From: Chloroflexota bacterium
GTDB lineage: Bacteria; Chloroflexota; Limnocylindria; Limnocylindrales; CSP1-4
Reading direction: 5' to 3'
Assembly (NCBI GenBank): GCA_042408925.1
Contig: JBHOQO010000075.1
Span: 1-61,163 of the forward strand
Length of the DNA stretch: 61,163 nucleotides
Both the position numbers and the translations under genes were made by a program. Under the pieces are notes generated by a model. It saw nothing but the letters and a program-made list of their open reading frames with translations, had not been told where the DNA came from and did no database searches. Below, piece by piece: positions 1-61,163 of this stretch (within the stretch, counting starts at the first letter, position 1; each line of letters starts with the position of its first letter).

Positions 1-1
1 C

Positions 2-139
2 CCGACCCCGGGGCTCCTGGCCGCCCTCCGCCGAGCCCGCCGGATCGAGCCCGGGGTCTGGGCCGCGACGCTCCCGGGGCCGCCCGCGGCGCGGCCCGAC
101 GGACCGGCGCCCGACCTCGTTCGGAGGGCTCGGCCATGA
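2..139 (+). CDS. 3' end of an upstream CDS (partial, unknown product)
   Basis: Open frame PTPGLLAALRRARRIEPGVWAATLPGPP...RRARP* from the window edge. It ends in TGA 137-139, overlapping ATG 136 (ATGA coupling). Confidence 0.5.
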   Translation, partial: PTPGLLAALRRARRIEPGVWAATLPGPPAARPDGPAPDLVRRARP

Positions 140-888
140 GGCTCGCCGTGCGCCGCGCCGGCGTCGTCGCCGGCGTCGTCGCCAGCCTCGTCCTCGGCGC
201 CGCCTCGGTCAGGATCGCCGCCGAGTTGACCGCCGCCGCGGCGCCCCCGACCGTCCCGCCGGTCTCCATCGACACGCTCCGCCAGGCGCTCGCCGACGAG
301 CAGGCCCGCTCGGCCGCCCTCGAGGCTCAGCTCGCCGATCTGACCGGCCTCACCGAGCAGCTCCGAGCCGCCCTCGGCGAGACCGGCAGCCAGGTCGAGA
401 GCGACCAGCAGACGGCCGAGCAACTGCGCGCCAGGCTCGCCGACGCCGAGGCGAAGCTCGCGGCAACGACCCGGGCCCTCGCCGCCGCTCGGGCGCGCCT
501 CGCCGAGCTCGAGCGGGCGGCGACCGGCGGAGGGGCGACGAGCGGCGGCGGCTCGGCCGGGTCGGCGGCGGCGCCGAAGCCGACGCCGATCACCCTTGCC
601 ATCGACCTCGCCCTCGGCGGCGGCGGGGTGGCCGTCTCGTGGTCGGTGTGCCCGGTCGACGGCTTCGCCGCGTACGCCGTCGTCCGCTCGACCGACAAGG
701 AGGTCCACTGGCCGCCCGAAGACAACGACACCGAGATCGCCCGCCCGACGAACCGAGCAACGACGTCGGCCGTCGACGCGGGCGCCCCGTCGGGTACCCT
801 CGCCTACCGTGTCTACTGCCTCGTCCTCCGCGACGGCCAGCTGAAGGTGGCCGGCAAGAGCGGGACGGCGTCGATCGTGGTGCCGTGA
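136..888 (+). CDS. Exported or membrane-anchored coiled-coil protein with Gly/Ser linker and C-terminal FN3-like beta domain
   Basis: Hydrophobic N-terminus, heptad-like Ala/Leu/Glu/Arg stretch, GGGATSGGGSAGS linker, then VAVSWSVC...FAAYAVVRS...TSAVD...YRVYC (FN3-like pattern). Coupled to both neighbours. Confidence 0.7.
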   Translation: MRLAVRRAGVVAGVVASLVLGAASVRIAAELTAAAAPPTVPPVSIDTLRQALADEQARSAALEAQLADLTGLTEQLRAALGETGSQVESDQQTAEQLRARLADAEAKLAATTRALAAARARLAELERAATGGGATSGGGSAGSAAAPKPTPITLAIDLALGGGGVAVSWSVCPVDGFAAYAVVRSTDKEVHWPPEDNDTEIARPTNRATTSAVDAGAPSGTLAYRVYCLVLRDGQLKVAGKSGTASIVVP

Positions 889-1376
889 TGGTTCGCCCGC
901 AGGATCCCGGAGCGGACTCGAAGGCCGCGCGGTCGCGGTCGGCGCCGAAGCGGCCGTACCACGTCGTCGTCGCCGTCGGCCTCTCGACGGGCGTCTATGC
1001 CCTCAGCCTCGCCGGGGTCTCGATCCTCCAGTTCGAACACGACCGCCGCCTCATCGAGGCCCGCGAGCCGGTCGCCGACGCTGTCGCCGAGCTCGCCACC
1101 CGCCACGACCGGCTGACCCGGCGGCTCGACACCGTCCGCGGGGCGTACGAGCGGGCGGCCGACCGCTACGGGCTCGTCGGCGACGAGCTCCGCCGTCTCC
1201 ACGACCGCCTCGCCGACCTCCAGGGCCAGGTCGCCGCCATCGAGGGCGCCGCCGGACGGCTGCCGACGGCGATCTCGCTCCCCGCGGTGCCGCGGGCCAA
1301 GCCGGCCCCCGCCCCGGTCGTGAGCCAGTCGGCGCCGAAGACCCACGCCAAGACCGGAGCCTCGGGTGGCGGTTGA
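888..1376 (+). CDS. Single-TM coiled-coil protein ending in Pro-rich hinge and TGAS motif (candidate ApbE substrate)
   Basis: ATG 888 overlaps the upstream TGA (TGATG). Basic N-terminus, TM segment VVVAVGLSTGVYALSLAGVSIL, coiled coil, PAVPRAKPAPAP, then KTGASGGG*. Confidence 0.7.
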   Translation: MVRPQDPGADSKAARSRSAPKRPYHVVVAVGLSTGVYALSLAGVSILQFEHDRRLIEAREPVADAVAELATRHDRLTRRLDTVRGAYERAADRYGLVGDELRRLHDRLADLQGQVAAIEGAAGRLPTAISLPAVPRAKPAPAPVVSQSAPKTHAKTGASGGG

Positions 1377-2433
1377 GCCCGGGACCGGCCTGGCCGGCGA
1401 TCGACGCGGGGGCGCGGGCGATCCCGGCACCGGCCCCGCGGTCGTCCACCGGTTCGAGCGGCGGGTCATGGGCTCGCCGCTCCGCCTCACCCTCGTCTGT
1501 CGGCCCGACGACCCGCCGGCCCTCGCCGAGCGGGGCTGGCGTGCGGTGAGCGACGAGTTCGATGCCGCCGATCTCGCCTGCTCCCGCCACCGGCCGGAAT
1601 CCGAGCTCGTGGCCCTGAACGCGACGGCGGGGCGCGGTCAGGCCGTGCGGGTTTCGGCCCGGCTCTACGAGGCCGTCGCGACCGCCGAGCGGGCCTGGCG
1701 CCGAACCGGCGGCGCCTTCGACCCCCGGATCGCGGCCGATCTCGACCGCCTCGGCCAGCCGGGGGTCGTCCGGGTTCCCGCGACGGCCGCGGGCGATCCG
1801 GCGGACCGGCCCGGCCGGCCCTGGCTCGTCCGGGAGCCCCGCCATCGCCGCCTCGTCCTGGCCGAGCCGATCGACCTCGGCGGGATCGGCAAGGGACTCG
1901 CTCTCCGCTGGGCCTGGCGACGGCTCGCCGCCGTCCTCGCCGCGGCCGGGGTCGACGACGGAACACGCGGCTCCCGGTCGAAGCCGCGCGCGCTCCTCGA
2001 GGCCGGGGGCGACCTCGTCGCCTCGGGGCCGGCGCCTGAAGGGGGCCCCTGGCTCGTGGGGATCGAGGATCCCGAGGGCGGCGAGGAGCCCCTCGCCGTC
2101 CTCGTCGCCGAGGGCGCCGTCTGCACCTCGTCGGTCCGGCTTGGACGCTGGCGCGACGGCGCCGACCGGGTCGTCCACCACCTCGTCGATCCCCGGACCG
2201 GAGAGCCCGGGGGCGAAGGGCTCCTCGCGGTGACCGTCGCCGGCCCCGACCCGGCCTGGGCCGAGGTCTGGACGAAGGCCTGCTTCCTCGCCGGCCGCTC
2301 CGGGATCGAGGCCGAGGCGCTCCGGCGCCGGCTCGCGGCCTGGTGGATCGGGGCCGACGGCGAGCTGACGATGACCCGGGCGGCGGCGGAGCAAACGGTC
2401 TGGTCGACGGCCGGCTGGCGAATCGTCGGCTGA
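1366..2433 (+). CDS. apbE: FAD:protein FMN transferase (ApbE family)
   Basis: Motifs FDPRI, DLGGIGKG, EAGGDLVASG, WLVGIEDP, CTSS, HHLVDPRTG. No obvious signal peptide. Confidence 0.9.
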   Translation: MAVEPGTGLAGDRRGGAGDPGTGPAVVHRFERRVMGSPLRLTLVCRPDDPPALAERGWRAVSDEFDAADLACSRHRPESELVALNATAGRGQAVRVSARLYEAVATAERAWRRTGGAFDPRIAADLDRLGQPGVVRVPATAAGDPADRPGRPWLVREPRHRRLVLAEPIDLGGIGKGLALRWAWRRLAAVLAAAGVDDGTRGSRSKPRALLEAGGDLVASGPAPEGGPWLVGIEDPEGGEEPLAVLVAEGAVCTSSVRLGRWRDGADRVVHHLVDPRTGEPGGEGLLAVTVAGPDPAWAEVWTKACFLAGRSGIEAEALRRRLAAWWIGADGELTMTRAAAEQTVWSTAGWRIVG

Positions 2434-2516
2434 CGGCGCGGCCGGTCGGTACCGGGCCGGGGTCGCCGCGGGCCGGCGTCGGCACGGGGCGGCGGTCGCC
2501 GCGGGGCCGCGTCCGG

Positions 2517-3176
2517 CTAGGCGTCCACCGGGACGAGCCCGACCCGGACCGCGAAGCGGACGAGCCCTGGGACGTCGTGGATGTCGAGCCGCTCCATGAG
2601 CGCCGCCCGATGCGTCTCGACGGTCTTGACGCCGATCCCCAGGGCGTGGGCGATCTCCTGGTTCGTCCGCCCCTCGGCGATGAGCTGGATGATTTCGACC
2701 TGCCGCGGCGTAAGCCGGGCGAGGGGGCCCTGGTCCGACCCCGTCCGCCCGGCGAGCAGGTCGGCGACGACCGAGGTCGAGACGCTCGGGCTCAAGTAGA
2801 TCCGACCGCGGGCGACGGCGCGAAGGGCGAGGTCGAGCTCGTCGGGGTCGGCGTCCTTGAGGAGGTACCCGGCGGCCCCGAGGCGGAGCGACTGGCGGAC
2901 GTACTCCTCGCCGTCGTGGACCGAGAGCATGAGAACGCGCGGCGCCGGCTCCCGCGCCGTCAGCCGCCGCAGGACCTGGAGGCCGCCGAGGCCCGGCAGC
3001 GTGATGTCGAGGAGGACGACGTCGGGTCGGAGGGCGTCGACGAGCTCGAGGGCGGCGGCGCCGTCGGACGCCTCCCCGACGACACTGACCCCGTTCCGGC
3101 CGTCGAGGATCGCCCGGAGTCCGGCCCGCACGAGCCCGTGGTCCTCGACAATGAGGACCCGGAGCCGGCTCGTCAT
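2517..3176 (-). CDS. NarL/LuxR-family response regulator
   Basis: LIVEDHGLVRAG, DVVLLDITLPG, GYLLKDA, LTPRQVEIIQLIAEGRTNQEIA...KTVETHRAALMERL. Confidence 0.93.
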   Translation of the reverse strand: MTSRLRVLIVEDHGLVRAGLRAILDGRNGVSVVGEASDGAAALELVDALRPDVVLLDITLPGLGGLQVLRRLTAREPAPRVLMLSVHDGEEYVRQSLRLGAAGYLLKDADPDELDLALRAVARGRIYLSPSVSTSVVADLLAGRTGSDQGPLARLTPRQVEIIQLIAEGRTNQEIAHALGIGVKTVETHRAALMERLDIHDVPGLVRFAVRVGLVPVDA

Positions 3177-4129
3177 CGGTGACGGGCCGCGGACGCGAGG
3201 CCGACGCCTGCCCCCGGCCGGGCGAGCGGTTCGGGAGCGGGCGCCACGAACCGCTCAGGATGTCGGCTCGGCGCCTCCTCCGACCCGGGCGTCGATCGAA
3301 CCGCCGGCGCCCCGTCGAGGGGGAAGCGGGCTCGGATCCGGGTCCCGGCGTCCGGTGCCGACCGGATGTCGAGCTCGCCGCCGACCGCGAGGACCCGGGC
3401 CCGCATCCCCCAGAGGCCGCTGCTCGCTCCGGCGGCGGCGGCGAGGGTAGCTCGGACGACGTCGAAGCCCCGGCCGTCGTCGGCGACGACGAGCTCGAGC
3501 CAGCGCCCGCTGCGCCGGAGGACGACGTCGACGACCCTCGCCCCGGCGTGGCGATCGATGTTCGTGAGGGCCTCCTCGAGGACCCGGTAGCAGGCGGTCT
3601 CGACGGCGTCGGGGAGTGTCGCCTCGAGGCCGGCGCAGCGGATCCTGGCCCGGAAGCCGGCGAGGGCGGCGTGGCGGGCGAGCCCGCTTCGGGCGGCCGC
3701 CTCGAGCCCCAGATCGGCGACGATCGACGGGCGGAGCTCGCGAACGAACGAACGGACGGCTCGGAGCGCCTCGTCGATCTGCTGGAGGCAGACGTCGAGC
3801 GGGGTCCGCGAGCCCTGGGGGAGCCCGTCCCGGCCGAGGGCGACGATGGCGAGTCGGACGGCCGTCAGGGCCTGGCCGACGACGTCGTGGAGCTCGCGGG
3901 CGAGCCGCTGGCGCTCGAGCTCGATCGGCTCGCCGGACGGCGGCGGTGCGCCGGGACCCGAGGGACCGGCTGACGTCGAGGCCGACCGGGCCGCCGGCGA
4001 GCTGCCGGTCGCCGGCGAGCTGCCGGTCGTGCCCTGCGCCGCGGCGCCTCCGTCCTCCGAGCGGTCGGTGGGCGGAACCGACGCTCGGCTCCGCGCACTC
4101 CGTGGCGTTGGCAAGACGGGCCCGATCAC
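3173..4129 (-). CDS. HisKA_3 histidine kinase without recognisable sensor or TM domain
   Basis: ERQRLARELHDVVGQ, EEALTNIDRH, DDGRGF, SSGLWGMRARV. GTG 4129 has a GGAGGAGG RBS; the N-terminus is low complexity. Confidence 0.85.
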   Translation of the reverse strand: MIGPVLPTPRSARSRASVPPTDRSEDGGAAAQGTTGSSPATGSSPAARSASTSAGPSGPGAPPPSGEPIELERQRLARELHDVVGQALTAVRLAIVALGRDGLPQGSRTPLDVCLQQIDEALRAVRSFVRELRPSIVADLGLEAAARSGLARHAALAGFRARIRCAGLEATLPDAVETACYRVLEEALTNIDRHAGARVVDVVLRRSGRWLELVVADDGRGFDVVRATLAAAAGASSGLWGMRARVLAVGGELDIRSAPDAGTRIRARFPLDGAPAVRSTPGSEEAPSRHPERFVAPAPEPLARPGAGVGLASAARHR

Positions 4130-4537
4130 GTTCCCCTCCTCCACGTTCTGCGGCCGTGCCTGGCGTGCCAAACCGGCGATAGACACCCCTGCAGATCTCG
4201 CGATCGTCGCGCATCGATCGCCGAGCCGGTCGATGCCGTTCCCCTGTCACGGACGGCGGCGGGGACGAGCCGCCGTGCCATCAGGATCGCCCGTCGGGGC
4301 GGGCGCGGCAAGATCGCGGAAGGCGACCAATCGCGATGGTCATCATCGACCAGTTGCCGGGTCCGAACCGACCACGAGCGCGCGGATCGGGCGGGGCGGG
4401 CTCCCGGGCGATCGTGGCCGAGACGGAGGGTCGGGCTGGCGGACCCGTGTCGAGGCTCGGGAGGGGTTGACGACCCGCCTATACTCGCGGGTATCGGATG
4501 CGCCCTGTGGCGCGGCCGGGGCGCCGTCGATGGCGAG

Positions 4538-5683
4538 GTGGAGGTAGCGGAGGCGATGGGGGCCCAGCCGGTCGAACCCGGTCCGGTCCAGGAACAGCGT
4601 CGGTTCCGGCGTTGGCTCGCCGGGGAGCCGACATGGCTTCAGGCGGCCCTCGATCTGTTCGGCCTGTTCGTCATCGTCCTCACCTTCGCCCAGGCGGGCG
4701 ACCCGGATTTCCTCTTCCACGTCGTCTGGGTCGTCCTGGCGATCGAGGCGTTCCTCTTCGGCCTCCGGGTGACCGCCCTCCGGATCGCGCTGGCGACGGG
4801 CTTCCTCCTCGGCTACGAGCTCGCCGTCGAGGCGGAGCTCGCCCTCGCCGGCCGGCCGCTCGTGCCGCTCGAGTTCTCGATCTGGCCGGTCTCCGAGTGG
4901 CCGCTCATGGTCGTCATCTCGATCATCGTCGCGGTCATGGCCGACCGACTCGCCACGACCGGGCGTCGCTACGCGGGCCTCTACCGGCGGGCGAACGACC
5001 GGCTCCTCTCGGCTCAGGAACAGGAGCGTCGCCGCCTCGCCCGGGACCTCCACGACGGCGTCGGCCAGACGCTGACCGCCCTGACCCTGACCCTCGACGC
5101 CGCCGAGTCGCTCCTCTGGGCCGGCCCCGAGAAGCCGCCGGAGCACGCCCGGGCGGCGATCCGCCGGGCCCAGGAGCTCGCGGCAGCGGCCCTCGAGGAG
5201 ACCCGGGGCGTCGCCTTCCAGCTCCGGCCGGCCCGGCTCCACGAGACCGGCCTCGTCGCCGCCATCTCGGAGCTGGCGCGGATGGCCGGTCGCCCGGTCG
5301 AGGTCGTCGCCGAGCCCCGGCTGATCCGCCTCGGGCTCCTGGCCCCGGAGGCCGAGGTCGAGGCGTACCGGATCGTCCAGGAGGCGCTCGGGAACGCCCT
5401 CCGCCACGCCCGGGCGGAGCGGATCCGGATCGAGGCCGGCCTCGCCGGCGAGCGGCTCGTCGTCCGGGTCGTCGACGACGGCGTCGGGTTCGACCCCGAT
5501 CGGGTCCAGGGGCTGGGGCTCCCGGGGATGCAGGAGCGGGCGGCGGCGATCGGGGCCGTCCTCGCCGTCGTCAGCCGGCCGGGTCGAGGGACGACGGTCA
5601 CCCTCTCGATCCCCCTCGCCGGGCACCCCCGGTCGGTCTCCGGCGAGGTCGTCGACGCCGCGCCGATGGCGGCTCGGACCTAG
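4538..5683 (+). CDS. Membrane HisKA_3 sensor histidine kinase
   Basis: About 4 hydrophobic segments, then ERRRLARDLHDGVGQ, QEALGNALRH, DDGVGFD, GLGLPGMQERA. Start may be ATG 4556. Confidence 0.9.
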   Translation: MEVAEAMGAQPVEPGPVQEQRRFRRWLAGEPTWLQAALDLFGLFVIVLTFAQAGDPDFLFHVVWVVLAIEAFLFGLRVTALRIALATGFLLGYELAVEAELALAGRPLVPLEFSIWPVSEWPLMVVISIIVAVMADRLATTGRRYAGLYRRANDRLLSAQEQERRRLARDLHDGVGQTLTALTLTLDAAESLLWAGPEKPPEHARAAIRRAQELAAAALEETRGVAFQLRPARLHETGLVAAISELARMAGRPVEVVAEPRLIRLGLLAPEAEVEAYRIVQEALGNALRHARAERIRIEAGLAGERLVVRVVDDGVGFDPDRVQGLGLPGMQERAAAIGAVLAVVSRPGRGTTVTLSIPLAGHPRSVSGEVVDAAPMAART

Positions 5684-5694
5684 GGGCGAGGGCC

Positions 5695-6450
5695 GTGACG
5701 CCGGCGCGGGCTCGGACGTCGGCGGCCGAAGCGGCCGCCGACGGCGGGGCGGTCGTTGTGGGTGAATTCCATGGCGGAGGCGGGACGGCGCCGGGCGCGT
5801 CGGCCCGCGGTCCTGGTGCGATCCGGATCGGGATCGTCGAGGACCACGCCCTCGTCCGCGAAGGGCTCCGCCTCGTCCTCGAGCACGAACCGGGCCTCGT
5901 CGTCGTCGGCGAAGCCGACGGCTCCCAATCGGCCTTCGAGCTCCTCGCCGCCGACCCGGACATCCTGCTCGTCGACATCACGCTCCCCGATGTCGACGGG
6001 ATCGCCCTGATCCGGGCGCTCCTCGCGCGCCGCCCGGAGGCCCGGGTCATCGCCCTGACGATGCACCGGGATGCCGAGACGGTCCGGCAGGCGCTCCTGG
6101 CCGGGGCGCGCGGCTACGTCGTCAAGGGGGCCCGGTCGGCGGAGCTTGCCGACGCGATCCGGGCGGTCGCTCGGGGTGAGCGCTACCTCCACAGCTCGGT
6201 GACCGGGGTCATCGTCGACGACTCGATCCGCTGGCTCCAGTCGGGCGGCACGTTGAGCGCCCGGGAGCGCGAGGTCCTGAGTCTCCTCGCCGCCGGGAAC
6301 TCCTCGACGAGCGTGGCGAAGCTGCTCGGCATCAGCCCGCACACGGTCCGCCGTCACGTCGCGAACCTGTCGGCGAAGCTGAAGGTCCGGGGGATCGCCG
6401 GGCTGACCCGCTACGCCACCCAGCACGGGCTCGTCCGCGACGGCGACTGA
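5695..6450 (+). CDS. NarL/LuxR-family response regulator
   Basis: IVEDHALVREG, DILLVDITLPD, GYVVKG, LSAREREVLSLLAAG...HTVRRHVANL. Start GTG 5695 is uncertain. Confidence 0.9.
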   Translation: MTPARARTSAAEAAADGGAVVVGEFHGGGGTAPGASARGPGAIRIGIVEDHALVREGLRLVLEHEPGLVVVGEADGSQSAFELLAADPDILLVDITLPDVDGIALIRALLARRPEARVIALTMHRDAETVRQALLAGARGYVVKGARSAELADAIRAVARGERYLHSSVTGVIVDDSIRWLQSGGTLSAREREVLSLLAAGNSSTSVAKLLGISPHTVRRHVANLSAKLKVRGIAGLTRYATQHGLVRDGD

Positions 6451-6488
6451 CGCCGGGGTTGCGGGCCCCGAGCCGCCCGTCGGCTCCG

Positions 6489-7379
6489 TCAGCCGAGGGC
6501 GTCTCGAAGCGGCCGGGCGACCTCCCGCTCGATCGCCTCGACCCCGCCCGGTCCTTCCGCGGGCACCATCGCCAGGACGATCTCCGTCGCCCCGGCTCGG
6601 GCGAAGGCGAGACCGCCCTCGACGGCGGCCCGGCGCTCCCCGGCGGTCGTCCCGCACGAGACCTGGCCGACGAGGGCGAGGGTCGCCGGATCGCGGCCGA
6701 TCGCCTCGCAGGCCGCCCGCAGGGCGTCGCGGCGATCGACGAAGTAGTCGACGTCTCCGGCGGCGATCCCCGGCAGGAGCCAGCCGTCGGCGAGCCGGGC
6801 GGCGAGGGCGATCCCCCGGCGGCGCTGGCCGCCGAGGTAGATCGGGGGGCCGCCGGGAGTGCGGGGCGGCGGCTCGTTTGTCGCCCGGTCGAGCGGGTAG
6901 TAGGGGTCGGGGCGGGTCACGCCGGGCGGCGCCGCGGCCGCGGGGGAGAAGAGGGCCTTGAGGACCTCGACTGCGTGCTCGAAGCGATCGAAGCGCTCGG
7001 GCATCGGCGGCAGGGGGATCCCGAACTGGGCGTGCTCGCCCTCGTGCCAACCGGTCCCGAGGCCGAGGATGAACCGCCCGCCGGTCGCATGGTCGAGGAC
7101 CGTCGCCGCCTTGGCGAGGACCGCCGGGTGGCGGAACGTGTTCGCCAGGACGGCGTGGCCGATCCAGCGTCCCGGAACGCGGTGGGCGAGGGCGGCGGCG
7201 ACGGTGAAGGCCTCGAAGCTCGGCCCCCAGCGGTCGCCGGAGAGATCGGTCAGGTGGTCGTTCAGCCAGACCCCGTCGAAGGCGTCGGACTCGCCGATCC
7301 GGGCCCAGACCGCATCGAGGGTCGGCCAGTCGACCCGCTGCGGCGAGGTCTTGATCGAGATCCGGACCCGCGGGTCCAT
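6489..7379 (-). CDS. LLM-class (luciferase-like) flavin/F420-dependent oxidoreductase
   Basis: DGVWLNDHL, NTFRHPAVLAKAATVLDHATGGRFILGLGTGW, PPIYLGG. ATG 7379. Confidence 0.88.
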   Translation of the reverse strand: MDPRVRISIKTSPQRVDWPTLDAVWARIGESDAFDGVWLNDHLTDLSGDRWGPSFEAFTVAAALAHRVPGRWIGHAVLANTFRHPAVLAKAATVLDHATGGRFILGLGTGWHEGEHAQFGIPLPPMPERFDRFEHAVEVLKALFSPAAAAPPGVTRPDPYYPLDRATNEPPPRTPGGPPIYLGGQRRRGIALAARLADGWLLPGIAAGDVDYFVDRRDALRAACEAIGRDPATLALVGQVSCGTTAGERRAAVEGGLAFARAGATEIVLAMVPAEGPGGVEAIEREVARPLRDALG

Positions 7380-7396
7380 CGGCCGCGACGTTTCGC

Positions 7397-9133
7397 TCAG
7401 CCGAGGGGATGCGCGGCCCGCAGCCGCCCGCCGGTCGTCACCGCGCCCTCCGAGGCCGACGAGACGAGGGCCGCGTACTTGGCGAGGGCGCCGCTCCGAT
7501 AGCGAGGCTCCGGCGGTCGCCAGGCGGCCCGGCGGCGTTCGAGCTCGGCCGGATCGACGAGGAGATCGAGGCGCTTGGCGTCGACGTCGATCTCGATGAG
7601 GTCGCCGTCCTCGACGAGGGCGATCGGGCCGCCGAGGGCGGCCTCCGGGGCGACGTGGCCGATCATGAGGCCGTGGGTCCCGCCCGAGAAGCGGCCGTCG
7701 GTCAGGAGGGCGACCTCGGGCCCCAGGCCCTCGCCGACGAGGGCGGCGGTGACGCTCAGCATCTCCTGCATCCCCGGCCCGCCGACCGGGCCCTCGTAGC
7801 GGATGACGATGACGTCGCCGGGTCGGATCTGCTGATTCTTCACGGCCTCGAAGCAGGCGGGCTCGGAGTCGAAGACCCGGGCCGGGCCGCGGTGGTGGCG
7901 GCGTTCGTGGCCGGCGAGCTTGATGACGCAGCCGTCCGGGGCGAGGCTGCCGCGCAGGATCGCGAGGCCGCCGACCGGCTTGAGCGGTCGTTCGATGGGG
8001 ACGACGACCTCCTGGCCGGGCGTCTCGACGGCGGCGGCGGCGATCTCGGCGATCGTCCGCCCGTCGACCGTCCGGCACGATCCGTGGAGGAGGTTGCGCT
8101 TCAGGAGCTCGCGCATGACGAGGCCGACGCCGCCGGCCTCGTACATGTCCGCCGCCGTGAACCGCCCGCCGGGTTGCATGTCGGCGACGATCGGGGTCCG
8201 GTCGGCGATCCGGCCGAAGTCGTCGAGCTCGAGGGGGACCCCGAATTCGTGGGCGATGGCGAGGAGGTGGAGGACGGCGTTCGTGCTGCCCCCCGTCGCG
8301 GCAACCGAAGCGATGGCGTTCTCGAGGGCCTCGCGGGTCACGATGGAGGACGGCCGGATGTCGTGGCGGACGAGGCTCATCGCGATCTCGCCCGTCCGCC
8401 GGGCGGCCTCGTCTTTCGCCGGGTCCTCGGCCGGGATCCCGTTGAGGCCGGCCGGGCTGAGGCCGAGGAACTCGAGGGCGGTGCTCATCGTGTTCGCGGT
8501 GTACTGGCCGCCGCAGGCGCCGGCCCCGGGGCAGGCGACGTTCTCGATCTCGTAGAGCTCCTCGAGGCTGATCTTGCCGGCCCGGTAGGCACCGACGGCC
8601 TCGAAGACCGTGACGATCGTGGCGTTCCGGCGACCCCGATAGACGCCGGGGTAGATCGTGCCGTTGTAGAGGACGACGCCGGGGACGTCGAGACGGCCGA
8701 GGGCCATCGCCGCGGCCGGGATCGTCTTGTCGCAGCCGACGAGGCAGACGAGGCCGTCGAGGAGGTGACCGCGAACGACGAGCTCGATGCTGTCGGCGAT
8801 GACCTCGCGGCTGACGAGGGACGCCTTCATCCCCTCGGTCCCCATCGAGACGCCGTCGCTGACGGCGATGGTGTTGAACTCCATCGGAGTGCCACCGGCG
8901 GCCCGGATCCCTTCCTTCACGAACTCGGCGAGGCGACGCTGGTTGTAGTTGCAGGGCATCGTCTCGATCCAGCTTGTGGCGACGCCGACGAGGGGCTTCG
9001 AGAGGTCCTCGTCGGTGAAGCCGATCGCCTTGAGCATCGCCCGGGCCGGGGCGCGGTCGGGGCCTTCGGTCAGGGCGACGCTGTGGCGCTTCGCCGGGTC
9101 GGGGGGGCGGTGGTAGGGGTGGGGGTCGGGCAT
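7397..9133 (-). CDS. ilvD: Dihydroxy-acid dehydratase
   Basis: [60 protein letters not shown] 9133. Confidence 0.97.
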
Positions 9134-10041
9134 CGTGGGTCGTCCTCGCGTGGCTGGGCACACTCTGGCGGAGCCGGTCCGGGCCGACTCGGAGGTCGCC
9201 GGCCGACCGCTTCGCGCTGGTCTCGCCTCCAGTCTAGGCCGCGGGACTGTCTTCGGTCACCCGCGATGGTCACGTCGCTCCCTCGTCGGGGAGCCGGGCG
9301 ACGCCGTTGCCCGGCCTGCGCACCGGCCCGGCGTCTGGCAGGCCGCCGTGCGCGCGGGCCCGGGGTCCGCTCGTGTCGTGCCGCTCGAACGAACCAGATC
9401 CCCGCCAACGGTCCTTGCGGTGCGCGGAGCCAGGCCCGAACCGCCCGAGTCCGTGCCGGGAGCGTCGGGCGCAGGACGTCCTCGAAGCGGTCGACCTTGG
9501 CCCGCAGACCGGAGCGGTCCGGGAGGACGACGAGGCGGGCGACGGCGGCCGGTCGCCAGCCCCGCTCGGGCGCCAGGACGGCGACGGCGATCCGCGCCTT
9601 CCGATCGAGGGAACCGAGGAGGTCCTGGAGGTCGACGAGGTCGGACTTCACCTCGACGACGAGGAGCGCCCGAGCCTCGGGATGCCAGGCCACTAGATCG
9701 ATGGCGCCGCGCTCGCCGAAGTGGTTGAAGGTCCACTCGTGGAGGACCTCCCAGCCGAGCGCCCGGAGGATCGCCGTCGCGGCGGCCACGATCTCGGCGT
9801 GGTCGGCATCGAGGAGGCGGTCGAGCTCCGGGCCGCGCCACCGGACTCGAACCTCGAGGGAGGCGCCGAGGGCGCCGAGGACCGCTCGGAGGGCTCGGAT
9901 CGTCGTCGTCTCGAGATCGCCTCGTTCCAGGCGCGAGACTTGCTGCTGGCTCTGCTTCGCTCGCAGCCCGAGCTGGCGCTGGCTCAAGCCGAGCCGGAGT
10001 CGGATGACGCGGATGGTTCTGCCGATGCGGGCGCTGTCCAT
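9070..10041 (-). CDS. XRE-family HTH fused to PD-(D/E)XK-like nuclease domain, with long Arg-rich tail
   Basis: [28 protein letters not shown] (XRE HTH), then GAIDLVAW...LVVEVKS (D...ExK). The tail overlaps the ilvD start by 64 nt. Confidence 0.8.
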
Positions 10042-10200
10042 GGCGCGGAGTGTCGCCGCGGCCCCTCACCGCCCGCGTATCGGGGGTGGATCCCACCTCT
10101 GGCGGCGCACCCTGCCCCGGCTCCCGCCGCGGCCGCCGATCGGCCGCGCTCCCTCTGGATGGACTGCGCTGCAGTCTCATCACGGTCGCTCATCGGCCGC

Positions 10201-10649
10201 GGCACCGCGCCCGGGCCGCCGCTCGCTCCGTCCGGGCCGCGGATCTTCTCGGATACTCACCCGGGTAGTGAACCGCGCAACGCCCGCCTCGTTTTCCACC
10301 CCCGCCACCCCGATGCCGAGCGTGGCCGGTCGGCGGGTCGCCGGCGCGAGCCCGTGCGTTGTCGGCGATTACTCCCAGGGCTGGTACCTCGGAAGATCCG
10401 ACCAGCGGTTCACTACCCCGGGGCGTATTGTGGAAGTTCCGCCCCCTCGGCCCGGCCCGTCACTCGCCCCGCTAGTAGCCTGGAAATTGCGGGCTCGCGG
10501 CCGGCGGGAACGAAACCGACCTCCAGCGGCTCGCAGCCGTCACTCGCCCCGGTAGTAGCCTGGAAATTGCGGGGCCGCCGGCGGGCGACGCCGGTCGTGG
10601 ACCCTCCGGCGGTGCCCGGCGGGCGCTCGTACCGTGGACGGTTCCAGCG
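10201..10649. repeat. Dispersed ~449 bp structured intergenic repeat, copy 1
   Basis: Near-identical to 19528-19975 (offset 9327); first 138 nt identical. Internal 24-nt imperfect inverted repeat (10253-10276 / 10405-10428) and 37-nt direct repeats (10457-10493, 10537-10573). Confidence 0.95.
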
Positions 10650-10654
10650 CGCTG

Positions 10655-11869
10655 CTATCGCCGACGCCCATCCACATCCTCCGGCGCCGGATCCGCGGAG
10701 CTCGCTCCCTCTTCCGCGGCGACCGGCTCTTCCGCGGCGACCGGCTCCGCCGGCGACGTCCCGGCAGGCCCGGCCTCGCGACCGCCCGCCAACCCTCGGA
10801 AGGCGACACGGCGCCGCGGCAGCGTGGCCGCGACGCCTCGGAGCTCGGCCCACGAGAGCTCCCGCTGACCCATGATCCCGCCGGGGCGGAAGACGATGAC
10901 GAGGATGAAGAAGGCGGCCAGGAGGATGCCGCTCATGCCGTAGAGCAGGGTGGCATCCTCGATCCGCCGGAGCGCCTCGGCGATGGCAACGACGGCCACC
11001 GTACCGAGGATGGAACCGTTCACCGATCCCATCCCGCCGACGACGAGCATCGTGATGACTCGGAACGTCAGGTCGAAGTAGAAGACGGTCGGCGAGAAGG
11101 ACGTGATGAAGTGGGCGTAGAGGGAGCCGGCGACCGCCGTGAAGAAGGCGCTGACGACGAAGGCGACGAGCCGGGGTCGAAGGATCGAGACGCCCACGGC
11201 CTGGGCGGCCCACCGGTCGGCCCGCTGGGCGAACATCTCCCGCCCGAGCGAAGAGTGCTTCAGACGCCAGGCGACGAGGACGGTGACGACCGCCCAGCCC
11301 CAGGCCCACCAGGCGTTCGTGTACGGCGTGACGTTCGAGAAGGTCCGCGATCCCCGGGTGAAATCGTCAGCGTTGAAGAGGATGACCCGGACGATGACGA
11401 GGAACCCCAGGGTGGCGACGGCGACGAAGTGACCCGAGAGCCGAAGGAGGACGGCCCCGACGACGAGGGCGAGAGCGGCCACGAGGAGGCTGGCGAGGAT
11501 CGTCGCCGCCAACCAGCCGACCGGGAGCGGTCCGAGCATCTGATCGAAGTGGACGCCTGCCAGCCAGCCGGGAAGGCGCGGTAGGTAATCGGCCTTCTCG
11601 CGCAGGGGGAGCGTCAGGATCGCCGAGATGTAGGCGCCGAGGGCCATGAAGCCGATGTGGCCCAGCGAGAAGACGCCGGTGAACCCCGAGGCCAGGTTCA
11701 GGCTGACGACCAGGATCAGGAAGATCGCGAGGTTGATGGCGAGCCCCTGCCAGAAGGCGAGCCCCGACACGTCGAGCAGGGCGAGGAAGACGCCGAGGAG
11801 GACGAGGAGACCGATCGCCGGTCCGGAACGCCGGTTGCCGGCCGCCCCGCCCGCTGCCGGACGGCTCAC
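10655..11869 (-). CDS. livM: Branched-chain amino acid-type ABC transporter permease (LivM-like)
   Basis: LNLASGFTGVFSLGHIGF, LRLSGHFVAVATLGF, VVGGMGSVNGSILG. Confidence 0.88.
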   Translation of the reverse strand: MSRPAAGGAAGNRRSGPAIGLLVLLGVFLALLDVSGLAFWQGLAINLAIFLILVVSLNLASGFTGVFSLGHIGFMALGAYISAILTLPLREKADYLPRLPGWLAGVHFDQMLGPLPVGWLAATILASLLVAALALVVGAVLLRLSGHFVAVATLGFLVIVRVILFNADDFTRGSRTFSNVTPYTNAWWAWGWAVVTVLVAWRLKHSSLGREMFAQRADRWAAQAVGVSILRPRLVAFVVSAFFTAVAGSLYAHFITSFSPTVFYFDLTFRVITMLVVGGMGSVNGSILGTVAVVAIAEALRRIEDATLLYGMSGILLAAFFILVIVFRPGGIMGQRELSWAELRGVAATLPRRRVAFRGLAGGREAGPAGTSPAEPVAAEEPVAAEEGASSADPAPEDVDGRRR

Positions 11870-12837
11870 GGTGTCTCCTCCCGGGCGGCGCGGAGGATGC
11901 CGTTCGGGCGGAAGAGGAGCATGAGGATCAGGAAGACGAACACGAAGGCGTCCCGGTAGCTCGCGAGCCCGGCGGGGAAGAGGGTCGCCAGGAGGTCGTG
12001 GACCGACGGGGAGACGGATCCCGGCGGCAGGATGTCGGCGATCCCCGCGAGGGCGGTGGGGATGACCTCGAGGAGCCCGAGGGCGTACCCGCCGACCACG
12101 GCCCCGGTGAGGCTGCCGAACCCGCCGATGACCGCCGCGATGAAGGCCTTGAGGACGGGGGTAAACCCCAGGTACGGGTTGATCTGGCCCGCCTGGGAGG
12201 CGTAGAGGAAGCCGGCGACGGCGGCGAGCCCGGAGGCGATGGCGAAGGCCGTCGCCACGACCCGGTTCACGCGGATCCCCATGAGCTGGGCCGCGGTCAG
12301 GTCGTCGGCTGCCGCCTGCATCGACAGCCCCAGGCGGGTACGCGTCACGAAGAGACTGAGGAGGATGAGGAGGATGACCCCGCTGCCGAAGCTGGCGACG
12401 TTCACGCGCGGAATGGTCAGGGGCCCGAGGGCGACGACGCCATCGAGGCCCGGGGGCGCCGGGAAGGCGATCTGGATCGGCTGGCCCGCCAGCCGACTGA
12501 CGAGGAGGACGCCGTTCTCCAGGATCTGGCCGACCGCGAACGAGGTGAGGAGGACGGCGACGTCCGGCGCCCCGCGGATCGGGCGATAGGCGATCCGCTC
12601 CATCGCCAGACCTACCAGGACGGTCCCGGCGACCATGACCACGATGGCGGCCGGTAGCGGGAGACCGGCGAAGAGGGCGAAGGCCGCCAGATAGGCGGCG
12701 ACCATCATGATGTCGCCGTGGGCGAAGTTGATGAGTCGGAGGATCCCGAAGATCATCGCCAGGCCCACGGCCATGAGCGCGTAGAGGCTGCCGGCGCTGA
12801 GACCGTTGACGATCTGCTGGAGAACGTAGACGTCCAT
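11866..12837 (-). CDS. livH: Branched-chain amino acid-type ABC transporter permease (LivH-like)
   Basis: QQIVNGLSAGSLYALMAVGLAMIFGILRLINFAHGD, KAFIAAVIGGFGS. Confidence 0.9.
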   Translation of the reverse strand: MDVYVLQQIVNGLSAGSLYALMAVGLAMIFGILRLINFAHGDIMMVAAYLAAFALFAGLPLPAAIVVMVAGTVLVGLAMERIAYRPIRGAPDVAVLLTSFAVGQILENGVLLVSRLAGQPIQIAFPAPPGLDGVVALGPLTIPRVNVASFGSGVILLILLSLFVTRTRLGLSMQAAADDLTAAQLMGIRVNRVVATAFAIASGLAAVAGFLYASQAGQINPYLGFTPVLKAFIAAVIGGFGSLTGAVVGGYALGLLEVIPTALAGIADILPPGSVSPSVHDLLATLFPAGLASYRDAFVFVFLILMLLFRPNGILRAAREETP

Positions 12838-12840
12838 CGC

Positions 12841-13542
12841 CTAGTGCCCCAGGTACGACTGCTCGATGCGGGGATCGTGTCGGAGCTCGGCCGCCGGCCC
12901 GCTCAGCGTCACCCTGCCGGTCTCGAGGACGTAGACGCGGTCGGCGACGTCGAGGGCGTGGTGGACGTTCTGCTCGACGAGCAGAATCGTCAGGCCCTCG
13001 CCCTTGAGCTCGGCGATCGTCCGGAACACCTGCTCGACGATCAGCGGGGCGAGCCCGAGCGACGGTTCGTCGAGGATGAGAAGCCGTGGGCGACTCATGA
13101 GGGCACGGGCGATGGCGAGCATCTGCTGCTCCCCGCCCGACAGGGTCCCGGCGGCCTGCCCCAGTCGCTCGTGCAGGATCGGAAAGAGCGATTCCATCCG
13201 CTCGATGTCCCGCCGAACCTCGGCCGGGGGCCGCTGGATGCCGCCGAGGATGAGGTTCTCGCGGACTGTGAGCCGGCCGAAGACCCGGCGTCCCTCCGGA
13301 CAGTGGCTGATCCCCATCGCGACGATCTCCTCCGGCGCCGCCCGGGTGATCGCCCGGCCGAGGAACCGGACGACCCCAGCCCGTGGGCGAACGAGGCCCG
13401 AGATGGCCCTGAGCGTCGTCGACTTTCCGGCGCCGTTCGATCCCAGGATCGCGACGAGCTCCCCTTCGGCGACGTCGAGCGACACGCCGTGGAGGGCCCG
13501 GATGCTCCCGTAGGCGACCTCGAGGTCGCGGACCTCAAGCAC
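12841..13542 (-). CDS. livF: ABC ATP-binding protein (LivF-like)
   Basis: GSNGAGKST, HCPEGRRVF, LSGGEQQML, LDEPSLGLAP, VEQN. Confidence 0.93.
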   Translation of the reverse strand: MLEVRDLEVAYGSIRALHGVSLDVAEGELVAILGSNGAGKSTTLRAISGLVRPRAGVVRFLGRAITRAAPEEIVAMGISHCPEGRRVFGRLTVRENLILGGIQRPPAEVRRDIERMESLFPILHERLGQAAGTLSGGEQQMLAIARALMSRPRLLILDEPSLGLAPLIVEQVFRTIAELKGEGLTILLVEQNVHHALDVADRVYVLETGRVTLSGPAAELRHDPRIEQSYLGH

Positions 13543-14350
13543 TGCGAGCCTGCCCGATGTAGGCGGCGATGACGTCCGGGTCGTTGCGGACCGAGGCCGG
13601 GTCCCCGTCGGCGATGAGGACGCCGTGGTCGAGGACCTGGATCCGCTGGCAGAGGTTCATGACCAGTGGAATGTCGTGGGCGACGAGGATGATCGTCAGG
13701 TCGAGCTGGTCCCGGAGCTCGCGGATGAGGGCGAGGAGGTCCGCCGTCTCAGTCGGATGCATCCCGGCGTTCGGCTCGTCGAGGAGGAGGAGCCTCGGCC
13801 GCGACGCGACCGCACGGGCGATCTCGAGCCGTCGCTGATCGCCGTACGAAAGGCTGTGGGCCGGCCGGGCGGCGAGATCGCGAAGGCCGACGAGCTCGAG
13901 GAGCCCCAGGGCCTCGTCGTGGATCCGCTCCTCCTGGCGACGGTAGGTCCTCGTCGAGGCGAGGGTGGCCCAGAGTGAATAGCGATAGCGGCGCTGGACG
14001 GCGACCTTGACGTTGTCGATGGCCGTGAGGTCCCCGAAGAGGCGGATGTTCTGGAAGGTGCGCGCGATCCCCAGCCGGGCGACCTCGGCGGGCGGGCGGT
14101 GGGTGATCTCCCGCCCGTCGAGGTAGATTGCCCCGCTCGTCGGGCGGACCATCCCGGACAGGAGGTTGAACAGCGTCGTCTTCCCGGCTCCGTTCGGGCC
14201 GATGACGCCGTGGATGATCCCCGCCGGGAGGCGCACACTGTAGTCGGACAGGGCGAGGAGCCCGCTGTAGCGCTTCGTGAGGTGGCGAACCTCGAGCAGC
14301 GGCGAACGATCGTCTTCGGGTACGGTCACCACCCGATCCTCCTGGGACAT
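13535..14350 (-). CDS. livG: ABC ATP-binding protein (LivG-like)
   Basis: GPNGAGKTT, ARTFQNIRLF, LSYGDQRRLEIARA, LLDEPNAG. ATG 14350. Confidence 0.93.
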   Translation of the reverse strand: MSQEDRVVTVPEDDRSPLLEVRHLTKRYSGLLALSDYSVRLPAGIIHGVIGPNGAGKTTLFNLLSGMVRPTSGAIYLDGREITHRPPAEVARLGIARTFQNIRLFGDLTAIDNVKVAVQRRYRYSLWATLASTRTYRRQEERIHDEALGLLELVGLRDLAARPAHSLSYGDQRRLEIARAVASRPRLLLLDEPNAGMHPTETADLLALIRELRDQLDLTIILVAHDIPLVMNLCQRIQVLDHGVLIADGDPASVRNDPDVIAAYIGQARSA

Positions 14351-14626
14351 CGGACTCCGGACCGGGGTCGGAGCTCGCCGGGGCTTGGCGTCGGTGGCGC
14401 CGAGCCCGCTCCGGCTCACCCCCGAGCACGACCTCCGCGGTCGGGAGCGTGATGGCGGCGACTATCGCATAGGCGCCGGGGAGCGTCAAACCGATCGGTC
14501 GTCCTAGGGCGGCAGCGTCCCGCCTTACGCGCCGATCCCGGCTACCATCGGATGTCGTCGCCGAGACGGGTCGGGGGGCACCGTCGGCGCCCCCATGATC
14601 CATTGCCCGCCGGGCGGGAGGTGAGG

Positions 14627-15988
14627 ATGCCAACAACCATCGAGGACGTCGTCGCCCGGGCCCGCGAGGACGGGATCCGCCTCGTCCGCTTCCTGTACTG
14701 CGATCCGTCGGGGATCATCCGCGGCAAAAACGTCCACATCGACCTGTTGGAGGCCCGGATGCGGGGCGGCGTCGGGCTGACCCGGGCCCAGAACGCCATC
14801 AACCTCCTGGAACAGCTCGTTCCGGTCGAGGGCATGGAGCCGGTGGGCGAGATCCGGATCGTGCCCGATCCGGAGACCTACTCGCGTCTGCCGTGGGTGC
14901 CACGGACGGCGAGCCTCATCTGCGACCAGCTCGATCACAGCTGGCAGGACTGGGGAGCCTGCTCGCGGAGCTTTCTCAAGCGGGCGATCGCCGCCGCCGC
15001 CGACGCCGGGATTGTCGTCAAGGCGGCCTTCGAGAACGAGTTCTACCTCGCCGAGGAGGTGGACGGCGAGATCCGGCCCTACGGCAACGGACCCGTCTAC
15101 TCGTCGGCCGGGATGGACCGGGTGGCGCACGTCATCGACGACATCGTGGCGGCTCTCGAGGTCCAGGGGATCGTCGTCGAGCAGGCGATCAACGAGTACG
15201 GAGCGGGCCAGCAGGAGATCGCCGTCCGGTACAGCGATGCGCTCCGGGCTGCCGATACCCAGATCAAGCTTCGCGACACCGTCCGCGGTGTCGCCGAGGT
15301 CGGGCACGGCCTCGTCGCGACCTTCGCGGCCAAGCCGTTCGGCGACCAGATCGGCTCGGGGGCCCACATCCACTTCAGTCTCTGGTCCGTCGACGGACGA
15401 GACAACCTCCTCTACGATCCGGCGGCCGGCCCCGGGTTGGTGTCCGAGCTCGGGCGACGCTTCATCGCCGGCGTCCTCGACCACCTCCCGGCCCTCGTCG
15501 CCCTCACCTGCCCCAGCTACAACTCGTACGAGCGGCTGCGGCCCCAGGCCTGGGCCGGCTCGACGGTTTCCTGGGGGCCCGACAACCGGGAGGCGGCCCT
15601 CCGCGTCGTCTCGCCGTTCCGGGGCCGCGAAGAGGAGTCCACGAACCTGGAGCTCAAGACCTGCGATCCCAGCTGCAACCCGTACCTCGCCCTCGGCGGC
15701 CTCATCCACGCCGGTCTCGACGGGGTCCGGCGCGGTCTCGAGCCGCCCGAGCCCGCCCTCCACGACCCGGCGCTCCTCTCCGATGAGGAGCGCCGGCGAT
15801 GCGGGATCCGGCCGCTGCCGGCCTCGCTTCGGGACGCCCTGGCGGCGCTCCAGGCCGACGACGTCCTCTTCCCGGCCCTCGGCGACCTCCTGGGGCGCTG
15901 CCTCGTCGCGGTCCGGAGTGCGGAGGCGGCGGCCTTCGAGGCGATGACCCCCGAGGCGGCCCGGCTTGCCCACCTCCGGATCTTCTGA
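14627..15988 (+). CDS. Glutamine synthetase-like gamma-glutamyl ligase (GlnA4/FluG C-terminal-like)
   Basis: FENEFYL, NEYGAGQQEI, GSGAHIHFSL, WGPDNREAALRV, ELKTCDPSCNPYL. ATG 14627 after GGAGGTGAGG. Confidence 0.88.
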   Translation: MPTTIEDVVARAREDGIRLVRFLYCDPSGIIRGKNVHIDLLEARMRGGVGLTRAQNAINLLEQLVPVEGMEPVGEIRIVPDPETYSRLPWVPRTASLICDQLDHSWQDWGACSRSFLKRAIAAAADAGIVVKAAFENEFYLAEEVDGEIRPYGNGPVYSSAGMDRVAHVIDDIVAALEVQGIVVEQAINEYGAGQQEIAVRYSDALRAADTQIKLRDTVRGVAEVGHGLVATFAAKPFGDQIGSGAHIHFSLWSVDGRDNLLYDPAAGPGLVSELGRRFIAGVLDHLPALVALTCPSYNSYERLRPQAWAGSTVSWGPDNREAALRVVSPFRGREEESTNLELKTCDPSCNPYLALGGLIHAGLDGVRRGLEPPEPALHDPALLSDEERRRCGIRPLPASLRDALAALQADDVLFPALGDLLGRCLVAVRSAEAAAFEAMTPEAARLAHLRIF

Positions 15989-16138
15989 CGCCGGGTCGCG
16001 CCGGCAGGCGCCGGGCAGGTTCCCCCGGGGACGATCCGGTTGCCGTTCGTCGGCTCGGTGCCCGATGATTGGGGCTTCCGGTATCCCCGTCCCGGACGAC
16101 GGGTCTCGGTCCGGGGTGCTCGTCGCAGGAGGTAGGAC

Positions 16139-16834
16139 ATGTTCGCCAACGTCCGCGTCGTCGATCTCACACAGACCCTCCACCCGGGGACGGTCATGTG
16201 GCCGGGAGCCCCGGCGCCGGTGGCGGACACCGTCTTGACCGTCGCCCACGACGGCTTCTACAACCGCCGCCTCACGTTCATGGAGCACAGCGGGACGCAC
16301 TTCGATGCCCCGTGCCACATGGTCGAAGGCGCCGAAACCGTCGACCAGATCGGCCCCGAGCGCCTGTTCTGCCCGGTTGCCGTCATCGACATCAGCGCCC
16401 GGTGCGCCGGCGACCCGGACGCCGTCCTCAGCCTCGAGGAAGTCCACGCCTTCGAGGCGGCCCACGGAACGATCCCGAACGGGGCAGCCGTCTTCTTGCG
16501 GACGGGCTGGGAGACCTTCAACACCGATCCTGCCCGGTACGCGGGTGCTCCGGGGCCCCTCCGCTTCCCCGGGTTCGGCCCGGAGGCAGCCCGTTTCCTG
16601 GTCGAGGAGCGGGGCGCGGTCGGGCTCGGGATCGACACCCTCGGCATCGACCCGGGGTTCGACGCCGACTTCGTCGTCCATCGCCAGATCAGCCATCCTC
16701 GCGGCGTCTGGCATCTCGAGGGGCTGGAGAACCTCTCTGCGCTGCCGCCCCTCGGGGCCTGGGTCGTCGTCGGGGTCCTGAAGACGAAGGACGGGTCGGG
16801 CGGTCCGGCTCGGGTCCTCGCCCTCGTTCCGTGA
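16139..16834 (+). CDS. Cyclase family (kynurenine formamidase-like) metallohydrolase
   Basis: EHSGTHFDAPCH (HxGTHxDxPxH), GIDTLGID, HLEGLENL, GSGGPARVLA. Confidence 0.9.
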   Translation: MFANVRVVDLTQTLHPGTVMWPGAPAPVADTVLTVAHDGFYNRRLTFMEHSGTHFDAPCHMVEGAETVDQIGPERLFCPVAVIDISARCAGDPDAVLSLEEVHAFEAAHGTIPNGAAVFLRTGWETFNTDPARYAGAPGPLRFPGFGPEAARFLVEERGAVGLGIDTLGIDPGFDADFVVHRQISHPRGVWHLEGLENLSALPPLGAWVVVGVLKTKDGSGGPARVLALVP

Positions 16835-16852
16835 CGAGCGCCGGCGGGAGCC

Positions 16853-18124
16853 ATGGCGGGGGTCCCGGCGGGCAGCGACTCGGTGGCTGAGGGCGGCAGG
16901 CGGACCGATCCGCCGGCGGGCCTCGTCGCTACGGGGCCGATCGCCGACGGACCGCGTGCCATCGCCGACGGGCCGCATCCGGAGGTCAATGACCTCCTGG
17001 CGTCGGTCCGGCTTCTCGACCACCACGTCCACACCGTCCTTCGAGGGCGCTTGTCCGCCGAACGGCTCGTCGAGATCCTCAGCGAGTCGAACCGACCCGA
17101 GGCGGCCCGGCGGGCGGGGATGGCAACCCAGCTGGGGGTCGCGGTGCGTCGCTGGTGCGCTCCCCTCCTCGGTCTCGAGGCGGGTGCCGCTGCCGAGGCG
17201 TATCTCGCGCTCCGGGCGACGCTGCCGAACACCGACGTCGCGTCCCGGCTGCTCCCGGCTGCCCGCCTGGCGGGGCTCCTGGTCGACACCGGCTACCCGG
17301 TCGACGACGCGGTGCCCCTAGACGAGCTCGGGGAGCTCGCGGCGGCGCCGGTCCGGGGCGTGCTCCGACTCGAGCGCCTCGCCGAACGCGTCCTGCGGGC
17401 GGCGGGAGCCGCCGCGTTCCCGAACGCGTTCGAGGCGGCTCTGGCGGAGGAGGGCAGGCAGTCCGTCGCCGTGAAGTCGATCGCCGCCTACCGGACGGGG
17501 CTCGACCTCGACCCCGACCCTCCGGGCCGTGCCGAGGTCGTGGCCGCGGCAGGGGCCTGGCTGGCGGCCGTCGAGCAGGGCGCGGCGCCGCGGCTCGCCG
17601 ACCCCGTCATCGAGCGGTTCCTGCTCTGGAGCGCCGTCGAGCTCGGCAAGCCGCTCCAGCTCCATACCGGGTTCGGCGACCCCGACCTCGACCTCCACCG
17701 GGCGAACCCGCTCCTGCTGACGGGGTTCCTCCGGCGCACGGAGGGGCGCCTCTGGGTCCTCCTCCTCCACACGTATCCCTTCCACCGGGAGGCGGCGTAC
17801 CTGGCGCACGTCTTCCCCCACGTCGCCTTCGATATCGGGCTGGCGATCAACCACAGCGGCGTCGGGAGCCAGCTGCTCCTCGCCGAGGTGCTGGAGATCG
17901 CCCCGTGGTCGAAGCTGCTCTTCTCGTCCGACGCGTGGGGGATCCCGGAGCTCCACCTGCTCGGGAGCTGGCTCGTCCGGCGCGGGCTCGCCCGGATCCT
18001 CGGTCGCTGGATCGTCGACGGGGACTGGCAGCTCGACGACGCCCGCCGGTTCGTCGAGCTGCTGGCCGTGGCGAATGCCCGCGAGATCTACGGGCTGGGG
18101 GACGCTGATCTCCGGCTCGCGTAG
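16853..18124 (+). CDS. Amidohydrolase family protein (FluG N-terminal-like)
   Basis: LLDHHVH, KSIAAYRTGL, QLHTGFGD, LLHTYPF, FSSDAWGIPE. Start uncertain. Confidence 0.85.
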   Translation: MAGVPAGSDSVAEGGRRTDPPAGLVATGPIADGPRAIADGPHPEVNDLLASVRLLDHHVHTVLRGRLSAERLVEILSESNRPEAARRAGMATQLGVAVRRWCAPLLGLEAGAAAEAYLALRATLPNTDVASRLLPAARLAGLLVDTGYPVDDAVPLDELGELAAAPVRGVLRLERLAERVLRAAGAAAFPNAFEAALAEEGRQSVAVKSIAAYRTGLDLDPDPPGRAEVVAAAGAWLAAVEQGAAPRLADPVIERFLLWSAVELGKPLQLHTGFGDPDLDLHRANPLLLTGFLRRTEGRLWVLLLHTYPFHREAAYLAHVFPHVAFDIGLAINHSGVGSQLLLAEVLEIAPWSKLLFSSDAWGIPELHLLGSWLVRRGLARILGRWIVDGDWQLDDARRFVELLAVANAREIYGLGDADLRLA

Positions 18125-18235
18125 CCGAGACCGGCGACGCGGAGGCGGGCCGCGGCTCGACGGCTGGCGCCGGGAACGGACGGAGTGCTACGCTACGATG
18201 CCGATCGATCCCGAACATGGAAACGGAGGAGGAGC

Positions 18236-19402
18236 ATGTTCCGTCGCCTCGTTGCCCTCGGCCTGGTGGTCGGCCTCGTCGCTGCGGCATGCAGCGGCAC
18301 CGGTGGGGGGAACACGATCAAGGTCGGCGGCGGGTTCGCGCTTACGGGTGATGAATCAGCGCTCGACCTGCCCGCCGCCAACGGTGCCAAGCTGGCCGTG
18401 AAGGAGATCAATGCGGCCGGCGGTGTCCTCGGCAAGCAGATCGACTTCATCGTCCACGACAGCCAGTACAAGATGGACGTCACCGCCCAGACGGCGAAGC
18501 AGTTCGTCGAGCAAGACAAGGTCGAGGCGATGATCGGTTACACCGACACCGACTCGGTCCTCGCTGCCGGGCCGACGTTCCAGCAGGCGGGGATCCCCTT
18601 CATCAGCGTCGGTGCGACGTCGCCGAAGATCCCTTCCCAGGTCGGCGACATGATGTTCCTCGCTGCCTTCGGTGACAACGTCCAGGCTGCCGCCGGCGCC
18701 GAGTACGCGTTCAAGAACTTCGGCAAGACCGCCTATCTGCTCTGGGACAAGGGCGTGGAGTACACGACCCTCCTGGGTGGCTACTTCAAGTCGCGGTTCA
18801 CGGAGCTGGGCGGCACGATCGTCCTGGAGGACTCGTACGACGACAAGGCCACCGATTTCTCGGCCCAGATCGCCAAGGTCAAGGCCCTGCCCCAGCAGCC
18901 GGACTTCTACTACATCGCGGCGATGCCGTACAACGTCGGTCCGGTCGTGAAGCAGTTCCGCGATGCGGGGCTGACCGGCCCCATCCTCGGCGGTGACGGC
19001 TACGACACGCCCGACCTCGTCAGCGTCGCCGGGGCGGCCTCGGACAACGTCTACTTCTCCACCCACGCGCTCATGGATGCCACGAACGGCACCGACGGCA
19101 TCAAGAAGTTCATCGCGGCCTACAACAAGGAGTACGGCCGCGACCCGGAGAACGCCTTCGCGGCCCTCGGGTACGACACCGTGTACCTGCTCGTCGACGC
19201 CATCAAGCGGGCCGGCTCTACCGACCCCAAGGCGCTGAAGTCGGCGATCGAGGCAACGAAGGACTTTCCGGGGATCACGGGGTCGATCACCTTCAGCGCC
19301 GAGAGCCACGTGCCTCAGAAGGGGGTCACGATCATCGCCGTGAAGGACGGCAAGTTCACCCTCGGCGCCGAGGTCGTTCCGGAGAAGGTTCCGGCCCCGT
19401 AG
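18236..19402 (+). CDS. ABC substrate-binding lipoprotein (LivJ/K fold)
   Basis: Lipobox-like LVAAAC, INAAGGVLGKQI, ALGYDTVYLLVDAIKRAGS, FPGITGSITF. RBS GGAGGAGGAG. Confidence 0.9.
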   Translation: MFRRLVALGLVVGLVAAACSGTGGGNTIKVGGGFALTGDESALDLPAANGAKLAVKEINAAGGVLGKQIDFIVHDSQYKMDVTAQTAKQFVEQDKVEAMIGYTDTDSVLAAGPTFQQAGIPFISVGATSPKIPSQVGDMMFLAAFGDNVQAAAGAEYAFKNFGKTAYLLWDKGVEYTTLLGGYFKSRFTELGGTIVLEDSYDDKATDFSAQIAKVKALPQQPDFYYIAAMPYNVGPVVKQFRDAGLTGPILGGDGYDTPDLVSVAGAASDNVYFSTHALMDATNGTDGIKKFIAAYNKEYGRDPENAFAALGYDTVYLLVDAIKRAGSTDPKALKSAIEATKDFPGITGSITFSAESHVPQKGVTIIAVKDGKFTLGAEVVPEKVPAP

Positions 19403-19424
19403 GCGCTCGTTCGACGCGCGCCGT

Positions 19425-19453
19425 GGAGGGGGCCGACGTCGTCGGCCCCCTCC
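19425..19453 (+). terminator. Terminator-like hairpin after the SBP gene
   Basis: 13-bp perfect stem GGAGGGGGCCGAC/GTCGGCCCCCTCC with a 3-nt loop, followed only by GCTTGT (weak U tract). Confidence 0.6.
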
Positions 19454-19527
19454 GCTTGTACCTCGACCCGGGTTCGATGCGATGGCTCCAGTCCGAGGAG
19501 CGCACGTTCGCGCAGGCCGCCCGTTCC

Positions 19528-19975
19528 GGCACCGCGCCCGGGCCGCCGCTCGCTCCGTCCGGGCCGCGGATCTTCTCGGATACTCACCCGGGTAGTGAAC
19601 CGCGCAACGCCCGCCTCGTTTTCCACCCCCGCCACCCCGATGCCGAGCGTGGCCGGTCGGCGGGTTGCCGGGCCGCCCCCGCGAATCTTCCTCGGTTACT
19701 CCTAGGGGTGGTAACTCGGAAGATCCGACCAGCGGTTCACTACCCCGGGGCGTATTGTGGAAGTTCCGCCCCCTCGGCCCGGCCCGTCACTCCCCCCGCT
19801 AGTAGCCTGGAAATTGCGGGCTCGCGCCCGGCGGGAACGAAGCCGACCTCCAGCGGCTCGCAGCCGTCACTCGCCCGCCAGTAGCCTGGAAATTGCGGGG
19901 CCGCCGGCGGGCGACGCCGGTCGTGGACCCTCCGGCGGTGCCCGGCGGGCGCTCGTACCGTGGACGGTTCCAGCG
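19528..19975. repeat. Dispersed ~449 bp structured intergenic repeat, copy 2
   Basis: Same orientation as 10201-10649. It differs mainly in a central ungapped block (19666-19714), plus a few SNPs and a 1-nt deletion. Confidence 0.95.
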
Positions 19976-20009
19976 GGTTCGCGCTGCCCGCTACGGCGGG
20001 CGGGCCCGT

Positions 20010-21020
20010 CTAGAACGCGTCGAACCAGGCCTGGATCGCCTCCCGGTCGTCCGAGCGCGTGAGGGTGAGCGAGAGGAGCAGCCGCGCCTTCCAGGGAACG
20101 AGATCGCCGGCCGCGATCCAGCCCCGCGCCGCCATCGACGGACTCCGCGCCACCCGCCCCGAGCCGACCCGCGAGGCGATGCAGACGACGACCCCGGCCG
20201 CGCTCGCCCGCTCGAGCGCCGCGACCTCCCCCGGCGTCGGGTAGCCGGCGCCCGTGGCCGCGCCCACGATCCCGCGCGCCCCGGCCGCGACGAAGGCGTC
20301 GATCGCCGTCCCGTCGGCCCCGATGTACGAGACGACGACGTCGACCCGCGGGAGCCCGTCGAGCCCCCGGACGTCGAAGGGCGTCGCCGTCGTGTGCGAC
20401 CGCACCGGCCGCCCGACCCAGACGACCCGTCCATCGGCGTCGGCAACCCCAAGCGGCCCCGCGTCACGGGCGACGAAGGCGTCGGTCCGGAAGGTCGCCC
20501 CCTTCGTCACGTCCCGGGCCGACCAGATCCGGTCGTCGAGGAGGACGAGCGCGCCGAGCCCGGCTGCCCCCGGATCGGCCGCGACCCGGATCGCGTTCAA
20601 GAGGTTCAGGTCGCCGTCGGAGCTCAGAGCGGACGCCGGCCGCATCGCCCCGGTGACGACGATCGGCCGGTCGGTTCGGGCCGTCAGATGGAGGAAGTAG
20701 GCCGTCTCTTCGAGGGTGTTCGTCCCGTGGGTGACGACGACCCCCTCGGCGCCGGCAGCGATCGCCCCCTCCACCGCGCGTCCGACCTCCAGCAGGTCGG
20801 CGTCCCGGAAGGCGTGGCTCGGTCGCGGCCGGAACGGGACCTCGACGACCTCGGCGATCGAGGCCGCTTCGGGGATCCGGGCGAGGAGCTCGCCCGGGCC
20901 GAGCCGTCGCCCGGTCTCGAGATAGAAGGCGAGGTCGAGCCGGTCGGCGCCGAGGGCGTCGATGGTGCCGCCGGTGCTGATGAGGGCGATCCGGGGTCGC
21001 TCCGCCACGGCGCGCTCCAA
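20010..21020 (-). CDS. Asparaginase/glutaminase family protein
   Basis: ISTGGTI, THGTNTLEE, VTGAMRP, DGDLNL, RDVTK. TTG start. Confidence 0.88.
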   Translation of the reverse strand: MERAVAERPRIALISTGGTIDALGADRLDLAFYLETGRRLGPGELLARIPEAASIAEVVEVPFRPRPSHAFRDADLLEVGRAVEGAIAAGAEGVVVTHGTNTLEETAYFLHLTARTDRPIVVTGAMRPASALSSDGDLNLLNAIRVAADPGAAGLGALVLLDDRIWSARDVTKGATFRTDAFVARDAGPLGVADADGRVVWVGRPVRSHTTATPFDVRGLDGLPRVDVVVSYIGADGTAIDAFVAAGARGIVGAATGAGYPTPGEVAALERASAAGVVVCIASRVGSGRVARSPSMAARGWIAAGDLVPWKARLLLSLTLTRSDDREAIQAWFDAF

Positions 21021-21061
21021 GCGTTCGGTTCCGCGTCTGTTCCGCGGGAGTGCCGCGCCGC

Positions 21062-22138
21062 CTACACCCCGACGGCCGCAGCCGCCTCAGGGGCTTCGGT
21101 CGACCCGGCGTCCCCGGCCCCCACCCCCGTCCCGTGCCAGCCCGCCGCCCGCGCCGCCCACGCCTCGGCGATCGCCGCCGGCGGCCGATACCCCTCGACC
21201 CGGGCGATGAGCCGCCGGATCCGCCAGCCGAACCAGGGCCCCAGGGCATAGAGCGGCATCGGCTGGAGCCAGACCGCGCTCCCGAGGCTGACCGCGTCGG
21301 CCCCCGCCCAGAAGTACTCGCGGCAGTCGTCGAAGCTCCGGATCCCTCCGGTCGCGATGATCGGGAGCCGGATCCCCGCGTCCCGGAGCTCGGCGACGAC
21401 CCGCAGCCCGATCGGCTTGATCGCGCGCCCCGAGAGCGAGCCGAAGCGGTTCCGCATGAACGGCCGCCCCGTCGCCGGGTCGAGCCGGAGCGCCTTCACG
21501 GCGTTGATCGCCGTCACGGCCGCGACCCCGAAGCGCTCGGCGAGGCGGGCCTGGGCGACGTAATCCTCGTCGGGCGAGAGCTTCAGGATGACCGGGTGCC
21601 GGCTCCGCGGGACGGCCGCCGCCAGAACCTCTTCCAGGATCGTCTCGAAGGGAAAGTTCACGTTGTGGCACGAGACGTTGAACTCGACGGCGGCGATCGA
21701 GCCGACGGGGGCCCGCTCGTTCACCGTCTCGACGAGGCGGACGAACTCGTCGGCCGAAAAGCCGCCGACCGAAACGATCCGGTTCAGGTGGTGGGTCCGC
21801 GGGAAGTACTCCTCGAAGTAGCGGTCGATGCCGATGTTCGACCAGCCGAAGGCGTTCAGCCAGCCGGCGTCGACCCGCCGGAGGGCGCCGGCGTAGAGGC
21901 GAAGCATGGTCGGAAACTCGTGGAGCTTCCAGTCCTCGCGGAGGCTGAAGTGGCCCTCCCGCGGCTCGACGGTCAGGGTCCGGGTCGTCACGGCCCCGAA
22001 CCGCTCGAGGGGGACCCACTGGGCGATGGGCGAGAGCCCGTAGAGGACGAGGCGGCCGGCCGGGGCGCCGTAGCCCAGGAGGCTGGCTGAGGTGAGGAGG
22101 CGGTTCCGGAGGTGAATGCCGTTGAGGTCGATGGTCAT
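21062..22138 (-). CDS. Divergent dihydroorotate dehydrogenase family 1-like flavoprotein
   Basis: LRNRLLTSAS, EFNVSCHN, PVILKLSP, TAINAV, GSLSGRAIKP, PIIATGGI, GADAVSLGSA. Confidence 0.75.
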   Translation of the reverse strand: MTIDLNGIHLRNRLLTSASLLGYGAPAGRLVLYGLSPIAQWVPLERFGAVTTRTLTVEPREGHFSLREDWKLHEFPTMLRLYAGALRRVDAGWLNAFGWSNIGIDRYFEEYFPRTHHLNRIVSVGGFSADEFVRLVETVNERAPVGSIAAVEFNVSCHNVNFPFETILEEVLAAAVPRSRHPVILKLSPDEDYVAQARLAERFGVAAVTAINAVKALRLDPATGRPFMRNRFGSLSGRAIKPIGLRVVAELRDAGIRLPIIATGGIRSFDDCREYFWAGADAVSLGSAVWLQPMPLYALGPWFGWRIRRLIARVEGYRPPAAIAEAWAARAAGWHGTGVGAGDAGSTEAPEAAAAVGV

Positions 22139-22229
22139 GGCCTCCCTATGATCGCCGGTCGGCGCTTCGGCTGCACGGATTCTCCAGTCGAGCTCAGGGT
22201 CACGCCGGCCAGGTGGGGATCAGATGCGC

Positions 22230-22246
22230 TATGATGACGACATCAT
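22230..22246 (+). promoter_or_regulatory. -10 box (TATGAT) overlapped by a palindromic operator upstream of vapBC
   Basis: ATGATG-ACGA-CATCAT (22231-22246) is a perfect inverted repeat covering TATGAT (22230-22235) and reaching the ATG at 22245. Confidence 0.6.
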
Positions 22247-22514
22247 GGTGGCACGAACCCAGATCTACCTCCCCGATACCGAGCACCGAAAAGCGCGGAT
22301 CCGAGCCGCGGAACAAGGCATCTCGCTGTCGGAGTACATTCGCCGACTCGTGAGGCGCGATCTCGAAGGTGGGGGCGCGGGCTCCCCGGCGACCATCGAC
22401 GAGATCTTCGCCCTCGGTGGGGCGGGCGAGCCGACGGACGTCGGACGCGACAAGGATCGACTCGTCGGCGAGGCGATCGAGGCAGACCGGAGCGCCCGGA
22501 GCGCTGCCGGGTGA
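22245..22514 (+). CDS. vapB: Ribbon-helix-helix antitoxin (VapB-like)
   Basis: MVARTQIYLP...ARIRAAEQGISLSEYIRRLVRRDL. Stop overlaps the PIN gene start (GTGA). Confidence 0.8.
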   Translation: MVARTQIYLPDTEHRKARIRAAEQGISLSEYIRRLVRRDLEGGGAGSPATIDEIFALGGAGEPTDVGRDKDRLVGEAIEADRSARSAAG

Positions 22515-22924
22515 GCCTCTTCGTCGACACCTCGGCCTTCTTCGCGGCTGCCTACGCCGGCGATCGAAATCACCGCCGAGCGGTCGAGATCCTCCGCGGG
22601 CGGACCGACCTCGTCACGACGGACCACGTCCTCGTCGAGTCGTGGATCCTCCTTCGCCACCGGATCGGCCGCGCTGCGGCTGAGCAATTCTGGACGACCC
22701 TCCGCAGAGGCGCCGTTGCCATCGAAGCCGTCGGGCCCGCCGACCTCGAGGCCGCCTTCGCCATCGGGGACGCCTTCCCCGATCAGGACTTCTCGATCGT
22801 CGATCGGACGAGCTTCGCCGTCATGGAGCGGCTCGGCGTGGATGCCGTCGCCGCCTTCGACGACGACTTTGCCATCTACCGCTTCGGGCCCCGTCGCGAG
22901 CGGGCCTTCCGCGTCCTCCTCTAG
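22511..22924 (+). CDS. vapC: PIN-domain toxin (VapC-like)
   Basis: FVDTSAF, TTDHVLVES, FSIVDRTSF, AFDDDF (acidic PIN residues present). Confidence 0.9.
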   Translation: MSLFVDTSAFFAAAYAGDRNHRRAVEILRGRTDLVTTDHVLVESWILLRHRIGRAAAEQFWTTLRRGAVAIEAVGPADLEAAFAIGDAFPDQDFSIVDRTSFAVMERLGVDAVAAFDDDFAIYRFGPRRERAFRVLL

Positions 22925-24690
22925 ACCCGCGGGCCGGCCGCGCCCCGCGACTTGGGCACGCCACGCCTCGACGCGCCCCAGGCCGGGTCCCCGAGGACGC
23001 CATCGAGACCGAAGGCGCCAGCGACGACGCTCCGGAGCGTCGGGAGCGGAACTGCCCCCTCGCCGAGGAGGACGTCGTGGAAGCGCCGGAGGTCGAAGGC
23101 CGACCCGAGGGCCGCCTCAACGGCCCCCCGCAGCCGGAGGATCTCGAGCTGGCCCGTCTTGTAGGCGAGCGCCTGGCCCGGCCAGACGATGTAGCGGTCG
23201 ACCTCGTTGGCGATGTTGTTCGGGGCGAGGGCGGTATGGGCGGTCATGTAGGCGATCGCCTCGTCCCGGGTCCAGCCGAGGGCGTGGAGGCCGGTGTCGA
23301 CGACGAGTCGGCAGGCCCGCCAGGCGTCATACGAGAGGATCCCGAACCGATCGATCCGGCCCGAATAGAGGCCCATCTCGGCCGCCAGCCGCTCTGCGTA
23401 GAGGGCCCAGCCCTCGACGAAGGCGGTCGTGCCGAGGTGCCGCCGGAAGGCCGGCAGCCCGGCACGCTCCTGGGCGAGGGCGATCTGGAGGTGATGGCCC
23501 GGGATCGCCTCGTGGAAGGCGAGGGCTTCGGCCTCGTACCGGGGCCGGGTCGTCGGAGCCGAGCAGTTGATCCGGTACTCGCCCGGACGTCGTCCGTCGG
23601 CGGCCGGCGGCCGGTAGTAGGCGATGGTCGAGTGCTCGGCCTCGTGGTCGCCCATCGCCGCGACGACGCACGGCGCCGAGGGCAGCCGCCCGAACCAGTC
23701 GGGCAGGGCGGCCCGGGCGCGAGCGAGCGACCGCTCGGCGACGGCTCGGATCTCGTCGCCGGTCGAGAAGTGGAGCGCGGGGTCGCCGCGAAGACGCGCG
23801 ATCGTCTCGGCGAGGTCGCGAGCCCCGAGGACCCGACGACCGAGCTCGGCGAGTTCCCCGTCGATCCGCTCGACCTCGGCCCGCCCCGCGGCGTGGAGGG
23901 TCTCGGGCTCCAAATCGAGGGACGTATGGACCCGAACGAGCCGCCGGTACGTCTCGAGGCCCCCCGGGAGGTGGCAGAGCCCGGCCCGATCGTCGGGGCG
24001 GGCCCGAGGCAGGATCTCCTCGGCGAGGGTGCGGCGAAGGCGCTCGAACGCCGGCCGGATCTCCGTCTCGACGATCTCGACGAGGGCGGTCCGGAAGCGA
24101 TCGAACTCCCCGTCGGCGCCGTCGGCCGGCCGCTGCCGCCCCGGTGCCAGGAGGGCGAGGCGTCCGTTCGGCGTGGCGAGGATCGTCTCGATTTCCCCGA
24201 CGACCCGCTCGACCGGCGTCCGCGCCGCGACCAGGCCCTCGGCGAGCCCCCGCCGGAGGTTCGCCCCGTAGGCGTCGAGCCACGGGCCGATCGCCCGCCA
24301 GCGCGCGAGGAGGGTCGCCCGCTCCTCGGGCGTTCCGGCCGGCTGGACGTCGGCGAGGTTGAGCGCGGCGACCTGGGGCCCCTCGAGGGGATCGACCGTC
24401 CAAGCCCAGAGGTCGGCCTCGAGCTCGGCGAGCCGACCGCCGACGGCCTCGGCGAGGGCCGAGCGAGTCACGCCATCATCCGGCTCGGGCAACTCCACCG
24501 GATCGAGGGCCTCGAGTCGGCGGGCGAGCTCCGCCAGGCGGGCCCGTTCGGCGGCGACGGCGGCCCGAGTTCGGTCGGGGAGGCGGTCGTCGTGGCCGGG
24601 CTCGCCGATGGTCGTCGCGAAGAGAGGGTCGAAGGCGAGGGTGGCCTGCCAGAACGCCTCGGCCAGGTCGGCCAACGACGGCCGTGTCAT
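22921..24690 (-). CDS. DUF885 family (putative metallopeptidase-like) protein
   Basis: ALAFHEAIPGHHLQ, TAFVEGWALYAE, RACRLVVDTGLH, EVDRYIVWPGQALAYKTG. Confidence 0.9.
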   Translation of the reverse strand: MTRPSLADLAEAFWQATLAFDPLFATTIGEPGHDDRLPDRTRAAVAAERARLAELARRLEALDPVELPEPDDGVTRSALAEAVGGRLAELEADLWAWTVDPLEGPQVAALNLADVQPAGTPEERATLLARWRAIGPWLDAYGANLRRGLAEGLVAARTPVERVVGEIETILATPNGRLALLAPGRQRPADGADGEFDRFRTALVEIVETEIRPAFERLRRTLAEEILPRARPDDRAGLCHLPGGLETYRRLVRVHTSLDLEPETLHAAGRAEVERIDGELAELGRRVLGARDLAETIARLRGDPALHFSTGDEIRAVAERSLARARAALPDWFGRLPSAPCVVAAMGDHEAEHSTIAYYRPPAADGRRPGEYRINCSAPTTRPRYEAEALAFHEAIPGHHLQIALAQERAGLPAFRRHLGTTAFVEGWALYAERLAAEMGLYSGRIDRFGILSYDAWRACRLVVDTGLHALGWTRDEAIAYMTAHTALAPNNIANEVDRYIVWPGQALAYKTGQLEILRLRGAVEAALGSAFDLRRFHDVLLGEGAVPLPTLRSVVAGAFGLDGVLGDPAWGASRRGVPKSRGAAGPRV

Positions 24691-25862
24691 CGGATGCAGG
24701 AGCCCGTCCCGACCGCCGCCGTCCGCCCGATCGCCGGCGCGATCCGAACCGCGACCTCGACGGGCGAGAGGGCGTACCCGATGCCCGGGTCGGCCCGCGA
24801 CTCGGCGAAGACGAGGCCGCCGACCGTCCCGTCGGCGAGGACGAACGGCCCGCCCGAATCCCCGCGGTCGATCTCGGCCCGGAGCTCGAGGATCGAGCGC
24901 TCGACCGGTGTCCGGCCGTAGATGTCGCGACCCTCGGCGGTGAGCCGCCGCCCGACGGCCGCCGGGACGACCTTGAGGGGACCGCCGTTCGGGTAGCCGA
25001 GGGCCGCGCCGACCGCCCCCCGAGCGGGGTCGGCCGTCGCGAAGCGGAGGGGCCCGGCCCGCAGCCGCGGGGCGTAGAGGAGGGCGACATCGAGGTCCGG
25101 GTCGAAGAGGACGACGGTGGCGTCGACGGTCAGGCCGCCGCCGCTCACCCGCGTCGCGGTGGCCCCGGCGACGACGTGGGCGTTCGTGACGACGTACCCG
25201 GGCGCGACGACGACGCCGCTCCCGAGGAGGATCGCCCGGCAGGCCTGGCTCGTCACCTTCACCGTCGAGCCCGCGGCCGCTGCGGCGATCGCCCGCGTCT
25301 GGGCGTCCGACGGCAGCTCGACCGGCGGGGCCGGGATCGGCTCCAGTCCGACGAAGACGTCGGGCAGGCCCGAGGCGTCGATGACGGCCGCGAGCTCGTC
25401 GACGAGGGAGGTCGGCGGCGGGAGGACCTCGGCGAGGCCCCGGACGACGGCCGAGGTCTGGGCCTGGGCGGCGAGGGTCGGGAAGGGGCCGACGGCGAGG
25501 AGCCCGCCGGTGAGCCAGGCGACGAGGGCGCCCTGGACGGCGCCGACGAGGGCGCCGCCGACGCCGTCGAGGATGCCGAGGACTCCGCCGTCGATGGCGC
25601 GCTGGACGGCGCGGCCGAGGGTCGACCCGAGTCCCTCCCCGAGGACGACCGCCCCGAGGAGCCCGGCGATGACGGCGAGGGCCCGGGGGAGGGGATCGAC
25701 GTCGGCAAGGAGGTGGGTTGCCCAGGGGAGGGCGAGGACGGCCGTGACCGCCCCGGCCGCGGCCCCGATGAGGCCGCCGACCTGGGGCCAGAGCCCCGAA
25801 CGAGCCCCGGCGACGGTCGCCGCGACGATGAGGACGATGAGGGCGAGGTCGAGGAGGTTCAC
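24687..25862 (-). CDS. MarP-like membrane serine protease (CvpA-like TM region plus trypsin domain)
   Basis: N-terminal TM helices, CRAILLGSG, VVTNAHVV, DPDLDVA, RGDSGGP. Confidence 0.88.
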   Translation of the reverse strand: MNLLDLALIVLIVAATVAGARSGLWPQVGGLIGAAAGAVTAVLALPWATHLLADVDPLPRALAVIAGLLGAVVLGEGLGSTLGRAVQRAIDGGVLGILDGVGGALVGAVQGALVAWLTGGLLAVGPFPTLAAQAQTSAVVRGLAEVLPPPTSLVDELAAVIDASGLPDVFVGLEPIPAPPVELPSDAQTRAIAAAAAGSTVKVTSQACRAILLGSGVVVAPGYVVTNAHVVAGATATRVSGGGLTVDATVVLFDPDLDVALLYAPRLRAGPLRFATADPARGAVGAALGYPNGGPLKVVPAAVGRRLTAEGRDIYGRTPVERSILELRAEIDRGDSGGPFVLADGTVGGLVFAESRADPGIGYALSPVEVAVRIAPAIGRTAAVGTGSCIR

Positions 25863-26089
25863 CCGCCGAATGGTTGCACGGCCGCGTCAGCCGTGTCGGC
25901 GGCGCACCTCCGGGGGTTGCATCGGTGGCGTCGGCAGGGACGACGACGGCAGCCAGCTCCCCGTACGATTCCCGAACGGTCCGCTGCTAGTAGCGCGTCG
26001 CTTCGGTCGCCTGGACGAACAAGATCTGCGCGGGCTGGTCGACTCCGGCGCGGTCCATGGCGGCGGGCAGCGACGGATCGGTGGCAAAG

Positions 26090-26122
26090 GAGGACTCCGC
26101 CGACACGGTCGGCGGAGTCCTC
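26090..26122 (-). terminator. Intrinsic terminator directly after leuD
   Basis: 15-bp perfect stem GAGGACTCCGCCGAC/GTCGGCGGAGTCCTC with a 3-nt loop, immediately after the leuD stop, followed by CTTTG on the minus strand. Confidence 0.75.
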
Positions 26123-26743
26123 TCACACCGTCGCGAGCGTGTTCACCCGGGGCGGGTGGGCGGCTTCCCAGGCCGCGATCTCGACCTCCTTGGCGAGGAG
26201 GTAGCCGAGCTCGTCGGTCCCGGCCAGGAGCATCATCTTCGCGAACGGGTCGACGTCGAAGGGGAGGTCCTCGTCGCCGGGGAGGTGGACCCGCTGGGCC
26301 TCGAGATCGACGGTCAGCTCGACCTCCGGATCCCGCTCGACCAGCTCGAAGAGGTGGCGATGCTCGTCGGGGGTAACGACGATCGGCAGGAGCCCGTTCT
26401 TGAGGGCGTTGTTCCGGAAGATGTCGGCGCAGGAGGTCGTGATGACCGCCCGGATCCCCCAGGCGACGAGGGCCCAGGGGGCGTGTTCACGGGACGACCC
26501 GCAGCCGAAGTTGTCGCCGGCAAGGAGGATCCGCCGCCCCGCCATCTCCGGCCGATCGAGGACGAAGGGCGGCTCCTTGAGACGGCCGTCCTCCTCGAAG
26601 CGCCAGTCCCGGAAGAGCGCCTCGGCGAGGCCGGCCTTGTCGGTGACCTTGAGGAAGCGGGCCGGGACGATCTGGTCGGTGTCGATGTTCTCGACCGGGA
26701 GCGGGATGACCTTGCTCGTGAAGGTCGTGAAGGGTTCGGCCAT
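26123..26743 (-). CDS. leuD: 3-isopropylmalate dehydratase small subunit
   Basis: NIDTDQIVPARFL, GDNFGCGSSREHAPWAL, ADIFRNNALKNGLLP. ATG 26743. Confidence 0.97.
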   Translation of the reverse strand: MAEPFTTFTSKVIPLPVENIDTDQIVPARFLKVTDKAGLAEALFRDWRFEEDGRLKEPPFVLDRPEMAGRRILLAGDNFGCGSSREHAPWALVAWGIRAVITTSCADIFRNNALKNGLLPIVVTPDEHRHLFELVERDPEVELTVDLEAQRVHLPGDEDLPFDVDPFAKMMLLAGTDELGYLLAKEVEIAAWEAAHPPRVNTLATV

Positions 26744-26757
26744 GCTCGACGCTCTCC

Positions 26758-28218
26758 TCAGCGGGCGCCGCGGGCGGCGATGATCTCGATCCCGGGCAGG
26801 GTCCGCGGGTCGGTGATCGCCCCCGTGATCGCCGTCGCGGCGGCGGTGAGCGGCGAGGCGAGGAAGGTTCGACCGCCCTTGCCCTGGCGCCCCTCGAAGT
26901 TCCGGTTCGAGGTGCTGATCGCGTACTGCCCGGGCGCGAGCTGGTCGCCGTTCATGGCGATGCACATGGAGCAGCCGGCCTCGCGCCACTCGGCACCGGC
27001 GGCCCGGAAGATGTCGGCCAGCCCTTCCCGCTCGGCCTGGCGCTTCACCTCGCTCGAACCCGGGACGACCATGAGCTTGACCCCGGGTGCGACCTTCCGA
27101 TCGCGGAGGACCATGGCGGCGAGCCGGAGGTCGGTGATCCGGCTGTTCGTGCAGGAGCCGATGAAGACGACGTCGACCTTCTGGCCGAGGAGCGGCTGGC
27201 CGGGCCGGAGGTCCATGTACTCGAGGGCCCGCTCGAGGGCCCGCCGGGCACCGGGGTCGGGGAGCTCGTCGGGGGTCGGGACCCGACCCGTGATCGGGAT
27301 CCCCATCCCGGGGTTCGTCCCGTACGTCACCATCGGCTCGAGGCGGCTGGCGTCGATGGTCACGCTCTTGTCGAAGCGGGCGCCGTCATCGGTCGGGAGC
27401 CGGCGCCAGCGGGCGACGGCGGCCTCCCAGGCGGCCCCCTTCGGTGCGTGGGGGCGGTCCGCGAGGTACTCGAAGGTCGTGTCGTCGGGGGCGATGAGGC
27501 CGGCCCGGGCGCCGCCCTCGATGCTCATGTTGCAGATCGTCATCCGCTCCTCCATCGAGAGGGCGCGGATCGCCTCGCCGCGGTACTCGAAGACGTGGCC
27601 GGTGCCGCCGCCGACGCCGATCTTGGCGATGAGGGCGAGGATGATGTCCTTGCTGCTCACGCCGGGCGCGAGGCGGCCGTCGACCCGGACCTCGTACGTC
27701 TTCGGCTTACGCTGGAGGAGGCACTGGGTGGCGAGGACCATCTCGACCTCGCTCGTCCCGATGCCGAAGGCGAGGGCCCCGAAGGCGCCGTGGGTGCTCG
27801 TGTGGCTGTCGCCGCAGACGATCGTCATCCCGGGCTGGGTGAGGCCGAGCTCGGGCCCGATGACGTGGACGATCCCCTGGTGGGGCGAGCCGAGGCCGTG
27901 GAAGGGGATCCCGAACTCGCGGCAGTTCTCGGCGAGCTGGGCGACCTGGGCCGCCGCCATCGGGTCGATGATCGGGAGCGAGCGGTCGTGGGTCGGCACG
28001 GAGTGGTCGGCCGTGGCGACGGTCTTGTCCGGCCGGCGAACCCGGAGGCCGCGGGCGCGGAGGCCGGCGAAGGCCTGGGGGGAGGTCACCTCGTGGACGA
28101 GGTGGAGGTCGACGGCGAGGACGGCGGGGGCCCCGGGCTCCTCGACGACGACGTGGTCGTCCCAGATCTTGTCGACGATCGTCCGCGGCTCGGCGGTAGT
28201 TCGCGGGTCGGTGGTCAT
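26758..28218 (-). CDS. leuC: 3-isopropylmalate dehydratase large subunit
   Basis: [54 protein letters not shown]. Confidence 0.98.
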
Positions 28219-28452
28219 GGGTCCTTTCGCTGCGGCGGTGTCGGCGCCGGCGGCGCGCCCACGGCAAGGCGCCCGGCCGGCGGCCGATCCTGGTCTCGTG
28301 GTTCGTGCCGCGATCCTCGGGTCGGCCCGAGGCAGGCAGTCGGCCGTGCCCAGGCCGATCGGGGGACGGCCCGACAGCGTACCAGATCGCCGCCGAACGG
28401 CGCCTGTCGACCGCGCTGATACCCAGAGGTCCTTCCCCGAGGGTACGGGGAC

Positions 28453-30063
28453 CTAGCGGGACAAAACGCCGCCCCCGGGAACGGGCGCTCCAGCTGGTCG
28501 CTTGCGTCCCAATCTGCGCTCGCGAAATGCGAGGCAGGCCTGCCAGACCCTCTCGTGATCCACTCCAAGCACCCGGTCCACCAGGGCAGCCGCCCCCTTC
28601 TCGTCCCTCTTCCGCATCAACAGGTCGGCGTGATCGAACAGGCTGGCAAGGACAGGGATGGCCTGCGGGGTGACCTTGGGAAGCACGAGGCGCTCGGCCT
28701 CGCGGGTCTCCAGCTTGAGAACGCCGCCGCCGTAGGCTCGCCCCTCGATCTCGCCGCTGAGCAGGGTCAGCGAGCTGCACATCGCCACGGCGAGGGCACG
28801 GAGTGGCGGCGCATCGTCTCGGAGCGTCACCCCGTGGAGGAGGTTGGTACTCCACGCTCCGACCTCGTTGGCGATCAAGCGCGGGCCAAGGTGCGACATG
28901 TACGGCAGGAAGGCATGCGGGCGTCGGCGCGGTAGCGGTACGACGTACCAGGGACGGCGGACACGACACTTGTAGCGCCGCGGGATGCCGTCGTGTTCCC
29001 CCTCCTCGAGGTACCGCTGGACGGCAGCGCCGAGTCGGTTCACTCCATGAAGATCGAGCAGCCAGGATAGTTCCTCGACTCGAACCTGCAGACCAGGCAC
29101 GTCCTGCGGCCGCCGTACTGCTGGCGTGAGCACGTCAGGTGGCAAACCCCGTGCCTGGGCGTCGTCAGGGCTCAGAACGAAGAAGTCGTTGGCTCCGGTT
29201 ACGAAGCCGATGTCAACCGAGGCGATATCCCCGAGCCGCCCACCACCGTGCTCCTCGACGGCTTCCTGATAAACCTGACCCGCCAGGCTGTCCACCGCCG
29301 AGCTCCAGCGCCCGTTCGTCCAGGCGCTTCTTTCCCCTTCGCCGAAGGAGAGCTCTGCAAGGGCTGCCACGTCGGGAACCCGCCGAACGCTCAGACCATG
29401 CGGTTGATCGCTCGAGGCGAGCAGCAAGATCGCGTCAACCTGTGCGTCCTGGAAGACCATCCGGTCGAAGGCCACGATCAGGACCGAGCTGAAACGCCGG
29501 AGCAGGAAGGCTCGAACGGGTTCGGCATAGTCGGCGTGGAGGAGCTCGGCCGGCAGAACGAGTGCGAGACGGCCCTCCGGCTGTAGGAAGGCTGCCCCGT
29601 GGACCGTAAAGTGCGCCCACGAAGACGCGAGGCCGCTTAGCTCGACGCCCTGGGCGAGGGTTCGGCGCATTGCCTTCTCGCGTTCGCTACCGGCAAAGCC
29701 GTGGTAGCGGATGTACGGCGGGTTGCCGATGACGGCGTCAACCGGGGCGATCCCGGCCGGATCGAGATCGAAGAAGTCGACGTCCCGGATGTCGGCGGCC
29801 GGTGCGAGGGACCGGGCCTTCGCCGCCTCGTGCGGCTCGCGCTCCACGGCCAGGAGACGGTCGGCGGAGGCGACGCCACCGAGTTCCCGGAAGCGCTCGT
29901 CGATGGCTGCTACAAAGGCACCGTCTCCGCACGACGGCTCGAGGACTCGATCCACCGGCGATCGAACTGCCCACCGAACGAGGAACCGGGCCACCGCTGC
30001 CGGGGTGTAGAAGCCGCCCCGCGCCTTCGCCTCCTCGCGGCTCTCAACCGTGATCGCTCCCAT
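28453..30063 (-). CDS. N6-adenine DNA methyltransferase (gamma class) with C-terminal target-recognition region
   Basis: GGFYTP, VLEPSCGDGAF (SAM binding), IGNPPYIRY (motif IV), KCRVRRPWY, YGGGVLKLE. Confidence 0.9.
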   Translation of the reverse strand: MGAITVESREEAKARGGFYTPAAVARFLVRWAVRSPVDRVLEPSCGDGAFVAAIDERFRELGGVASADRLLAVEREPHEAAKARSLAPAADIRDVDFFDLDPAGIAPVDAVIGNPPYIRYHGFAGSEREKAMRRTLAQGVELSGLASSWAHFTVHGAAFLQPEGRLALVLPAELLHADYAEPVRAFLLRRFSSVLIVAFDRMVFQDAQVDAILLLASSDQPHGLSVRRVPDVAALAELSFGEGERSAWTNGRWSSAVDSLAGQVYQEAVEEHGGGRLGDIASVDIGFVTGANDFFVLSPDDAQARGLPPDVLTPAVRRPQDVPGLQVRVEELSWLLDLHGVNRLGAAVQRYLEEGEHDGIPRRYKCRVRRPWYVVPLPRRRPHAFLPYMSHLGPRLIANEVGAWSTNLLHGVTLRDDAPPLRALAVAMCSSLTLLSGEIEGRAYGGGVLKLETREAERLVLPKVTPQAIPVLASLFDHADLLMRKRDEKGAAALVDRVLGVDHERVWQACLAFRERRLGRKRPAGAPVPGGGVLSR

Positions 30064-30100
30064 GGGCGTACCGTCCTCCTGGAGCGTGACAGCTAGGCCG

Positions 30101-30910
30101 TCACGCCCTCAATCCGAGCACGTCCTGGCACGCTCGGTACAGGACGCGATCGATGCTCAGATCGACGGGCACGGGGACGACCCGGTACTGGGTCGGAGCC
30201 GTCACCGACACGGGCGTAAAGCAGAAGAGACCCACACCGTCCAGGACCTGGGCCGCAGCGCGAGCGTGGCGCACCACCGCATCGAAGTCTCGTTCGTCGA
30301 CGACGCGTGCCGTAATGAAGAGGTATGCGCGGGGTGGTACTGATCGGAGCCACGAGGTCAGGTTCCCTCCGGGGATCGACGTCGGAGACTTGCCTTGGCC
30401 AGCCATGATGCGGCCGTACTCTGCCTTTAGGTCGATCGTCTTGAAGGCGACCTCCTGGATCCGCTTCTGCAGGTCGGCCGATCCTCGCCGCCCGATCGGC
30501 ACCTGCCTCGGAGACAGGGGATGTCGTGGGGTGCCGACCGCCTTCGCTTCGAGAACAAAGCCTGCGATGCCGCCGCTTGGGTAGGTCAGGTCGAGATTGT
30601 GGTTCGGGTAGACGAGGCCCGGAACGCCGCGGCGCGAGTAGAGCGTCACGCCGGCGCAGTTCTCCAGGAGCAGGGCCAACAAGTCGTTGAAGAAGTCCCC
30701 CTTGCCGTTCTGGAGATCGCCGATATCCGCCGTTCCAGATGCGACGTTCGAGTCGAACTGCTCCATGGCGCGGACAAACACAGCCTCGATCTGGCTCCAG
30801 GACGTTGCGCCGGAGGCCTTTGCCGTCGTGTACATCGCCCACAGGGGAGCACAACCTGGCTTGGTCGCCACGATCCGGCTAGTTGAGCGGGCGGTTGCTT
30901 GGCGCGCCAT
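30101..30910 (-). CDS. Putative type II restriction endonuclease (PD-(D/E)XK)
   Basis: 270-codon ORF from ATG 30910 with NLDLTY...VLEAK, directly upstream of and co-oriented with the MTase. Atypical codon usage. Confidence 0.7.
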   Translation of the reverse strand: MARQATARSTSRIVATKPGCAPLWAMYTTAKASGATSWSQIEAVFVRAMEQFDSNVASGTADIGDLQNGKGDFFNDLLALLLENCAGVTLYSRRGVPGLVYPNHNLDLTYPSGGIAGFVLEAKAVGTPRHPLSPRQVPIGRRGSADLQKRIQEVAFKTIDLKAEYGRIMAGQGKSPTSIPGGNLTSWLRSVPPRAYLFITARVVDERDFDAVVRHARAAAQVLDGVGLFCFTPVSVTAPTQYRVVPVPVDLSIDRVLYRACQDVLGLRA

Positions 30911-31017
30911 GGCATGAGGATGCCACGTCGGGCTCAGCCTCGTCGGCCAGCAGAGGAACGTTGACCGTGAGCGCTCCTTGCGGTGGTGGAAGTGGAGTAG
31001 GGAGTTTCCCGCCTCCT

Positions 31018-32334
31018 CTACCCCGTCGCGGCCCTCCCGTCGACGATCCCACCGAACGGCGTCCGGAGGGCGGCGAGGGCGCCCAGGGCGAGGAAGCCGG
31101 CGACGACGAGCCAGATCGAGGTCACCCCCGTCGCGCCGGCGAGGGCGCCGACGGCGGTCGGGACGACGAGGAGCGACGCCCGATTGCCGGTCAGGCGGAC
31201 CCCGAGGGCCAGGGCCCGCTCGCGGCGCGGGGAGCGGTTCGCGACCCAGGCGATCGTCATCGGCTGGCCGAGGCCGAGGCCGAGGCCGGCGAGGATCATG
31301 AGGGCGGCGAGGACCGGCGTCGGCGGGACGACGACGAGAGCGCCGACCCCGAGGGCGGCGAGGATCATGCTCGCGGCGAGGAGCCGCTCCCGGCCCAGGC
31401 GCTCGATGAGGGCGCCCATGAACAGGCGCGAAATCAGGCTCGCTGCCGCCCTGAGCGACAGGAGGAGGCCAACGACCTCGACCGGGAGACCGACGGCTTC
31501 GCCGTAGGCCGGCAGGTAGGCGACGAGGACGTCGACCGACGAGAGGACGGTGATGCTGACGAGCATCGCCGTCGCCATCCCGGGGCGCCGGAGGACGAGC
31601 CAGGCGGCCCGGGCCAGCCCGACCCGGGGCTCGTCCTCCCCCGGCGGACGGGGGCGCGGGGGACGGTGGGGGATCGTGAGGGCGAGCCCGAGGGCGATGG
31701 TCGCCATGGCGGCGCCGAGGAGGAAGACGGGTGTCTCCGGGGTGAGGGCAACTCCGCCGAGCGACGGCGTGACGGGGCCGGCCGACGAACCACCGACCCC
31801 GGCCGCGACACCGGCGCCGAGGACGAGACCCGCCGTCGCCGGGCCGATGAGCTGCCCGAGCGATGCGCACGTCGCGTACCACCCGTAGCGGAGCTCCCGT
31901 CCCTCGCGGGGCCCGCGGTTCGCGATCATCGTCTGGCCGGCGACGTGGCTCGTGATCTGGCCGAGGCCGAGGAGCGTCATCGCCGCGGCGAGAACGAGGA
32001 GGGAATCGGCGGCGGCGGTCACGAGGCTGGCGACGGCGAGGATCGCCATCGCCCCGGCGAGGAAGCGGGCTTCGCCGCGGCGATCGACCCAGCGACCGAT
32101 GGCGACCGCCGTCGCCGCCGGGAGGATCGAGAAGGCCGACTGGACGAGCCCGATTTCGAAGGGACCGGCGCCGAGGCCGAGGGCGCGGTACGTGACGACC
32201 GGCCGGACGGCGTTCACCGCCCCGACGGAGAGGACGACGATGACGAGCTGGGCGGACAGGCTCCGGATCCAGCTGCGATCGGAGATCGAGGACGATGACG
32301 GCTGGCGGCCGGCTGTCGGTGGCTCCTCCAGCAT
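31018..32334 (-). CDS. MFS transporter
   Basis: About 12 hydrophobic segments; GRWVDRRGEARF and GALIERLGRERL loop motifs. Confidence 0.9.
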   Translation of the reverse strand: MLEEPPTAGRQPSSSSISDRSWIRSLSAQLVIVVLSVGAVNAVRPVVTYRALGLGAGPFEIGLVQSAFSILPAATAVAIGRWVDRRGEARFLAGAMAILAVASLVTAAADSLLVLAAAMTLLGLGQITSHVAGQTMIANRGPREGRELRYGWYATCASLGQLIGPATAGLVLGAGVAAGVGGSSAGPVTPSLGGVALTPETPVFLLGAAMATIALGLALTIPHRPPRPRPPGEDEPRVGLARAAWLVLRRPGMATAMLVSITVLSSVDVLVAYLPAYGEAVGLPVEVVGLLLSLRAAASLISRLFMGALIERLGRERLLAASMILAALGVGALVVVPPTPVLAALMILAGLGLGLGQPMTIAWVANRSPRRERALALGVRLTGNRASLLVVPTAVGALAGATGVTSIWLVVAGFLALGALAALRTPFGGIVDGRAATG

Positions 32335-32677
32335 GAGGCGTGCGGGTCAGGTGCTCGAGACAGCCGGCCACCGGGGCTGGGCGACGGCTGGTGGGGGACG
32401 GACGATTGTGGGCTCCGTGAGCTTCAGGGGTCGTGCGTGGAGCGCGATGCCTGCCATCGATGGCAGCCGGCCACGAGGCTGGGCCGTCGCCGTCCATCGT
32501 ACGAGAGGGACGCCGGCTTTGCGCCCCCGACTCGCACCAGACCATGCTCCGGGCATCGTCGGCCGCATCGCGGACAATGAGGAGCGTCATCCGGCCACTG
32601 CCGACCGAGTCGAGGGTCAACGCCGCTCGTCACGCATCGAGAGGGTGCGGAGAGCGGCGTTGGCATCGGTGGTTGTT

Positions 32678-33409
32678 TCAGCTCGTGTCGGCCAGCAACT
32701 CCCGCAGATCCTCGATCCAAGGGTAGCCCGGTTCTCGGCGCGCTCCCGGCCGGGCCACGAGGACGCATGCCACGCCCGCTCGGTGCGCCGCCTCGGCGTC
32801 CTCGCTGGGATGGTTGCCGACGTAGAGCGTCTCCGCTGCGGGCACGCCGGCAGTGGCGAGTGCGACCCGGAGGGGCGTGGGGTCTGGCTTCTCTGCGCCC
32901 GCCTGGGCCGACGTGACGACGAGGCCGAGGTACGACCCCGCCCCCAATGCCTCGAGCAGCCCTGGCAGCCAGGCGTCCCAGTTCGAGACGACGCCCACGA
33001 AGACGCCAGCCTGGCGCATGCCGCTCAGGGTGGGGAGCGCGTCGGGGTAGAGCATCCAGCGAGATGGCTGCCGGATGTCCGCCCAGAGCGCCCGCGCGAT
33101 TTCCTTGGGGCGCTCGAGTCCGCAACGCAGGACGACCTGCAGATAGAACCACTGCCAGAGGCGCCCGCATTCCTCGGGCGCTCCATATCGGAGCCCTCGC
33201 TGCCGCATCCGCCCCAGCGCGGCGAAGAGCTCTGAGCTCGCCGTCGCCAGTCGATCGGCGTCGGCTTCGGTCCCGTGCTCCCGACAGATGTCCGCCAGCA
33301 GATCTCCGAACGGCCGCGCGGTGTCGACGAGGGTTCCTCCGGCGTCGAACAGGACCGCCCGGTAGGGCCGGTGGCGGAAGATCAGACGCCCCCTCGAGTC
33401 AGGCACCAT
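32678..33409 (-). CDS. HAD-superfamily phosphatase, last gene of the rib operon
   Basis: LFDAGGTL (motif I), [24 protein letters not shown]. Start overlaps the ribH stop. Confidence 0.85.
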
Positions 33410-33872
33410 CACCCAGGGCCCGCAGGAGGTTCGCCATTTCGATGGCGGCCAGGGCTGCATCCCAGCCGCGGTTCCCGGCCTTGGTGCCCGCCCGCTCCAC
33501 CGCCTGCTCCAGGGTGTCGGTGGTGAGCACGCCGAAGGTGACCGGAACGCCCGTCTCGCGGCTGGCCGCAGCGATCCCTCGAGCTGCCTCGGCGGCGACG
33601 TACTCGAAGTGCGGCGTCGCGCCGCGGATGACGGCCCCGAGGCAGATGATGCCGTCGTAGCGACGGCTGTCGGCGAGGCGGCGCGCCACGACGGGAATCT
33701 CTAGGGACCCCGGGACCCATGCCACGTCGACCGCGTCCGGCGCAACGCCGTGCCGTCGGAGGCAGTCCAGGGCGCCCTCGAGCAGCGTCTGGGTGATGGC
33801 ACCGTTGAAGCGGGCGACCACGACGCCGAATCGGAGCCCGTGCCCGACCAGCTGTCCTTCGAATACCTGCAT
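33399..33872 (-). CDS. ribH: 6,7-dimethyl-8-ribityllumazine synthase
   Basis: [45 protein letters not shown]. Confidence 0.97.
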
Positions 33873-33892
33873 GTTGGCACTCCTCCTCGATG

Positions 33893-35113
33893 TCAGATGT
33901 GGAACAGATGCCCGAGCTTGTCCCGCTTGGTTCGGAGGTACCGCTGGTTGTGCGGCGTCGGGGGGACCACCAGCGGCAACCGCTCCACGATCTGCAGGCC
34001 GTACTGGTCCAACGCGGCAAGCTTCCGGGGGTTGTTGGTGAGCAGCCGGATCTTGCGGGCGCCAAGATCAAGCAGGATCTGAGCGCACACCCCATAGTCC
34101 CGGGGATCAGGCGGAAACCCCAGGACCTCGTTGGCCTCGACGGTATCGAGCCCCTGCTCCTGGAGGGCGTAGGCTCGAACCTTGTTGGCCAGGCCGATGC
34201 CGCGACCTTCTTGGCGGACGTAGAGCAGCACGCCACCGGCTTGGCCGATGAGCTCCAGCGCTTGGCCCAGCTGGCGCCCGCAGTCGCAGCGAAGGGAGTG
34301 GAGCGCGTCGCCGGTCAGGCATTCGGAGTGGACGCGGACCAGCACCGGCTCCGCCGGGGTCACGCGTCCGCGGACGAGCGCGAGGTGCGTCTGGCCCGTC
34401 GACAAGTCCTCGTAGGCGTGGACCGCGAACTCGCCGTGCGCCGTCGGGAGGGTCGCCGCCGCGACGCGCTCGACCACCCGCGCCTGGGTCCGACGGTAGT
34501 TCACGAGCTCGGCGATGGTGATGAGCTTCAGCCGGTGCTCCCGGGCGAACTCCACGAGCCGCGGCAGCCGCGCCATGCGGCCGTCGTCGTCCATGATCTC
34601 GCAGATGACTCCGGCCGGTGCCAGCCCCGCCAGGCGGGCGAGGTCGACTGCGGCCTCGGTGTGCCCACGCCGGCGCAGCACCCCACCGGGCTCGTACCGG
34701 AGGGGGAAGACGTGCCCGGGCCGCCGCAGGTCGGCCGGGCGGGTCGCCGGATCCACCAGGGCTCGAATCGTCAGGGCACGTTCGTAGGCCGAGATGCCGG
34801 TCCGCGTGCTCCGGTGGTCAACGGAGACGGTGAACGCGGTGCAAGCGCGATCCTCCGAGACCGGCACCATCATCGGGATGTCCAGGGCGTTCAGCCGGTC
34901 GGCGGTCAGGGGCACGCAGATGAGCCCCCGCCCGTACCGGGCCATGAAATTGACGGCCTCCGGGGTGACGAGTTGGGCCGCCATCACGAGGTCGCCCTCA
35001 TCCTCCCGCTCCTCGTCGTCTAGGACCACCACCATCCGGCCGGTGCGGATGTCTTCGACGGCCTCAGGAACGGTGGCAAAGGGGCTCGTGGCGAGCGCGG
35101 GGGTCACCGCCAT
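33893..35113 (-). CDS. ribBA: Bifunctional DHBP synthase / GTP cyclohydrolase II
   Basis: [22 protein letters not shown]; [10 protein letters not shown]...[19 protein letters not shown]. Confidence 0.97.
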
Positions 35114-35739
35114 GGACGTGGCCCCCTCCCCACCGCGGAGCCTCCCCGTGCCGACGCCAGGAGCCTCTCGACGTATTTCCCTAGGACGTCCGCTTCGAGG
35201 TTGACGGGCTCACCGACCATCCGTCGACCCAGAGTGGTGGCGGCGAGCGTGTGTGGAATGAGAGCCACGGCGAAGCCGCGCCCGCCCGGGGTTTCGCTCA
35301 CCACCGTCAGGCTCACGCCGTCCACGGCGATGGATCCCTTGGGGACGACGTACCGCATGACCTCGGGCGGGGCGGCGATCTCGAGGAGGACCCCCTCGCC
35401 GTGGGATCGACGGGCTGTCACCCGTCCCACCGCGTCGATGTGACCCTGGACGAAGTGGCCGCCGAGGAAACTCGTCGGCCGGGCCGGGCGCTCGAGGTTC
35501 ACCGGTTCGCCGGGACGGAGCTCCTTGAGCGTCGTCCGGCGCAACGTCTCCAGGACGACATCCATGCCGGCGACGGCGGACTGGATGTCGGTGATGGTGA
35601 GGCAGACGCCGTTGACGGCCAGACTATCCCCGGGTCGGAGGCCATCAAGGCCGCCGAGGTCCACCGCCAGTCGCATCCCCCCGGATGAGCGGCTGACGGC
35701 CACGACCGTTCCCTTGGCTTCGACGATGCCGGTGAACAT
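35104..35739 (-). CDS. ribE: Riboflavin synthase (alpha chain)
   Basis: MFTGIVE, AVNGVCLT, GGHFVQGH, GSIAVDGVSLTV. Confidence 0.97.
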   Translation of the reverse strand: MFTGIVEAKGTVVAVSRSSGGMRLAVDLGGLDGLRPGDSLAVNGVCLTITDIQSAVAGMDVVLETLRRTTLKELRPGEPVNLERPARPTSFLGGHFVQGHIDAVGRVTARRSHGEGVLLEIAAPPEVMRYVVPKGSIAVDGVSLTVVSETPGGRGFAVALIPHTLAATTLGRRMVGEPVNLEADVLGKYVERLLASARGGSAVGRGPRPWR

Positions 35740-36930
35740 TCAGGACCTCGCCTCCGATGCCGCGGTGGCCGTGGGCGCAGGCCCGGCGGGTGAAGCGACG
35801 TAGCCTTCCAGCAAGACGTCATCACCGATCCGCCTTGCGGCGAGCCCCCGGATGGGGATGGCGTCGGCCAGGCGTGCGACGCCATCACCGCCTACCGGTC
35901 CCGGGGCCGCGACTCCGCCAACGATCCTGGGCGCGACGAAGATCAGGACCTTCTGGACCAGGCCGGTGGCCAGCGCTGCGGCGCTCAGCGTCGGTCCCCC
36001 CTCAAGCAGGACGTGGACGATGCCGCGGCGCCCCAGCTCGGAGGCCAGCGCCTGGAGGTCGACCCGGCCGTCGGCTCCCGGCGGTAGCCGAAGGACCTCG
36101 GCTCCGGCCGCCTCGAGCGCCCGGACCCGGTCGGCGGGAGCGTCGGACGTCACGGCGATCAGCGGCGGACGCGAGTCTCCGGCTGAGGTCAGGACCCGAG
36201 CCGCGGTTGGGGTCCGCGCGGCGCTATCGACGACGACCCGCAGCGGCTGTCGCGGCGCTCGGCTCAGCGGCGTGGTTCGCCCGGCCGGCCGGGCGGTCAA
36301 GAGCGAGTCGTCGGCGAGCACCGTCCCGATACCAACCACGACGGCGTCCACCTCCGTGCGAAGGGCGTGGACCAGCCGCCGAGAGTCCTCACCGGAGATC
36401 CATCGAGCGTCTCCGCTGCGGGTAGCGGCCCTACCGTCGAGCGTCATGGCGACCTTCATGGTCACGAACGGCAGGCCGGTGCGGCGGTGATGGACGTATG
36501 CCTCCAAGAGCCGGCCGGCCTGATCTCCCAGCAGGCCCACGTCCACGGCGACCCCGGCCCGGCGGAGGTCGGCGACCCCTCGGCCGGCAACCCGCGGATC
36601 AGGGTCCAACATCGCCGTGACCACGCGCGCGATGCCAGCGCGACGGATGGCTTCGGTGCAGGGCGGCGTTCGGCCGGTGTGACAGCAGGGCTCGAGCGTG
36701 ACGTACAGGGTCGCTCCACGGGCCCGGGGCCCGGCTTTTCGGAGCGCGACCACTTCGGCATGGGCCGAGCCGGCGGCGGCGTGGTACCCCGAGCCCACGA
36801 CCGCGCCGTCCGGCGCGACGACGACCGCCCCTACGGCCGGATTGGGGCTCGTCCAGCCCAACCCTCGACGCGCAAGGCCCAGTGCGCGCCGCATGGCGCC
36901 GAGGTCCGTCGAGGGACCGGTCGCGGCCAT
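35740..36930 (-). CDS. ribD: Bifunctional pyrimidine deaminase/reductase
   Basis: SPNPAVGAV, HAEV, TLEPCCH...PPC, KVAMTLDG, LEGG. ATG 36930 with an AGGAGG RBS. Confidence 0.96.
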   Translation of the reverse strand: MAATGPSTDLGAMRRALGLARRGLGWTSPNPAVGAVVVAPDGAVVGSGYHAAAGSAHAEVVALRKAGPRARGATLYVTLEPCCHTGRTPPCTEAIRRAGIARVVTAMLDPDPRVAGRGVADLRRAGVAVDVGLLGDQAGRLLEAYVHHRRTGLPFVTMKVAMTLDGRAATRSGDARWISGEDSRRLVHALRTEVDAVVVGIGTVLADDSLLTARPAGRTTPLSRAPRQPLRVVVDSAARTPTAARVLTSAGDSRPPLIAVTSDAPADRVRALEAAGAEVLRLPPGADGRVDLQALASELGRRGIVHVLLEGGPTLSAAALATGLVQKVLIFVAPRIVGGVAAPGPVGGDGVARLADAIPIRGLAARRIGDDVLLEGYVASPAGPAPTATAASEARS

Positions 36931-37000
36931 GAGTCCTCCTGTCGACGTGCCGCCCCGTTGTTCTTCGTCCAACTTCCCGCGGCCTTGGGGCGACGCAAAT

Positions 37001-37025
37001 AGGCCCCGGGGACGCCCCGGGGCCT
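37001..37025 (-). terminator. Terminator-like hairpin in the FMN riboswitch expression platform
   Basis: 11-bp perfect stem AGGCCCCGGGG/CCCCGGGGCCT, followed on the minus strand by ATTTG. Lies between the aptamer and ribD. Confidence 0.65.
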
Positions 37026-37080
37026 GGAACGCACGACACATCGCAGTCGCGCGACCTGGACCGTCGCGCGGCTCACCTCT

Positions 37081-37276
37081 GTGCCTTCTTCCATCCGGAC
37101 TGTACCGTCGGCTCCGGATTCCCACCGGTATCAGTCCCACGGCCGGCTGCGGCTGTGGGAGTCGCGGCGCTCGTCCCCCGCGTGGCTGGCGGAGGCATCA
37201 CCACCGATCGGGAATTGGGGCCACATCGAGAGCCGCAACAAGCTCCCAAAGAGCCCCTCACCCTGCCCCGAAGGCG
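37081..37276 (-). ncRNA. FMN riboswitch (RFN element) with an atypical L2 insertion
   Basis: Minus strand reads GCCTTCGGGGCAGGGTGA..[40 nt]..AATTCCCGATCGGTGGT ... GATACCGGTGGGAATCCGGAGCCGACGGTACAGTCCGGATGGAAGAAGGC. P1 is GCCTTC/GAAGGC; located upstream of ribD. Confidence 0.92.
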
Positions 37277-37518
37277 TATGCACTTATGCGCAGAGCATAC
37301 CATCTGGGTGGGTGGGCTCCGCGGGTTTGGAACGTCTCCTCCTGCTCGGTGGGCAGGCCGGTGGTGCGGCGACCGTCGACACCCACGTGGGGCGTTTTCC
37401 GAGGGGCGCAGTCGCCGTACGAAGCTCCCGGGCTTCGAGCCCGTCTCGCCGGCAATCGCATGGCATGACGCCGACCGCCATACAACCAGAGATGAGTTGA
37501 CGAACGACCCGCTGCTCC

Positions 37519-37527
37519 TGGTACACT
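37519..37527 (+). promoter_or_regulatory. Extended -10 promoter candidate for the ilv leader
   Basis: TGgTACACT matches TGnTANNNT, about 90 nt before the leader GTG. Confidence 0.5.
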
Positions 37528-37617
37528 GCGCTTGCTTCGCCCCGGGGCTTGCCCGAGGCGGGCGCGCGAACGCCCGGCCCTGTGGGCCGGACCCGAACGA
37601 GTGGAGCAGCGAGCCTC

Positions 37618-37839
37618 GTGTTCGACGGACGAGACCCAGACCGCCGCCCCGCCGCCGTCGTCCTGACGACGAACGGTCGCCAGGCGAGCCTGCCGCTCGC
37701 TGCCTTCCGACTCGTCGACGTATCGCTCCTCGGGCTCCTTCGCTCGCTTCTTGCCGGCCTCGAGGACCTTATTGGCCTCCTCCTTATTGCCGGCCCCCGG
37801 CGAGAGAACGGAGGGATCCGGAGGAACGATCGCAGCTAG
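37618..37839 (+). CDS. Leu/Ile/Val-rich leader peptide of an ilv-leu attenuator
   Basis: 16 of the 26 codons at 37711-37788 encode L/I/V, including rare CTT x5, ATT x2 and GTA. Stop lies 23 nt before a terminator. Start uncertain (GTG 37618 or TTG 37549). Confidence 0.65.
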   Translation: MFDGRDPDRRPAAVVLTTNGRQASLPLAAFRLVDVSLLGLLRSLLAGLEDLIGLLLIAGPRRENGGIRRNDRS

Positions 37840-37862
37840 CGCCATCGGACCACCGAAACCCG

Positions 37863-37899
37863 AAGGGACCCTCGCCGGGAGGCGAGGGTCCTTTGTTGT
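37863..37899 (+). terminator. Attenuator terminator before ilvB
   Basis: Stem AAGGGACCCTCGCC-GGGA-GGCGAGGGTCCTTT (14 bp, one G.U) followed by GTTGT. Its 5' arm can alternatively pair with GAGGGATCC at 37811-37819. Confidence 0.8.
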
Positions 37900-37979
37900 C
37901 GGCCGGGTTGCACCCGCGCCGACGGACGCGAGAACCACCCAACCACGAGGCAGAAGGCGATACAGAGGAGACGTCGGCG

Positions 37980-39886
<1,907 letters not shown>

Positions 39887-39890
<4 letters not shown>

Positions 39891-40519
39891 GCGCCGATCC
39901 CAACTCGAACGGCCGCGCCCCGGCCGACCCGACCGCGATCGCTCCGACCGGCCAGGCACCCGCCCCGGCCCATGCCGCCCCGCGCGAGCGGGCCGTCCCC
40001 GGAACCGGCGAGAAGCACCGCCACGTCCTCGTCGCCATCGTCCTCAACCGGCCGGGCGTCCTCAACCGGGTCGCCTCGCTCATGCGGGCCCGGAACTTCA
40101 ACATCGAATCCCTCGCCGTCAGCCACACCGACCAGCCCGACGTCAGCCGGATGACGATCACCCTCTACGGCGACGACGTCGCGGTCGAGCAGGCGGCGAA
40201 GCAGCTCTACCGGCTCATCGACGTCCTGAAGGTCCAGGACGTCACCGCCGAGCCGACGATCGAGCACGAGCTCGCCCTCGTGAAGGTCCGGGCGACCGAG
40301 CGCACCCGCTCGGAAGTCATCAAGATCGTCGAGCTCTACCGGGGCCGGATCGTCGATCTCTCGGCCGATCACGTCATCGCCGAGGCCGTGGGGACCGAGA
40401 GCGAGGTCGACGCCTTCGTCGCCCTCCTCCGCGGCTTCGGCATCAAGGAGCTCGTCCGGACCGGGGCCGTCGTCATGAGCCGCGGTTCGGCCTCGATCGA
40501 GGAGGCGATCAAGCGATGA
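39887..40519 (+). CDS. ilvN: Acetolactate synthase small (regulatory) subunit
   Basis: [48 protein letters not shown]. Confidence 0.95.
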
Positions 40520-41568
40520 CAGCCCGGATGTACTACGACGCCGACGCCGATCCGGCGGCCCTCGCCGACCAGACCGTCGCCGTCATCGGCTACGGGAGTC
40601 AGGGCCACGCCCACGCCCTGAACCTCCACGACTCGGGCGTCCGGGTCGTCGTCGGGCTCGCCCCGGGGAGCAAGAGCCGACCCCTCGCCGAAGAGGCGGG
40701 CCTGGCGGTCGCCGACGTCGCCGAGGCGACTCGCCGGGCGGACGTCGTCATGATCCTCGTGCCGGACACGGCCCAGAAGGACGTCTACGACGCCGAGATC
40801 GGGCCGAACCTGCGGCCGGGCCAGCTCCTCATGTTCGCCCACGGCTTCAACATCCACTTCGGGCGGATCGATCCGCCGGCCGACGTCGACGTCGGCATGG
40901 TCGCCCCGAAGGGCCCCGGACACCTCCTGCGAAGCGTCTACCAGCAGGGCGGCGGCGTCCCGGCCCTCTTCGCCGTCCATCGCGACGCCACCGGGACGGC
41001 TCGACCGCGGGTTCTCGCCTACGCCCGGGCCCTCGGCTGCACGCGGGCCGGCGTCCTGGAGACGACCTTCGCCGAGGAGACCGAGACGGATCTGTTCGGC
41101 GAGCAGGCCGTCCTCTGCGGCGGGACCGCCGCCCTCGTCAAGGCCGGCTTCGAGACCCTCGTCGAGGCCGGCTACCAGCCCGAGCTCGCCTACTTCGAGG
41201 TCCTCCACGAGCTGAAGCTCATCGTCGACCTCATGTACCGGGGCGGGCTGAACTTCATGCGCTTCTCGGTCTCCGACACGGCCGAGTACGGCGACTACGT
41301 CTCGGGGCCGCGGATCATCGACGACCACGTCCGGGCGACGATGAAGCAGATCCTGGCCGAGATCCAAGACGGCAGCTTCGCCCGGCGCTGGATCGAGGAG
41401 AACGAGCGCGGCCGGCCGGAGTTCAACCGGCTCCGCGAACGCGACCGCGATCATCTCATCGAGCGGATCGGGGCCGAGCTACGGGCCCAGATGCCGTTCA
41501 TCGACCCGGTCGTCGTGACGGCCGGGCAGGCGCAGGCCGCCGCGAGCGGCCGAGGAGGTTCTCGCTGA
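40516..41568 (+). CDS. ilvC: Ketol-acid reductoisomerase
   Basis: [49 protein letters not shown]. Confidence 0.98.
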
Positions 41569-43208
41569 TGGCGACGTCAGTACCTCGCCCGAGCGGGCCC
41601 TTCGTCCCCGAGGGGACCGTCCGGATCTTCGACACGACCCTCCGCGACGGCGAGCAGGCCCCGGGCGCCGGCCTCACCGCCGCCGAGAAGCTCGAGGTCG
41701 CCCGGGCCCTCGCCCGGCTCCGGGTCGACGTCATCGAGGCCGGCTTCCCGGCCGCCTCGCCGGGCGACTTCGAGGCCGTCCGCCGGATCGCCCAGGAGAC
41801 GAAGGGCGGGATCGCCGTGGCCGCCCTCGCCCGTTGCCGGGACGGCGATCCGCAGCGGGCGATCGAGGCGATCCGGGTCGCCGAGCGGCCCCACCTCCAC
41901 GTCTTCATCGCCACCTCCGACATCCACCTCAAGCACAAGCTCCGGATGAGCCGCGAGGAGGCCCTCGCCGAGGCCGTCCGCTGGGTCCGCTACGGCCGCC
42001 AGCAGCTCGGCCGGGACGCCGAGATCGAGTTCAGCGCCGAGGACGCGAGCCGGACCGACCCCGAATTCCTCCTCCAGGTCTACGAGGCGGTCGTCGAGGC
42101 GGGGGCCTCGACGGTGAACATCCCCGACACCGTCGGCTACGCCATCCCGGGCGAGTTCGCGAGTCTCGTCCGCCGGGTCGTCGACCTCGTCGGCGACCAG
42201 GCGACGGTCTCGGTCCACTGCCACAACGACCTCGGTCTCGCCACGGCGAACACCCTCGCGGCCGTCCAGGCCGGGGCCCGGCAGGTCGAGGTCACGATCA
42301 ACGGCCTCGGCGAGCGGGCCGGCAACGCCTCCCTCGAAGAGGTCGTCATGGCCCTCCGGACCCGGCCGACCCAGTTCCCGAACCTCGCCCCCGGGGTCGT
42401 GACGGAGCAGATCACCGCCGCCTCCCGGCTCGTCTCCTATCTCACCGGTTTCCCGGTCCAGCCGAACAAGGCGATCGTCGGGGCGAACGCCTTCGCCCAC
42501 GAATCAGGGATCCACCAGGACGGGGTCATCAAGAACCCGCTCACCTACGAGATCATGACCCCCCAGTCCGTCGGTCTCGCCGGGAGCCAGCTGACGATCG
42601 GCAAGCTGTCCGGGCGGAAGGGCCTCCAGGCGAAGCTTCGCGAGCTCGGCCACGACGTCGAGGGCGAGCGCCTCGAGGAGATCTACCGGGCCGCCATCGC
42701 CCTCGCCGACACGAAAAAGGAGGTGACCGACGCCGACCTCCTCGCCCTCGTCGAGCAGCAGGCGGCCAAGGTCCCGGCCTCGGTCGAGCTCCTCGGCTGG
42801 AGCGTCACCTCGTCCAAGGGCGGCCGCTCGGTCGGGACCGTCTCGCTCGTCGTGGACGGCGAGGAGCGCTCGGTCGAGGCGTCGGGGAACGGCCCGGTGA
42901 ACGCCCTCTACGGGGCGATCGACGCCGCCGTCGAGCCGGTCCTCGGCTGGCACCCGATCCTGACCGAGTACGAGATCAAGGCCGTCTCGGCCGGGGAGGA
43001 CGCCCAGGGCCAGGTCCTCGTCCGCTGCCGTCGCTCCACCGACGACGGCCCGGGGGCGCTCGTCGTGAGCGGCCACGGCCTCTCGACGAACATCATCGAG
43101 GCCTCCCTCGAGGCCTACCTCGTCGCCCTGAACAAGCTCCACGGAGCGTCGATCGGCGGCGCCTCGGCGGCCTTCGTCTCGCCGCGGACGGCCGAGGAGC
43201 TGCCGTGA
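41568..43208 (+). CDS. leuA: 2-isopropylmalate synthase
   Basis: [37 protein letters not shown]; C-terminal allosteric domain with GNGPVNA. Confidence 0.97.
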
Positions 43209-44371
43209 GCGCCGGCTCGGAGGCGACCTACCGGGTCGTCGCGATCCCCGGCGACGGCGTCGGGCCGGAGGTCCTCGCCGCCGGGCGGGCCGTCGTCGAG
43301 GCGGCCCTCGCGGCCGACGGGGCGCGGGTCGTCTGGACCGAGATCCTCGCCGGCGGGGCGGCCATCGACGCCTACGGGGTCCCCTTGCGCGACGAGGACC
43401 TTGCCCGCGCCCACGACGCCGACGCCGTCTATCTCGGCGCCGTCGGCGGTCCGAAGTGGGACGACCCCCGGGCCGCCGTTCGGCCCGAGCAGGCCCTCTT
43501 CGCCCTCCGCGGCCGCCTCGAGCTTTTCGCCAACCTCCGGCCGGTGACGGTCCACCCGGCCCTCCGGGCGAGCGCGCCGGTCCGGGCCGACCTCCTCGAG
43601 GGCGTCGACCTCCTCATCGTCCGCGAGCTGACGTCGGGGCTCTACTTCGGCCGGCCGTCGGAGGAGCGGCAGACCGCCGAGGGCCGGGTCGCCGTCGACA
43701 CGCTCTGGTACACCGAGCAGGAGATCGCCCGGGTCGTCCGCCTCGCCTTCGAGCTTGCTCGCGGGCGCCGGCGGCACGTGACGAGCGTCGACAAGGCGAA
43801 CGTCCTCGCCACCTCGCGCCTCTGGCGGAAGGTCGTCGAGGAGATCGCCCCCGAGTTCCCGGAGGTCCGCCACGAGCACCGGCTCGTCGACGCCTGCGCC
43901 ATGCAGCTCGTCCGCCGCCCGGCCGATTTCGACGTCCTCGTCACCGAGAACCTCTTCGGCGACATCCTCTCCGACGAGGCGAGCGTCCTCGCCGGCTCGC
44001 TCGGGATGCTTCCCTCGGCCTCCCTCGGGGAGCGGCGGACCGCCCACGGGCTCTTCGGCCTCTACGAACCGATCCACGGCTCGGCTCCGGACATCGCCGG
44101 GCGCGACGTGGCGAACCCGATCGGCACGATCCTCTCGGGTGCGATGCTCTGCCGGACGTCCCTCGGGCGCGAGGCGGCGGCCGAGGCGATCGAGACCGCC
44201 GTCACCCGGGCCATCGACGACGGGTTCCGGACCCCCGATCTGCTGCCGGCCGATCCCGCCGAAGCCGAGCGCTGCCGTCTCGTCGGGACGAAGGAGATGA
44301 CGGCCGCCATCGTCGACCGGATCGCGATTCTTCGGCCGGCGCCGGCATCGCCGGTGGCCGGCCGACGCTGA
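43205..44371 (+). CDS. leuB: 3-isopropylmalate dehydrogenase
   Basis: GDGVGPEV, GAVGGPKWD, VRELTSGLYFG, VDKANVL, NLFGDILSDEA, YEPIHGSAPDIAG. GTG 43205. Confidence 0.97.
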   Translation: MSAGSEATYRVVAIPGDGVGPEVLAAGRAVVEAALAADGARVVWTEILAGGAAIDAYGVPLRDEDLARAHDADAVYLGAVGGPKWDDPRAAVRPEQALFALRGRLELFANLRPVTVHPALRASAPVRADLLEGVDLLIVRELTSGLYFGRPSEERQTAEGRVAVDTLWYTEQEIARVVRLAFELARGRRRHVTSVDKANVLATSRLWRKVVEEIAPEFPEVRHEHRLVDACAMQLVRRPADFDVLVTENLFGDILSDEASVLAGSLGMLPSASLGERRTAHGLFGLYEPIHGSAPDIAGRDVANPIGTILSGAMLCRTSLGREAAAEAIETAVTRAIDDGFRTPDLLPADPAEAERCRLVGTKEMTAAIVDRIAILRPAPASPVAGRR

Positions 44372-44465
44372 CCCCGCCTCCGACGGTGGCGATCGAGGCG
44401 GCCGACCGGCGGATGCGGGACCCATCGACGGAACCGCCGCCTCCTCCTTCGAAGGGACCACTGCC

Positions 44466-46181
44466 ATGACGAACCGAACACCCGACGTCTCCGGCCCATC
44501 TCCGGCCGGTTCGCCCGCGGGCCAGCCGGTCGTCCTCTACGACACGACGCTCCGCGACGGCACCCAGGGCGAGAACATCACCCTCTCCCTCGCCGACAAG
44601 CTCCGGATCGCCCGCCTCCTCGACGAGTACGGGATGCCGTACATCGAGGGCGGCTGGCCGGGCTCGAACCCCAAGGACGTGGAGTTCTTCCGGGCCGCCC
44701 GACAGGTCCGCTGGGCGAACGCCAAGCTCGCCGCCTTCGGCTCGACCCGCCACCGCTCGAACCGTCCCGAACGGGACCCGAACCTCCGGGAGCTCGCCGC
44801 GGCCGAGACGCCGGTCGTGACGATCTTCGGCAAGAGCTGGCTCCTCCACGTCACCGAGGTCCTGGGTGCGACGCCGGCCGAGAACCTCGCCATGATCGCC
44901 GAATCGGTCGCCTTCCTGGTCGAGCGGGGACGCGAGGTCGTCTACGACGCCGAGCACTACTTCGACGGCTACCGGGCCGACCCGGCCTACGCCCTGGCGA
45001 CCCTTCGGGCGGCCCGGGAGGCCGGAGCCCGCACCCTCGTCCTCTGCGACACGAACGGCGGGACCCTCACCTCCGACCTCGTCCGGATCTTCACCGAGAC
45101 CCGGACCGCCCTCGAGGCGGACCCGGGTGCGCCCCCCGTCGTCTGGGGAATCCACACCCACAACGACGCCGAGCTCGCCGTGGCGAACTCCCTCGCCGCC
45201 GTCGAGGCGGGCGCCCGCCACGTCCAGGCGACGATCAACGGCTACGGCGAACGGTGCGGGAACGCCAACATGGTGAGCGTCCTCGCAAACCTCGCCCTCA
45301 AAACCGACCTTCCGCTCCTGCCGGTCGGCGGTGGGCCGTTGACCGAGCTGACCCGCCTGGCTCGGACCGTCGCCGAGATCGCCAACGTCGTCCCGAACGA
45401 CTACCAGCCGTACGTCGGCCGCTCCGCCTTCGCCCACAAGGGCGGCGTCCACGGGGCGGCGGTCGCCAAGGTGGAGCGGAGCTACCAGCACGTCGATCCC
45501 GCCCGGGTCGGCAACGCCGGCCGGCTCGTCGTGTCGGAGCTCGGCGGGAAGGCGAACACCCGGATCCGGGCCGAGCAGCTCGGCCATCGCCTCGACGGGG
45601 TCGTCGACCCGAAGGTCCTGAGCCAGCTCATCAAGCAGCTCGAGGCCGACGGGCTCGCCTTCGAGGGCGCCGAGGCGTCCTTCGAGCTCCTCATCCACCG
45701 CCACGAGCCCGGCTACGCCGCCCCGTTCCGGATCGTCGACTACACCGTCCTCGTCGAGCAGCGCGAGGGCCGCGAGCTCCTCGCCGAGGCGACGGTGAAG
45801 GTCGAGGTCGACGGCGAGGTCCTCCACACCGCCGCCGACGGCAACGGCCCGGTCCACGCCCTCGACGGGGCGCTCCGGAAGGCGCTCCGGGCCTTCTACC
45901 CGGAGCTCGACCGGGTCCACCTCATCGACTACAAGGTCCGGATCCTCGACGGCGAGCGGGCGACGGCGGCGAAGACCCGGGTCATCATCGAATCGACGGA
46001 CGGGGTCCGCCAGTGGGCGACGATGGGCTCGGACACCAACATCATCGCCGCCTCGGCAGCCGCCCTCGCCGATTCGCTCGAGTACGCGATCTGGAAGACG
46101 AACGCCGCGCCGCGGCGCCGGGACGAGCGCCAATTCGCGGTCGCCCGAGCCGGCGGCGCCAGTCAGGAGGCCGATCGATGA
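44466..46181 (+). CDS. cimA: Citramalate synthase
   Basis: YDTTLRDGTQGE, IEGGWPGSNPKD, FGKSWLLHV, DAEHYFDGY, SAFAHKGGVH, FEGAEASFEL. Confidence 0.92.
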   Translation: MTNRTPDVSGPSPAGSPAGQPVVLYDTTLRDGTQGENITLSLADKLRIARLLDEYGMPYIEGGWPGSNPKDVEFFRAARQVRWANAKLAAFGSTRHRSNRPERDPNLRELAAAETPVVTIFGKSWLLHVTEVLGATPAENLAMIAESVAFLVERGREVVYDAEHYFDGYRADPAYALATLRAAREAGARTLVLCDTNGGTLTSDLVRIFTETRTALEADPGAPPVVWGIHTHNDAELAVANSLAAVEAGARHVQATINGYGERCGNANMVSVLANLALKTDLPLLPVGGGPLTELTRLARTVAEIANVVPNDYQPYVGRSAFAHKGGVHGAAVAKVERSYQHVDPARVGNAGRLVVSELGGKANTRIRAEQLGHRLDGVVDPKVLSQLIKQLEADGLAFEGAEASFELLIHRHEPGYAAPFRIVDYTVLVEQREGRELLAEATVKVEVDGEVLHTAADGNGPVHALDGALRKALRAFYPELDRVHLIDYKVRILDGERATAAKTRVIIESTDGVRQWATMGSDTNIIAASAAALADSLEYAIWKTNAAPRRRDERQFAVARAGGASQEADR

Positions 46182-46732
46182 GCAACGCCATTGCCGCCGA
46201 GCCGGGAGCCGGCACGGCCCCCGGCCCGACCCTCGAGCTCGTCCGCTGGACGGTGACCTCGGGCAGCAACGTCCAGAGCCGGGGCGCCGTCGTCATCGGC
46301 GCCGGCGATCACCAGTGGGAGGCGTCGGCCGAGGGGAATGGCCCCATCGACGCCCTCTATCGGGCGGTCGACGCCGCCCTCGCCGACGTCCTCTCCGGAC
46401 ACCCGCGCCTCCTCGCCTTCGACATCCACGCCCTGACCGGCGGAACCGACGCCGAGGGCGAGGTCCGAGTCCGGGTCGCCCCGCCGGCCGAAGCCGGCGG
46501 GGTCCGGGCGTCCGGCGAATACGAGGGCCGGGCCCGCTCGACGAACATCGTCGCGGCTTCGATCGTCGCCTATATCGACGCCCTGAACCGGATCCTCGCC
46601 GAGGCCCACTGGCAGGGGGCGGCGGAATCGGCCGGCAACCGGCGCCGGGCGCGGCCGGCCCGGGGCGGCCGGCGGGCCGAGCTCGACGAGGAGGCGGGCC
46701 GGATCGACACGACCGAGTGGTTCAACCGCTAG
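46178..46732 (+). CDS. Stand-alone LeuA-type allosteric (regulatory) domain protein
   Basis: WTVTSG...EASAEGNGPIDALYRAVD...FDIHALTGGTDAEGEV...STNIVAASIVAYIDALN, collinear with the C-terminus of the leuA in this window. ATGA-coupled to cimA, with an AGGAGG RBS. Confidence 0.85.
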   Translation: MSNAIAAEPGAGTAPGPTLELVRWTVTSGSNVQSRGAVVIGAGDHQWEASAEGNGPIDALYRAVDAALADVLSGHPRLLAFDIHALTGGTDAEGEVRVRVAPPAEAGGVRASGEYEGRARSTNIVAASIVAYIDALNRILAEAHWQGAAESAGNRRRARPARGGRRAELDEEAGRIDTTEWFNR

Positions 46733-46792
46733 GCGGCGGGCGTCCGTGCCGCCGCACGACCGGCGGTTCGAGCCCGTAGACTCGTCTCCGCC

Positions 46793-47815
46793 ATGTACGG
46801 CGGATCCGATCCGACCCTGATCGCCGCGGCCGAGCGGTCCGCGCGGCTGGCCGGCGGCGGCGACCGCCGGCTCCGAGCCGAGACCCCGCTCGTCCCGGGG
46901 GCGGCGAGCCGGCCACCCGGCCCGATCGCCCACGCCGGCGAGCCGGGGGCCTTCGCCGAGGATGCCCTCCTCGCCTTCTTCGGCGACGTCGAGCGGCTCG
47001 CCCTCCCAAGCTTCCGGAGCGTCTTCGCGGCGGTCACCGAGGGGCGCGCGGCGGCCGGGGTCCTTCCGATCGAGAACCTCGTGAACGGGACGGTCCGCGA
47101 GAACTACGACCTCCTCCTCGAGCACGATCTCGTCATCGGCGGCGAGGTCGTCGTGCCGGTCCGGCTCTGCCTCGCCGCCCTGCCCGGCGAACGGCTCGAG
47201 GCGATCGAGCGGGTTTACTCCCACCTCCAGGCCCTCGGCCAGGCCGAGCGCTTCCTCCGCTCCCGACCCTGGCAGCTGCTGACGACGTACAACACGGCCG
47301 GGGCCGGGCGGCTCATCGCCGAGCGCGGCGAGCGGGGGGCCGCGGCGGTCCTCTCGCCGCGGGCGGCCGCCCTCTTCGGGCTCGAGGTCCTGGTCGAGGA
47401 CGTCGCCGACGTTCCGGACAACCGGACCCGCTTTCTCGTCGTCGCCCGGCCCGACGACGGGGCCTGCCCGGCCTGGCTGGCCGAGCAGGCGGCGCTCGTC
47501 GCCCGGCGGCGCGGCGCGACGCCGGACGGGGCCGAGTCCGCGAGCCCGGCGCTACGGACGACCCTCGTCCTGGCCGTCGAGAACGTCCCGGGGGCGCTGC
47601 TCCGGGTCCTCGCCGTCTTCGCCGAGCGGGGCCTGAACATGAGCAAGCTCGAGTCGCGGCCCTCGCGGGAGCGGGCCTGGGAGTACGTCTTCTGGGTGGA
47701 CCTCGACGGCGCCCTCCGGGCGGACGAGCCGGAGGGTGTCGAGACGCTCGCCGCCCTCGGCCGGGTCACGACGATGTGCCGGGTGCTCGGGGTCTACCCC
47801 GCGGGCGAGGCCTGA
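46793..47815 (+). CDS. pheA: Prephenate dehydratase (PDT plus ACT)
   Basis: GVLPIENLVNG, YSHLQALGQ, DNRTRF, PGALLRVL, NMSKLESRP, YVFWVD. Confidence 0.92.
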   Translation: MYGGSDPTLIAAAERSARLAGGGDRRLRAETPLVPGAASRPPGPIAHAGEPGAFAEDALLAFFGDVERLALPSFRSVFAAVTEGRAAAGVLPIENLVNGTVRENYDLLLEHDLVIGGEVVVPVRLCLAALPGERLEAIERVYSHLQALGQAERFLRSRPWQLLTTYNTAGAGRLIAERGERGAAAVLSPRAAALFGLEVLVEDVADVPDNRTRFLVVARPDDGACPAWLAEQAALVARRRGATPDGAESASPALRTTLVLAVENVPGALLRVLAVFAERGLNMSKLESRPSRERAWEYVFWVDLDGALRADEPEGVETLAALGRVTTMCRVLGVYPAGEA

Positions 47816-47926
47816 GCACGAGCCTGGCGGCGGGACGCCGGCTCCCCCTCGTTCGACAACGACACGTGACCGGACGCGTGGCACCCGCCGCCAGTGAAGG
47901 TCCCCGCCGCGACCGCGTCCGGTCCC

Positions 47927-48395
47927 TCAGGGTCGCGCTCGTTCGGCCACGTTCTGGACGGCGGCCAGCAAGCGACCCAGACAGGCGATGGCGCGACTCA
48001 GGCTCGCCGACTTCGCGCCTGCCTCCTGTGGGCGCCACCAACCCGCGGACGCAGCGAACTCAATCATCCGGCTCGTGTACTCGGGGCCGACGACGCGGCC
48101 GCTTCGCGGAGTCGGAACGAGACCCTCGCGGATGGCTGCTCGCGTGGACATCCGGGCGAGCTGGACGATGAGGGATTTGGGATCGGAAACGTCGTCTGGC
48201 ACCCTCGGGATGCGATGGACGGAGACGCCGAGAAACCTCGCGATCTGCGGCCGATCGGCCGACAACCACGCTTCCACCTCGCGAACGGCGATGCGGAAGC
48301 ACATGTGCGGCGCCGGCTGGGGGAGCCATCGGGCCCGCCCGGCGGGCGCGCAGGGAAAATCATCGTCGAGGTCGACGAGAACGACCCATGGAGAG
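47927..48395 (-). pseudogene. 5'-truncated DUF4276-like ATPase-partner gene
   Basis: SPWVVLVDLD...CAP...FRIAVREVEAWL...DPK...GRVVGPEYTS. The N-terminal part is missing and the frame is joined directly to the ATPase fragment. Confidence 0.65.
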
Positions 48396-49046
48396 TCTGC
48401 GCAGGCGCGCCTGCTGCGTGCGCTTCGGTGTCCGCGCGATCTGCTCCAGGAAGTCGCCTCCGTACGGATCGTTCGGCCTGCCGATGTACCGGTCGGGGTC
48501 ACGGATCAGCTGAGGGACGATGTGGAGATACCGGATCCCGTGGAGGAAGTCGACGACCTCGCGAAATTGGCGATTCGCGTTGACCTGCTCAAGGTGGGTT
48601 TGGCCGAGTCGAGCTTCGTCGGCTCGGTCCTCTTCGAGGGGCCGATCGAGGAGAAGCTCGCCGCAGCGGACGACGGTTTCCCGGGTTACAACGGGCGTCC
48701 GCTTTGCCCGCTGGGTGAAGGACAGCGTGTACTGCCAGCGATTCGGCTCGCCCGTCGTCCCGAGCCCGACGCTGACCGTGACAACCGGCTCTCGTCTCGC
48801 GCTCAGCGACCGAATGGCCGAGACGCCGCCTCGGGCCCGGACGGCGGCTTGGAGCCCGCCGCCCACCTCGACCAGATCCCTGAGAAACCGAACGGAATCG
48901 AGGAGGTTGGACTTGCCCGCAGCGTTCGGGCCGACGATGAAGACCCGGCGCGCCAACCCGACGTCGACGTCGCTGAAGTTTCGCCAGTTCCTCAATCTGA
49001 GCCGCGTGATCCGGAGCGGTTCTGTGAGCGGTGCCAACGGGGTCAT
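48360..49046 (-). pseudogene. 3'-truncated AAA_21/ABC-type ATPase
   Basis: ITRLRLRNWRNF, VGPNAAGKSNLLD (Walker A). No signature, Walker B or H-loop; the frame runs into partner-gene sequence near 48396 and stops at 48360. Confidence 0.75.
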
Positions 49047-49291
49047 TGCCCGGCATTATCGCTCCCGCGCCGGCCCCACTTCTTGAGCTTCGCACCGCCG
49101 GAGCGGGTCGGTGCCTCTCTCGCTTGGGACGCGACTCCGGTCGGGGTGTCGCGGATGGTCGCTGCTCGGCCGCGTTGAAGGACGAGGGAAGCCGCTTTGG
49201 GCGCCGGCCTACAATGGCGGCGACGCGATCACACGAGCGCCGGCCGCGCGTCGATCCGACCACGACGCGCCCAGTCCCAGGAGTCGCACGC

Positions 49292-50737
49292 ATGGCCACG
49301 ATCACCGGAACGACCCCCCATCCCATCTTCCTCGCCGGCCGCTGGGCCGATTCGCCCGAGCTCCTCCCGGTCGAGAACCCGGCCCGCCCGGGCGACCTAG
49401 CCGGGGCGACGTACCAGGCGACCCCCGAGCAGGTCGAGGAGGCGGTGACGGCGGCCGTTGCCGCCTTCGAGGAGACCCGCCGCCTCCCCGCCTATGAACG
49501 GGGCCGGATCCTCCGCGAGATCAGCGCCGGGATCAAGGAGCGCCGCGAAGAGCTCGGCCGCCTCATCGCCCTCGAAGCCGGCAAGCCGATCCGCGACGCC
49601 CTTACCGAGGTCGACCGGGCCGTCCTGACGTTCCGGCTCGGGGCCGAGGAAGCCGAGCGGATGTACGGCGAGGTGATCCCCCTCGACCTCATGGCGAGCT
49701 CGAAGGGTCGGGTCGGGATCAGCCGCCGCTTCCCGGTCGGGCCGGTCCTCGGGATCAGCCCCTTCAACTTCCCGCTCAACCTCGCCGCCCACAAGCTCGC
49801 CCCGGCCATCGCCGCCGGCTGCTCGATCGTCCTGAAGCCGCCGTCGAAGGACCCCCTGACGATGCTGACCGTCGCCGAGATCATCGAGCGGACCGGGCTC
49901 CCGGCCGGGGCGGTGAGCATCTTGCCGATGAGCCGCGAGCTCGGCGACCGCCTCGTCGCCGACCCCCGCTTCAAGCTCCTGACGTTCACCGGCAGCCCGT
50001 CGGTCGGCTGGCGGCTCAAGGAGCGGGCCGGCAAGAAGAAGGTCGTCCTCGAGCTCGGCGGGAACGCCGGCGTCATCGTCGACGCCTCGGCCGATCTCGA
50101 CTGGGCGGTGAAGCGGATCCTCGTCGGGGCGTTCACGTACGCCGGCCAGGTCTGCATCAGCGTCCAGCGGATCTTCGTCCACGAATCGGTCTGGCAGCCG
50201 TTCCTCGACCGCTTCCTCGCCGGGGCCGCCGCGCTCAAGGTCGGCGACCCCCTCGATCCGGCAACCGACCTCGGGCCGATGGTCGATCGGGCCGCCGCCG
50301 AGCGGACCCAGCGCTGGGTCGACGAGGCCGTCGCCCTGGGCGGCAAGGTCCTCCTCGGCGGTCGGGCCGACGGCGCCTACTTCCCGCCGACGGTCCTCGT
50401 CGAGACCCCGGTCACCGCCCAGGTCTGCAGCAACGAGGCCTTCGCCCCCCTCGTCGTCGCCTTCCCCTTCCGGGACTTCGGCGAGGCGATCCGGGCCGTG
50501 AACGACAGCTTCTTCGGCCTCCAGACCGGGGTCTTCACGAACGATCTCGCCCACGCCTGGACGGCCTTCGAGGAGCTCGAGGTCGGCGGGGTCATCGTCA
50601 ACGACATCCCGACCTACCGGATCGACCACATGCCGTACGGCGGGGTCAAGGATTCGGGCCTCGGCCGGGAGGGGCTCCGCTGGGCGATCGAGGACATGAC
50701 CGAGATCCGGCTGATGGTCCTCGCCTGGCCGAGCTGA
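49292..50737 (+). CDS. Aldehyde dehydrogenase
   Basis: ISPFNFPLNL, FTGS, VLELGGN, AGQVCIS, EAFAP, FGLQTG, PYGGVKDSG. ATG 49292. Confidence 0.95.
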   Translation: MATITGTTPHPIFLAGRWADSPELLPVENPARPGDLAGATYQATPEQVEEAVTAAVAAFEETRRLPAYERGRILREISAGIKERREELGRLIALEAGKPIRDALTEVDRAVLTFRLGAEEAERMYGEVIPLDLMASSKGRVGISRRFPVGPVLGISPFNFPLNLAAHKLAPAIAAGCSIVLKPPSKDPLTMLTVAEIIERTGLPAGAVSILPMSRELGDRLVADPRFKLLTFTGSPSVGWRLKERAGKKKVVLELGGNAGVIVDASADLDWAVKRILVGAFTYAGQVCISVQRIFVHESVWQPFLDRFLAGAAALKVGDPLDPATDLGPMVDRAAAERTQRWVDEAVALGGKVLLGGRADGAYFPPTVLVETPVTAQVCSNEAFAPLVVAFPFRDFGEAIRAVNDSFFGLQTGVFTNDLAHAWTAFEELEVGGVIVNDIPTYRIDHMPYGGVKDSGLGREGLRWAIEDMTEIRLMVLAWPS

Positions 50738-50794
50738 GGGGCGGGGGCGAGTCGAGCCGTCGCAGGGGGCAGCGGCTCGCCGCCGCCATCGTGC

Positions 50795-50834
50795 ACAAAT
50801 AGTTGCAGAAAAGAGTTACAAATACTGCTATCCT
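50795..50834 (+). promoter_or_regulatory. AT-rich promoter island with extended -10 and ACAAATA direct repeats
   Basis: ACAAATA at 50795 and 50818, TTGCAG at 50803, TGcTATCCT at 50826-50834. Strikingly AT-rich against a very GC-rich background. Confidence 0.6.
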
Positions 50835-50932
50835 GATCTCGTAGCGAGGCGCGGACGCGGGGACGACGTCCGCCGCCCGCCCGGCCCGGTCCGCCCGGAC
50901 CGGGTGGCCCGACGCGACGGAACGAGGAAGAC

Positions 50933-51538
50933 GTGGGCACGAGTCAGGGAGTTCCGCGGCGTGGCGGCCGACCGCCGGGGCTCTCGCCCCTGGCGATCGA
51001 GGTCGCCCTCGCCCTCGGCCAGGAACGGTCGGGGCTCAGGCTCGCCGAGCTGGCGGCAGGGATCGGCGCCCCGGTCAGCTCGGTGCAGACGGCGCTCCGC
51101 TCGCTCATCGAAACCGGGATCGTCGAACGGATCGAACGCCAGCCGCCCGGCTACCGGCTCGTCGACGACCATCCGGCCACCGCCGACCTGGTGAACCTCG
51201 CCAGTCGGCTCACGCCCCCCGATCTCGCCCTCGCCATCGTCCTCCGGAGCTGCCGGTCCGTCACCTGGGCCGCTCGCGACGGGCTCGGCGTCGTCGTCGC
51301 CCTCGATCCGGCGGCGGACCCGGACGATCGCGCTCGGTTCCTCGAGACCATCGAGCACCTGCGGGCCGACCCCCGGCTGGCGAGCTCGATCACGATCTTC
51401 GAAGCCGACGAGCTGGCCCGCCTCCTCCGGGTCGACCTCGCCCTTCGGGCCCGCCTCGCCGCCGCCGAACCGCTCCGCGGCCGCCTGTCCCGGCTGCGGC
51501 TCGTCGGGCCGTCGGGGAGCGCCCCGGCTCGCCGCTGA
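50933..51538 (+). CDS. Winged-HTH protein with uncharacterised C-terminal domain
   Basis: GLRLAELAAGIGAPVSSVQTALRSLIETGIVER...YRLVDDHP. The C-terminal ~100 aa were not recognised. Confidence 0.65.
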   Translation: MGTSQGVPRRGGRPPGLSPLAIEVALALGQERSGLRLAELAAGIGAPVSSVQTALRSLIETGIVERIERQPPGYRLVDDHPATADLVNLASRLTPPDLALAIVLRSCRSVTWAARDGLGVVVALDPAADPDDRARFLETIEHLRADPRLASSITIFEADELARLLRVDLALRARLAAAEPLRGRLSRLRLVGPSGSAPARR

Positions 51539-51606
51539 CGGCGAGCGCCAGCCGCCGGCGGACCGTCGCCGATCTCGACGCTGCCGTTCGGCCTACACTC
51601 GCGCCC

Positions 51607-53310
51607 ATGACTCCCGAGCCGCGCCCCCGGACCGCCGCCGACCTCCTCGTCGCCTGCCTCGAGGCCGAAGGCTGCGAGTACGTCTTCTCGGTGCCCGGCG
51701 AGGAGACCCTCGACCTCCTCGATGCCCTCTCGCGATCGACGAGCGTCCGCCACGTCACGACCCGCCACGAGCAGGGGGCGGCCTTCATGGCCGACGTCTA
51801 CGGCCGCCTCACCGGCCGGCCGGCGGTCGCCCTCTCGACCCTCGGGCCCGGCGCGACGAACCTCGTCACCGGCGTCGCCGACGCCTTCCTCGACCGGGCG
51901 CCGATGGTCGCCATCACCGGCCAGGCGGCGGCCGACAAGCTCCACAAGGAGGCCCACCAGGTCGTCGACATCGTCCGGATGCTCGCTCCGGTCACGAAGT
52001 GGAACACCCGGGTCGAGCGGGCCGAGGCGATCCCCGAGATCGTCCGCAAGGCGTTTCGGGTCGCCGCCCTCGAAAAGCCCGGGCCGACCCACATCGAGCT
52101 CCCCGAGGACCTCGCCGGCTCGCCGGTGTCCGAGGACCTCCGACCGCTCGTCCCGACCCACGCCTACTTCCCGGTCCCGACCGACGAGGCGATCGAGCAC
52201 GCGGCGATGCTCCTCGCCGCCTCGAACCGGCCGATCGTCCTGGCCGGGAACGGGGTCCTCCGGCGCCGGGCGGCCGATGCTCTGCGGGCCTTCGCCCGCG
52301 GCCTCCACGTCCCGGTCGCCGTCACGTTCATGGGCAAGGGCGCCATCGACGACCGCTCCCACCTCTCGCTCATGGCCGTCGGCCTCCAGGCCCGCGACCA
52401 CGTCCTCACCGGGTTCGACCGCTCCGACCTCGTCGTCGCCGTCGGCTACGACCTCGTCGAGTACGCTCCGGCCCGCTGGAACGGCGACGGCCGGCGACCG
52501 ATCATCCACATCGACACCCAGCCGGCCGAGACCGATGCCGCCTACCGACCGGTCGTCGAGCTCGTCGGCGACATCGAGACGACGCTCCGGCGGCTCCTCG
52601 CCGCCGTCATCCCGCGGGGCGTCGGGGGTCGGGACGCCGCCGAGCGCCACGAGGCCCAGGAAATCCTCGTCCACGCCGACCTTCGAGCCCGGATCCTCGA
52701 GGATCTCGCCGCCTTCGCGCAGGACGAGGCCTGGCCCGTGAAACCGCAACGCCTCGTCGCCGAGCTCCGGGCCGCGCTCGCCCCGGCGGACATCGTCGTC
52801 TCCGACGTCGGCGCTCACAAGATCTGGATCGCCCGGCTCTTCCAGGCCTACGAGCCGAACACCGTCGTCATCAGCAACGGCTTCGCGGCGATGGGGATCG
52901 CCGTCCCCGGGGCGATCGCCGCCGCCCTCGTCCACCCCGACCGAACGGTCGTCGCCGTCACCGGTGACGGCGGCTTCCTCATGAACGTCCAGGAGCTCGA
53001 GACGGCCGTCCGGCTCGGGCTCCCGATCAAGGTCGTCGTCTGGCGCGACGACGGCTACGGACTCATCGACTGGAAGCAGCGGACGGCCTTCGGCCGGCCC
53101 TTCGGGGTCGAGTTTGGGAACCCGGACCTCGTCGGCCTCGCCCGGGCCTTCGGGTTCGCCGCCGTTCGACCGACGTCCGCGGCCGAGCTGCCGGGCGCGC
53201 TCCGAAGCGCCCTCGAGCATCCCGGTCCGGCCCTCGTCGACGTCCCCGTCGACTACGCCGAGAACCTCCGGCTCACCGAGCGCCTCGGGGCCTTGGCCGG
53301 CCTCGGCTAG
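51607..53310 (+). CDS. ThDP-dependent enzyme, acetolactate synthase large-subunit-like (second paralog)
   Basis: FSVPGEETL, RHEQGAAFMADVYGR, TLGPGATN, SNGFAAMG, GDGGFLMN. TACACT lies 7 nt upstream of the ATG (leaderless-like). Confidence 0.92.
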   Translation: MTPEPRPRTAADLLVACLEAEGCEYVFSVPGEETLDLLDALSRSTSVRHVTTRHEQGAAFMADVYGRLTGRPAVALSTLGPGATNLVTGVADAFLDRAPMVAITGQAAADKLHKEAHQVVDIVRMLAPVTKWNTRVERAEAIPEIVRKAFRVAALEKPGPTHIELPEDLAGSPVSEDLRPLVPTHAYFPVPTDEAIEHAAMLLAASNRPIVLAGNGVLRRRAADALRAFARGLHVPVAVTFMGKGAIDDRSHLSLMAVGLQARDHVLTGFDRSDLVVAVGYDLVEYAPARWNGDGRRPIIHIDTQPAETDAAYRPVVELVGDIETTLRRLLAAVIPRGVGGRDAAERHEAQEILVHADLRARILEDLAAFAQDEAWPVKPQRLVAELRAALAPADIVVSDVGAHKIWIARLFQAYEPNTVVISNGFAAMGIAVPGAIAAALVHPDRTVVAVTGDGGFLMNVQELETAVRLGLPIKVVVWRDDGYGLIDWKQRTAFGRPFGVEFGNPDLVGLARAFGFAAVRPTSAAELPGALRSALEHPGPALVDVPVDYAENLRLTERLGALAGLG

Positions 53311-53352
53311 GGCAGGGGGCCGGCGGGTCGGCCCTCGGCGCGCCCTGCGGTC

Positions 53353-55143
53353 TCAGCCGGCCGCGGCCCGGGGCGAGCGTCGGGCGAGGGCGGCGTCGAG
53401 CGGCGAGCGGTCGGCGAGGAGGGCGGCCATGTCGACGCGGCGGAGCGTCGGCGCGGCGGTCGGTCGGCCGAGGAGATAGCCCTGGGCCGTCGCGATCCCG
53501 ATCTGCCGAACGAGGGCGAGCTGGGCCGGCGTCTCGACGCCCTCGGCGACGGCGAGGGCGTCCCAGCGGCGAGCCAGGTCGAAGAGCGAGCGGAGGACGG
53601 CGACGGCGCTCGGCGACTGATCGCCGGCCTGGACGAGGGAAAGGTCGATCTTCACGAGGTCGAACCGCAGCTCGGAGAGGAGCCGGAGCCCGGCGTTGCC
53701 GGCGCCGATGTCGTCGGCGGCGACCCGGACGCCCCGGGCCCGGCAGGCGGCGACGACGGCCCGGACTCGCTCGAGGTCGCCGATCGTCGCCCGCTCGGTC
53801 AGCTCGACGACGACCCGCTCGGGCTCGATCCCCGCCCGGTCGAGGAGGCGGAGGAGGCGGGTCGCCGAGAACTCCGGCGCCTCGAGGGTTCGGGGCGAGA
53901 CGTTGAGGCTCAGGAACTGGTCGGGATCGAGGAGTTCGGCGCCGGCGAGGACCGTCTCGAGGCAGGCGAGGTCGAGGTCGACGGTCCGACCGGCGGCCTC
54001 GGCCGTCGAGAAGAGGCCGAGGGCGTCCTCGAAGCCGGCCGCGGCCGACGGGCGGGTGACCGCCTCGAACCCGATGACGACCCCGGTCTGGAGGTCGACG
54101 ATCGGCTGGTACGCGGGAAGGAGGTGCCGCTCCCGGACGGCGCGGTCGAGGGCGGCGATCCGGAGGGCGCTCGGGCTCGCCACGATCCGCGGGGAGCGGG
54201 CCGGGTCGAAAACCCGGACCTCCGTCCGCCCGGCTCGTTTCGCCTCGTAGAGCGCGGCGTCGGCCTTCTCGTAGAGCTCGTCGCGGTCGAGGCCCATCGC
54301 CGGAGCGGCGGCGATGCCGGCCGAGAACGACACGGCGCCGAGGGCGTCGCGGCCGACCCGGGGCTCGAGGCAGGCGGCGAGGAGGCGCCGGGCGACGACC
54401 GCGGCGTCGTCGGCCTCGGTGAAGGGGAGGAGGAGGGCGAACTCGTCGCCGCCGATCCGGAAGGCCCGGTCGGTCCGCCGGATCCCCTCGCGGAGACGCC
54501 GGGCGACCTCGACGAGGACGGCGTCGCCGACGGCGTGGCCCCGGCCGTCGTTCACGAGCTTGAAGTCGTCGAGGTCGATGAGGACGAGGGCGGCGCTCGT
54601 CCGATAGCGGCGGCACTGCTCGACGAGCCGGGCAAACTCCTCCTGGAAGGCTCGGTGGTTGCCGAGGCCGGTGAGCGAGTCCTCGAGCGACGAGGTTCGG
54701 GCGGAGCGGTAGAGGGCGTGGAGCTCACGGCGGGCCCGGTCGAGCTCCTCGGCGGGGCGGACGATCTGGCGGGCGAGCCAGAGGGTGAGGTCGGCGGCGA
54801 GGGCGAAGAGGACGGCACCGCCGGCCAGGGCCCAGAGCGGCGCCGACCCGGCGGCCCGCGACAGTGCCCCGACCGGGTTCGGACCGAGCAAGGTGCCGCC
54901 GACGAGTCCGGCGATCCCGGCCAGGACGGCGGTCCCGGCGATCGAGAGGACGAGGCGGATTCGGACGAGTCGGAGCTCGGGCGAACCGTCGAGGGCGGCG
55001 GCCGGATCGTCGGGCGGCGCCGACGCGCCCGGAGGCTCGTCGGTCTCTGGGCGGCTCGGTCCGACGCCGTCCGAGGGGTCGAGGGGGGGCCGGAACGGTC
55101 GTCCGTCGCCCCGATCGGTCGGCGGCGTCCACGATGCGAGCAC
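53353..55143 (-). CDS. Membrane-anchored GGDEF-EAL protein
   Basis: 2 TM segments, DSLTGLGN, DLDDFKLVND, RRTD (I-site), RIGGDEF; YQPIV, EAV, DDIGAG, KID, AEGVET, QGY. Confidence 0.92.
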   Translation of the reverse strand: MLASWTPPTDRGDGRPFRPPLDPSDGVGPSRPETDEPPGASAPPDDPAAALDGSPELRLVRIRLVLSIAGTAVLAGIAGLVGGTLLGPNPVGALSRAAGSAPLWALAGGAVLFALAADLTLWLARQIVRPAEELDRARRELHALYRSARTSSLEDSLTGLGNHRAFQEEFARLVEQCRRYRTSAALVLIDLDDFKLVNDGRGHAVGDAVLVEVARRLREGIRRTDRAFRIGGDEFALLLPFTEADDAAVVARRLLAACLEPRVGRDALGAVSFSAGIAAAPAMGLDRDELYEKADAALYEAKRAGRTEVRVFDPARSPRIVASPSALRIAALDRAVRERHLLPAYQPIVDLQTGVVIGFEAVTRPSAAAGFEDALGLFSTAEAAGRTVDLDLACLETVLAGAELLDPDQFLSLNVSPRTLEAPEFSATRLLRLLDRAGIEPERVVVELTERATIGDLERVRAVVAACRARGVRVAADDIGAGNAGLRLLSELRFDLVKIDLSLVQAGDQSPSAVAVLRSLFDLARRWDALAVAEGVETPAQLALVRQIGIATAQGYLLGRPTAAPTLRRVDMAALLADRSPLDAALARRSPRAAAG

Positions 55144-55326
55144 GAGCTCCTGGGTCCTCTCCCACTACCGGGCGCCGGCCGCGCGTCGGGCCCGGCGCGG
55201 CGGGGGCGTCCGCGCACCACCTTCTCACGCTGGTGACGGAGACGGCGATGACCCGTTCGTCCCGGGCCGGGCCGGGACGAACGGCGGACCGGATGCCCGG
55301 GCGGTCCAGGGTGGGACGGTGCGGGG

Positions 55327-55803
55327 TCAGTCGAGCGGTTCGATCTCGGCGGCCTCGCCCTCAAAGGCCCGGATCGCGGCCCGGTAGTCGGCCGGGACCG
55401 GGACCGGGCGCCGGGTCGTCGTGTCGACGAGGACGAGGGTCAGGCGGGCGGTGCACATGAGGACGTCGTCGGGGATCCGGACCGCCAGGCACTCGGCCGT
55501 CACCGAGGTCCGACCGATCCGGACCGTCCGGGTGAAGACCTCGAGGAGGTCGTCGAAGCGGGCCGGGGCGACGTACTCGACGGCGATCGCCCGCATGACG
55601 AACTGTCGCTCGCCGTGCCAGAGCCCGAGGAGCCCGAGGTGGCGGTGGTACTCGATCCGGGCCTGGTCGAAGTAGGGCAGATAGCGGCCGTAGTAGACGA
55701 CGCCCTGGGCGTCGGTGTCGCTGAAGGAGACCCGAGCGAGGGCCGAGTAACGGAACGGCGGGCGGCGCTCGGTCACCCGCCCGGTTTCGAGGTTCGACGT
55801 CAT
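55327..55803 (-). CDS. Acyl-CoA thioesterase (YbgC/FadM-like hotdog fold)
   Basis: RVSFSDTDAQGVVYYGRYLPYFDQAR, EYVAPARFDD. Confidence 0.9.
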   Translation of the reverse strand: MTSNLETGRVTERRPPFRYSALARVSFSDTDAQGVVYYGRYLPYFDQARIEYHRHLGLLGLWHGERQFVMRAIAVEYVAPARFDDLLEVFTRTVRIGRTSVTAECLAVRIPDDVLMCTARLTLVLVDTTTRRPVPVPADYRAAIRAFEGEAAEIEPLD

Positions 55804-55871
55804 GGCACAGCGGATCGTAACCGGCGCCCCGGGACTCGCGCCGGGTCTCGAGCGGGTAGGATCGAACGACG

Positions 55872-56420
55872 ATGGACGAGCTCACCGTCGCCGGCCGCGT
55901 CCTGGCCCTGACGGTCGGCGACATCACGACGATCGCGGCGGACGCCATCGTCAACGCCGCCAACAGCGCCCTTGCCGGCGGGGGCGGCGTCGACGGGGCG
56001 ATCCATCGAGCCGGCGGCCCCTCGATCATGGCCGAGCTGCGGGCCCGCTACCGCGGCTGCCCGACCGGGAGCGCCGTCGTGACCGGCGCGGGCAACCTGC
56101 CGGCCCGCTGGGTCATCCACGCCGTCGGGCCGCGCTGGCAGGGCGGCGACCGCGGGGAGGCGGCCCTCCTCGCCTCGGCCTACCGGACCGCCTTCGGCCT
56201 CGCCGACGAGCTCGGCGCCCGGAGCGTCACGTTCCCAGCGATCAGCGCCGGGATCTACGGCTACCCGCTGGAGGAGGCGGCTCGGATCGCCCTGGAGACC
56301 GTCGCCGACTGCCTCGCGGGGGCGCGCTCGGTCGAGCGGGCGACCTTCGTCCTCTACTCCGAGGACACCTACCGGGTCTTCGCCCGGGCTCTCCGCCAGC
56401 GACCGCCCACGGGGGCGTGA
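55872..56420 (+). CDS. Macrodomain O-acetyl-ADP-ribose deacetylase (YmdB-like)
   Basis: GDIT, DAIVNAAN, GGGGVDGAIHRAGG, VIHAVGP, FPAISAGIYGYP. Confidence 0.93.
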   Translation: MDELTVAGRVLALTVGDITTIAADAIVNAANSALAGGGGVDGAIHRAGGPSIMAELRARYRGCPTGSAVVTGAGNLPARWVIHAVGPRWQGGDRGEAALLASAYRTAFGLADELGARSVTFPAISAGIYGYPLEEAARIALETVADCLAGARSVERATFVLYSEDTYRVFARALRQRPPTGA

Positions 56421-56426
56421 CCGGCG

Positions 56427-57158
56427 TCAGCTGAGCGTTCCGCCGGGCTCGAGCTCGTGGACGGTGACGTCGCCGAGGCCGCGGGCGGCGAGCTCGGCTC
56501 GGAGCTCCGTCGGCGTCCCGGCGAGGATCGGGAACGTCCCGTAGTGGATCGGCAGGACGTGCTTTGCTCCGAGGAGCTCGACGGCGAGGGCCGCCTCCCT
56601 GGGCCCCATCGTGTAGTGGCCGCCGATCGGGAGGATCGCCAGCTCCGGGCGGTAGAGCTCGCCGATGAGCCGCATGTCGCCGAAGACGTTCGTGTCGCCG
56701 GCGTGATAGAAGCGAAAGCCGTTCTCGACCTCGACGACGAAGCCGGCCGGTTCGCCGAGGTAGAGGGGGACGTCGGCCTTGGGGTTCCAGTCGCCGGCCG
56801 AATGGTCGGCGCCCGTCATCGTGACCCGGAGCCCGGCCGCTTCGACCGTCCCGCCCTTGTTCATCCCGACGATCCGCTCGGCGGCCTCGGGGACCTGCTT
56901 GGCCGCCCACAGCGAGCACTCGTGGATCGTCGGCCAGGTCGGCCTGAAGCGTCGGGCAAGCTCGAGGGCGTCGCCGAGGTGGTCACCGTGCCCGTGGGTC
57001 ACGAGGAGGACGTCGCAGCGCTCGACGGCCGACGCCGGCTTCGGGCTCTTCGGATTGCCGAACCAGGGGTCGATGAGGACGGTCCGGCCGCCCGGCGTTC
57101 GAACCTCGACGCAGGCGTGGCCGTACCAGGTGAAGGACGTGTCGCGACCGAGACTCAT
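56427..57158 (-). CDS. Metal-dependent hydrolase, MBL fold (UPF0173/UlaG-like)
   Basis: WYGHAC, LIDPW, THGHGDHLGD, ADHS, YHAGDT, PIHYGTF. Confidence 0.92.
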   Translation of the reverse strand: MSLGRDTSFTWYGHACVEVRTPGGRTVLIDPWFGNPKSPKPASAVERCDVLLVTHGHGDHLGDALELARRFRPTWPTIHECSLWAAKQVPEAAERIVGMNKGGTVEAAGLRVTMTGADHSAGDWNPKADVPLYLGEPAGFVVEVENGFRFYHAGDTNVFGDMRLIGELYRPELAILPIGGHYTMGPREAALAVELLGAKHVLPIHYGTFPILAGTPTELRAELAARGLGDVTVHELEPGGTLS

Positions 57159-57222
57159 GCTGCACCTCCGGGCGAATCCTAGTCGGCCCGGCGGCGGCCG
57201 GCGCAGCCTACACTGTTCGCCC

Positions 57223-58068
57223 GTGCCGGCCGAGCAGATCGCCTCGAACCTTGCCTTCGTGAACTGGACCGTCCTCGCGAGCCTCGCCGTCGGCTGTCTC
57301 GGGGCCGTCGTCCTCCTTCGCCGCCGGACGAGCGCGACCCGCGGCTACCTCGCCTTCGCCGCCGCCTGCGCCGTCGCCTTCGGCCTCCTCGCCTGGCTCG
57401 CCGACGGTGCCCTCCCGCCGACGATCGTCGGCTCGCCGGTCGTCGTCGACCCGGCCTGGGATGGGCCTCGGCGGGCCGGGCTCCTCGTCTTCGTCGTCCT
57501 CGCGGCGGCCGTCGTCGTCGCCGTCGTCCGGGGCTCGGCCCTCGGGGTCCTCGGACCCCTCGCGGTCGCCGCCGGCGCGGCCGTCCTCGGTGCAGCAGCC
57601 CTCGGCTGGGGCGGGTCGGCGCTCGGGCGGTTCCTCCTCGTCGTCGAGCTCGGGCTCCTCGCCGCGGCGACCGGCGGCGTCTTCGCGGCGATGGTCCTCG
57701 CCCACTGGTACCTGGTGACCCCGAAGCTCCCGGAAGGCCCGCTCGTCCTCCTCGCCCGGGGACTCGTCGGCGTCGTCGGGGCCCAGCTCGCCCTCTTCGG
57801 GATCGCGGCGGCCGTCGGGCTCGGCGCCCCGGGGAGCGGCGTCGGGCCGCTGTTCGGGGTCCTCGGCGGCCCGTGGGCCTTCTTCGTCTGGCTGCGGCTC
57901 GCCGTCGGCCTCGTCTTCTCCTTCGTCCTCGTCTGGGCGGCCTGGCAGACGGCTCGGACGCGGTCGATGGAATCGGCGACCGGCCTCCTCTACATCGGCG
58001 TCGGAACGATCGCCGCGGGTACGATCCTGGCAGCCGGCTGCTACTTCGGCGGCGGGCTGATCCTGTGA
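57223..58068 (+). CDS. Conserved multi-pass membrane protein of unknown function
   Basis: About 8 hydrophobic segments; AMVLAHWYLVTPKL and SMESATGLLY motifs. GTG 57223 lies 8 nt after TACACT. Confidence 0.75.
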   Translation: MPAEQIASNLAFVNWTVLASLAVGCLGAVVLLRRRTSATRGYLAFAAACAVAFGLLAWLADGALPPTIVGSPVVVDPAWDGPRRAGLLVFVVLAAAVVVAVVRGSALGVLGPLAVAAGAAVLGAAALGWGGSALGRFLLVVELGLLAAATGGVFAAMVLAHWYLVTPKLPEGPLVLLARGLVGVVGAQLALFGIAAAVGLGAPGSGVGPLFGVLGGPWAFFVWLRLAVGLVFSFVLVWAAWQTARTRSMESATGLLYIGVGTIAAGTILAAGCYFGGGLIL

Positions 58069-58123
58069 GGCGCGGGTCCTCGGCCCCGGGACGGGCCGCC
58101 GGCGGCAACGGAACGGAGGATCG

Positions 58124-58957
58124 ATGACGGCGATGCGGATCCGGGTCCGCCTCTTCGCGATCCAGCGCGAGCAGGCGGGGACGCGCTCGGTCGAACTCGA
58201 GCTCGACCCCGGGGCCACGATCGAGGACGCCTGGGCGGCCCTCGTCGAGCGGTTCCCGATCCTGGCTCCCGGCCGCCCGAGCGTTCGCTTCGCCCGCAAC
58301 GGCGCCTACGCCGGACCCGGCGACGTCCTCGCCGACGGCGACGAGCTGGCGGTCATCCCGCCGGTGAGCGGCGGCTCCGAGGAGGGCGGCTCCGAGGAGG
58401 GCGGCTCCGAGGGAGGCGGGCCGGATGGGGCGCGACCCGATCGCCGGCGCATCCTTCGCCTCCAGGCCGAACCGTTCGCGCCCGACCTCCTCGCGCAGCT
58501 GAGCGCCCGCCTCGCGACCGAGGCCGACGGGGCGGTCGTCGCCTTTCTCGGGCGGACGCGGGTCAGTCCCGGTACCCCGGCCCCGGGCCAGGAGGCCGAG
58601 GCGGCCCGTCACGCCGGGCGCCGGGTCGAGGGCCTCGAGTACGAGGCGCTCGAGCCGATGGCCCTCGCGGTCCTCGAGACCATCGCCGATGAGATCGCCG
58701 AGCGGTTCGGCGTCGAGCGGCTCGCGGTCGTCCATCGACTCGGCCCCGTCCCCCTCGGCGAACCGTCGATTGCGGTCGTGGCCGTCGCCCCCCACCGCGA
58801 CGCGGCGTTCGCCGCGGCCCGCTACGCCATCGACGAGACCAAGGCCCGCGCGCCGATCTGGAAGGCCGAGCACTTCGCCGACGGCCACGTCTGGATCGGC
58901 GAGCCAGCCCGACCCGGGCCGGCGGAGGGATCCGCCGAGGCGAGCGGGGAGCCGTGA
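58124..58957 (+). CDS. moaE: MoaD-MoaE fusion (molybdopterin synthase, MoaX-like)
   Basis: IRVRLFA...DELAVIPPVSGG (MoaD), linker, then GAVVAFLGRTR, LEYEA, VHRLG, HRDAAF, TKARAPIWKAE (MoaE). Confidence 0.92.
   Translation: MTAMRIRVRLFAIQREQAGTRSVELELDPGATIEDAWAALVERFPILAPGRPSVRFARNGAYAGPGDVLADGDELAVIPPVSGGSEEGGSEEGGSEGGGPDGARPDRRRILRLQAEPFAPDLLAQLSARLATEADGAVVAFLGRTRVSPGTPAPGQEAEAARHAGRRVEGLEYEALEPMALAVLETIADEIAERFGVERLAVVHRLGPVPLGEPSIAVVAVAPHRDAAFAAARYAIDETKARAPIWKAEHFADGHVWIGEPARPGPAEGSAEASGEP
58370..58414 (+). repeat. 15-nt tandem repeat x3 encoding the GGSEE linker
   Basis: GGCGGCTCCGAGGAG at 58370 and 58385, GGCGGCTCCGAGGGA at 58400. The first unit begins at the MoaD Gly-Gly. Confidence 0.9.
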
Positions 58958-60666
58958 GCCGAAGCGCCCGAGCCCTCGACCGCTTGGCGACCCTCGCCGA
59001 CGACCTCGCGGCGGCGTGGGCGCCCCGGGGTCGAGGCCGGGCCAGCGCCGGCACCGAGCGGGCCCTCCTCCGGCTCTTCGGGGTCGAGGGGCTCGACGGG
59101 GCGGGCAAACCCCTCGCCTGGTCGGTCGTCGAGCGCTATGCCGGACGGGATCCGGGGCGGCTTGGCCACGGGATCACGCTCCCGTTCGCCATCGCGCTCC
59201 TCGAGTACGACGTCGACCCGCAGCAGCTCGCCCTCGACGTGGCGGCGGGCGTCGTCGACCTCGCCTTCGAGGCAAACCTCCTCGCCGAGCCCGACCGCCG
59301 GGCGACGGCGGAGGCCGAGGCGGCCCGGCTCCTCGACGCCGCGATCGAGCGGATCGACGCGAACCGGACGGCCCGGACCGAGCTCCGCTCGCTCCTCGGG
59401 GACGCGGAACCGCCGCGGCTCGGCGTGCTCCTCGACGTCGGGACGGCCGCCGAGGCGCGCCGGGCCGGGGCGTCCGTGGTCCGGGCGGGGGCCGACGTCG
59501 TCCTCGTCGAGACGCCCTCGGGGCGAGAGCTCGTCGAGCGCCTCAGCGTCGCCGGTCTCGAGGTCGTCCGTTGGCAGCCGCCCGAGCCCGCGGTCCGCGC
59601 CGGCGGCGGTCGGCCACTCGAGGCGGGTCGGGAGGCCGTCGACGCCGAGCCGCCGGCCCCGCCGGGGAGCCAGCGCGGCCTCGCCGCCCTCCGGCGGACC
59701 CTCGACGAGGTGGCCGCGGAGCGCGCCGCCTACGTCCGGATCGCGACCTCGGCGCCGGCCTTCGGCGCTCCGGAACAGGCCGTCGTCGCGGCCCTCGAGC
59801 GGGTCGACCTCGTCGTCGCCGATCCGTTCCGGGAGATCGTCGACGACGGCGTCGACCCGGACCGAGCGCTCGCCGACCACGCCTTCGCCCAGCGGCTCGT
59901 CCGCCGGAGCGGGGCGACGCTCGTCGTCGGTCCCGGGCCGCTCGTCATCGGTCCGGATCTGGCGGCGGGGCGCCCCTCCGACGCGGCGGGCCTCGTCGGT
60001 CGGGCGGTGGCGCTCCTCGCCGTGTCCGTCGGCCTGGCGCGGCGGGCGGGGTTGGCGCCGACCGACGTCGTCGTCGACGCCGTGCCGAGCTGGCTCAGCG
60101 AGGAGCCGGACGCGGTCCAGCTCAGCCTCGCGACGGTCGCGGTCGAACGGGCGCTCTTCCCCGGTCATGCGTTCGCCTTCCGCCGGCCTCGGGTCGGGGC
60201 CGGACCGTTCTCGCCGGCCGCCTGGCCGGCGCTCGTGGCGGGCCTCCTGCCCGTCGCCGGGCCGGTCGACGTCGTCCTCGGACCCGAGGCGGATCCCGAG
60301 GCGATCGGTCGGACGGTGGCCGGGCTGCGGGCGGCGGCCGCCGTCGCCGACGGCCTGCCGCGGATCGAGGCGCCGACGCTCCGGGGCGCCGGTGCGGAGC
60401 TCGTCGAGCGGGTGCTCGAGGTCGGGGCGGCGTATCTCGCCGAGCTTCGGGAGGGCGGACCGGCGGCCATCCAGGAGGGGCTCGCCCGGGTCGGGGGAAA
60501 CGGACGCCGTCCGGGCGGCGGAGCGCTCGTCGGGGCGGTGCTCGGGTCGGCGGGCGGGGCAGGTGGCCTCGGAGGCGGCGGGGGCGGCCGACCGGCCGGG
60601 TTTGGGGGCGAGGCGGTCGTCGAGCGGGGCGGTGCCTTCGATCCCCTCGCCGCCTTCGAGGTCTGA
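58954..60666 (+). CDS. Degenerate homolog of lysine 5,6-aminomutase alpha subunit (KamD-like)
   Basis: ERALLRLFGVEGLD...PL..SVVE, LRRTLDEVAAERAAYVRI, AALERVDLVVAD, GVDPDRALADHAF, C-terminal VVERGGAFDPL. All are collinear with KamD as recalled from memory; no beta subunit is adjacent. Confidence 0.7.
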   Translation: MSRSARALDRLATLADDLAAAWAPRGRGRASAGTERALLRLFGVEGLDGAGKPLAWSVVERYAGRDPGRLGHGITLPFAIALLEYDVDPQQLALDVAAGVVDLAFEANLLAEPDRRATAEAEAARLLDAAIERIDANRTARTELRSLLGDAEPPRLGVLLDVGTAAEARRAGASVVRAGADVVLVETPSGRELVERLSVAGLEVVRWQPPEPAVRAGGGRPLEAGREAVDAEPPAPPGSQRGLAALRRTLDEVAAERAAYVRIATSAPAFGAPEQAVVAALERVDLVVADPFREIVDDGVDPDRALADHAFAQRLVRRSGATLVVGPGPLVIGPDLAAGRPSDAAGLVGRAVALLAVSVGLARRAGLAPTDVVVDAVPSWLSEEPDAVQLSLATVAVERALFPGHAFAFRRPRVGAGPFSPAAWPALVAGLLPVAGPVDVVLGPEADPEAIGRTVAGLRAAAAVADGLPRIEAPTLRGAGAELVERVLEVGAAYLAELREGGPAAIQEGLARVGGNGRRPGGGALVGAVLGSAGGAGGLGGGGGGRPAGFGGEAVVERGGAFDPLAAFEV

Positions 60667-60704
60667 GGGGGCGGCGAGCGGCCGATCCCGACCGCCGGTC
60701 CGGG

Positions 60705-60971
60705 CTACGACTCCCGGAAGACGAGGTCGTGCTCGCGGACGTGGTCGGCGACCTTGATGGCGACGTCGTCGCCCGGGTTCGCGCGATCGACGCGCCGGTG
60801 CTCGATCTCCATCGACTCGACGGTCTGGACGAGGTCGGTCGTGTGGCCGCGGATGTGGATCCGGTCCCCGACGGCGAGGGGAGCCCGGAGGCTCAGGGCG
60901 GCGACGGAGAGGTGGCTGAAGTAGTGGGTGACGGTGCCGACGGCATCGGCAGGGTCGTGGGTCTCGGACAT
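60705..60971 (-). CDS. Small beta-barrel protein (EF-Tu domain II / U32 C-terminal-like)
   Basis: VGTVTHYF, LAVGDRIHIRGHTTD..QTVESMEIE, GDDVAIKV...VREHDLVF. RBS GAGGAGG. Confidence 0.8.
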   Translation of the reverse strand: MSETHDPADAVGTVTHYFSHLSVAALSLRAPLAVGDRIHIRGHTTDLVQTVESMEIEHRRVDRANPGDDVAIKVADHVREHDLVFRES

Positions 60972-61163
60972 GGTGCACCTCCTCGGGCTGACCGTACACC
61001 GTCGTGCGACGCTCGTCGAGACCCGCCCGCCGTCACGCCAGTACGCATCCGAACGTCCGTGCCGGCGGCTGCCGGCCCGCTCCCGCGCCCGGTCGCGGGC
61101 GCGTGCACCCGGTGCACATTCTGGGGGCCCGGTCGGCCCCCGAGGCGGCCGGCCTGTCGGTTC

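Follow-up and report, generated by a model that had tools for sequence, protein, structure and literature searches.

A small membrane protein encoded next to an apbE gene in Limnocylindria, a class of Chloroflexota abundant in soil and freshwater, is probably an undescribed, domain-less carrier of covalently tethered flavin. The protein, which we call gene C, lies near the start of the window, the whole 61,163-nucleotide stretch of Chloroflexota DNA that was analysed. ApbE flavinylation is the main means by which bacteria hold flavin outside the cytoplasm, and the accepted ApbE substrates, to our knowledge, all hold the flavin in a folded domain; gene C suggests that a stalk ending in nothing more than a tag can suffice. 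In the reading we favour, with a probability of roughly 0.6, gene C represents a new type of ApbE substrate that has no folded domain, a naturally occurring "flavin-tag", and would pass electrons from a membrane cytochrome to an acceptor outside the cytosol, probably so that metals can be reduced and taken up. The gene C family occurs in most Limnocylindria and forms at least 282 clusters when grouped at 50% identity; it was not described in the literature searched.

Table 1 Coordinates of the operon and of the segments of gene C within the window.
Feature	Position	Strand	Description
Gene A, 3' end	2..139	+	Last 45 codons of a putative divergent ferric-reductase-domain (FRD; MsrQ-like) two-haem membrane cytochrome
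Gene B	136..888	+	Tat-like twin-arginine signal/anchor, 86-residue coiled coil, Gly/Ser linker, C-terminal beta-rich domain (this clade)
Gene C	888..1376	+	162-residue single-pass protein, predicted N-in/C-out, with coiled-coil stalk and terminal flavinylation-type tag
Gene C, transmembrane helix	957..1028	+	Residues 24-47 (approximate), preceded by conserved [RK]-R-P-x-H
Gene C, coiled-coil stalk	1029..1256	+	Residues 48-123, a 76-residue unbroken helix
Gene C, Pro-rich flexible linker	1257..1343	+	Residues 124-152, pLDDT 54-70, without secondary structure
Gene C, terminal tag	1344..1367	+	H153-A-K-T-G-A-S159-G160; Ser159 is the predicted FMN acceptor
ApbE	1366..2433	+	Leaderless FAD:protein FMN transferase, translationally coupled to gene C

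The first-pass annotation had described gene C as a protein with a basic N-terminus, one transmembrane helix, a coiled coil, a Pro-rich hinge and a terminal KTGASGGG, and every one of these elements was recovered in its place. Six of the first 23 residues are Lys or Arg, the transmembrane segment has a mean Kyte-Doolittle score of 1.86 (19-residue window), and P23 and H25 are conserved in at least 90% of the family. An AlphaFold2 model built from a 73-sequence alignment showed residues 24-123 as one continuous helix (pLDDT 96-98 over residues 60-120) followed by a disordered 39-residue tail (124-162) containing seven Pro. Heptads were unbroken over residues 62-123, with LIVMF at 72% in the a/d positions and 2% elsewhere, a pattern reached by none of 2,000 shuffles. 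The linker differed in both sequence and length among orthologues. Within the terminal tag, the TGAS codons lie at 1353-1364 and that of Ser159 at 1362-1364, followed by three Gly codons and the stop. The absence of a folded FMN-binding domain also held: gene C matched no family in Pfam or NCBIfam, including those of known ApbE substrates (FMN_bind, NqrB/RnfD, DUF2271, DUF3570, FMN_red and Flavodoxin_4), and the model consisted of the long helix and disordered tail.

The flavinylation proposal had hinged on conservation of TGAS among apbE-adjacent orthologues, and this conservation proved strong. In a logo of 79 distinct orthologue tails from Limnocylindria genomes, the acceptor Ser (position 0) and the following Gly (+1) were present in 79/79, Thr(-3) in 76 (Thr or Ser in all 79) and Ala(-1) in 76. 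Farther out, Pro(-9) was found in 73 tails and His or Asn(-6) and Ala(-5) in 61 each, with position -6 occupied by His (38), Asn (23), Ser (6), Gln (6) or Asp (3). Gly(-2) was kept in 52/79 tails and replaced by Thr, Ser, Cys, Arg, Asn or Ala in the other 27. Between one and five residues followed the tag Ser before the C-terminus, and those after S-G differed (G, GG, H, KP, KPC, AP, R). The motif was kept in 129/146 independent cluster representatives, and across hundreds of relatives it was almost the sole conserved part of the floppy tail. It corresponds by position to the published minimal motif D-x-x-[S/T]-G-A-[S/T], with His, Asn, Gln or Asp at the Asp site. The only functional "domain" of gene C would be a tag of seven to eight residues, [H/N]-A-x-T-G-A-S-G. 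We rejected a sortase, PEP-CTERM or rhombosortase sorting signal, as no transmembrane segment or basic tail follows the motif, and a ubiquitin- or Pup-like GG-COOH terminus, as the residues after S-G vary.

The overlap of gene C with the start of apbE given in the first-pass annotation was borne out by a GTG start codon at 1366, 11 nucleotides of gene C (through its stop codon, ending at 1376) being shared. The encoded ApbE matched PF02424 with an E value of 1e-39 (137 bits compared to a cut-off of 25.6), and its profile matched solved ApbE/Ftp structures in the PDB with E values of 7e-24 to 6e-14; by these sequence comparisons it is a true homologue of the solved FMN transferases. The catalytic-His motif, HHLxDPRTG, aligned to HVIDPQTG, the His of H-x-I-D-P-x-T-G being catalytic His257 in the V. 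cholerae enzyme. The full segment, VHHLVDPRTGEP, aligned to sHVIDPQTGRP of 3pnd and 4xgw and was invariant in six family members. ApbE enzymes typically, though not universally, carry a signal peptide or lipobox. The lack of a signal peptide remarked on in the window copy turned out to be true across the family, as none of the 82 loci examined, read in the true frame, encoded an ApbE with a hydrophobic N-terminus; in the window, the first 34 residues reached a maximum Kyte-Doolittle score of 0.27 (15-residue window), and the family start is a conserved R-F-E-R-R-A-M-G-S-P-L-R-L-T. Leaderless ApbEs are known (PMC12052999). Two active-site regions departed from the E. coli enzyme. The metal-site Asp (D280 region) aligned to an invariant Glu (A-E-V-W-T-K), with the Thr shifted by one position, and the position of Tyr60, which in E. 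coli ApbE stacks on FAD (PMC4767422), was taken by His in the clade of the window and by Phe in L003 and L005, two loci that are more distant.

Orthologous loci were gathered with the ApbE alignment. The order of gene A (cytochrome), gene B (coiled coil), gene C and apbE was found in approximately 72/80 loci, and gene C strictly adjoined or overlapped apbE in about 75, with gaps from its stop codon to ApbE mostly of 30-150 nucleotides. The operon contained no FMN_bind gene. A ZnuA-type metal ABC importer lay directly upstream in half of the loci (42/80); in the window's own clade, no metal transporter was within reach.

A ferric-reductase or MsrQ-like partner had been suspected to the left of the window, and a candidate was present: frame 2 of positions 2-139 aligned to the C-terminus of a 333-residue FRD-like protein from an orthologous locus (L007, 82% identical), a gene that heads the operon. 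Its end overlaps the start of gene B at 136 in an ATGA. The window itself holds the last 45 codons alone, so the features given here are those of the gene A family in orthologous loci. Two His pairs are invariant in these proteins, one of the form H-x13-H (TM3) and one of the form H-x12-H (TM5). Two relatives scored just below the PF01794 cut-off of 28 (P0043, 27.9 bits; P0106, 25.6 bits), 29/31 members gave weak PF01292 matches, and JGI annotates relatives as YedZ or ferric reductase. Foldseek with an AlphaFold2 model returned nothing at E<=0.001, the best matches being weak (cytochrome b561, probability 0.66; bacterial NOX, 0.44); the gene A profile found noise alone among PDB sequences, and no NCBIfam family matched. 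The FRD assignment is therefore drawn from the His spacing, the near-threshold Pfam scores and the source annotations. Gene A has no NAD(P)H-binding or dehydrogenase domain. As the gene A family has no conserved [ST]GA[ST]-type column, we rejected the idea that gene A is itself flavinylated.

Gene B belongs to the same putative flavinylation system. Its place there had been overlooked in the first-pass annotation, as had its Tat-like twin arginine and the link of the family to genes for metal uptake. Its twin arginine was invariant in 77/77 distinct orthologues, directly before the hydrophobic region and never replaced by KR, RK or KK, and was accompanied by an Ala-rich, A-x-A-like c-region (typically I-R-A-A-A-A-W-T-A), which suggests export by Tat. 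Heptads over residues 45-130 were supported by shuffling (p<0.0005). In 20/79 genomes gene B carries [ST]GASG, mostly within H-A-T-T-G-A-S-G, and in these an acidic tail takes the place of the beta-rich domain. We propose that gene B in many genomes is, like gene C, an ApbE substrate. The window's own copy is without the [ST]GASG motif, and in its clade the beta-rich C-terminal domain has two conserved Cys; most gene B copies have tails rich in His, Asp and Glu. Gene B matched no NCBIfam family, and the beta domain of the window copy had no Pfam or PDB sequence match, its "FN3-like" character being an impression only.

The distribution of charge around the gene C transmembrane helix (mean K+R of 3.17 in the N-flank compared to 1.27 in the C-flank, N exceeding C in 68/80 sequences) predicts an N-in/C-out orientation with the tail outside the cell. 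Tags bracketed by Cys, found in 19/79 tails, are consistent with a disulfide outside the cell. Gene C was rejected as a canonical Tat substrate, RR being present in only 46/69 sequences. We infer a sequence of events in which the co-translated, leaderless ApbE would move FMN from FAD onto Ser159, most likely in the cytoplasm since ApbE has no export signal, and on the part of the chain that is last to exit. Export would follow, that of gene B via Tat given its invariant twin arginine. Tagged gene C would then sit, in its predicted topology, beside gene A, a pairing suggested by synteny, with gene A carrying electrons across the membrane. The tethered flavin, the swinging arm at the cell surface of the first-pass annotation, would be reduced by the outer haem and in turn reduce an extracytosolic acceptor, most likely Fe(III) or Mn(III/IV) destined for the ZnuA/ABC-3-type importer to which half of the family's operons are joined.

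The main reading draws on the conservation of the motif, its adjacency to or overlap with apbE, the independent recurrence of the same tag on gene B, the N-in/C-out topology, the Cys-bracketed tags, the bis-His pattern and near-threshold PF01794 scores of gene A, the homology of ApbE to solved FMN transferases with its catalytic His retained, the match of the tag to the published minimal motif, the upstream metal importer and the His/Asp/Glu-rich tails of most gene B copies. It also draws on published work: the MsrQ-like clusters and FMN_red proteins discussed below, and a JBC 2025 review, which reports that flavinylation needs only seven residues, that terminal tags are flavinylated best and that the effect of an Asp-to-Ala change is minor (PMC12052999). 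Counted against it were several features. Gly(-2) is variable and the Asp of the published motif is mostly absent at -6; the acceptor is invariably Ser, unlike the Thr preference of characterised ApbEs, for which the motif Asp has been called "strictly conserved" (PMC12052999). The substitutions at the ApbE metal site and FAD-stacking position, the leaderless ApbE set against a tail predicted to lie outside, the lack of an invariant RR in gene C, the weak structure matches of gene A, the missing metal transporter in the window's clade, and the rigid 11-nm stalk, which puts the tag far from the outer haem of gene A, also weigh against it.

A chance TGAS, with gene C an ordinary coiled-coil membrane protein neighbouring apbE, would be expected in about 3% of Gly/Ala/Ser/Thr-rich, high-GC proteins of 162 residues (an estimate from composition). 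This explanation is refuted, and is vanishingly improbable, because the motif is kept at the extreme C-terminus in the 79 distinct tails and in 129 of the 146 cluster representatives, in orthologues whose linkers are otherwise unalignable. An explanation that we consider unlikely is that the conserved tail is a docking peptide or a site of O-glycosylation, phosphorylation or processing, with ApbE serving another substrate, hydrolysing FAD as a pyrophosphatase or handling flavin traffic on behalf of the cytochrome. The missing canonical Asp, the variable Gly(-2) and the substituted metal-site Asp and FAD-stacking Tyr would fit such a role, as would the hydrolysis of FAD by some Ftp/ApbE enzymes (PMC4767422). 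However, each position of the invariant core T-x-A-S-G has its counterpart in the ApbE motif, ApbE is the only enzyme co-inherited with the tag in some 75 loci and is translationally coupled to it, gene A offers no other conserved [ST]GA[ST]-type site, and the variable residues after S-G argue against a GG-COOH or sorting-signal tail.

Flavinylation could also take place on a tag that never leaves the cytoplasm, the proteins being N-out/C-in and the tethered flavin, reduced by a soluble flavin reductase, serving as the electron entry to the inner haem in the role of the NOX FAD. In favour of this, ApbE has a leader at none of the loci, K. pneumoniae provides a precedent for a cytosolic ApbE whose substrate is also cytosolic (PMC12052999), and gene A retains both inner-haem His but, having no domain for NAD(P)H, requires some module for electron input; in E. 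coli, MsrQ receives its electrons via a flavin on the cytoplasmic side (PMC12525009). We nevertheless think this arrangement quite improbable. By the positive-inside rule, an N-in orientation is preferred for 68/80 gene C sequences; the Arg-rich N-terminal extensions of gene C, 20-100 residues long, carry no signal peptide and are unlikely to be translocated, and the gene B N-terminus is signal-peptide-like. Both the bracketing of tags by Cys and the pair of Cys in the gene B beta domain point to an oxidising compartment, and the system is linked to an importer with an extracytoplasmic binding protein.

A more detailed version of the main reading, which we offer tentatively and consider doubtful as a whole, is a Limnocylindria "flavin fishing rod". 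The seven-residue tag would be flavinylated in the cytoplasm, so that no FAD export is needed, and stalks B (by Tat) and C would then be exported beside a NOX-type two-haem cytochrome, where the flavin, on a 39-residue tether atop an 11-nm stalk, would carry electrons through the cell wall to Fe(III) or Mn oxides and thereby serve the reductive uptake of metals. If true, this would be the first natural protein to use an ApbE tag alone, with no flavin-binding fold, as its redox module, and the first case of export after flavinylation. Confirmation would account for some of the "orphan" apbE genes of Meheust et al. 2021 (PMC8238504), give the biotechnological flavin-tag a natural counterpart and new sequence rules (Gly at +1, His/Asn at -6 and Ser as the acceptor), make it a matter for experiment whether pre-flavinylated proteins are exported by Tat or Sec, and point to an unstudied route of reductive metal uptake in uncultured soil bacteria.

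Among known systems, extracellular electron transfer in Listeria (PplA/FmnB/EetAB) shares with the proposed system a monoderm host and a covalently flavinylated, membrane-anchored surface protein fed by a membrane complex. That pathway serves extracellular iron reduction; it differs in that PplA, a lipoprotein, contains two FMN_bind domains, the ApbE (FmnB) works outside the cytosol and depends on an FAD exporter dedicated to it, and the proteins of the membrane complex bear no relation to FRD cytochromes. Clusters of the MsrQ-like flavinylation type have been described in the literature, together with orphan apbE genes that are still unexplained (Meheust et al. 2021, eLife, PMC8238504). They share with the present operon apbE, a six-TM cytochrome with a ferric-reductase domain (putative here) and an [S/T]GA[S/T] protein, as well as the proposed role of outward electron transfer, often tied to iron assimilation. 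In those clusters, however, the substrate is an FMN_bind (PF04205) protein, the cytochrome usually has an NAD-binding domain, and ApbE has a signal peptide or is a lipoprotein, mostly in actinobacteria, whereas here there is no FMN-binding fold, no dehydrogenase domain on a cytochrome just below the PF01794 threshold, and a leaderless ApbE in Limnocylindria (Chloroflexota). The His spacing of gene A is that of the FRD: the paired residues lie 14 apart in TM3 and 13 apart in TM5, exactly as R77/H91 and H151/H164 do in MsrQ (PMC12525009). Since gene A has His where E. coli MsrQ has Arg77, it is predicted to bind two haems like NOX, though without the NOX dehydrogenase domain, and not a haem plus internal FMN like MsrQ/STEAP.

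The engineered "Flavin-tag" (Tong et al. 2021, in PMC12052999) is likewise a terminal peptide of seven residues that closes with G-A-[S/T]; fused to a host without a flavin fold, it is flavinylated by ApbE, best at a terminus. It is a DGLSGAT-like laboratory construct with Asp and Thr, whereas the tag of gene C is natural and conserved, has His or Asn in position -6, and invariably ends its core with Ser, after which comes an invariant Gly. A precedent for flavinylation of a C-terminal extension that lacks structure is given by FMN_red proteins (Huang et al. 2024, mSystems/bioRxiv 10.1101/2024.03.13.584918), in which, as in gene C, the motif lies on a floppy extension and the flavin is tethered and not embedded at its attachment site. 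The FMN_red flavin folds back into a pocket of the same domain; the coiled coil of gene C has no such pocket, and any docking site for its flavin must therefore be on another protein.

Gene C, which lies in a window of ~75% G+C, encodes a protein that reads, segment by segment, MVRPQDPGADSKAARSRSAPKRPYH, VVVAVGLSTGVYALSLAGVSILQF, EHDRR...IEGAAG and RLPTAISLPAVPRAKPAPAPVVSQSAPKTHAKTGASGGG, followed by the stop codon. The first-pass annotation had described a basic N-terminus, one TM helix, a coiled coil, a Pro-rich hinge and a terminal TGAS motif beside apbE; these features were confirmed, and the TGAS codons were located where it had placed them. The protein matched no family in Pfam or NCBIfam, where only coiled-coil models were hit, below threshold. 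AlphaFold2, run with a 73-sequence alignment, gave a single unbroken helix for residues 24-123 (pLDDT 96-98 over 60-120) and a tail, 124-162, without structure. One heptad register spans residues 62-123, with L/I/V/M/F at 72% of a/d positions compared to 2% elsewhere, a bias equalled in 0/2000 shuffles. In the predicted model the C-terminal tag tops an 11-nm stalk.

Coordinates of features in the window and in related loci of other genomes (L handles)
Feature	Coordinates	Strand or frame	Remark
Gene A, 3' end	2-139	frame 2	last 45 codons only; aligns to the C-terminus of the orthologue in L007 (82%-identical locus)
Gene B	136-888
Gene C	888-1376	+	162-aa ORF
TGAS codons of gene C	1353-1364
ApbE	1366-2433
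Two LuxR/NarL-type response regulators and two HisKA_3 histidine kinases (two pairs)	2517-6450		directly 3' of apbE
Metal ABC importer genes	L013:107-3092		example, same strand as gene A
Giant surface-type protein	L007:2-5287	-	divergent from gene A
Giant surface-type protein	L003:123-6320	-	divergent from gene A
Locus with genes A and B absent	L001/L002:10001-10627
Genes B and C as a single ORF	L015:3956-4912		318 aa

We examined conservation of the tail. All 27 homologues found by word-indexed search (40-96% identity) terminate in [T/S]GASG plus 0-2 residues. A genome scan for the ApbE subfamily with the peptide patterns DPAWAEVW and [PL][IV]DLGGIGK returned >545 relatives, the best 80 of which were all from Chloroflexota MAGs, labelled mostly Limnocylindria/Limnocylindrales or 'uncultured Chloroflexia'. 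The ORF immediately 5' of apbE in these 80 loci gave 79 distinct tails. Numbered from the predicted acceptor Ser (0), Ser(0) and Gly(+1) were present in 79/79, Ala(-1) in 76/79, Thr(-3) in 76/79 (Ser in the other 3), Ala(-5) in 61/79 and Pro(-9) in 73/79; position -2 was Gly in 52, Thr in 16 and other residues in the remainder, and position -6 was His in 38, Asn in 23, Ser in 6, Gln in 6 and Asp in 3. The stop codon follows 1-5 residues past the acceptor, and the linker N-terminal to the tag is unalignable and of variable length, in a family alignment with a mean column identity of 27%. An index-free HMM search over 1.84 billion cluster representatives returned 581 proteins at E<=1e-3, of which 282 reached E<=1e-10 and 128 reached E<=1e-30. 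Among the 146 newly retrieved best matches, 129 carried [ST]x[AGP][ST]G inside the last 14 residues and about ten more had the near variants TGASA, TGGSA or TGAST, the remainder being apparently truncated or spurious. The first-pass annotation would have been refuted by lack of conservation of TGAS in orthologues; with the motif conserved in the 79 tails beside apbE and in 129 of the 146 matches, its reading survives this test. In the sublineage of L001/L002 and L011, where genes A and B are absent, the gene C N-terminus has been exchanged, lacks R-R-P-x-H and contains a TM segment that is less pronounced; even so, these loci keep both the TGASGGG tail and the overlapping apbE.

The gene 3' of gene C is clearly an ApbE (PF02424, E 1e-39; E 7e-24 against solved ApbE/Ftp structures). 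Its sole plausible start is GTG 1366, as the conserved family N-terminus ...VHRFERRVMGSPLRLT precedes the first ATG, and the gene therefore overlaps the gene C stop by 11 nt. The catalytic His motif is retained. With Glu in place of the metal-site Asp, and with His in the window and Phe in more distant relatives at the FAD-stacking Tyr60 position, this enzyme is, as judged from these residues, of a divergent subfamily. The published minimal flavinylation motif is D-x-x-[S/T]-G-A-[S/T], for which seven residues suffice; modification is most efficient when the tag is terminal, changing Asp to Ala matters little, changing Gly to Ala cuts the yield by half, and Ser is tolerated as acceptor although Thr is better (PMC12052999). 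The gene C tail, [H/N]-A-x-T-G-A-S, fits this motif position by position, Asp excepted. Flavinylation of an unstructured C-terminal extension is known from FMN_red proteins (Huang et al. 2024). We put the probability that Ser159 is flavinylated at roughly 0.7. MsrQ-like flavinylation clusters were defined by Meheust et al. (2021), who also remarked that for some orphan apbE genes no substrate is known; their screen was restricted to signal-peptide-bearing ApbE and FMN_bind proteins, so the gene C family would escape it.

Gene B, whose membership of the system the first-pass annotation had not recognised, carries a second tag in some genomes. The gene order A-B-C-ApbE was found in ~72 of the best 80 loci by tblastn with four protein queries; in L015 genes B and C read through as a single ORF, which may have arisen by natural fusion or from a frameshift in the assembly. 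A twin arginine stands in the short N-region of gene B in 77/77 distinct sequences and is never replaced by KR, RK or KK, despite nearby Lys. Behind it come a stretch of moderate hydrophobicity and a c-region rich in Ala (typically I-R-A-A-A-A-W-T-A), and the whole has the anatomy of a candidate Tat signal. An 86-residue coiled coil lies C-terminal to this region, and the C-terminus differs between clades: 20/79 genomes have [ST]GASG, mostly within H-A-T-T-G-A-S-G and followed by a short Gly/Asp tail; most of the others have a His/Asp/Glu-rich tail; and the window's clade has, in place of a tag, a beta-rich domain of ~100 residues that contains two conserved Cys. Cys residues bracket the tag in 19/79 gene C tails (A-C-T-T-A-S-G-K-P-C), among them those of L014, L019, L023, L026, L035, L036 and L038, and may close a disulfide loop around the acceptor Ser. 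In 15 of these 19 genomes gene B bears an unbracketed HATTGASG-type tag (or TGPSG variant) plus an acidic tail. Recurrence of the heptapeptide on two different stalk proteins beside apbE is the strongest single argument for a modification site.

Where FMN would be attached depends on topology. The window ApbE has a non-hydrophobic N-terminus, and the lack of a signal peptide that the first-pass annotation observed extends to every locus examined; in related loci often no more than 30-50 nt separate apbE from the gene C stop, leaving no space for one. This would agree with the gene B and gene C tails remaining in the cytoplasm, which we nevertheless consider improbable. Gene C is predicted to be N-in/C-out, with K+R averaging 3.17 over the 15 residues N-terminal to the TM compared to 1.27 on its C-terminal side (N>C in 68/80); R-R-P-x-H is found in only 46/69 sequences. 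Gene B, with its export-like N-terminus, looks exported, and the Cys-bracketed tags, like the two-Cys domain, suggest that the compartment is oxidising. We infer that the simplest reconciliation of a leaderless ApbE with exported tails is cytoplasmic attachment, then export: FMN would be added where FAD is available, to the extreme C-terminus, which leaves the cytoplasm last, and the modified protein would then be exported, by the Tat route for gene B. The proposal of a flavin-carrying arm beside apbE is supported as far as sequence evidence reaches, and the odds lean towards the full mechanism as proposed.

Immediately 5' of gene A and on its strand, 42/80 loci encode a ZnuA-type binding protein (PF01297) together with an ABC ATPase and an ABC-3 permease (PF00950). 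The arrangement comes in two gene orders and is not seen in the window's clade. Iron assimilation is often tied to published flavinylation clusters (Meheust et al. 2021). These neighbours, the His/Asp/Glu-rich gene B tails and the published ties favour a putative assimilatory Fe or Mn reductase. The four two-component genes are syntenic 3' of apbE in L003, L008 and L009, and are probably the operon's regulators in the window's subclade, since in L020/L021 they stand between gene C and apbE. The giant surface-type proteins of L003 and L007, two loci of the window's clade, are 1762-2065 aa long and contain SdrD_B, CarboxypepD_reg, TIG and beta-helix domains; they occur in both loci, yet the gene C proteins are only ~45% identical, and in L003 a multicopper oxidase adjoins.

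Gene A encodes 213-409 aa (median 239) with six predicted TM helices and no dehydrogenase domain. The family was not called by Pfam at threshold, with PF01794 covering the full model at 27.9 and 25.6 bits in two close relatives (cut-off 28) and weak PF01292 matches in 29/31 members; many members carry the JGI labels YedZ or 'predicted ferric reductase'. The AlphaFold2 model (pLDDT 76.5) gave weak Foldseek matches, the most probable to cytochrome b561 and a bacterial NADPH oxidase. Among the invariant residues are H66, H83, H97, H159 and H172 (L005 numbering, from a related locus). His66, in S-H-P, and gene C His25, in R-R-P-x-H, are both invariant or near-invariant at the cytoplasmic membrane face; neither is among the four haem ligands, and the two might act jointly as a ligand or contact site. 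The spacings of H83/H97 (14 residues, TM3) and H159/H172 (13, TM5) are those of the ferric reductase domain and equal the R77/H91 and H151/H164 pairs of E. coli MsrQ (PMC12525009). Because His stands where MsrQ has Arg77, gene A should be a two-haem, NOX-type member and not of the haem-plus-internal-FMN type of MsrQ/STEAP. Flavinylation by ApbE in partnership with an FRD cytochrome is a known kind of system; what would be new here is a substrate without a flavin-binding fold and a leaderless transferase.

Follow-up and report, generated by a model that had tools for sequence, protein, structure and literature searches.

Among described systems, those that come closest to the locus presented here are of two kinds, repeats and proteins. 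With REP/REPIN-RAYT systems (PMC3116915, PMC3337134, PMC5581495) the locus has in common palindromic units, here of ~35 nt, that pair in inverted orientation into a REPIN-like foldback of ~200 nt and number tens of intergenic copies, one of them beside a vertically inherited gene of predicted nuclease chemistry that is present once; with BIME/BOX-type mosaic repeats it shares modular mixes of unit types with conserved linkers, variable spacers and tandem arrays. On the protein side, the UPF0102/YraN-RPA0323 and XisH proteins (Steczkiewicz et al., 2012, PMC3424549) are single-domain proteins of ~100-130 aa that lack an HTH and have a small restriction-endonuclease-like core with a D...ExK motif, and the C proteins of restriction-modification systems and the HigA/HipB antitoxins are HTH proteins whose known C-boxes or operators are usually palindromic. 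The window is the whole stretch of Chloroflexota DNA that was analysed, 61,163 nt.

The order on the minus strand is as the initial annotation gave it: a livM-like permease gene (11869-10655), the first copy of the repeat (10650-10195, 456 nt), a short hairpin (10181-10158) and the XRE-HTH/PD-(D/E)XK ORF (10041-9070), which is followed directly by ilvD (7397-9133, also on the minus strand). A second copy of the repeat at 19527-19975 on the minus strand, 95% identical to the first and with an assembly depth of ~2x its flanks, has no HTH-nuclease gene beside it, as had also been noted. It lies between the stop codon (20010) of a minus-strand asparaginase gene (20010-21020) and a convergent solute-binding-protein gene that ends at 19402. 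This layout had been read as a possible selfish element made up of an autonomous copy 1 and a non-autonomous copy 2, or alternatively as an RNA-associated nuclease. A nuclease and a structured repeat joined in a selfish element would be a new kind of mobile element, but the evidence set out below mostly dismantles that idea, and we consider it probable that the adjacency is historical and that the gene is separate from the dispersed repeat, the two not forming a two-part selfish element.

The gene product is predicted to be an intact XRE HTH fused to a PD-(D/E)XK nuclease-fold domain. The HTH (residues 1-67, encoded at 9841-10041) matches the Pfam families HTH_37 (E = 7.9e-09; 35.6 bits against a cut-off of 27) and HTH_3 (E = 4.5e-07; 30.2 bits against a cut-off of 23) at residues 5-67, which places it among the five-helix lambda-Cro/434-type HTH domains of the XRE family, and a PDB profile search matched it to HigA2 and C.BclI. 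Searches of Pfam, NCBIfam, PADLOC and PHROGs returned the HTH only, plus, for the C-terminal domain, a sub-threshold match of residues 87-133 to UPF0102/YraN (PF02021; E = 0.0037, 18.0 bits against a gathering threshold of 23.6, covering positions 4-41 of the 80 in the profile); the NCBIfam YraN match has E = 0.011. AlphaFold2 predicted the structure with high confidence (pLDDT 93.9 and 93.6), and the domain model (pLDDT 93.6) has the element order H-E-E-E-H-E, the alpha-beta-beta-beta-alpha-beta core expected of PD-(D/E)XK, within a nuclease-fold domain that spans approximately residues 72-218. With this C-terminal domain, Foldseek retrieved R2 RLE (TM 0.5), XisH (2inb/2okf), RPA0323 (3fov), Card1/Can2, Bax1 and BstEII, the best matches among small proteins being 3fov (25% identity), 2okf and 2inb. 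Across 45 sequences of 42-89% identity, H81, R111, G112, D115, E130 and K132 are invariant and E102 is nearly so. D115 (9697-9699), E130 (9652-9654) and K132 (9646-9648) supply the D...(D/E)xK motif on strands 2 and 3, which bears out the intact D...EVK seen at the outset, and this triad argues that the predicted protein would also cleave or nick DNA where it binds or close by. Conservation is restricted to residues 1 to ~225 (the conserved core, residues 1-224, is encoded at 9370-10041 on the minus strand), and homologues are 230-260 aa long, stopping ~10-40 residues beyond the core; the ORF has 323 aa, and its final ~90 residues (9070-9369), rich in Arg and Pro and not conserved, are a read-on that extends past the start of ilvD at 9133.

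Proteins of this type, ~240 residues long, constitute a large family that is uncharacterised and currently labelled only 'XRE transcriptional regulator', and in a literature search no earlier account of such a family of XRE/PD-(D/E)XK fusions came up. The family search yielded 364 matches, species-representative genomes contain 432 loci, and most of the related loci are in MAGs labelled Chloroflexota or Limnocylindria. All 25 genomes of the taxonomic family f1 carry it, compared with none of the 16 of f2. The genome of the window has only two HTH-nuclease genes by tblastn, on contigs C131 and C48. Upstream of the gene in the window is a promoter/operator-like stretch (10049-10084, minus strand) in which CCCGATACGCGGGCGGTGAGG (10084-10064) comprises two half-sites spaced by 11 nt and is followed by a -10-like GACACT (10054-10049), 7 nt ahead of the ATG. 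The operator-like pattern occurs once in the genome and has a counterpart in the same-genus locus L010, CGATACGTCGCCGATACGT. Of 79 homologous loci, 48 have a tandem G[AG]TAAGC motif at the matching position, ~20-45 nt upstream, with an enrichment of the 7-mer GATAAGC (p = 4e-18). The half-sites over the -35 together with the -10-like box, from which the promoter is predicted, suggest an autoregulated, leaderless transcript; the protein would bind its own promoter as an autorepressor, through two or more of the 11-nt-spaced half-sites.

Four palindromic units of ~35 nt make up the composite repeat. In copy 1 three of them occupy 10537-10573, 10456-10493 and 10406-10442 and a fourth, inverted, occupies 10238-10275, with a foldback core at 10239-10463. 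The ~200-nt core is present at ~20 loci in the 2.8-Mb genome, and a model of the unit has 42 matches, at intergenic positions. Unit types are combined in a modular fashion, with conserved linkers (CACGCTCGG and TGGAAAAC) and variable spacers, and tandem arrays of units occur as well, such as that at 2783-3036 of contig C2 with a 50-nt period. A MITE with an autonomous IS partner would have the same terminal inverted repeats around a transposase gene somewhere in the genome; all unit pairs found are ~130-200 nt apart and none encloses a gene, although several copies lie at contig ends of the fragmented MAG (C2, C34, C121, C60, C68). The repeat is a REP/BIME-like foldback element and probably an entity separate from the gene. 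The GGATAC of its unit resembles the operator half-site CGATAC, a likeness too short for statistical testing.

How closely, then, does the gene follow the repeat? Only 1 of the ~20 core loci adjoins an HTH-nuclease gene, and the paralogue on C48 is without a repeat, leaving the division into an autonomous and a non-autonomous copy mostly unsupported. A lack of association between homologues and the repeat had been named as what would refute the proposal, and this is largely what is seen: no copy is present in 79 homologous loci outside the genus, and the ~18 further core copies adjoin no HTH-nuclease gene. Repeat DNA was convincingly detected only inside the genus, and unit HMMs, also when run with relaxed settings (E up to 200, --max), showed enrichment close to the gene in none of 80 distant loci except the same-genus L010. 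The initial annotation was right about the anatomy and about the intact HTH-nuclease; the gene's own promoter/operator-like motif and its synteny with ilvD do not fit a gene carried by a mobile copy.

Two relatives (L008 and L010) carry DHO-dehydrogenase, asparaginase, repeat and HTH in this order, and ilvD comes next if the contig reaches that far. The HTH gene is linked to ilvD in L007, L008 and L009, and also in the distant loci L012, L016, L024 and L069, the latter four being without a match to the unit model. Because the relatives have the order asparaginase-repeat-HTH with ilvD next, the HTH-nuclease gene appears to be a resident, vertically inherited, stand-alone chromosomal gene. For the interval between ilvD and livM, where presence or absence of the gene in relatives had been proposed as a check, the gene stays beside ilvD; the relatives instead lack a 9.3-kb transporter/GS-like module, of which livM is the last gene, and have asparaginase, repeat and HTH in direct succession. 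As they keep this order, it is the module and the second repeat copy that are predicted to be the rearranged part of the window, copy 2 being the far flank of the module and not a gene-less derivative of copy 1. Public contigs across 8800-21200 break at the repeat boundaries, with a repeat depth of ~2x in run X3, and no joint indicating an empty site stood out among them; the runs listed for the locus included none of RNA. In our proposed sequence of events, one repeat copy would have lain between asparaginase and the gene since before the genus diversified, and the 9.3-kb module would later have been placed beside this resident copy, most likely by homologous recombination through the repeat, so that another copy now closes the far end of the module. 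Such a placement would account for the appearance of one copy with the gene and one without, and comparison with the empty-site relatives shows one of the repeats to mark the junction of a 9.3-kb metabolic module.

Of the alternatives, the one that survives best is a RAYT-like partnership, in which a domesticated single-copy enzyme would recognize the palindromic units, nick or recombine them, and so maintain or spread the cognate repeats of each lineage. All four genus-level loci retain the repeat-gene adjacency, the nuclease triad is intact, and a RAYT/Y1 (HUH) transposase (PF01797) that might explain the spread of the repeat is absent from this 92%-complete genome, control genomes being positive. 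Vertical inheritance and stable synteny are typical of RAYTs too (PMC5581495). Furthermore, repeat pairs bracket 10 of 71 family loci but only 1 of 194 neighbouring genes (p = 1e-5), an excess that may partly reflect longer intergenic flanks (median near 200 nt vs 113 nt), and, over 100 loci, tandem arrays with a period of at least 44 nt are ~18x as dense up to 600 nt from the gene as elsewhere. The repeats that bracket distant loci are specific to their lineages, with inverted arms of 41-67 nt and 90-98% complementarity in L076 and L020 and direct repeats in L070, L030, L047 and L119. (The flanking repeats of L070 and L030, ACACTCACC...GGTGGTA, were considered as kin of the window's unit, and the similarity falls short of significance.) What survives is a statistical tendency of family members to have lineage-specific repeats around or next to them, and a looser relation between gene and repeat may exist. 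Against a partnership, however, flanking repeat pairs are missing from ~85% of family loci, and adjacency is seen at one of the ~20 repeat loci and for one of the two paralogues in the genome. Among 20 paralogue loci from five genomes, no repeat is common to the loci of one genome, and the repeats that flank the gene in G041 and G042 recur at no more than 1-5 other places, with no HTH paralogues at those copies. In the window the repeat is on one side only, with units upstream of the gene (10238-10573) and none at 9000-10200, and the DNA motif that family members share is a promoter-proximal 11-nt tandem site and not a palindrome. We regard such a partnership as unlikely. Its broader form, in which the whole XRE-HTH/PD-(D/E)XK family would be the RAYT counterpart of Limnocylindria-type Chloroflexota, an autoregulated, vertically inherited and sequence-specific nuclease that would recognize short repeat units and drive their duplication, tandem expansion or recombination, strikes us as quite unlikely. 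If true, such a role would explain the repeat beside the gene in the window, the repeat pairs and arrays that border ~15-25% of family members, and how repeats could have mediated the capture of modules like the 9.3-kb transporter island.

Alternatively, the gene might act alone as a defence or addiction-type module, for instance a type IV or restriction-like nuclease fused to its controller HTH, and have nothing to do with any repeat, the flanking repeats simply marking variable, island-like intergenic space. The HTH is indeed closest to HigA, HipB and the controller proteins of restriction-modification systems, the f1 genomes have 1-7 divergent paralogues each, some paralogues are pseudogenes, and the family genes have a GC3 below that of neighbouring genes and neighbourhoods that differ across the family. 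Yet many genomes preserve the synteny groups, the family genes have no conserved methyltransferase or toxin partner beside them, and PADLOC matched nothing past the HTH, so that we find this very unlikely.

The hairpin between repeat and gene, GAUGAGACUGC-AGC-GCAGUCCAUC (10 bp with one bulge), folds at -14.6 kcal/mol (z = -1.98), an energy equalled by 8 of 200 shuffles. It has no U-tract, conservation upstream of the gene is low in L007, L008 and L010, where no counterpart of the hairpin could be aligned, and this marginal fold is probably non-functional. Nothing points to the RNA-guided or RNA-associated nuclease that had been suggested, as the HTH is a dsDNA-binding fold and Rfam gave no match. 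Finally, that the repeat might be a cis-acting part of gene expression (a leader RNA, a distal operator array or an enhancer-like binding platform), or a structured 3' UTR with a nuclease acting on RNA, is highly improbable: its minus strand does fold somewhat better than shuffles (z = -2.28), long-range pairs joining two units covary across 15 copies (e.g. UA:7 with GC:6) and both copies begin 5-35 nt past a stop codon, but the covariation fits the DNA hairpins of a REP-like element equally well, the distance from repeat to start codon varies from ~80 to 300 nt among relatives with a linker that does not align, the ~18 other copies sit in unrelated intergenic settings, Rfam 15 has nothing at the gathering score (only a chance-level miRNA match, E = 5.6) and the protein has no RNA-binding domain.

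The reading that we prefer, a resident gene beside a dispersed repeat, leaves no convincing functional tie between the two as far as sequence comparison can tell. It defines a large unannotated family, present as several paralogues per genome, in which an intact nuclease domain goes together with a conserved 11-nt-tandem promoter, and the statistical excess of repeats around its members is a concrete, testable hypothesis. The predicted protein differs from UPF0102/XisH in its N-terminal XRE HTH, in a long helix and in additional helical/beta structure on the C-terminal side. Its HTH matches C.BclI, C.Esp1396I and HigA/HipB at E = 1e-9 to 1e-5 and, as for C proteins and antitoxins, its repeated operator-like sites overlap its own promoter; unlike theirs, these sites are repeated directly, once every 11 nt, and in contrast to C proteins, HigA and HipB the effector nuclease would be in the same polypeptide, with no partner gene. 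The comparison with REP/REPIN-RAYT ends where the genome is found to have no Y1 (HUH) transposase, the candidate gene to be of a different fold and flanked on one side, and the family-wide association to be weak. The repeat itself is unrelated in sequence to BIME/BOX elements and its host is an uncultured Chloroflexota lineage, in which REP/BIME-like repeats are thereby documented without a RAYT.

On the minus strand, the order reported in the initial annotation, livM, repeat, hairpin and HTH-nuclease ORF, matches the sequence (8800-10900) and the ORF list: a livM-like permease (11869-10655) is followed, beginning 5 nt past its stop, by repeat copy 1 (10195-10650), the hairpin (10181-10158), the ORF itself (ATG at 10041, to 9070) and ilvD (start 9133). 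The hairpin is present but weak (-14.6 kcal/mol, z = -1.98, with equally good folding in 8 of 200 shuffles); no U-tract was found, and no counterpart of it aligned in relatives, the region upstream of the gene being poorly conserved. Repeat copy 2 (19527-19975), 95% identical to copy 1, lies between the asparaginase stop at 20010 and the convergent solute-binding-protein gene ending at 19402 and, as had been noted, is followed by no HTH-nuclease gene.

The description of the ORF as an XRE-HTH/PD-(D/E)XK protein with an intact D...EVK motif is correct according to its domain matches, invariant residues and fold matches. The HTH domain, of the XRE family, occupies residues 5-67 (Pfam HTH_37, 7.9e-09; HTH_3, 4.5e-07), and residues 87-133 give a sub-threshold match to UPF0102/YraN. 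AlphaFold2 models both the entire protein (pLDDT 93.9) and its C-terminal domain (93.6) confidently, and Foldseek relates the N-terminus to HigA2, HipB and C.BclI and, among PD-(D/E)XK folds, pairs the C-terminal domain with the restriction-like endonuclease domain of R2 retrotransposon proteins, XisH (2inb, 2okf), RPA0323 (3fov), which has been grouped with UPF0102 (PMC3424549), Card1/Can2, Bax1 and BstEII. A word-indexed search returned 364 homologues, nearly all of which measure 230-260 aa and bear no annotation beyond XRE regulator; across alignments of 30 and 45 sequences (41-89% identity), H81, R111, G112, D115, E130 and K132 never vary, and E102 almost never does. By fold and motif, the C-terminal domain is a member of the PD-(D/E)XK superfamily. 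Conservation is limited to residues 1 to ~225, and the last ~75-90 residues (9070-9369), an Arg/Pro-rich read-on into ilvD absent from all homologues, look like the result of a lost stop codon. A literature search found no description of such a fusion family.

The gene appears to carry its own regulatory signals. When the 250 nt upstream of 79 homologues were compared by k-mer with the remainder of their loci, GATAAGC- and GGTAAGC-type heptamers were strongly enriched (GATAAGC, p = 4e-18). They make up a promoter-proximal tandem motif shared across the family: in 48 of the 79 loci, two to five copies recur as direct repeats every 11 nt between about -45 and -20, and a CATCCT-like hexamer then lies ~6-9 nt ahead of the start codon. 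The window's gene has CCCGATACGCGGGCGGTGAGG and then GACACT 7 nt ahead of its ATG; at the tandem-site position L010, a locus from the same genus, has CGATACGTCGCCGATACGT and the paralogue on contig C48 of the window's own genome has (AAAGTGGCCGATAC) x2. These tandem patterns are unique, or nearly so, in the genome. From position and conservation we infer an autoregulated promoter and a leaderless transcript, in which case the repeat 150 nt further upstream would not be needed by the gene. The protein would act as its own repressor by binding the direct repeats of 11-nt period that overlie its -35 region, and its nuclease domain would cut or nick DNA at or near the bound sites. Elsewhere in the genome, on contig C154 (9800-11450, outside the window), the intergenic DNA around an ABC permease gene includes two stretches packed with G[AG]TAAGC at an 11-nt period, the same motif that precedes most homologues; the genome's totals are 68 heptamers and 13 tandem sites, of which these stretches carry 25 and 12. 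Of the five occurrences of the 10-mer GTGGCCGATA in the genome, two are in the C48 paralogue promoter, 17 nt apart, and two more, 18 nt apart, in this array, which may be a second target of the paralogue; the shared pairs support site-specific binding beyond autoregulation.

Could gene and repeats nonetheless be related as a RAYT is to its REP elements? Repeat pairs bracket the HTH-nuclease gene in 10 of 71 distant loci vs 1 of 194 similar-sized neighbouring genes (Fisher p = 1e-5), or, at a stricter threshold, in 4 of 80 loci vs 6 pairs elsewhere in 615 kb (p = 0.03), and 22 TRF arrays with a period of at least 44 nt lie within 600 nt of the gene, in 17% of the sequence, vs 6 in the other 83%. 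However, intergenic flanks are longer for these genes (medians near 200 nt vs 113 nt for neighbours), and the host genomes are array-rich in their intergenic DNA, with 58 arrays of at least 44-nt period in the window's own, alongside a second family of 51-nt period. Moreover, the flanking repeats differ from lineage to lineage, paralogue loci within one genome have no common repeats, and in two genomes checked the flanking repeat had only 1-5 other copies, none near a paralogue. We thus consider such a relationship unlikely, a minority hypothesis, but the enrichment merits one biochemical test. Among individual cases from Chloroflexota MAGs, an inverted hairpin-containing repeat (TGCCCCGGAGGCGCCGCCGGCGACTCCGGACCGCCTC), tandem on both sides, is seen at L076 (3714-3991 and 4918-5086; three units of 80 nt upstream, two inverted ones downstream, arms 98% complementary), whose genome has it at only one other locus, and at L020 (1465-1531 and 2526-2592; inverted arms of 67 nt). 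Direct repeats flank the gene in L047, L070, L030 and L119. At L014 one copy of a 254-nt perfect direct repeat (3607-3860 and 4626-4879) overlaps the gene's 3' end; the repeat arose either by recent duplication at the locus or through misassembly.

The narrower proposal of a selfish pair, autonomous copy 1 and non-autonomous copy 2, is mostly unsupported, as the repeat lies mostly away from the family and the gene is syntenic. By tblastn the genome has two family members, the window's gene and the paralogue (C48:6941-7582, 44% identical), whose contig has no repeat, and the other ~18 repeat loci all lie away from family members. The chance that at least one of two genes falls within 300 nt of any of 20 repeat loci is ~2% from position alone, a figure that is post hoc because the gene drew notice by its adjacency. 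Of 80 loci taken from species-representative genomes, which are mainly MAGs carrying the label Chloroflexota, Limnocylindria or 'Chloroflexia', only L010 had unit matches, and a relaxed unit scan of them gave no clear positional enrichment. The repeat is convincing only within the genus; the protein family is present in 25 of 25 genomes of one taxonomic family (1-7 paralogues each, some with stops or frameshifts) and in 0 of 16 small genomes of another.

The repeat belongs to a dispersed REP-like family. Copy 1 is modular, with four units of ~35-38 nt, of which those at 10537-10573, 10456-10493 and 10406-10442 share an orientation and the one at 10238-10275 is inverted. An iterated unit model (consensus CGGAACTTCCCGGATACTCGCCGGGGGAGTGA) finds 42 units in the genome, and a core model locates the ~200-225 nt foldback core ~20 times across 18 contigs, with several of these loci at contig ends. 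Aligned copies have four palindromic units with TACTCGCC..GGCGAGTA cores and invariant TAC/GTA; between the units lie conserved linkers (CACGCTCGG, TGGAAAAC) and spacers that vary. RNAalifold yields long-range inter-unit pairs with both sides changed (e.g. UA:7 with GC:6), which DNA hairpins fit equally as well as RNA; Rfam gave no match. The genome has no Y1/RAYT transposase (control genomes were positive). The description that suits the repeat best is a mosaic of REP/BIME- or REPIN-like type. At one contig end (C2:2783-3036), five units stand in tandem with a period of 50 nt, which indicates that units can form pure tandem arrays besides foldbacks. The genome's second REP-like family, unrelated to this unit, has at least 15 loci (e.g. 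C4:3990-4457, C62:175-706, C146:28795-29177); its period is 51 or 102 nt and its core CGTGACGCCGTAGCTGGACA(T/C)(C/T)TC.

Gene order was read in four genus-level relatives: L008 (HTH gene 91% identical to the window's) has DHO-dehydrogenase, asparaginase, short repeat, HTH gene and ilvD; L010 (contig C49 of genome G003; 76-77%) has DHO-dehydrogenase, asparaginase, repeat and HTH gene; L007 (88%) has the repeat core upstream of the HTH gene and then ilvD; and L009 (86%) has the HTH gene and ilvD. The window's order of repeat, HTH gene and ilvD thus recurs in L007 and L008, but the intervening transporter module is absent and asparaginase adjoins the repeat in L008 and L010. Asparaginase-repeat-HTH-ilvD is therefore ancestral in the genus. 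In the window's genome, a 9.3-kb module that runs from the solute-binding-protein gene to livM and carries liv-type ABC transporter, GS-like, cyclase and amidohydrolase genes stands, together with a second repeat copy, between asparaginase and repeat. Since the relatives pass directly from asparaginase through the repeat to the HTH gene (10195-19975 in the window vs L008:4029-4292 and L010:1698-2366), either the module and one repeat copy were inserted at the repeat, or the relatives lost them through it. Recombination through the repeat offers the simplest route, by integration of a one-copy circle or by the reverse deletion in the relatives. The repeat would be an independent element whose copies serve as homologous recombination substrates, and such recombination would have set the module at its present site. 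Public contigs end at repeat boundaries, and in one public sequencing run (X3) the repeat contig has ~2x flank depth. Downstream ilvD is also found in four distant loci (L012, L016, L024, L069; HTH 41-51% identical), none with a unit-model match; among genus members the last unit lies ~80 to 300 nt from the start codon, across unalignable sequence. Retention of this chromosomal neighbour at such distances marks the gene as a resident rather than the cargo of a mobile repeat copy.

In comparison with known systems, the repeat resembles REP, REPIN and BIME elements but differs from REP-RAYT, as there is no Y1 transposase and the HTH-nuclease gene is bordered by repeats on one side only. The C-terminal domain is nearest to UPF0102/RPA0323 and XisH, falling short of the UPF0102 Pfam threshold. 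We regard the gene as a variant, itself uncharacterised, of kinds already known; the repeat is an ordinary but undescribed REP-like family.

Follow-up and report, generated by a model that had tools for sequence, protein, structure and literature searches.

The window, the whole 61,163-nucleotide stretch of DNA that was analysed, carries a self-contained block of transport and catabolic genes sandwiched between two copies of a long direct repeat, here called E. The block, referred to below as the module, starts with the ABC importer operon livG, livF, livH and livM (10655..14419, minus strand), which was recognised from its open reading frames, a Pfam match for livM and the annotation of the orthologous locus L009. 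The operon is followed on the plus strand by four genes identified by Pfam, encoding a GS-like ligase (14552-15988), a cyclase of family PF04199 (16139-16834), an Amidohydro_2 protein (16853-18124) and a Peripla_BP_6 binding protein (SBP, 18185-19402). One GC-rich hairpin is located after the SBP gene (19425..19453, plus strand); it is kept in L009 with altered stem letters, and it is part of the module, not of the repeat. The module is neighboured by ilvD and an XRE-HTH/PD-(D/E)xK nuclease-fold gene (HTH-nuclease gene; 9337..10041, minus strand, with the open frame continuing to 9070) on one side, and by an asparaginase gene (20010..21020, minus strand; Pfam, with synteny in L003 and L009) and DHOdh on the other.

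Repeat copy E_A (10200..10649, minus strand) is located in the gap that separates the livM stop from the HTH-nuclease gene start, and copy E_B (19527..19975, minus strand) lies between the convergent ends of the SBP and asparaginase genes. The distance from the right end of the copy to the neighbouring stop codon is 5 nt for E_A (livM, 10655-10657) and 34 nt for E_B (asparaginase, 20010-20012). An earlier, sequence-only reading of this DNA had described two structured direct repeats of ~449 bp that bracket the livMHFG, GS-like, cyclase, amidohydrolase and SBP genes and abut the stops of minus-strand genes; the repeats were recovered by repeat search, MAFFT, blastn and global alignment, and Pfam and the orthologous-locus annotation confirmed the gene content. 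It had also reported no transposase, target-site duplication (TSD) or terminal inverted repeat, and we likewise found none at the repeat ends and flanks, nor any transposase among the window genes scanned with Pfam.

E_A and E_B are in the same orientation, with an offset of 9327/9326 nt. In the global alignment, 428 of the 450 aligned positions are identical, leaving 22 differences (95.1% identity). The edges of the repeat are sharp; the 60 nt beyond either end are just 20–33% alike. The identical blocks are 139, 96, 78, 33 and 31 nt in size, and 16 of the 22 differences cluster in one divergent patch at 10339..10387 (19666-19714 in E_B; binomial P = 1.5e-11). No third copy of E was found within the window by blastn, unit regex or nhmmer. 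The ends 10200/10649 and 19527/19975 are exactly where Logan unitigs of independent metagenomes break off, so the repeat exists in the population and did not arise from the assembly of this contig. In run X12, one 611-nt contig carries the SBP flank and the entire E_B with 2 differences; what seemed a third context of E in the same run proved to be E_B with its own flank and adapter.

E is composed of four direct units of ~38 nt and one inverted unit; its core contains three or four direct units, a ~90-nt spacer and the inverted unit. The direct units are all on the minus strand. Unit a (10539..10576; TTCC..TAC..CC.GGG..AGTGA) is matched in E_B at about 19865-19901, and unit b (10459..10496; E_B 19786-19823) is its 80-nt tandem duplicate. 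Unit c (10405..10442; E_B 19732-19769) forms a 38-nt inverted repeat with unit e, and unit d (10366..10403; E_B 19693-19730) is kept in every relative, even in the short E of L003. Unit e (10239..10276, plus strand; E_B 19566-19603) is the single inverted unit and the best conserved part of E; a 26-mer taken from it retrieved L008. Units c and d face unit e across 90–128 nt, and the spacing of some units is 50–51 nt. Four direct units thus stand against one inverted. The units are weakly palindromic, with cores that are imperfect palindromes of the form ACTnACCC/GGGTnAGT. Inside the window, the unit regex and nhmmer found the units solely in the two E copies. The number of units varies between strains: one strain in run X13 is without one of units a/b, as seen from joints that skip 80–81 nt. 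The divergent patch takes in most of unit d and extends into the beginning of the spacer. Every lineage has its lowest conservation of E in this region, and the alleles of the patch are mosaic among the relatives. We also considered the patch as a guide-like hypervariable core; since its alleles are mosaics of the relatives' variants, a gene-conversion boundary is the simpler explanation.

The copy number of E was taken from Logan unitig depth in two metagenomes. In run X2, the unitig 10200-10649 has a depth of 65.4, compared to 33.5–40 for the flanks and module (flank level ~38); in run X1, the values are 28.6 and 13.4–16 (about 13.6). The ratio of repeat to flank depth, 1.7–2.1 in the two runs, indicates about two E copies per genome, a depth-based count that leaves room for diverged copies elsewhere. 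A 20-mer common to the four a/b units had one match in genome contigs, to an Aminicenantes MAG and by chance, and no plasmid or phage match was found. The module and its flanks have equal unitig depth in both runs, which argues that the module is a stable single copy in the sampled populations.

These numbers do not bear out the earlier suggestion of a REPIN/MITE-like dispersed family. The inverted repeat of E is internal, and neither TIR nor TSD is present at the repeat ends or flanks, as a MITE would have. REPINs, which Bertels and Rainey are said to have treated in 2011, reportedly number from tens to hundreds of dispersed copies per genome and go together with RAYT genes of the HUH (Y1) type. 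Like REP, BIME and REPIN sequences, E is non-coding, is built from short units in two facing arms, varies in unit number and lies beside a single-copy nuclease-type gene. Different from REPINs, E has 2 copies, ~38-nt units and a total length of ~450 nt, and the adjoining gene encodes an XRE-HTH and PD-(D/E)xK fold instead of an HUH/Y1 transposase. E and the module do not resemble an attL/attR pair with an integrase either, because the eight genes between the repeats are all transport or catabolic genes, and the repeats are 450 nt long with no short core.

The 235-aa protein encoded beside E_A was analysed using Pfam, profiles, AF2 and Foldseek. The AF2 model (pLDDT 93.9) has H-EEE-H-E topology. 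Foldseek matched the N-terminal domain to HigA2/HipB and the C-terminal domain to R2 endonuclease, Can2 and XisH; profile matches to YraN/MmcB were weak. Residues E102, D115, E130 and K132 are invariant in 44 homologues. The modelled protein thus combines the alpha-beta-beta-beta-alpha-beta core with the E...D...(D/E)xK residues of the PD-(D/E)xK superfamily, and it is predicted to be a nuclease. The family is large, with 330 cluster representatives at E<=1e-30, and its C-terminal domain has no Pfam model. DdiA (PMC12288472) was considered as a characterised relative and rejected, as it shares no nuclease domain and carries a helical dimerisation tail alone. The HTH-nuclease is probably the cognate binder of the units of E, and units with ACTnACCC/GGGTnAGT cores would be its putative binding sites.

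To place the locus in its evolutionary context, we compared it with relatives. The closest named homologues of this uncultured high-GC lineage are Chloroflexota/Limnocylindrales MAGs; exact-protein look-ups with the HTH and asparaginase ORFs of the window gave no match. Orthologous elements stand upstream of the HTH gene in L002, L003 and L005-7 (protein identities of 87%, 89% and 73–79%, respectively), and L015 has E-like GGTGAGT units upstream of a 54%-identical HTH orthologue that likewise precedes ilvD. A 52%-identical homologue in L013 has merely a 92-nt upstream region and no array. Contiguous with the conserved HTH upstream region, E_A is by this comparison taken to be the 'native' copy, and the asparaginase gene appears to be the ancestral left neighbour of E. 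The similarity between E_A and E_B reaches ~70 nt and ~40 nt past the core conserved in relatives; such an extension would fit better with a segmental copy than with a defined mobile unit.

The relatives also differ in whether they carry the module. In L003, the order is DHOdh, asparaginase, ~200 nt with units d and e, HTH gene and ilvD; the module is absent. An empty site with a single short E, proposed earlier as a check, thus exists. The arrangement in L003 would fit either a deletion product or a lineage that never had the module. In L009, one contig carries DHOdh, asparaginase, SBP...livM, a 72-nt remnant of HTH codons and ilvD, and in L010 livM is followed by ilvD; both keep the module in place, with the E_A/HTH region deleted. 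The L009 contig reaches the E_B site, where no recognisable E is present; a 20-nt stretch that is 17/20 identical to the colinear L003 sequence is a possible remnant. The sequence-only reading had held that relatives with the module in place and no repeats would speak against repeat-mediated mobility. This is the situation on the E_A side of L009 and L010, while on the E_B side L009 may retain a trace of E. Between the window and L009, the module is 83.5–87.4% identical and the asparaginase 83.7%. The left flank of L009 is closest to L003 and the right flank to L002; as the lineages are mosaic in this way, tree parsimony is weak. The orthologous arrangements show that the module was already in place between the asparaginase and HTH/ilvD genes when these lineages split.

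L008/L011 and L012 carry E elsewhere, at an unrelated locus with a class-III aminotransferase gene on one side and a helicase gene on the other. With E, the spacer at this helicase locus is 758–791 nt in length. The window's own organism has 118 nt instead (on a 13.3-kb contig of run X2, depth 34.8), and in L016/L017 the locus is empty as well, with 151 nt. We attempted to define an insertion boundary and TSD; outside the coding ends, the 151-nt empty spacer could not be aligned with the 758-nt filled one. That E occurs at this locus in the FWPU metagenome speaks for a discrete unit. The absence of E there in the window's own organism shows that E is more than a fixed regulatory site; it is an intergenic repeat of low copy number that is prone to being copied.

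By sequence identity, the two E copies are shown to be far more alike (95%) than the module orthologues (83–87%), which means that the module did not leave the repeats behind as a scar when it arrived. The pair would be younger than that arrival, or would have been homogenised since. We consider that E is the duplicated upstream region of the HTH-nuclease gene, that the pair arose by a later duplication or is kept alike by gene conversion, and that it could now form a substrate for loop-out; taken as a whole, this explanation has in our judgement about an even chance of being right. The native element upstream of the HTH gene may have been duplicated onto the other side of the module; alternatively, gene conversion may keep E_A and E_B alike. 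The long identical blocks, together with one 49-nt unconverted patch, would fit conversion.

Direct repeats of 450 bp with identical blocks of 139, 96 and 78 nt could allow the 9.3-kb unit to be looped out or amplified by RecA-type recombination, and asparaginase plus a single E plus the HTH gene without the module, the arrangement in L003, is the product that would be expected from such a deletion. Loop-out of the module via the repeats is thus plausible; unitigs cannot span the 450-nt repeat, no read or contig covers the whole repeat with both flanks, and neither an excised circle nor a deletion junction was seen in the window's own population. Of the earlier proposal that recombination between the copies explains how the module moves, the deletion or amplification substrate stands as plausible, and the repeats as a record of arrival do not. 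In Streptomyces, amplifiable units of DNA (AUDs) are direct-repeat-flanked segments that are deleted or amplified by unequal crossing-over. Like an AUD, the module is a kb-scale segment between direct repeats of hundreds of bases, potentially open to RecA-type loss or tandem amplification; different from an AUD, it was not seen to be amplified or deleted, and its depth, equal to that of the flanks, argues for a stable single copy in the sampled populations.

Under another explanation, a circle with the module and one E recombined into a chromosomal E, by a Campbell-type event or a host site-specific system, so that E came to lie on either side; the reverse reaction would excise a 9.3-kb circle and move the module. 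The direct orientation, the exact bracketing and the lack of a recombinase inside agree with it; E_A is continuous with the native flank on the HTH side and E_B with that on the asparaginase side, the outcome expected of Campbell integration, the empty site of L003 carries a single E, and the possible remnant in L009 is at the E_B position. There is also a precedent, the microcin H47 genomic island of Escherichia coli, a ~10-kb block that lies between extensive imperfect direct repeats and encodes no recombinase itself, in which recombination is possible in several identity blocks between the repeats, and for which RecA-independent excision and integration were demonstrated experimentally (Azpiroz et al. 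2011, PMC3191183). Like the H47 island, the module is a kb-scale functional block without internal recombinase, surrounded by extensive imperfect direct repeats with several identity blocks; unlike it, the module was not seen to move, its repeats copy the upstream region of a neighbouring gene, and the block is older than the similarity of its repeats. Against this explanation, module and flanking asparaginase have diverged to the same degree between the window and L009, so the module is old at the site, whereas the repeats are 95% alike. Moreover, L009 and L010 keep the module without the E_A side, no module copy was found at another locus, the module depth is the same as that of the flanks, and the origin of the first circle with module and E is left unexplained. 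We regard integration of this type as unlikely.

E could also be a selfish repeat, whose units are bound by the HTH-PD-(D/E)xK protein; the protein would nick or cut E and drive its copying to new intergenic sites, and the bracketing would result from a local hop across the module. E and the nuclease gene adjoin in five lineages, and the two relatives that lost the gene, L009 and L010, are also without E_A; in L009, the E_B site is covered too and has no recognisable E. The FWPU metagenome, with its extra E, has the nuclease gene as well (L004), and the site is empty elsewhere; the invariant catalytic residues and the polymorphic unit number point in the same direction. However, merely two copies per genome are present, TSD and conserved termini are absent, the helicase-locus spacers do not align, and a family of this size includes a distant member without an array. 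We regard a selfish repeat of this kind as unlikely. By analogy with REPIN-RAYT, E and the HTH/PD-(D/E)xK protein might form a cis/trans pair with an unrelated enzyme, in which the protein would bind the ~38-nt units and nick or cut the array, and break repair would copy E into new intergenic positions and homogenise the copies already there; we think this rather improbable.

The possibility that E is a long non-coding RNA was raised by the sequence-only reading; taken as a structured HTH-gene leader or sRNA duplicated by chance, it found little to sustain it. Units c and e do form a long inverted repeat (38 nt, 79% complementary), RNAalifold predicted a 31-pair helix with a few double changes, and visual inspection of the window and L002 showed one double change, from T-A to C-G. 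The z-score of the minus-strand fold is -1.9, and the other z-score is -0.4. However, the covariation term of RNAalifold is unfavourable (+5.96), most pairs are invariant because the two arms copy one unit, and the helix partner unit c is missing in L003. No Rfam match was obtained even at E<=10, no consensus sigma-70-type promoter or intrinsic terminator was found, the element was in none of the RNA runs searched, and E_B sits between two convergent gene ends, with nothing to regulate. We therefore hold it to be very improbable that E is such an RNA. That one repeat copy or the module placement is a strain chimera from assembly or binning is hardly credible: the organism is of metagenome type, strain variation might account for the patch and repeats of 450 nt interrupt short-read graphs, but all four repeat/flank junctions occur in independent runs, the repeat unitig has twice the flank depth in two studies, run X12 joins the SBP flank and a B-type copy on one contig, and L009 independently places the module between asparaginase and ilvD on one contig, without repeats.

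Taken together, close relatives show three allelic states of this locus, with the module only, with the nuclease gene and element only, or with both. If the repeats are recombination-active, a whole amine/amide uptake and catabolism unit may be lost, amplified or exchanged without a recombinase in an uncultured high-GC bacterium. E also gives a handle on a large uncharacterised family in which an XRE-HTH domain is fused to an intact PD-(D/E)xK nuclease fold, and the conserved upstream unit array is a candidate DNA target of this family. If the cis/trans pair is real, long direct repeats would arise around gene blocks, which would turn them into excisable and exchangeable cassettes.

The two copies of the ~450-nt non-coding repeat E are in direct orientation at 10200-10649 (E_A, beside livM and the HTH gene) and 19527-19975 (E_B, between the SBP and asparaginase genes) and differ at 22 of 450 aligned columns. 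Outside the copies the sequences are unrelated (20-33% identity over 60 nt), so the boundaries are sharp and the bracketing of the 9.3-kb module described by the sequence-only reading is real. As it had also described, the right ends abut gene stops; the gap to the stop codon is 5 nt for E_A (livM) and 34 nt for E_B (asparaginase gene). The gene content agrees as well: between E_A and E_B lie the ABC importer genes livG, livF, livH and livM on the minus strand, and the GS-like ligase, PF04199 cyclase, Amidohydro_2 enzyme and Peripla_BP_6 binding protein (SBP) genes on the plus strand. The livM 3′ end contains one perfect 18-bp tandem repeat (10709-10757; CTCTTCCGCGGCGACCGG, 2.2 copies) that encodes a low-complexity C-terminal tail; livM is 404 aa in the window vs 350-398 aa in homologues. 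The GC-rich hairpin 3′ of the SBP gene (19425-19453), kept with altered stem letters in the relative L009, has no T-run and is probably a terminator-like structure that belongs to the module itself.

Each E copy is composed of four direct ~38-nt units on the minus strand (the strand of the downstream gene), a ~90-nt spacer and one inverted unit. In E_A, the direct units are a (10576-10539), b (10496-10459), c (10442-10405) and d (10403-10366); unit e is on the plus strand (10239-10276). The units share the pattern TTCC-n4-TAC-n3-CC-n-GGG-n-AGTGA; a and b form an 80-nt tandem duplication, and the internal 38-nt inverted repeat of E is unit c facing unit e. Between some of the units the spacing is 50-51 nt.

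The neighbour HTH gene starts 158 nt beyond E_A and runs on the minus strand from 10041 to about 9337. Its open frame continues to 9070 for a total of 323 aa, sharing 94 nt with ilvD, whose start is at 9163; the orthologues end at 233-255 aa, and the extra tail is Arg/Pro-rich and of low complexity. The product contains one XRE-type HTH and a C-terminal domain with a motif ending LLVVEVKS, which gives weak profile matches to YraN/UPF0102 and MmcB. Glu102, Asp115, Glu130 and Lys132 are present without exception in 44 homologues, with identities as low as 40%. The AF2 model has a pLDDT of 93.9, and Foldseek matched the C-terminal domain to R2 retrotransposon endonuclease, Can2 and XisH. Taken together, these observations identify the domain as having a PD-(D/E)xK nuclease fold. 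The family is large (330 cluster representatives at E<=1e-30); searches of the Pfam, NCBIfam, PHROGs and PADLOC libraries gave no family model that covers the domain.

Among the lineages with upstream sequence, E is located upstream of the HTH gene in every one that keeps the gene. The 54%-identical orthologue of L015, also upstream of ilvD, is preceded by E-like GGTGAGT units; the homologue of L013 (52% identical), which lies in another context, is without the array. Two lineages without the HTH gene (L009 and L010) are also without E_A. We infer from sequence that the E units are candidate binding sites of the HTH protein.

Comparison with relatives shows three allelic states of one locus. 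In L003 the order is DHOdh, asparaginase, ~200 nt, HTH gene (protein 89% identical to the window's) and ilvD; the module is absent, and the spacer has units d and e. This is the empty site with one repeat copy for which the sequence-only reading had proposed a search. In L009, one NCBI MAG contig, the order is DHOdh, asparaginase, 254 nt, SBP gene, amidohydrolase, cyclase, GS-like and livGFHM; a 72-nt remnant of HTH codons ~162-185 lies directly 3′ of the livM stop, followed by ilvD. Thus the same module is in the same place, and E_A and most of the HTH gene were deleted. L010 (livH, livM, 208 nt, ilvD) has different deletion endpoints. The window is the third state, with module and HTH gene both present and E on each side of the module. 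Contigs L002, L004 and L005-7 have the (E-)HTH-ilvD order and break in or just past the distal E, which is compatible with, though no proof of, a repeat there as well.

For the sequence-only reading, relatives that carry the module in place and have no repeats would argue against repeat-mediated mobility. L009 and L010 are such relatives; the HTH remnant in L009 and the different endpoints in L010 indicate that the absence on the E_A/HTH side is a deletion in both. At the E_B site, which the L009 contig reaches, unit regex and nhmmer found no recognisable E. One 20-nt stretch there matches colinear L003 sequence at 17 of 20 positions and is possibly a remnant of E_B; the absence of E_B may be a secondary loss too. 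The HTH-nuclease gene and E_A were deleted independently (L009:11198-11423 and L010:2458-2664, endpoints differing), which points to recurrent loss of this gene beside the module; in L009 a new tandem array follows the HTH remnant. Elsewhere in the window, 22555-24678, with the DUF885 gene (22921-24690) and its surroundings, is absent from otherwise syntenic L003; this second polymorphism of the insertion/deletion kind lies 2.5 kb from the repeat. One small ORF (22224-22514, plus strand) gives weak NikA-like/FitA-like ribbon-helix-helix matches, and L003 has a similar 89-aa gene at the counterpart place. An FMN riboswitch (RF00050, 67.4 bits) with large insertions vs the model lies at 37079-37279 (minus strand).

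Module genes of the window and L009 are 83.5-87.4% identical, like the flanking asparaginase gene (83.7%), and the HTH remnant places module and HTH gene together in L009's ancestor; the module is therefore old at the site. Orthologous E copies are 71-79% identical between lineages, E_A and E_B 95%. Hence, the second copy either arose long after the module had settled here or is homogenised with the first by gene conversion. The differences are clustered, 16 of 22 inside 10339-10387 (P = 1.5e-11), and identical blocks of 139, 96, 78, 33 and 31 nt remain; long identical blocks and one 49-nt patch fit gene conversion. In the patch, the alleles are mosaics that combine variants present in relatives. 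On either reading, the pair is not an untouched scar of the module's arrival; the earlier interpretation is supported in part. We give an even chance to the following: E would be the unit array native to the upstream region of the HTH-nuclease gene, copied onto the far side of the older catabolic module, and the twins kept nearly identical. As direct repeats of 450 bp, the copies would then readily allow RecA-type recombination to delete or amplify the 9.3-kb unit; L003 has the arrangement that module deletion through the repeats would leave. A Campbell-type or H47-like integration scar (PMC3191183), which the direct orientation, the exact bracketing and the empty site favour and the age difference opposes, is unlikely.

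E also occurs at one unrelated locus. Using a 26-mer from unit e as query, we retrieved one metagenome contig (L008/L011, FWPU01003435.1) with the full E core (three direct units, spacer, unit e) and flanking tandem arrays, between a class-III aminotransferase gene and an RNase_H_2/AAA_11/12 helicase gene; no HTH-nuclease gene was found within 10 kb. L012, from a second metagenome, has the same context. Contigs of the metagenome runs X1, X2, X4 and X10 were compared with this locus. In the window's organism (13.3-kb contig, run X2, depth 34.8) the orthologous genes are ~89% identical and 118 nt replace 791; the spacer is 151 nt in L016 and L017. Presence of E at this locus is thus polymorphic (insertion/deletion); the spacers do not align, and no insertion boundaries or TSD were definable. 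Unit number also varies: a strain in run X13 is without one a/b unit, and L003 has d and e only. By these comparisons E is copy-prone. Lineage-specific tandem arrays (L002:380-545, L008:5566-5716, L015:159-242; units ~60, 44 and 12 nt) occupy the space between E core and adjacent genes, and arrays seem especially prone to expand at the edges of E. The reading of E as a selfish repeat that the nuclease mobilises would overlap the native-array reading, with the enzyme made causal; it is about as improbable as the integration scar, and the extra E copy at the helicase locus is in its favour.

The proposal of a long ncRNA fared worse. Rfam gave no match over E, even at E<=10, and neither a consensus sigma-70-type promoter nor an intrinsic terminator was found. 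Fold z-scores are -1.9 (minus strand) and -0.4 (plus strand); RNAalifold on five orthologues drew the c/e helix, with an unfavourable covariation term (+5.96). No RNA sequencing runs containing E were found. A structured RNA is accordingly quite improbable.

Copies were counted from Logan unitig depth in public metagenomes containing the window's organism. In run X2, unitigs end precisely at the repeat boundaries, and depth is 65.4 for the 450-nt repeat unitig vs 33.5-40 for every unitig of the flanks and module; run X1 gives 28.6 vs 13.4-16. These depths indicate two E copies per genome, not the dispersed REPIN/MITE-like family suggested before, and blastn, unit regex and nhmmer found no third copy in the 61-kb window. 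Module depth equals flank depth in both runs, which means that these populations have the module fixed and in one copy. An assembly artefact is very improbable. The case resembles gene blocks that have flanking direct repeats and no recombinase, and intergenic repeat elements of low copy number; its significance would rise sharply if the nuclease were shown to act on the units.

Follow-up and report, generated by a model that had tools for sequence, protein, structure and literature searches.

Two copies of a repeat of about 450 nt lie 9.3 kb apart in the genome of an uncultured hot-spring, Limnocylindria-like Chloroflexota bacterium, and they raise the question of what a short internal block is that differs strongly between the copies, at equal length, inside a scaffold that hardly differs at all. 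The window considered here is the whole 61,163-nt stretch of DNA (contig JBHOQO010000075.1, assembly GCA_042408925.1). A sequence-only reading had described the block as a hypervariable core and the layout, a fixed scaffold with a same-length insert, as that of programmable guide or target loops, naming gene conversion between family members as the simpler alternative. The two copies of the repeat (R) are placed as follows:

10200-10649, unstranded: repeat copy R1, with the A-type block, between the stop of the livM-like gene (10655) and the start of the HTH-nuclease-like gene (10041)
19527-19975, unstranded: repeat copy R2, with the B-type block, between the substrate-binding-protein gene with a terminator hairpin and the asparaginase stop (20010)

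In a pairwise alignment, R1 and R2 show no difference over their first 139 nt (10200-10338), and their last 262 nt are separated by five substitutions and one 1-nt indel (10466, 10500, 10515, 10550, 10552, 10553). The intervening positions 10339-10387 contain 16 substitutions in 49 and no gaps, and 12 of these fall within the 24 positions of 10345-10368. The gap-free clustering of differences first noticed by eye is real: 16 of the 22 differences lie inside 49 of the 450 positions and only six elsewhere (binomial P 1.5e-11). Position 10339 is a separate C/T polymorphism that varies independently of the A and B versions, with C in the B-type copies of X13, X16, X17 and contig L091 (from run X14), which leaves 10345-10387 as the true A/B patch (15 differences, 43 nt). 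Identity between R1 and R2 reaches about 40 nt to the left and about 200 nt to the right beyond the foldback that encloses the block.

Protein coding was considered and rejected. One plus-strand frame is open through both R1 and R2, yet the block differences are distributed 6/7/3 by phase, and strains carry frameshifting single-base indels at 10291, 10441, 10550, 10571, 10619 and 10624; given these indels and the absent codon periodicity, R is non-coding. A small inversion does not explain the block either, the reverse complement of B being unlike A when compared by eye, and no significant match that could be the donor of the A block occurs inside the 61-kb window. The segment GGCGCGAGCCCG (10343-10354) has complements of 12 nt at 19817-19828 and of 10 nt at 10490-10499 (E 0.14).

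The element is built from two kinds of units, U and V, arranged around the block:

10241-10278, plus strand: U1 box, GGATCTTCTCGGATACTCACCCGGGTAGTGAACCGCGC, left arm of the foldback and most conserved part (19568-19605 in copy 2)
10405-10440, minus strand: U3 box, U in inverted orientation, forming the right arm of the foldback (19732-19767 in copy 2)
10339-10387, unstranded: variable block, A version, with a degenerate third U-type half-box (U2a), largely destroyed here
19666-19714, unstranded: variable block, B version, with an intact U-type half-box AATCTTCCTCGGTTAC
19685-19724, unstranded: inner hairpin of B (ATCTTCC-TC-GGTTAC / GTAAC-TC-GGAAGAT) in the predicted fold, of the same type as in the paralogues L099, L104 and L106
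10457-10493, plus strand: V unit 1, CCGTCACTCGCCCCGCTAGTAGCCTGGAAATTGCGGG (19784-19820 in copy 2)
10537-10573, plus strand: V unit 2, 80 nt after V unit 1 (19864-19899 in copy 2)
10629-10645, minus strand: terminal U-type half-box GTACCGTGGACGGTTCC in inverted orientation, closing R on the right, as read from the sequence

The U box is about 36 nt long (GGATCTTCTCGGATACTCACCCGGGTAGTGAACC...); its direct copy is U1, at 10241, and its inverted copy U3, at 10405-10440. The 24-nt inverted repeat reported around the block (10253-10276 / 10405-10428) was confirmed, and it forms the inner portion of a longer imperfect pairing of approximately 10239-10278 with 10403-10442. Between U1 and U3 lie the short conserved islands TTTTCCA, CCGAGCGTGGC and GGAAGATC, the degenerate inner U half-box and spacers. 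In the B version the half-box AATCTTCCTCGGTTAC pairs with an inverted half-box, GTAACTCGGAAGATCC, located just downstream. The V units are 37 nt each and follow an 80-nt period (10457, 10537), and the strains of X13, X14 (contig L091) and X17 carry a single V unit owing to an 80-81-nt deletion. The half-box at 10629-10645 appears to resemble the outer half of U. No further U or V copies occur in the remaining 60 kb of the window, scans of R for sigma-70-like promoters and intrinsic terminators found none, and a search of the repeat against Rfam 15 gave no match at the gathering threshold nor at E up to 10.

The 210-nt foldback unit folds better than shuffled sequences on both strands (z -3.3 to -4.1); the whole 450 nt shows no unusual folding (z -0.4 and -1.9). 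The hairpin proposed for copy 2 (ATCTTCC..GGTTAC / GTAAC..GGAAGAT) is present in the predicted fold, at 19685-19724. RNAalifold, applied to four sequences only, gives positive covariation terms of +2.4 for the plus strand and +1.1 for the minus strand, and a positive sign counts as a penalty. The long stem contains one compensatory change, at the pair 10272/10409, where A-U becomes G-C in the orthologous copy L098. Many stem pairs are broken in L098, and the changes of L091 at 10414 and 10416 are uncompensated. The minus strand accommodates more of the changes, several of them as G-U pairs; together with the 10272/10409 pair, these G-U-compatible changes may leave room for a function as an RNA hairpin.

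The nature of the block becomes apparent from its distribution among strains. Contigs of 21 public metagenome runs (X) were aligned to the repeat, together with contig L091. The A version is found in X1-X4, X6-X9 and X24, and the B version in X5, X10-X14, X16, X17 and L091. X23 carries a B/A chimera, which is B to 10368 and A from 10376, with its breakpoint in the shared TTACTCC. No third version in this lineage occurs among the 21 runs and L091, so that the supposed hypervariable core amounts to merely two versions and one recombinant. Nor does variability stay confined to the block; spread-out variation had been named by the sequence-only reading as evidence against a guide. Scaffold variants are spread along the whole element (10238, 10291, 10296, 10306, 10388, 10394, 10414, 10416, 10430, 10441, 10466, 10472, 10500, 10515, 10550-10553, 10619, 10624 and the loss of one V unit). 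A or B is combined with two sets of 3' variants into at least six haplotypes, and recombination within R must therefore have taken place. The suggestion of gene conversion between family members matches these population data. The B block of L091 differs from that of R2 at 1 of 49 positions, compared with a third-codon divergence of 16.5% in the adjacent gene; R as a whole differs by 4.6% between the window and L091 (P 1e-7 against the same neighbouring-gene value), which may reflect constraint on the entire element or a recent exchange. Short sequence words of the repeat are present in metagenomes from hot springs, the subsurface, freshwater, groundwater, biofilms and mines, and X10 and X13 contain extra U-box contigs with different flanks.

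The two loci share their sequence within a sample. Both carry one sequence in seven samples (X1, X3, X5, X6, X8, X9, X23). R assembles as a single 449-450-nt unitig at about 1.2-2x the flank depth in X1, X3, X5, X6, X8 and X23, both flank pairs join this single unitig in X1, X3 and X6, and in X9 a contig that includes the locus-2 flank carries the A block. Since the same block is found at both loci in seven samples, it follows neither locus nor flank. A difference between R1 and R2 is seen in the window alone. Strains may thus be naturally A/A or B/B, with the window's R1 (A) and R2 (B) derived from two co-occurring haplotypes that were mis-phased in assembly across the 450-nt repeat. The identity of the two loci in the seven samples speaks for such mis-phasing, as does the fact that R1 equals the X1/X2 form except at 10238 and R2 the X11 form except at 10430 and 10466; because of this near-identity with haplotypes of other samples, the A/B phasing of the window may be a strain chimera. 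Moreover, the B block occurs in exact form in X10, where A may be present too, given a depth of 3.3 over the A-type stretch. Against this, the window is one contiguous 61-kb sequence (the evidence coming from assembled contigs), the C of R2 at 19793 is absent from the contigs of X1, X3, X4 and X10 aligned to R2 and present in the copies of X6, X8 and X24, the complete R2 combination occurs in none of the runs, and ongoing gene conversion requires heterozygous intermediates. Mis-phasing is on balance unlikely, although it retains appreciable weight. Under it the A/B polymorphism would stay real, and the presence of two different copies in one genome would not.

Relatives of the window's strain, located in public contigs by way of their proteins, show that the element is old. 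In L097, whose HTH gene is 89% identical, the gene order is DHODH, asparaginase, 203 nt, HTH-nuclease-like gene and ilvD, and the 9-kb gene module that separates R1 from R2 is absent. These 203 nt are homologous to R (72% over 199 nt, E 3e-32) and comprise U1, the interior and the inner half-box. In L098 (HTH gene 87%) the region upstream of the orthologous HTH gene contains a complete R homologue, in which U1, the interior, U3 and V are all present. With these homologues upstream of the orthologous gene, R is an old intergenic element of the site. The U1 box, over 38-40 nt, contains one difference in L098 (10272) and three in L097; for a fully unchanged 40 nt, P would be about 1e-4 to 1e-5 at neutral rates.

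Comparison of rates along the element separates boxes from block. Between R1 and R2 the divergence is 0/98 on the left, 16/49 in the block and 0/53 on the right. Between the window and L097 or L098 it is 15-23% on the left, 29-35% in the block and 28-46% on the right, next to 20-25% at third codon positions of the HTH gene. The block evolves 1.3-2.3 times faster than the left scaffold and, since its rate is near the third-codon rate of the adjacent gene, approximately neutrally. It contains no gaps among the window, L097 and L098, so that its length is conserved at the orthologous site; in the paralogue L100 the length differs. A and B are 33% apart, as far as either is from L097 or L098. Block divergence of 33% between flanks of 0/98 and 0/53 marks the A/B pattern as a recombination mosaic and not as rate heterogeneity. 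Such a mosaic could have originated either by the setting of a distant block into a homogenised scaffold or by the homogenisation of old copies except in the block. In the half-box, A is closer to L098 (12/17) than to B (8/17).

Paralogous elements are found between ordinary genes elsewhere. L100 matches R at 70% over 309 nt with an R-like order of parts and a foldback of 179 nt compared with 199 nt, and it lies between helicase and aminotransferase genes. In L099/L104 and L106, located downstream of aldehyde dehydrogenase or HtrA genes, an inverted U stands opposite two or three U units of 50-52 nt in tandem, and the number of tandem units varies from one to three in L099 and L106. No recombinase or transposase gene was found near L099, L100, L104 or L106, and no HTH-nuclease gene within 5-13 kb of them. 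The L099-type copies retain the B-type inner hairpin (CTTCCTCGTTAC..GTAAACCGGAAG), which identifies B as the form typical of the family. These paralogues come from a search of metagenome contigs with a U1 21-mer, which gave eight matches; four were rejected (L101, L102, L103 and L105), three as low-GC chance matches and L101 because it matches R over 28 nt only. Nothing was found with the V-unit and U1 21-mers in genome contigs, with a U1 22-mer in JGI metagenomes, with the palindrome pattern in viral contigs, or in a blastn comparison of R with 80 ilvD loci from related species. The palindrome pattern matched elements of Solirubrobacteraceae and Collinsella, where about one or two chance matches are expected by our own estimate, so that any homology is putative.

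From the observed alleles, recombinants, homogenised loci, orthologues, paralogues and rates, R is probably a REP/BOX/MITE-like foldback repeat that codes for no protein, and its block a shuffled, weakly constrained spacer with two alleles and a decaying half-box. Its architecture resembles that of a MITE in that U1 and U3 are imperfect inverted copies, comparable to terminal inverted repeats, and copies are dispersed in unrelated contexts (L100, L099/L104, L106), as in MITEs and REP-like elements. No convincing target-site duplication was found at the borders of R1 or R2, and no cognate transposase; for this reason the term describes architecture and not mobility.

The possibility that R is a programmable guide, with an RNA scaffold that binds a protein and a 49-nt block that pairs with a target, A and B being two programmes, has to be weighed against this. 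IS110 bridge RNA, of about 177 nt, is encoded next to the DEDD/RuvC-like plus Tnp recombinase gene, in the non-coding end of the IS110 element, and has two internal loops that covary with the target and donor DNA (PMC11208160). R resembles it in abstract layout alone, in that a variable stretch of constant length is set in a conserved, structured scaffold. That layout holds among the orthologues, where conserved boxes flank a gap-free, fast-evolving block, and the foldback is stable; a nuclease-like HTH gene also adjoins R1 and the orthologous copies in L097 and L098. The part of the claim that concerns guide function fails in the tests applied to it. There are just two alleles and a recombinant, B is conserved across strains, and the same block is shared by two loci with different flanks in seven samples, without covariation with those flanks. 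As had been noted, the blocks have no significant match to their own flanks or elsewhere in the window (best 12-13 nt, E 0.04-0.14), and comparison with phages and plasmids gave no significant match, complementary or otherwise, to A or B. IS110, TnpB, IscB and Cas genes are absent near R1, R2 and the paralogues, the neighbours of R being metabolic, transport and HTH genes with no recombinase among them. The A version moreover abolishes the hairpin that B and the paralogues retain, the covariation term of the four-sequence alignment is a penalty, an Rfam family match is absent, and none of the RNA sequencing runs searched for R contained its sequence. A guide is thus extremely improbable.

Related classes were rejected on similar grounds. 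An omega RNA of TnpB or IscB (IS200/IS605, HEARO) is contradicted by the lack of tnpB or iscB nearby and of an Rfam 15 match. The two V units do not form a CRISPR mini-array: the 43-nt stretch between them is the same in R1 and R2 except for two substitutions, strains differ merely by loss of one V unit, and cas genes are absent among the neighbours. A diversity-generating retroelement would be adenine-specific, but the 16 differences touch all four bases (C/T, C/G, G/C, A/C, G/A, T/G and others), and the neighbouring genes include no reverse transcriptase gene.

The genes on either side of R and between its copies bear on how the second copy arose, and on a possible regulatory role:

9370-10041, minus strand: XRE-HTH + PD-(D/E)XK-like gene, whose open frame continues to 9070 and whose orthologues in relatives have an R-type element upstream
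10655-19402, unstranded: 9-kb module between the R copies, with a livMHFG-like ABC transporter on the minus strand and glutamine-synthetase-like, cyclase, amidohydrolase and substrate-binding-protein genes on the plus strand

The C-terminal half of the HTH gene product, a protein of 224 aa, shows a weak PD-(D/E)XK-like match (UPF0102, E 0.001, below threshold). The asparaginase gene is convergent with the substrate-binding-protein gene, R2 lying between them, and ilvD and DHODH genes are also neighbours. IlvD is at most 84% identical to proteins of MAGs labelled Limnocylindrales, Anaerolinea sp. or Sulfomarinibacteraceae, which places the genome in Chloroflexota.

In relatives whose substrate-binding protein is 94-96% identical, the module adjoins the asparaginase gene, and blastn detected no R on the asparaginase side in relatives in which this protein is 93-96% identical. 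In L092 the module is placed as it is in the window, with ilvD on one side and asparaginase on the other, and R1 and most of the HTH gene are absent together. L093 contains the same module in another genomic context, bracketed by different direct repeats of about 330 nt that are 96% identical to each other. These repeats (Q elements) have 25-nt inverted ends, GGCCAGATTCTCACCGGGTGAACGC, which are U-box-like, and are dispersed in the MAG H27_376. The unoccupied one-R site, the R-bracketed module and the context in L093 suggest, as far as gene arrangements can tell, that the module is moved by repeats without a transposase. The HTH-nuclease-like gene was rejected as a mobile autonomous partner of R, being a resident orthologue beside ilvD in relatives (48-89% identity).

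This gene might instead encode the protein that binds R. R would then serve the adjacent XRE-HTH/PD-(D/E)XK-like protein as a cis-regulatory or binding array, with the U boxes as docking sites and the block as spacer, and insertion of the module would have produced the locus-2 copy as a by-product. In the window and in both L097 and L098 the orthologous gene has an R-type element immediately upstream; for a fourth orthologue (L107) the contig ends 106 nt upstream of the gene. The joint absence in L092 fits such a link, and other repeat arrays are located upstream of more distant orthologues. The paralogues L099, L100, L104 and L106, however, lack such a gene within the 5-13 kb around them, and the role of the U-box quasi-palindrome (TCAC-N7-GTGA) as a putative dimer site is a guess. 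We consider an operator array rather unlikely. A bolder version, in which R is the cis half and the XRE-HTH/PD-(D/E)XK-like family the trans half of an undescribed Limnocylindria system, with the block as an exchangeable specificity or identity cassette and A and B as functional states, is a very long shot.

For a foldback repeat with a two-allele spacer, the following course of events can be envisaged. A single ancestral R would have been located between the asparaginase gene and the XRE-HTH/nuclease-like gene, and where the 9-kb module occupies that site in the window's lineage, it is flanked by R copies on both sides. The second copy would, we infer, have been generated by single-crossover integration of a circle carrying R and the module, or by ectopic copying. 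The 43-49-nt block would be the least constrained stretch, drifting approximately neutrally, and the U boxes appear to be under selection, most likely as a protein recognition sequence. Boxes that are identical between diverged copies could anchor homologous recombination or gene conversion, and such box-anchored exchange would yield alleles A and B, their recombinants and the concerted evolution of the two loci. The swapped piece would be equal in length and sharply bordered because the conserved boxes ..GAGCGTGGCCGG.. and ..GGAAGATCCGACC.. anchor the exchange.

Concerted evolution by gene conversion is known for dispersed repeats such as rRNA operons and IS copies. R shares with them that paralogous copies are identical within a strain and different between strains, and that haplotypes are mosaics with breakpoints in shared stretches; what sets it apart from typical cases is the converted unit, a 450-nt non-coding repeat pair 9.3 kb apart with a very divergent 43-nt patch. 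Among described repeat families, pneumococcal BOX, ERIC, RUP and Correia/NEMIS elements are likewise non-coding, intergenic and modular, with complementary ends that form a long hairpin (PMC3049150, PMC3184786, PMC10969869). As in BOX-type repeats, the number of internal units varies (one or two V units in R, and from one to three U units in tandem in L099 and L106), and copies are dispersed between ordinary genes with no protein encoded inside. Unlike these repeats, R is unrelated in sequence, belongs to another phylum, has two copies in 61 kb, is kept once at an orthologous site across lineages 20-25% apart at third codon positions, and showed no convincing target-site duplication at its borders. 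REP/BIME/REPIN elements with RAYT also contain inverted pairs of conserved boxes that form hairpins, a box that includes GTAG, vertical inheritance and homogenisation within the genome (PMC3116915), but the U box, at about 36 nt, is longer, and R has a unit of about 200 nt.

A fixed scaffold with a same-length swapped insert can thus arise without a programmable RNA, when conserved boxes recombine around a neutral spacer, and R is a cautionary case for guide-RNA hunting by eye. Of greater interest than the block are its surroundings, namely an R-bracketed 9-kb module for the uptake and catabolism of nitrogen compounds and the single-copy, unoccupied site in L097. R adds to the evidence for undescribed families of box-bearing foldback repeats in high-GC Chloroflexota.

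The bracketing repeat R (450 nt, non-coding, foldback; copies R1 and R2) also varies outside the spacer block by which its two copies differ. The number of V units, the two 37-nt boxes at its 3' side, is polymorphic among strains (at 10491-10571 in R1, 19818-19897 in R2), and the strains in metagenome runs X13, X14 (contig L091) and X17 carry a single hybrid unit, left by an 80-81-nt deletion between the units. A more distant R-like copy with other flanks is present on an 815-nt contig of run X10 (aligned to 10231-10349), its left arm bearing 13-17 differences, including 10267 and 10272 A>G. Similarity to R stops at about 10335-10349, close to the start of the block (10339-10387), and returns at the second V unit.

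R1 lies upstream of the XRE-HTH/PD-(D/E)XK-like gene beside ilvD (the HTH-nuclease-like gene). In relative L092 (GCA_042408535.1), R1 and the 5' two thirds of this gene are absent together, and the leftover 3' part abuts the livM stop (9558-10655 in the window versus L092:393-470). The frame of the gene stays open for about 100 codons beyond the homology to its orthologues (9070-9369, minus strand), overlapping the start of ilvD; this tail is probably no real translated domain; it is an open-frame artefact of high GC. Orthologues of the gene that lie beside ilvD have different tandem repeat arrays immediately upstream.

Repeat arrays upstream of HTH-nuclease-like orthologues
L069:4540-4790, 60-nt unit, four copies
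L098:395-560 and L092:276-392, arrays with the motif GTGAAGGCC in common
L020:4640-4700, short GGGCGGAGCGCGGC repeats

The sole Rfam match above gathering score in the window is an FMN riboswitch (37079-37279, minus strand; 67.4 bits).

The Solirubrobacteraceae MAG CAVRTQ010000010.1 contains two large palindromic elements in opposite orientations (L002:4740-4990 and L003:6040-6290). Both have the same conserved outer scaffold, GGCGAGGAGAACTCG..GGGGTGGTGAGCC / GGCTCACCACCCC..CGAGTTCTCCTCGCC, around wholly unlike interiors of about 120 nt, each folding with two sub-hairpins. This pair is a cleaner example of a fixed scaffold with a swapped insert than the R block itself; its kinship with R is unproven. 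In Collinsella sp. An307, a 13-nt box, GGTAGTGAACCCG, occurs five times in an intergenic region (L004:4160-4345), twice in direct and three times in inverted orientation, and this box has the core GGTAGTGAACC in common with the U box, the hairpin-arm box of about 36 nt in R.

The U box is also similar to the end box of the Q elements, which look like MITEs. These measure about 320-390 nt and are bounded by 25-nt inverted ends of the sequence GGCCAGATTCTCACCGGGTGA(A/T)CGC, and a palindrome, CGTTCACCGGGTGAACG, lies inside them; the Chloroflexota MAG H27_376 has at least three diverged copies (70-90%) across three contigs.

Q elements
L093:1190-1545
L094:3059-3450
L095:630-950
L096:1-422

In the window, the 9-kb livMHFG / GS-like / cyclase / amidohydrolase / substrate-binding protein (SBP) module has an R copy on either side (10200-19975). 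Relative L097 has a module-free site with a single partial R (3799-4000) between the asparaginase and HTH genes. In relative L093 (SBP 93% identical), the same module sits between MacB-like and BioY genes, flanked by direct Q repeats of about 330 nt (L093:1172-1545 and 11547-11920) that are 96% identical to each other and different from R. Together, the R-bracketed module, the unoccupied L097 site and the Q-bracketed L093 module suggest that the module has moved by means of repeats.
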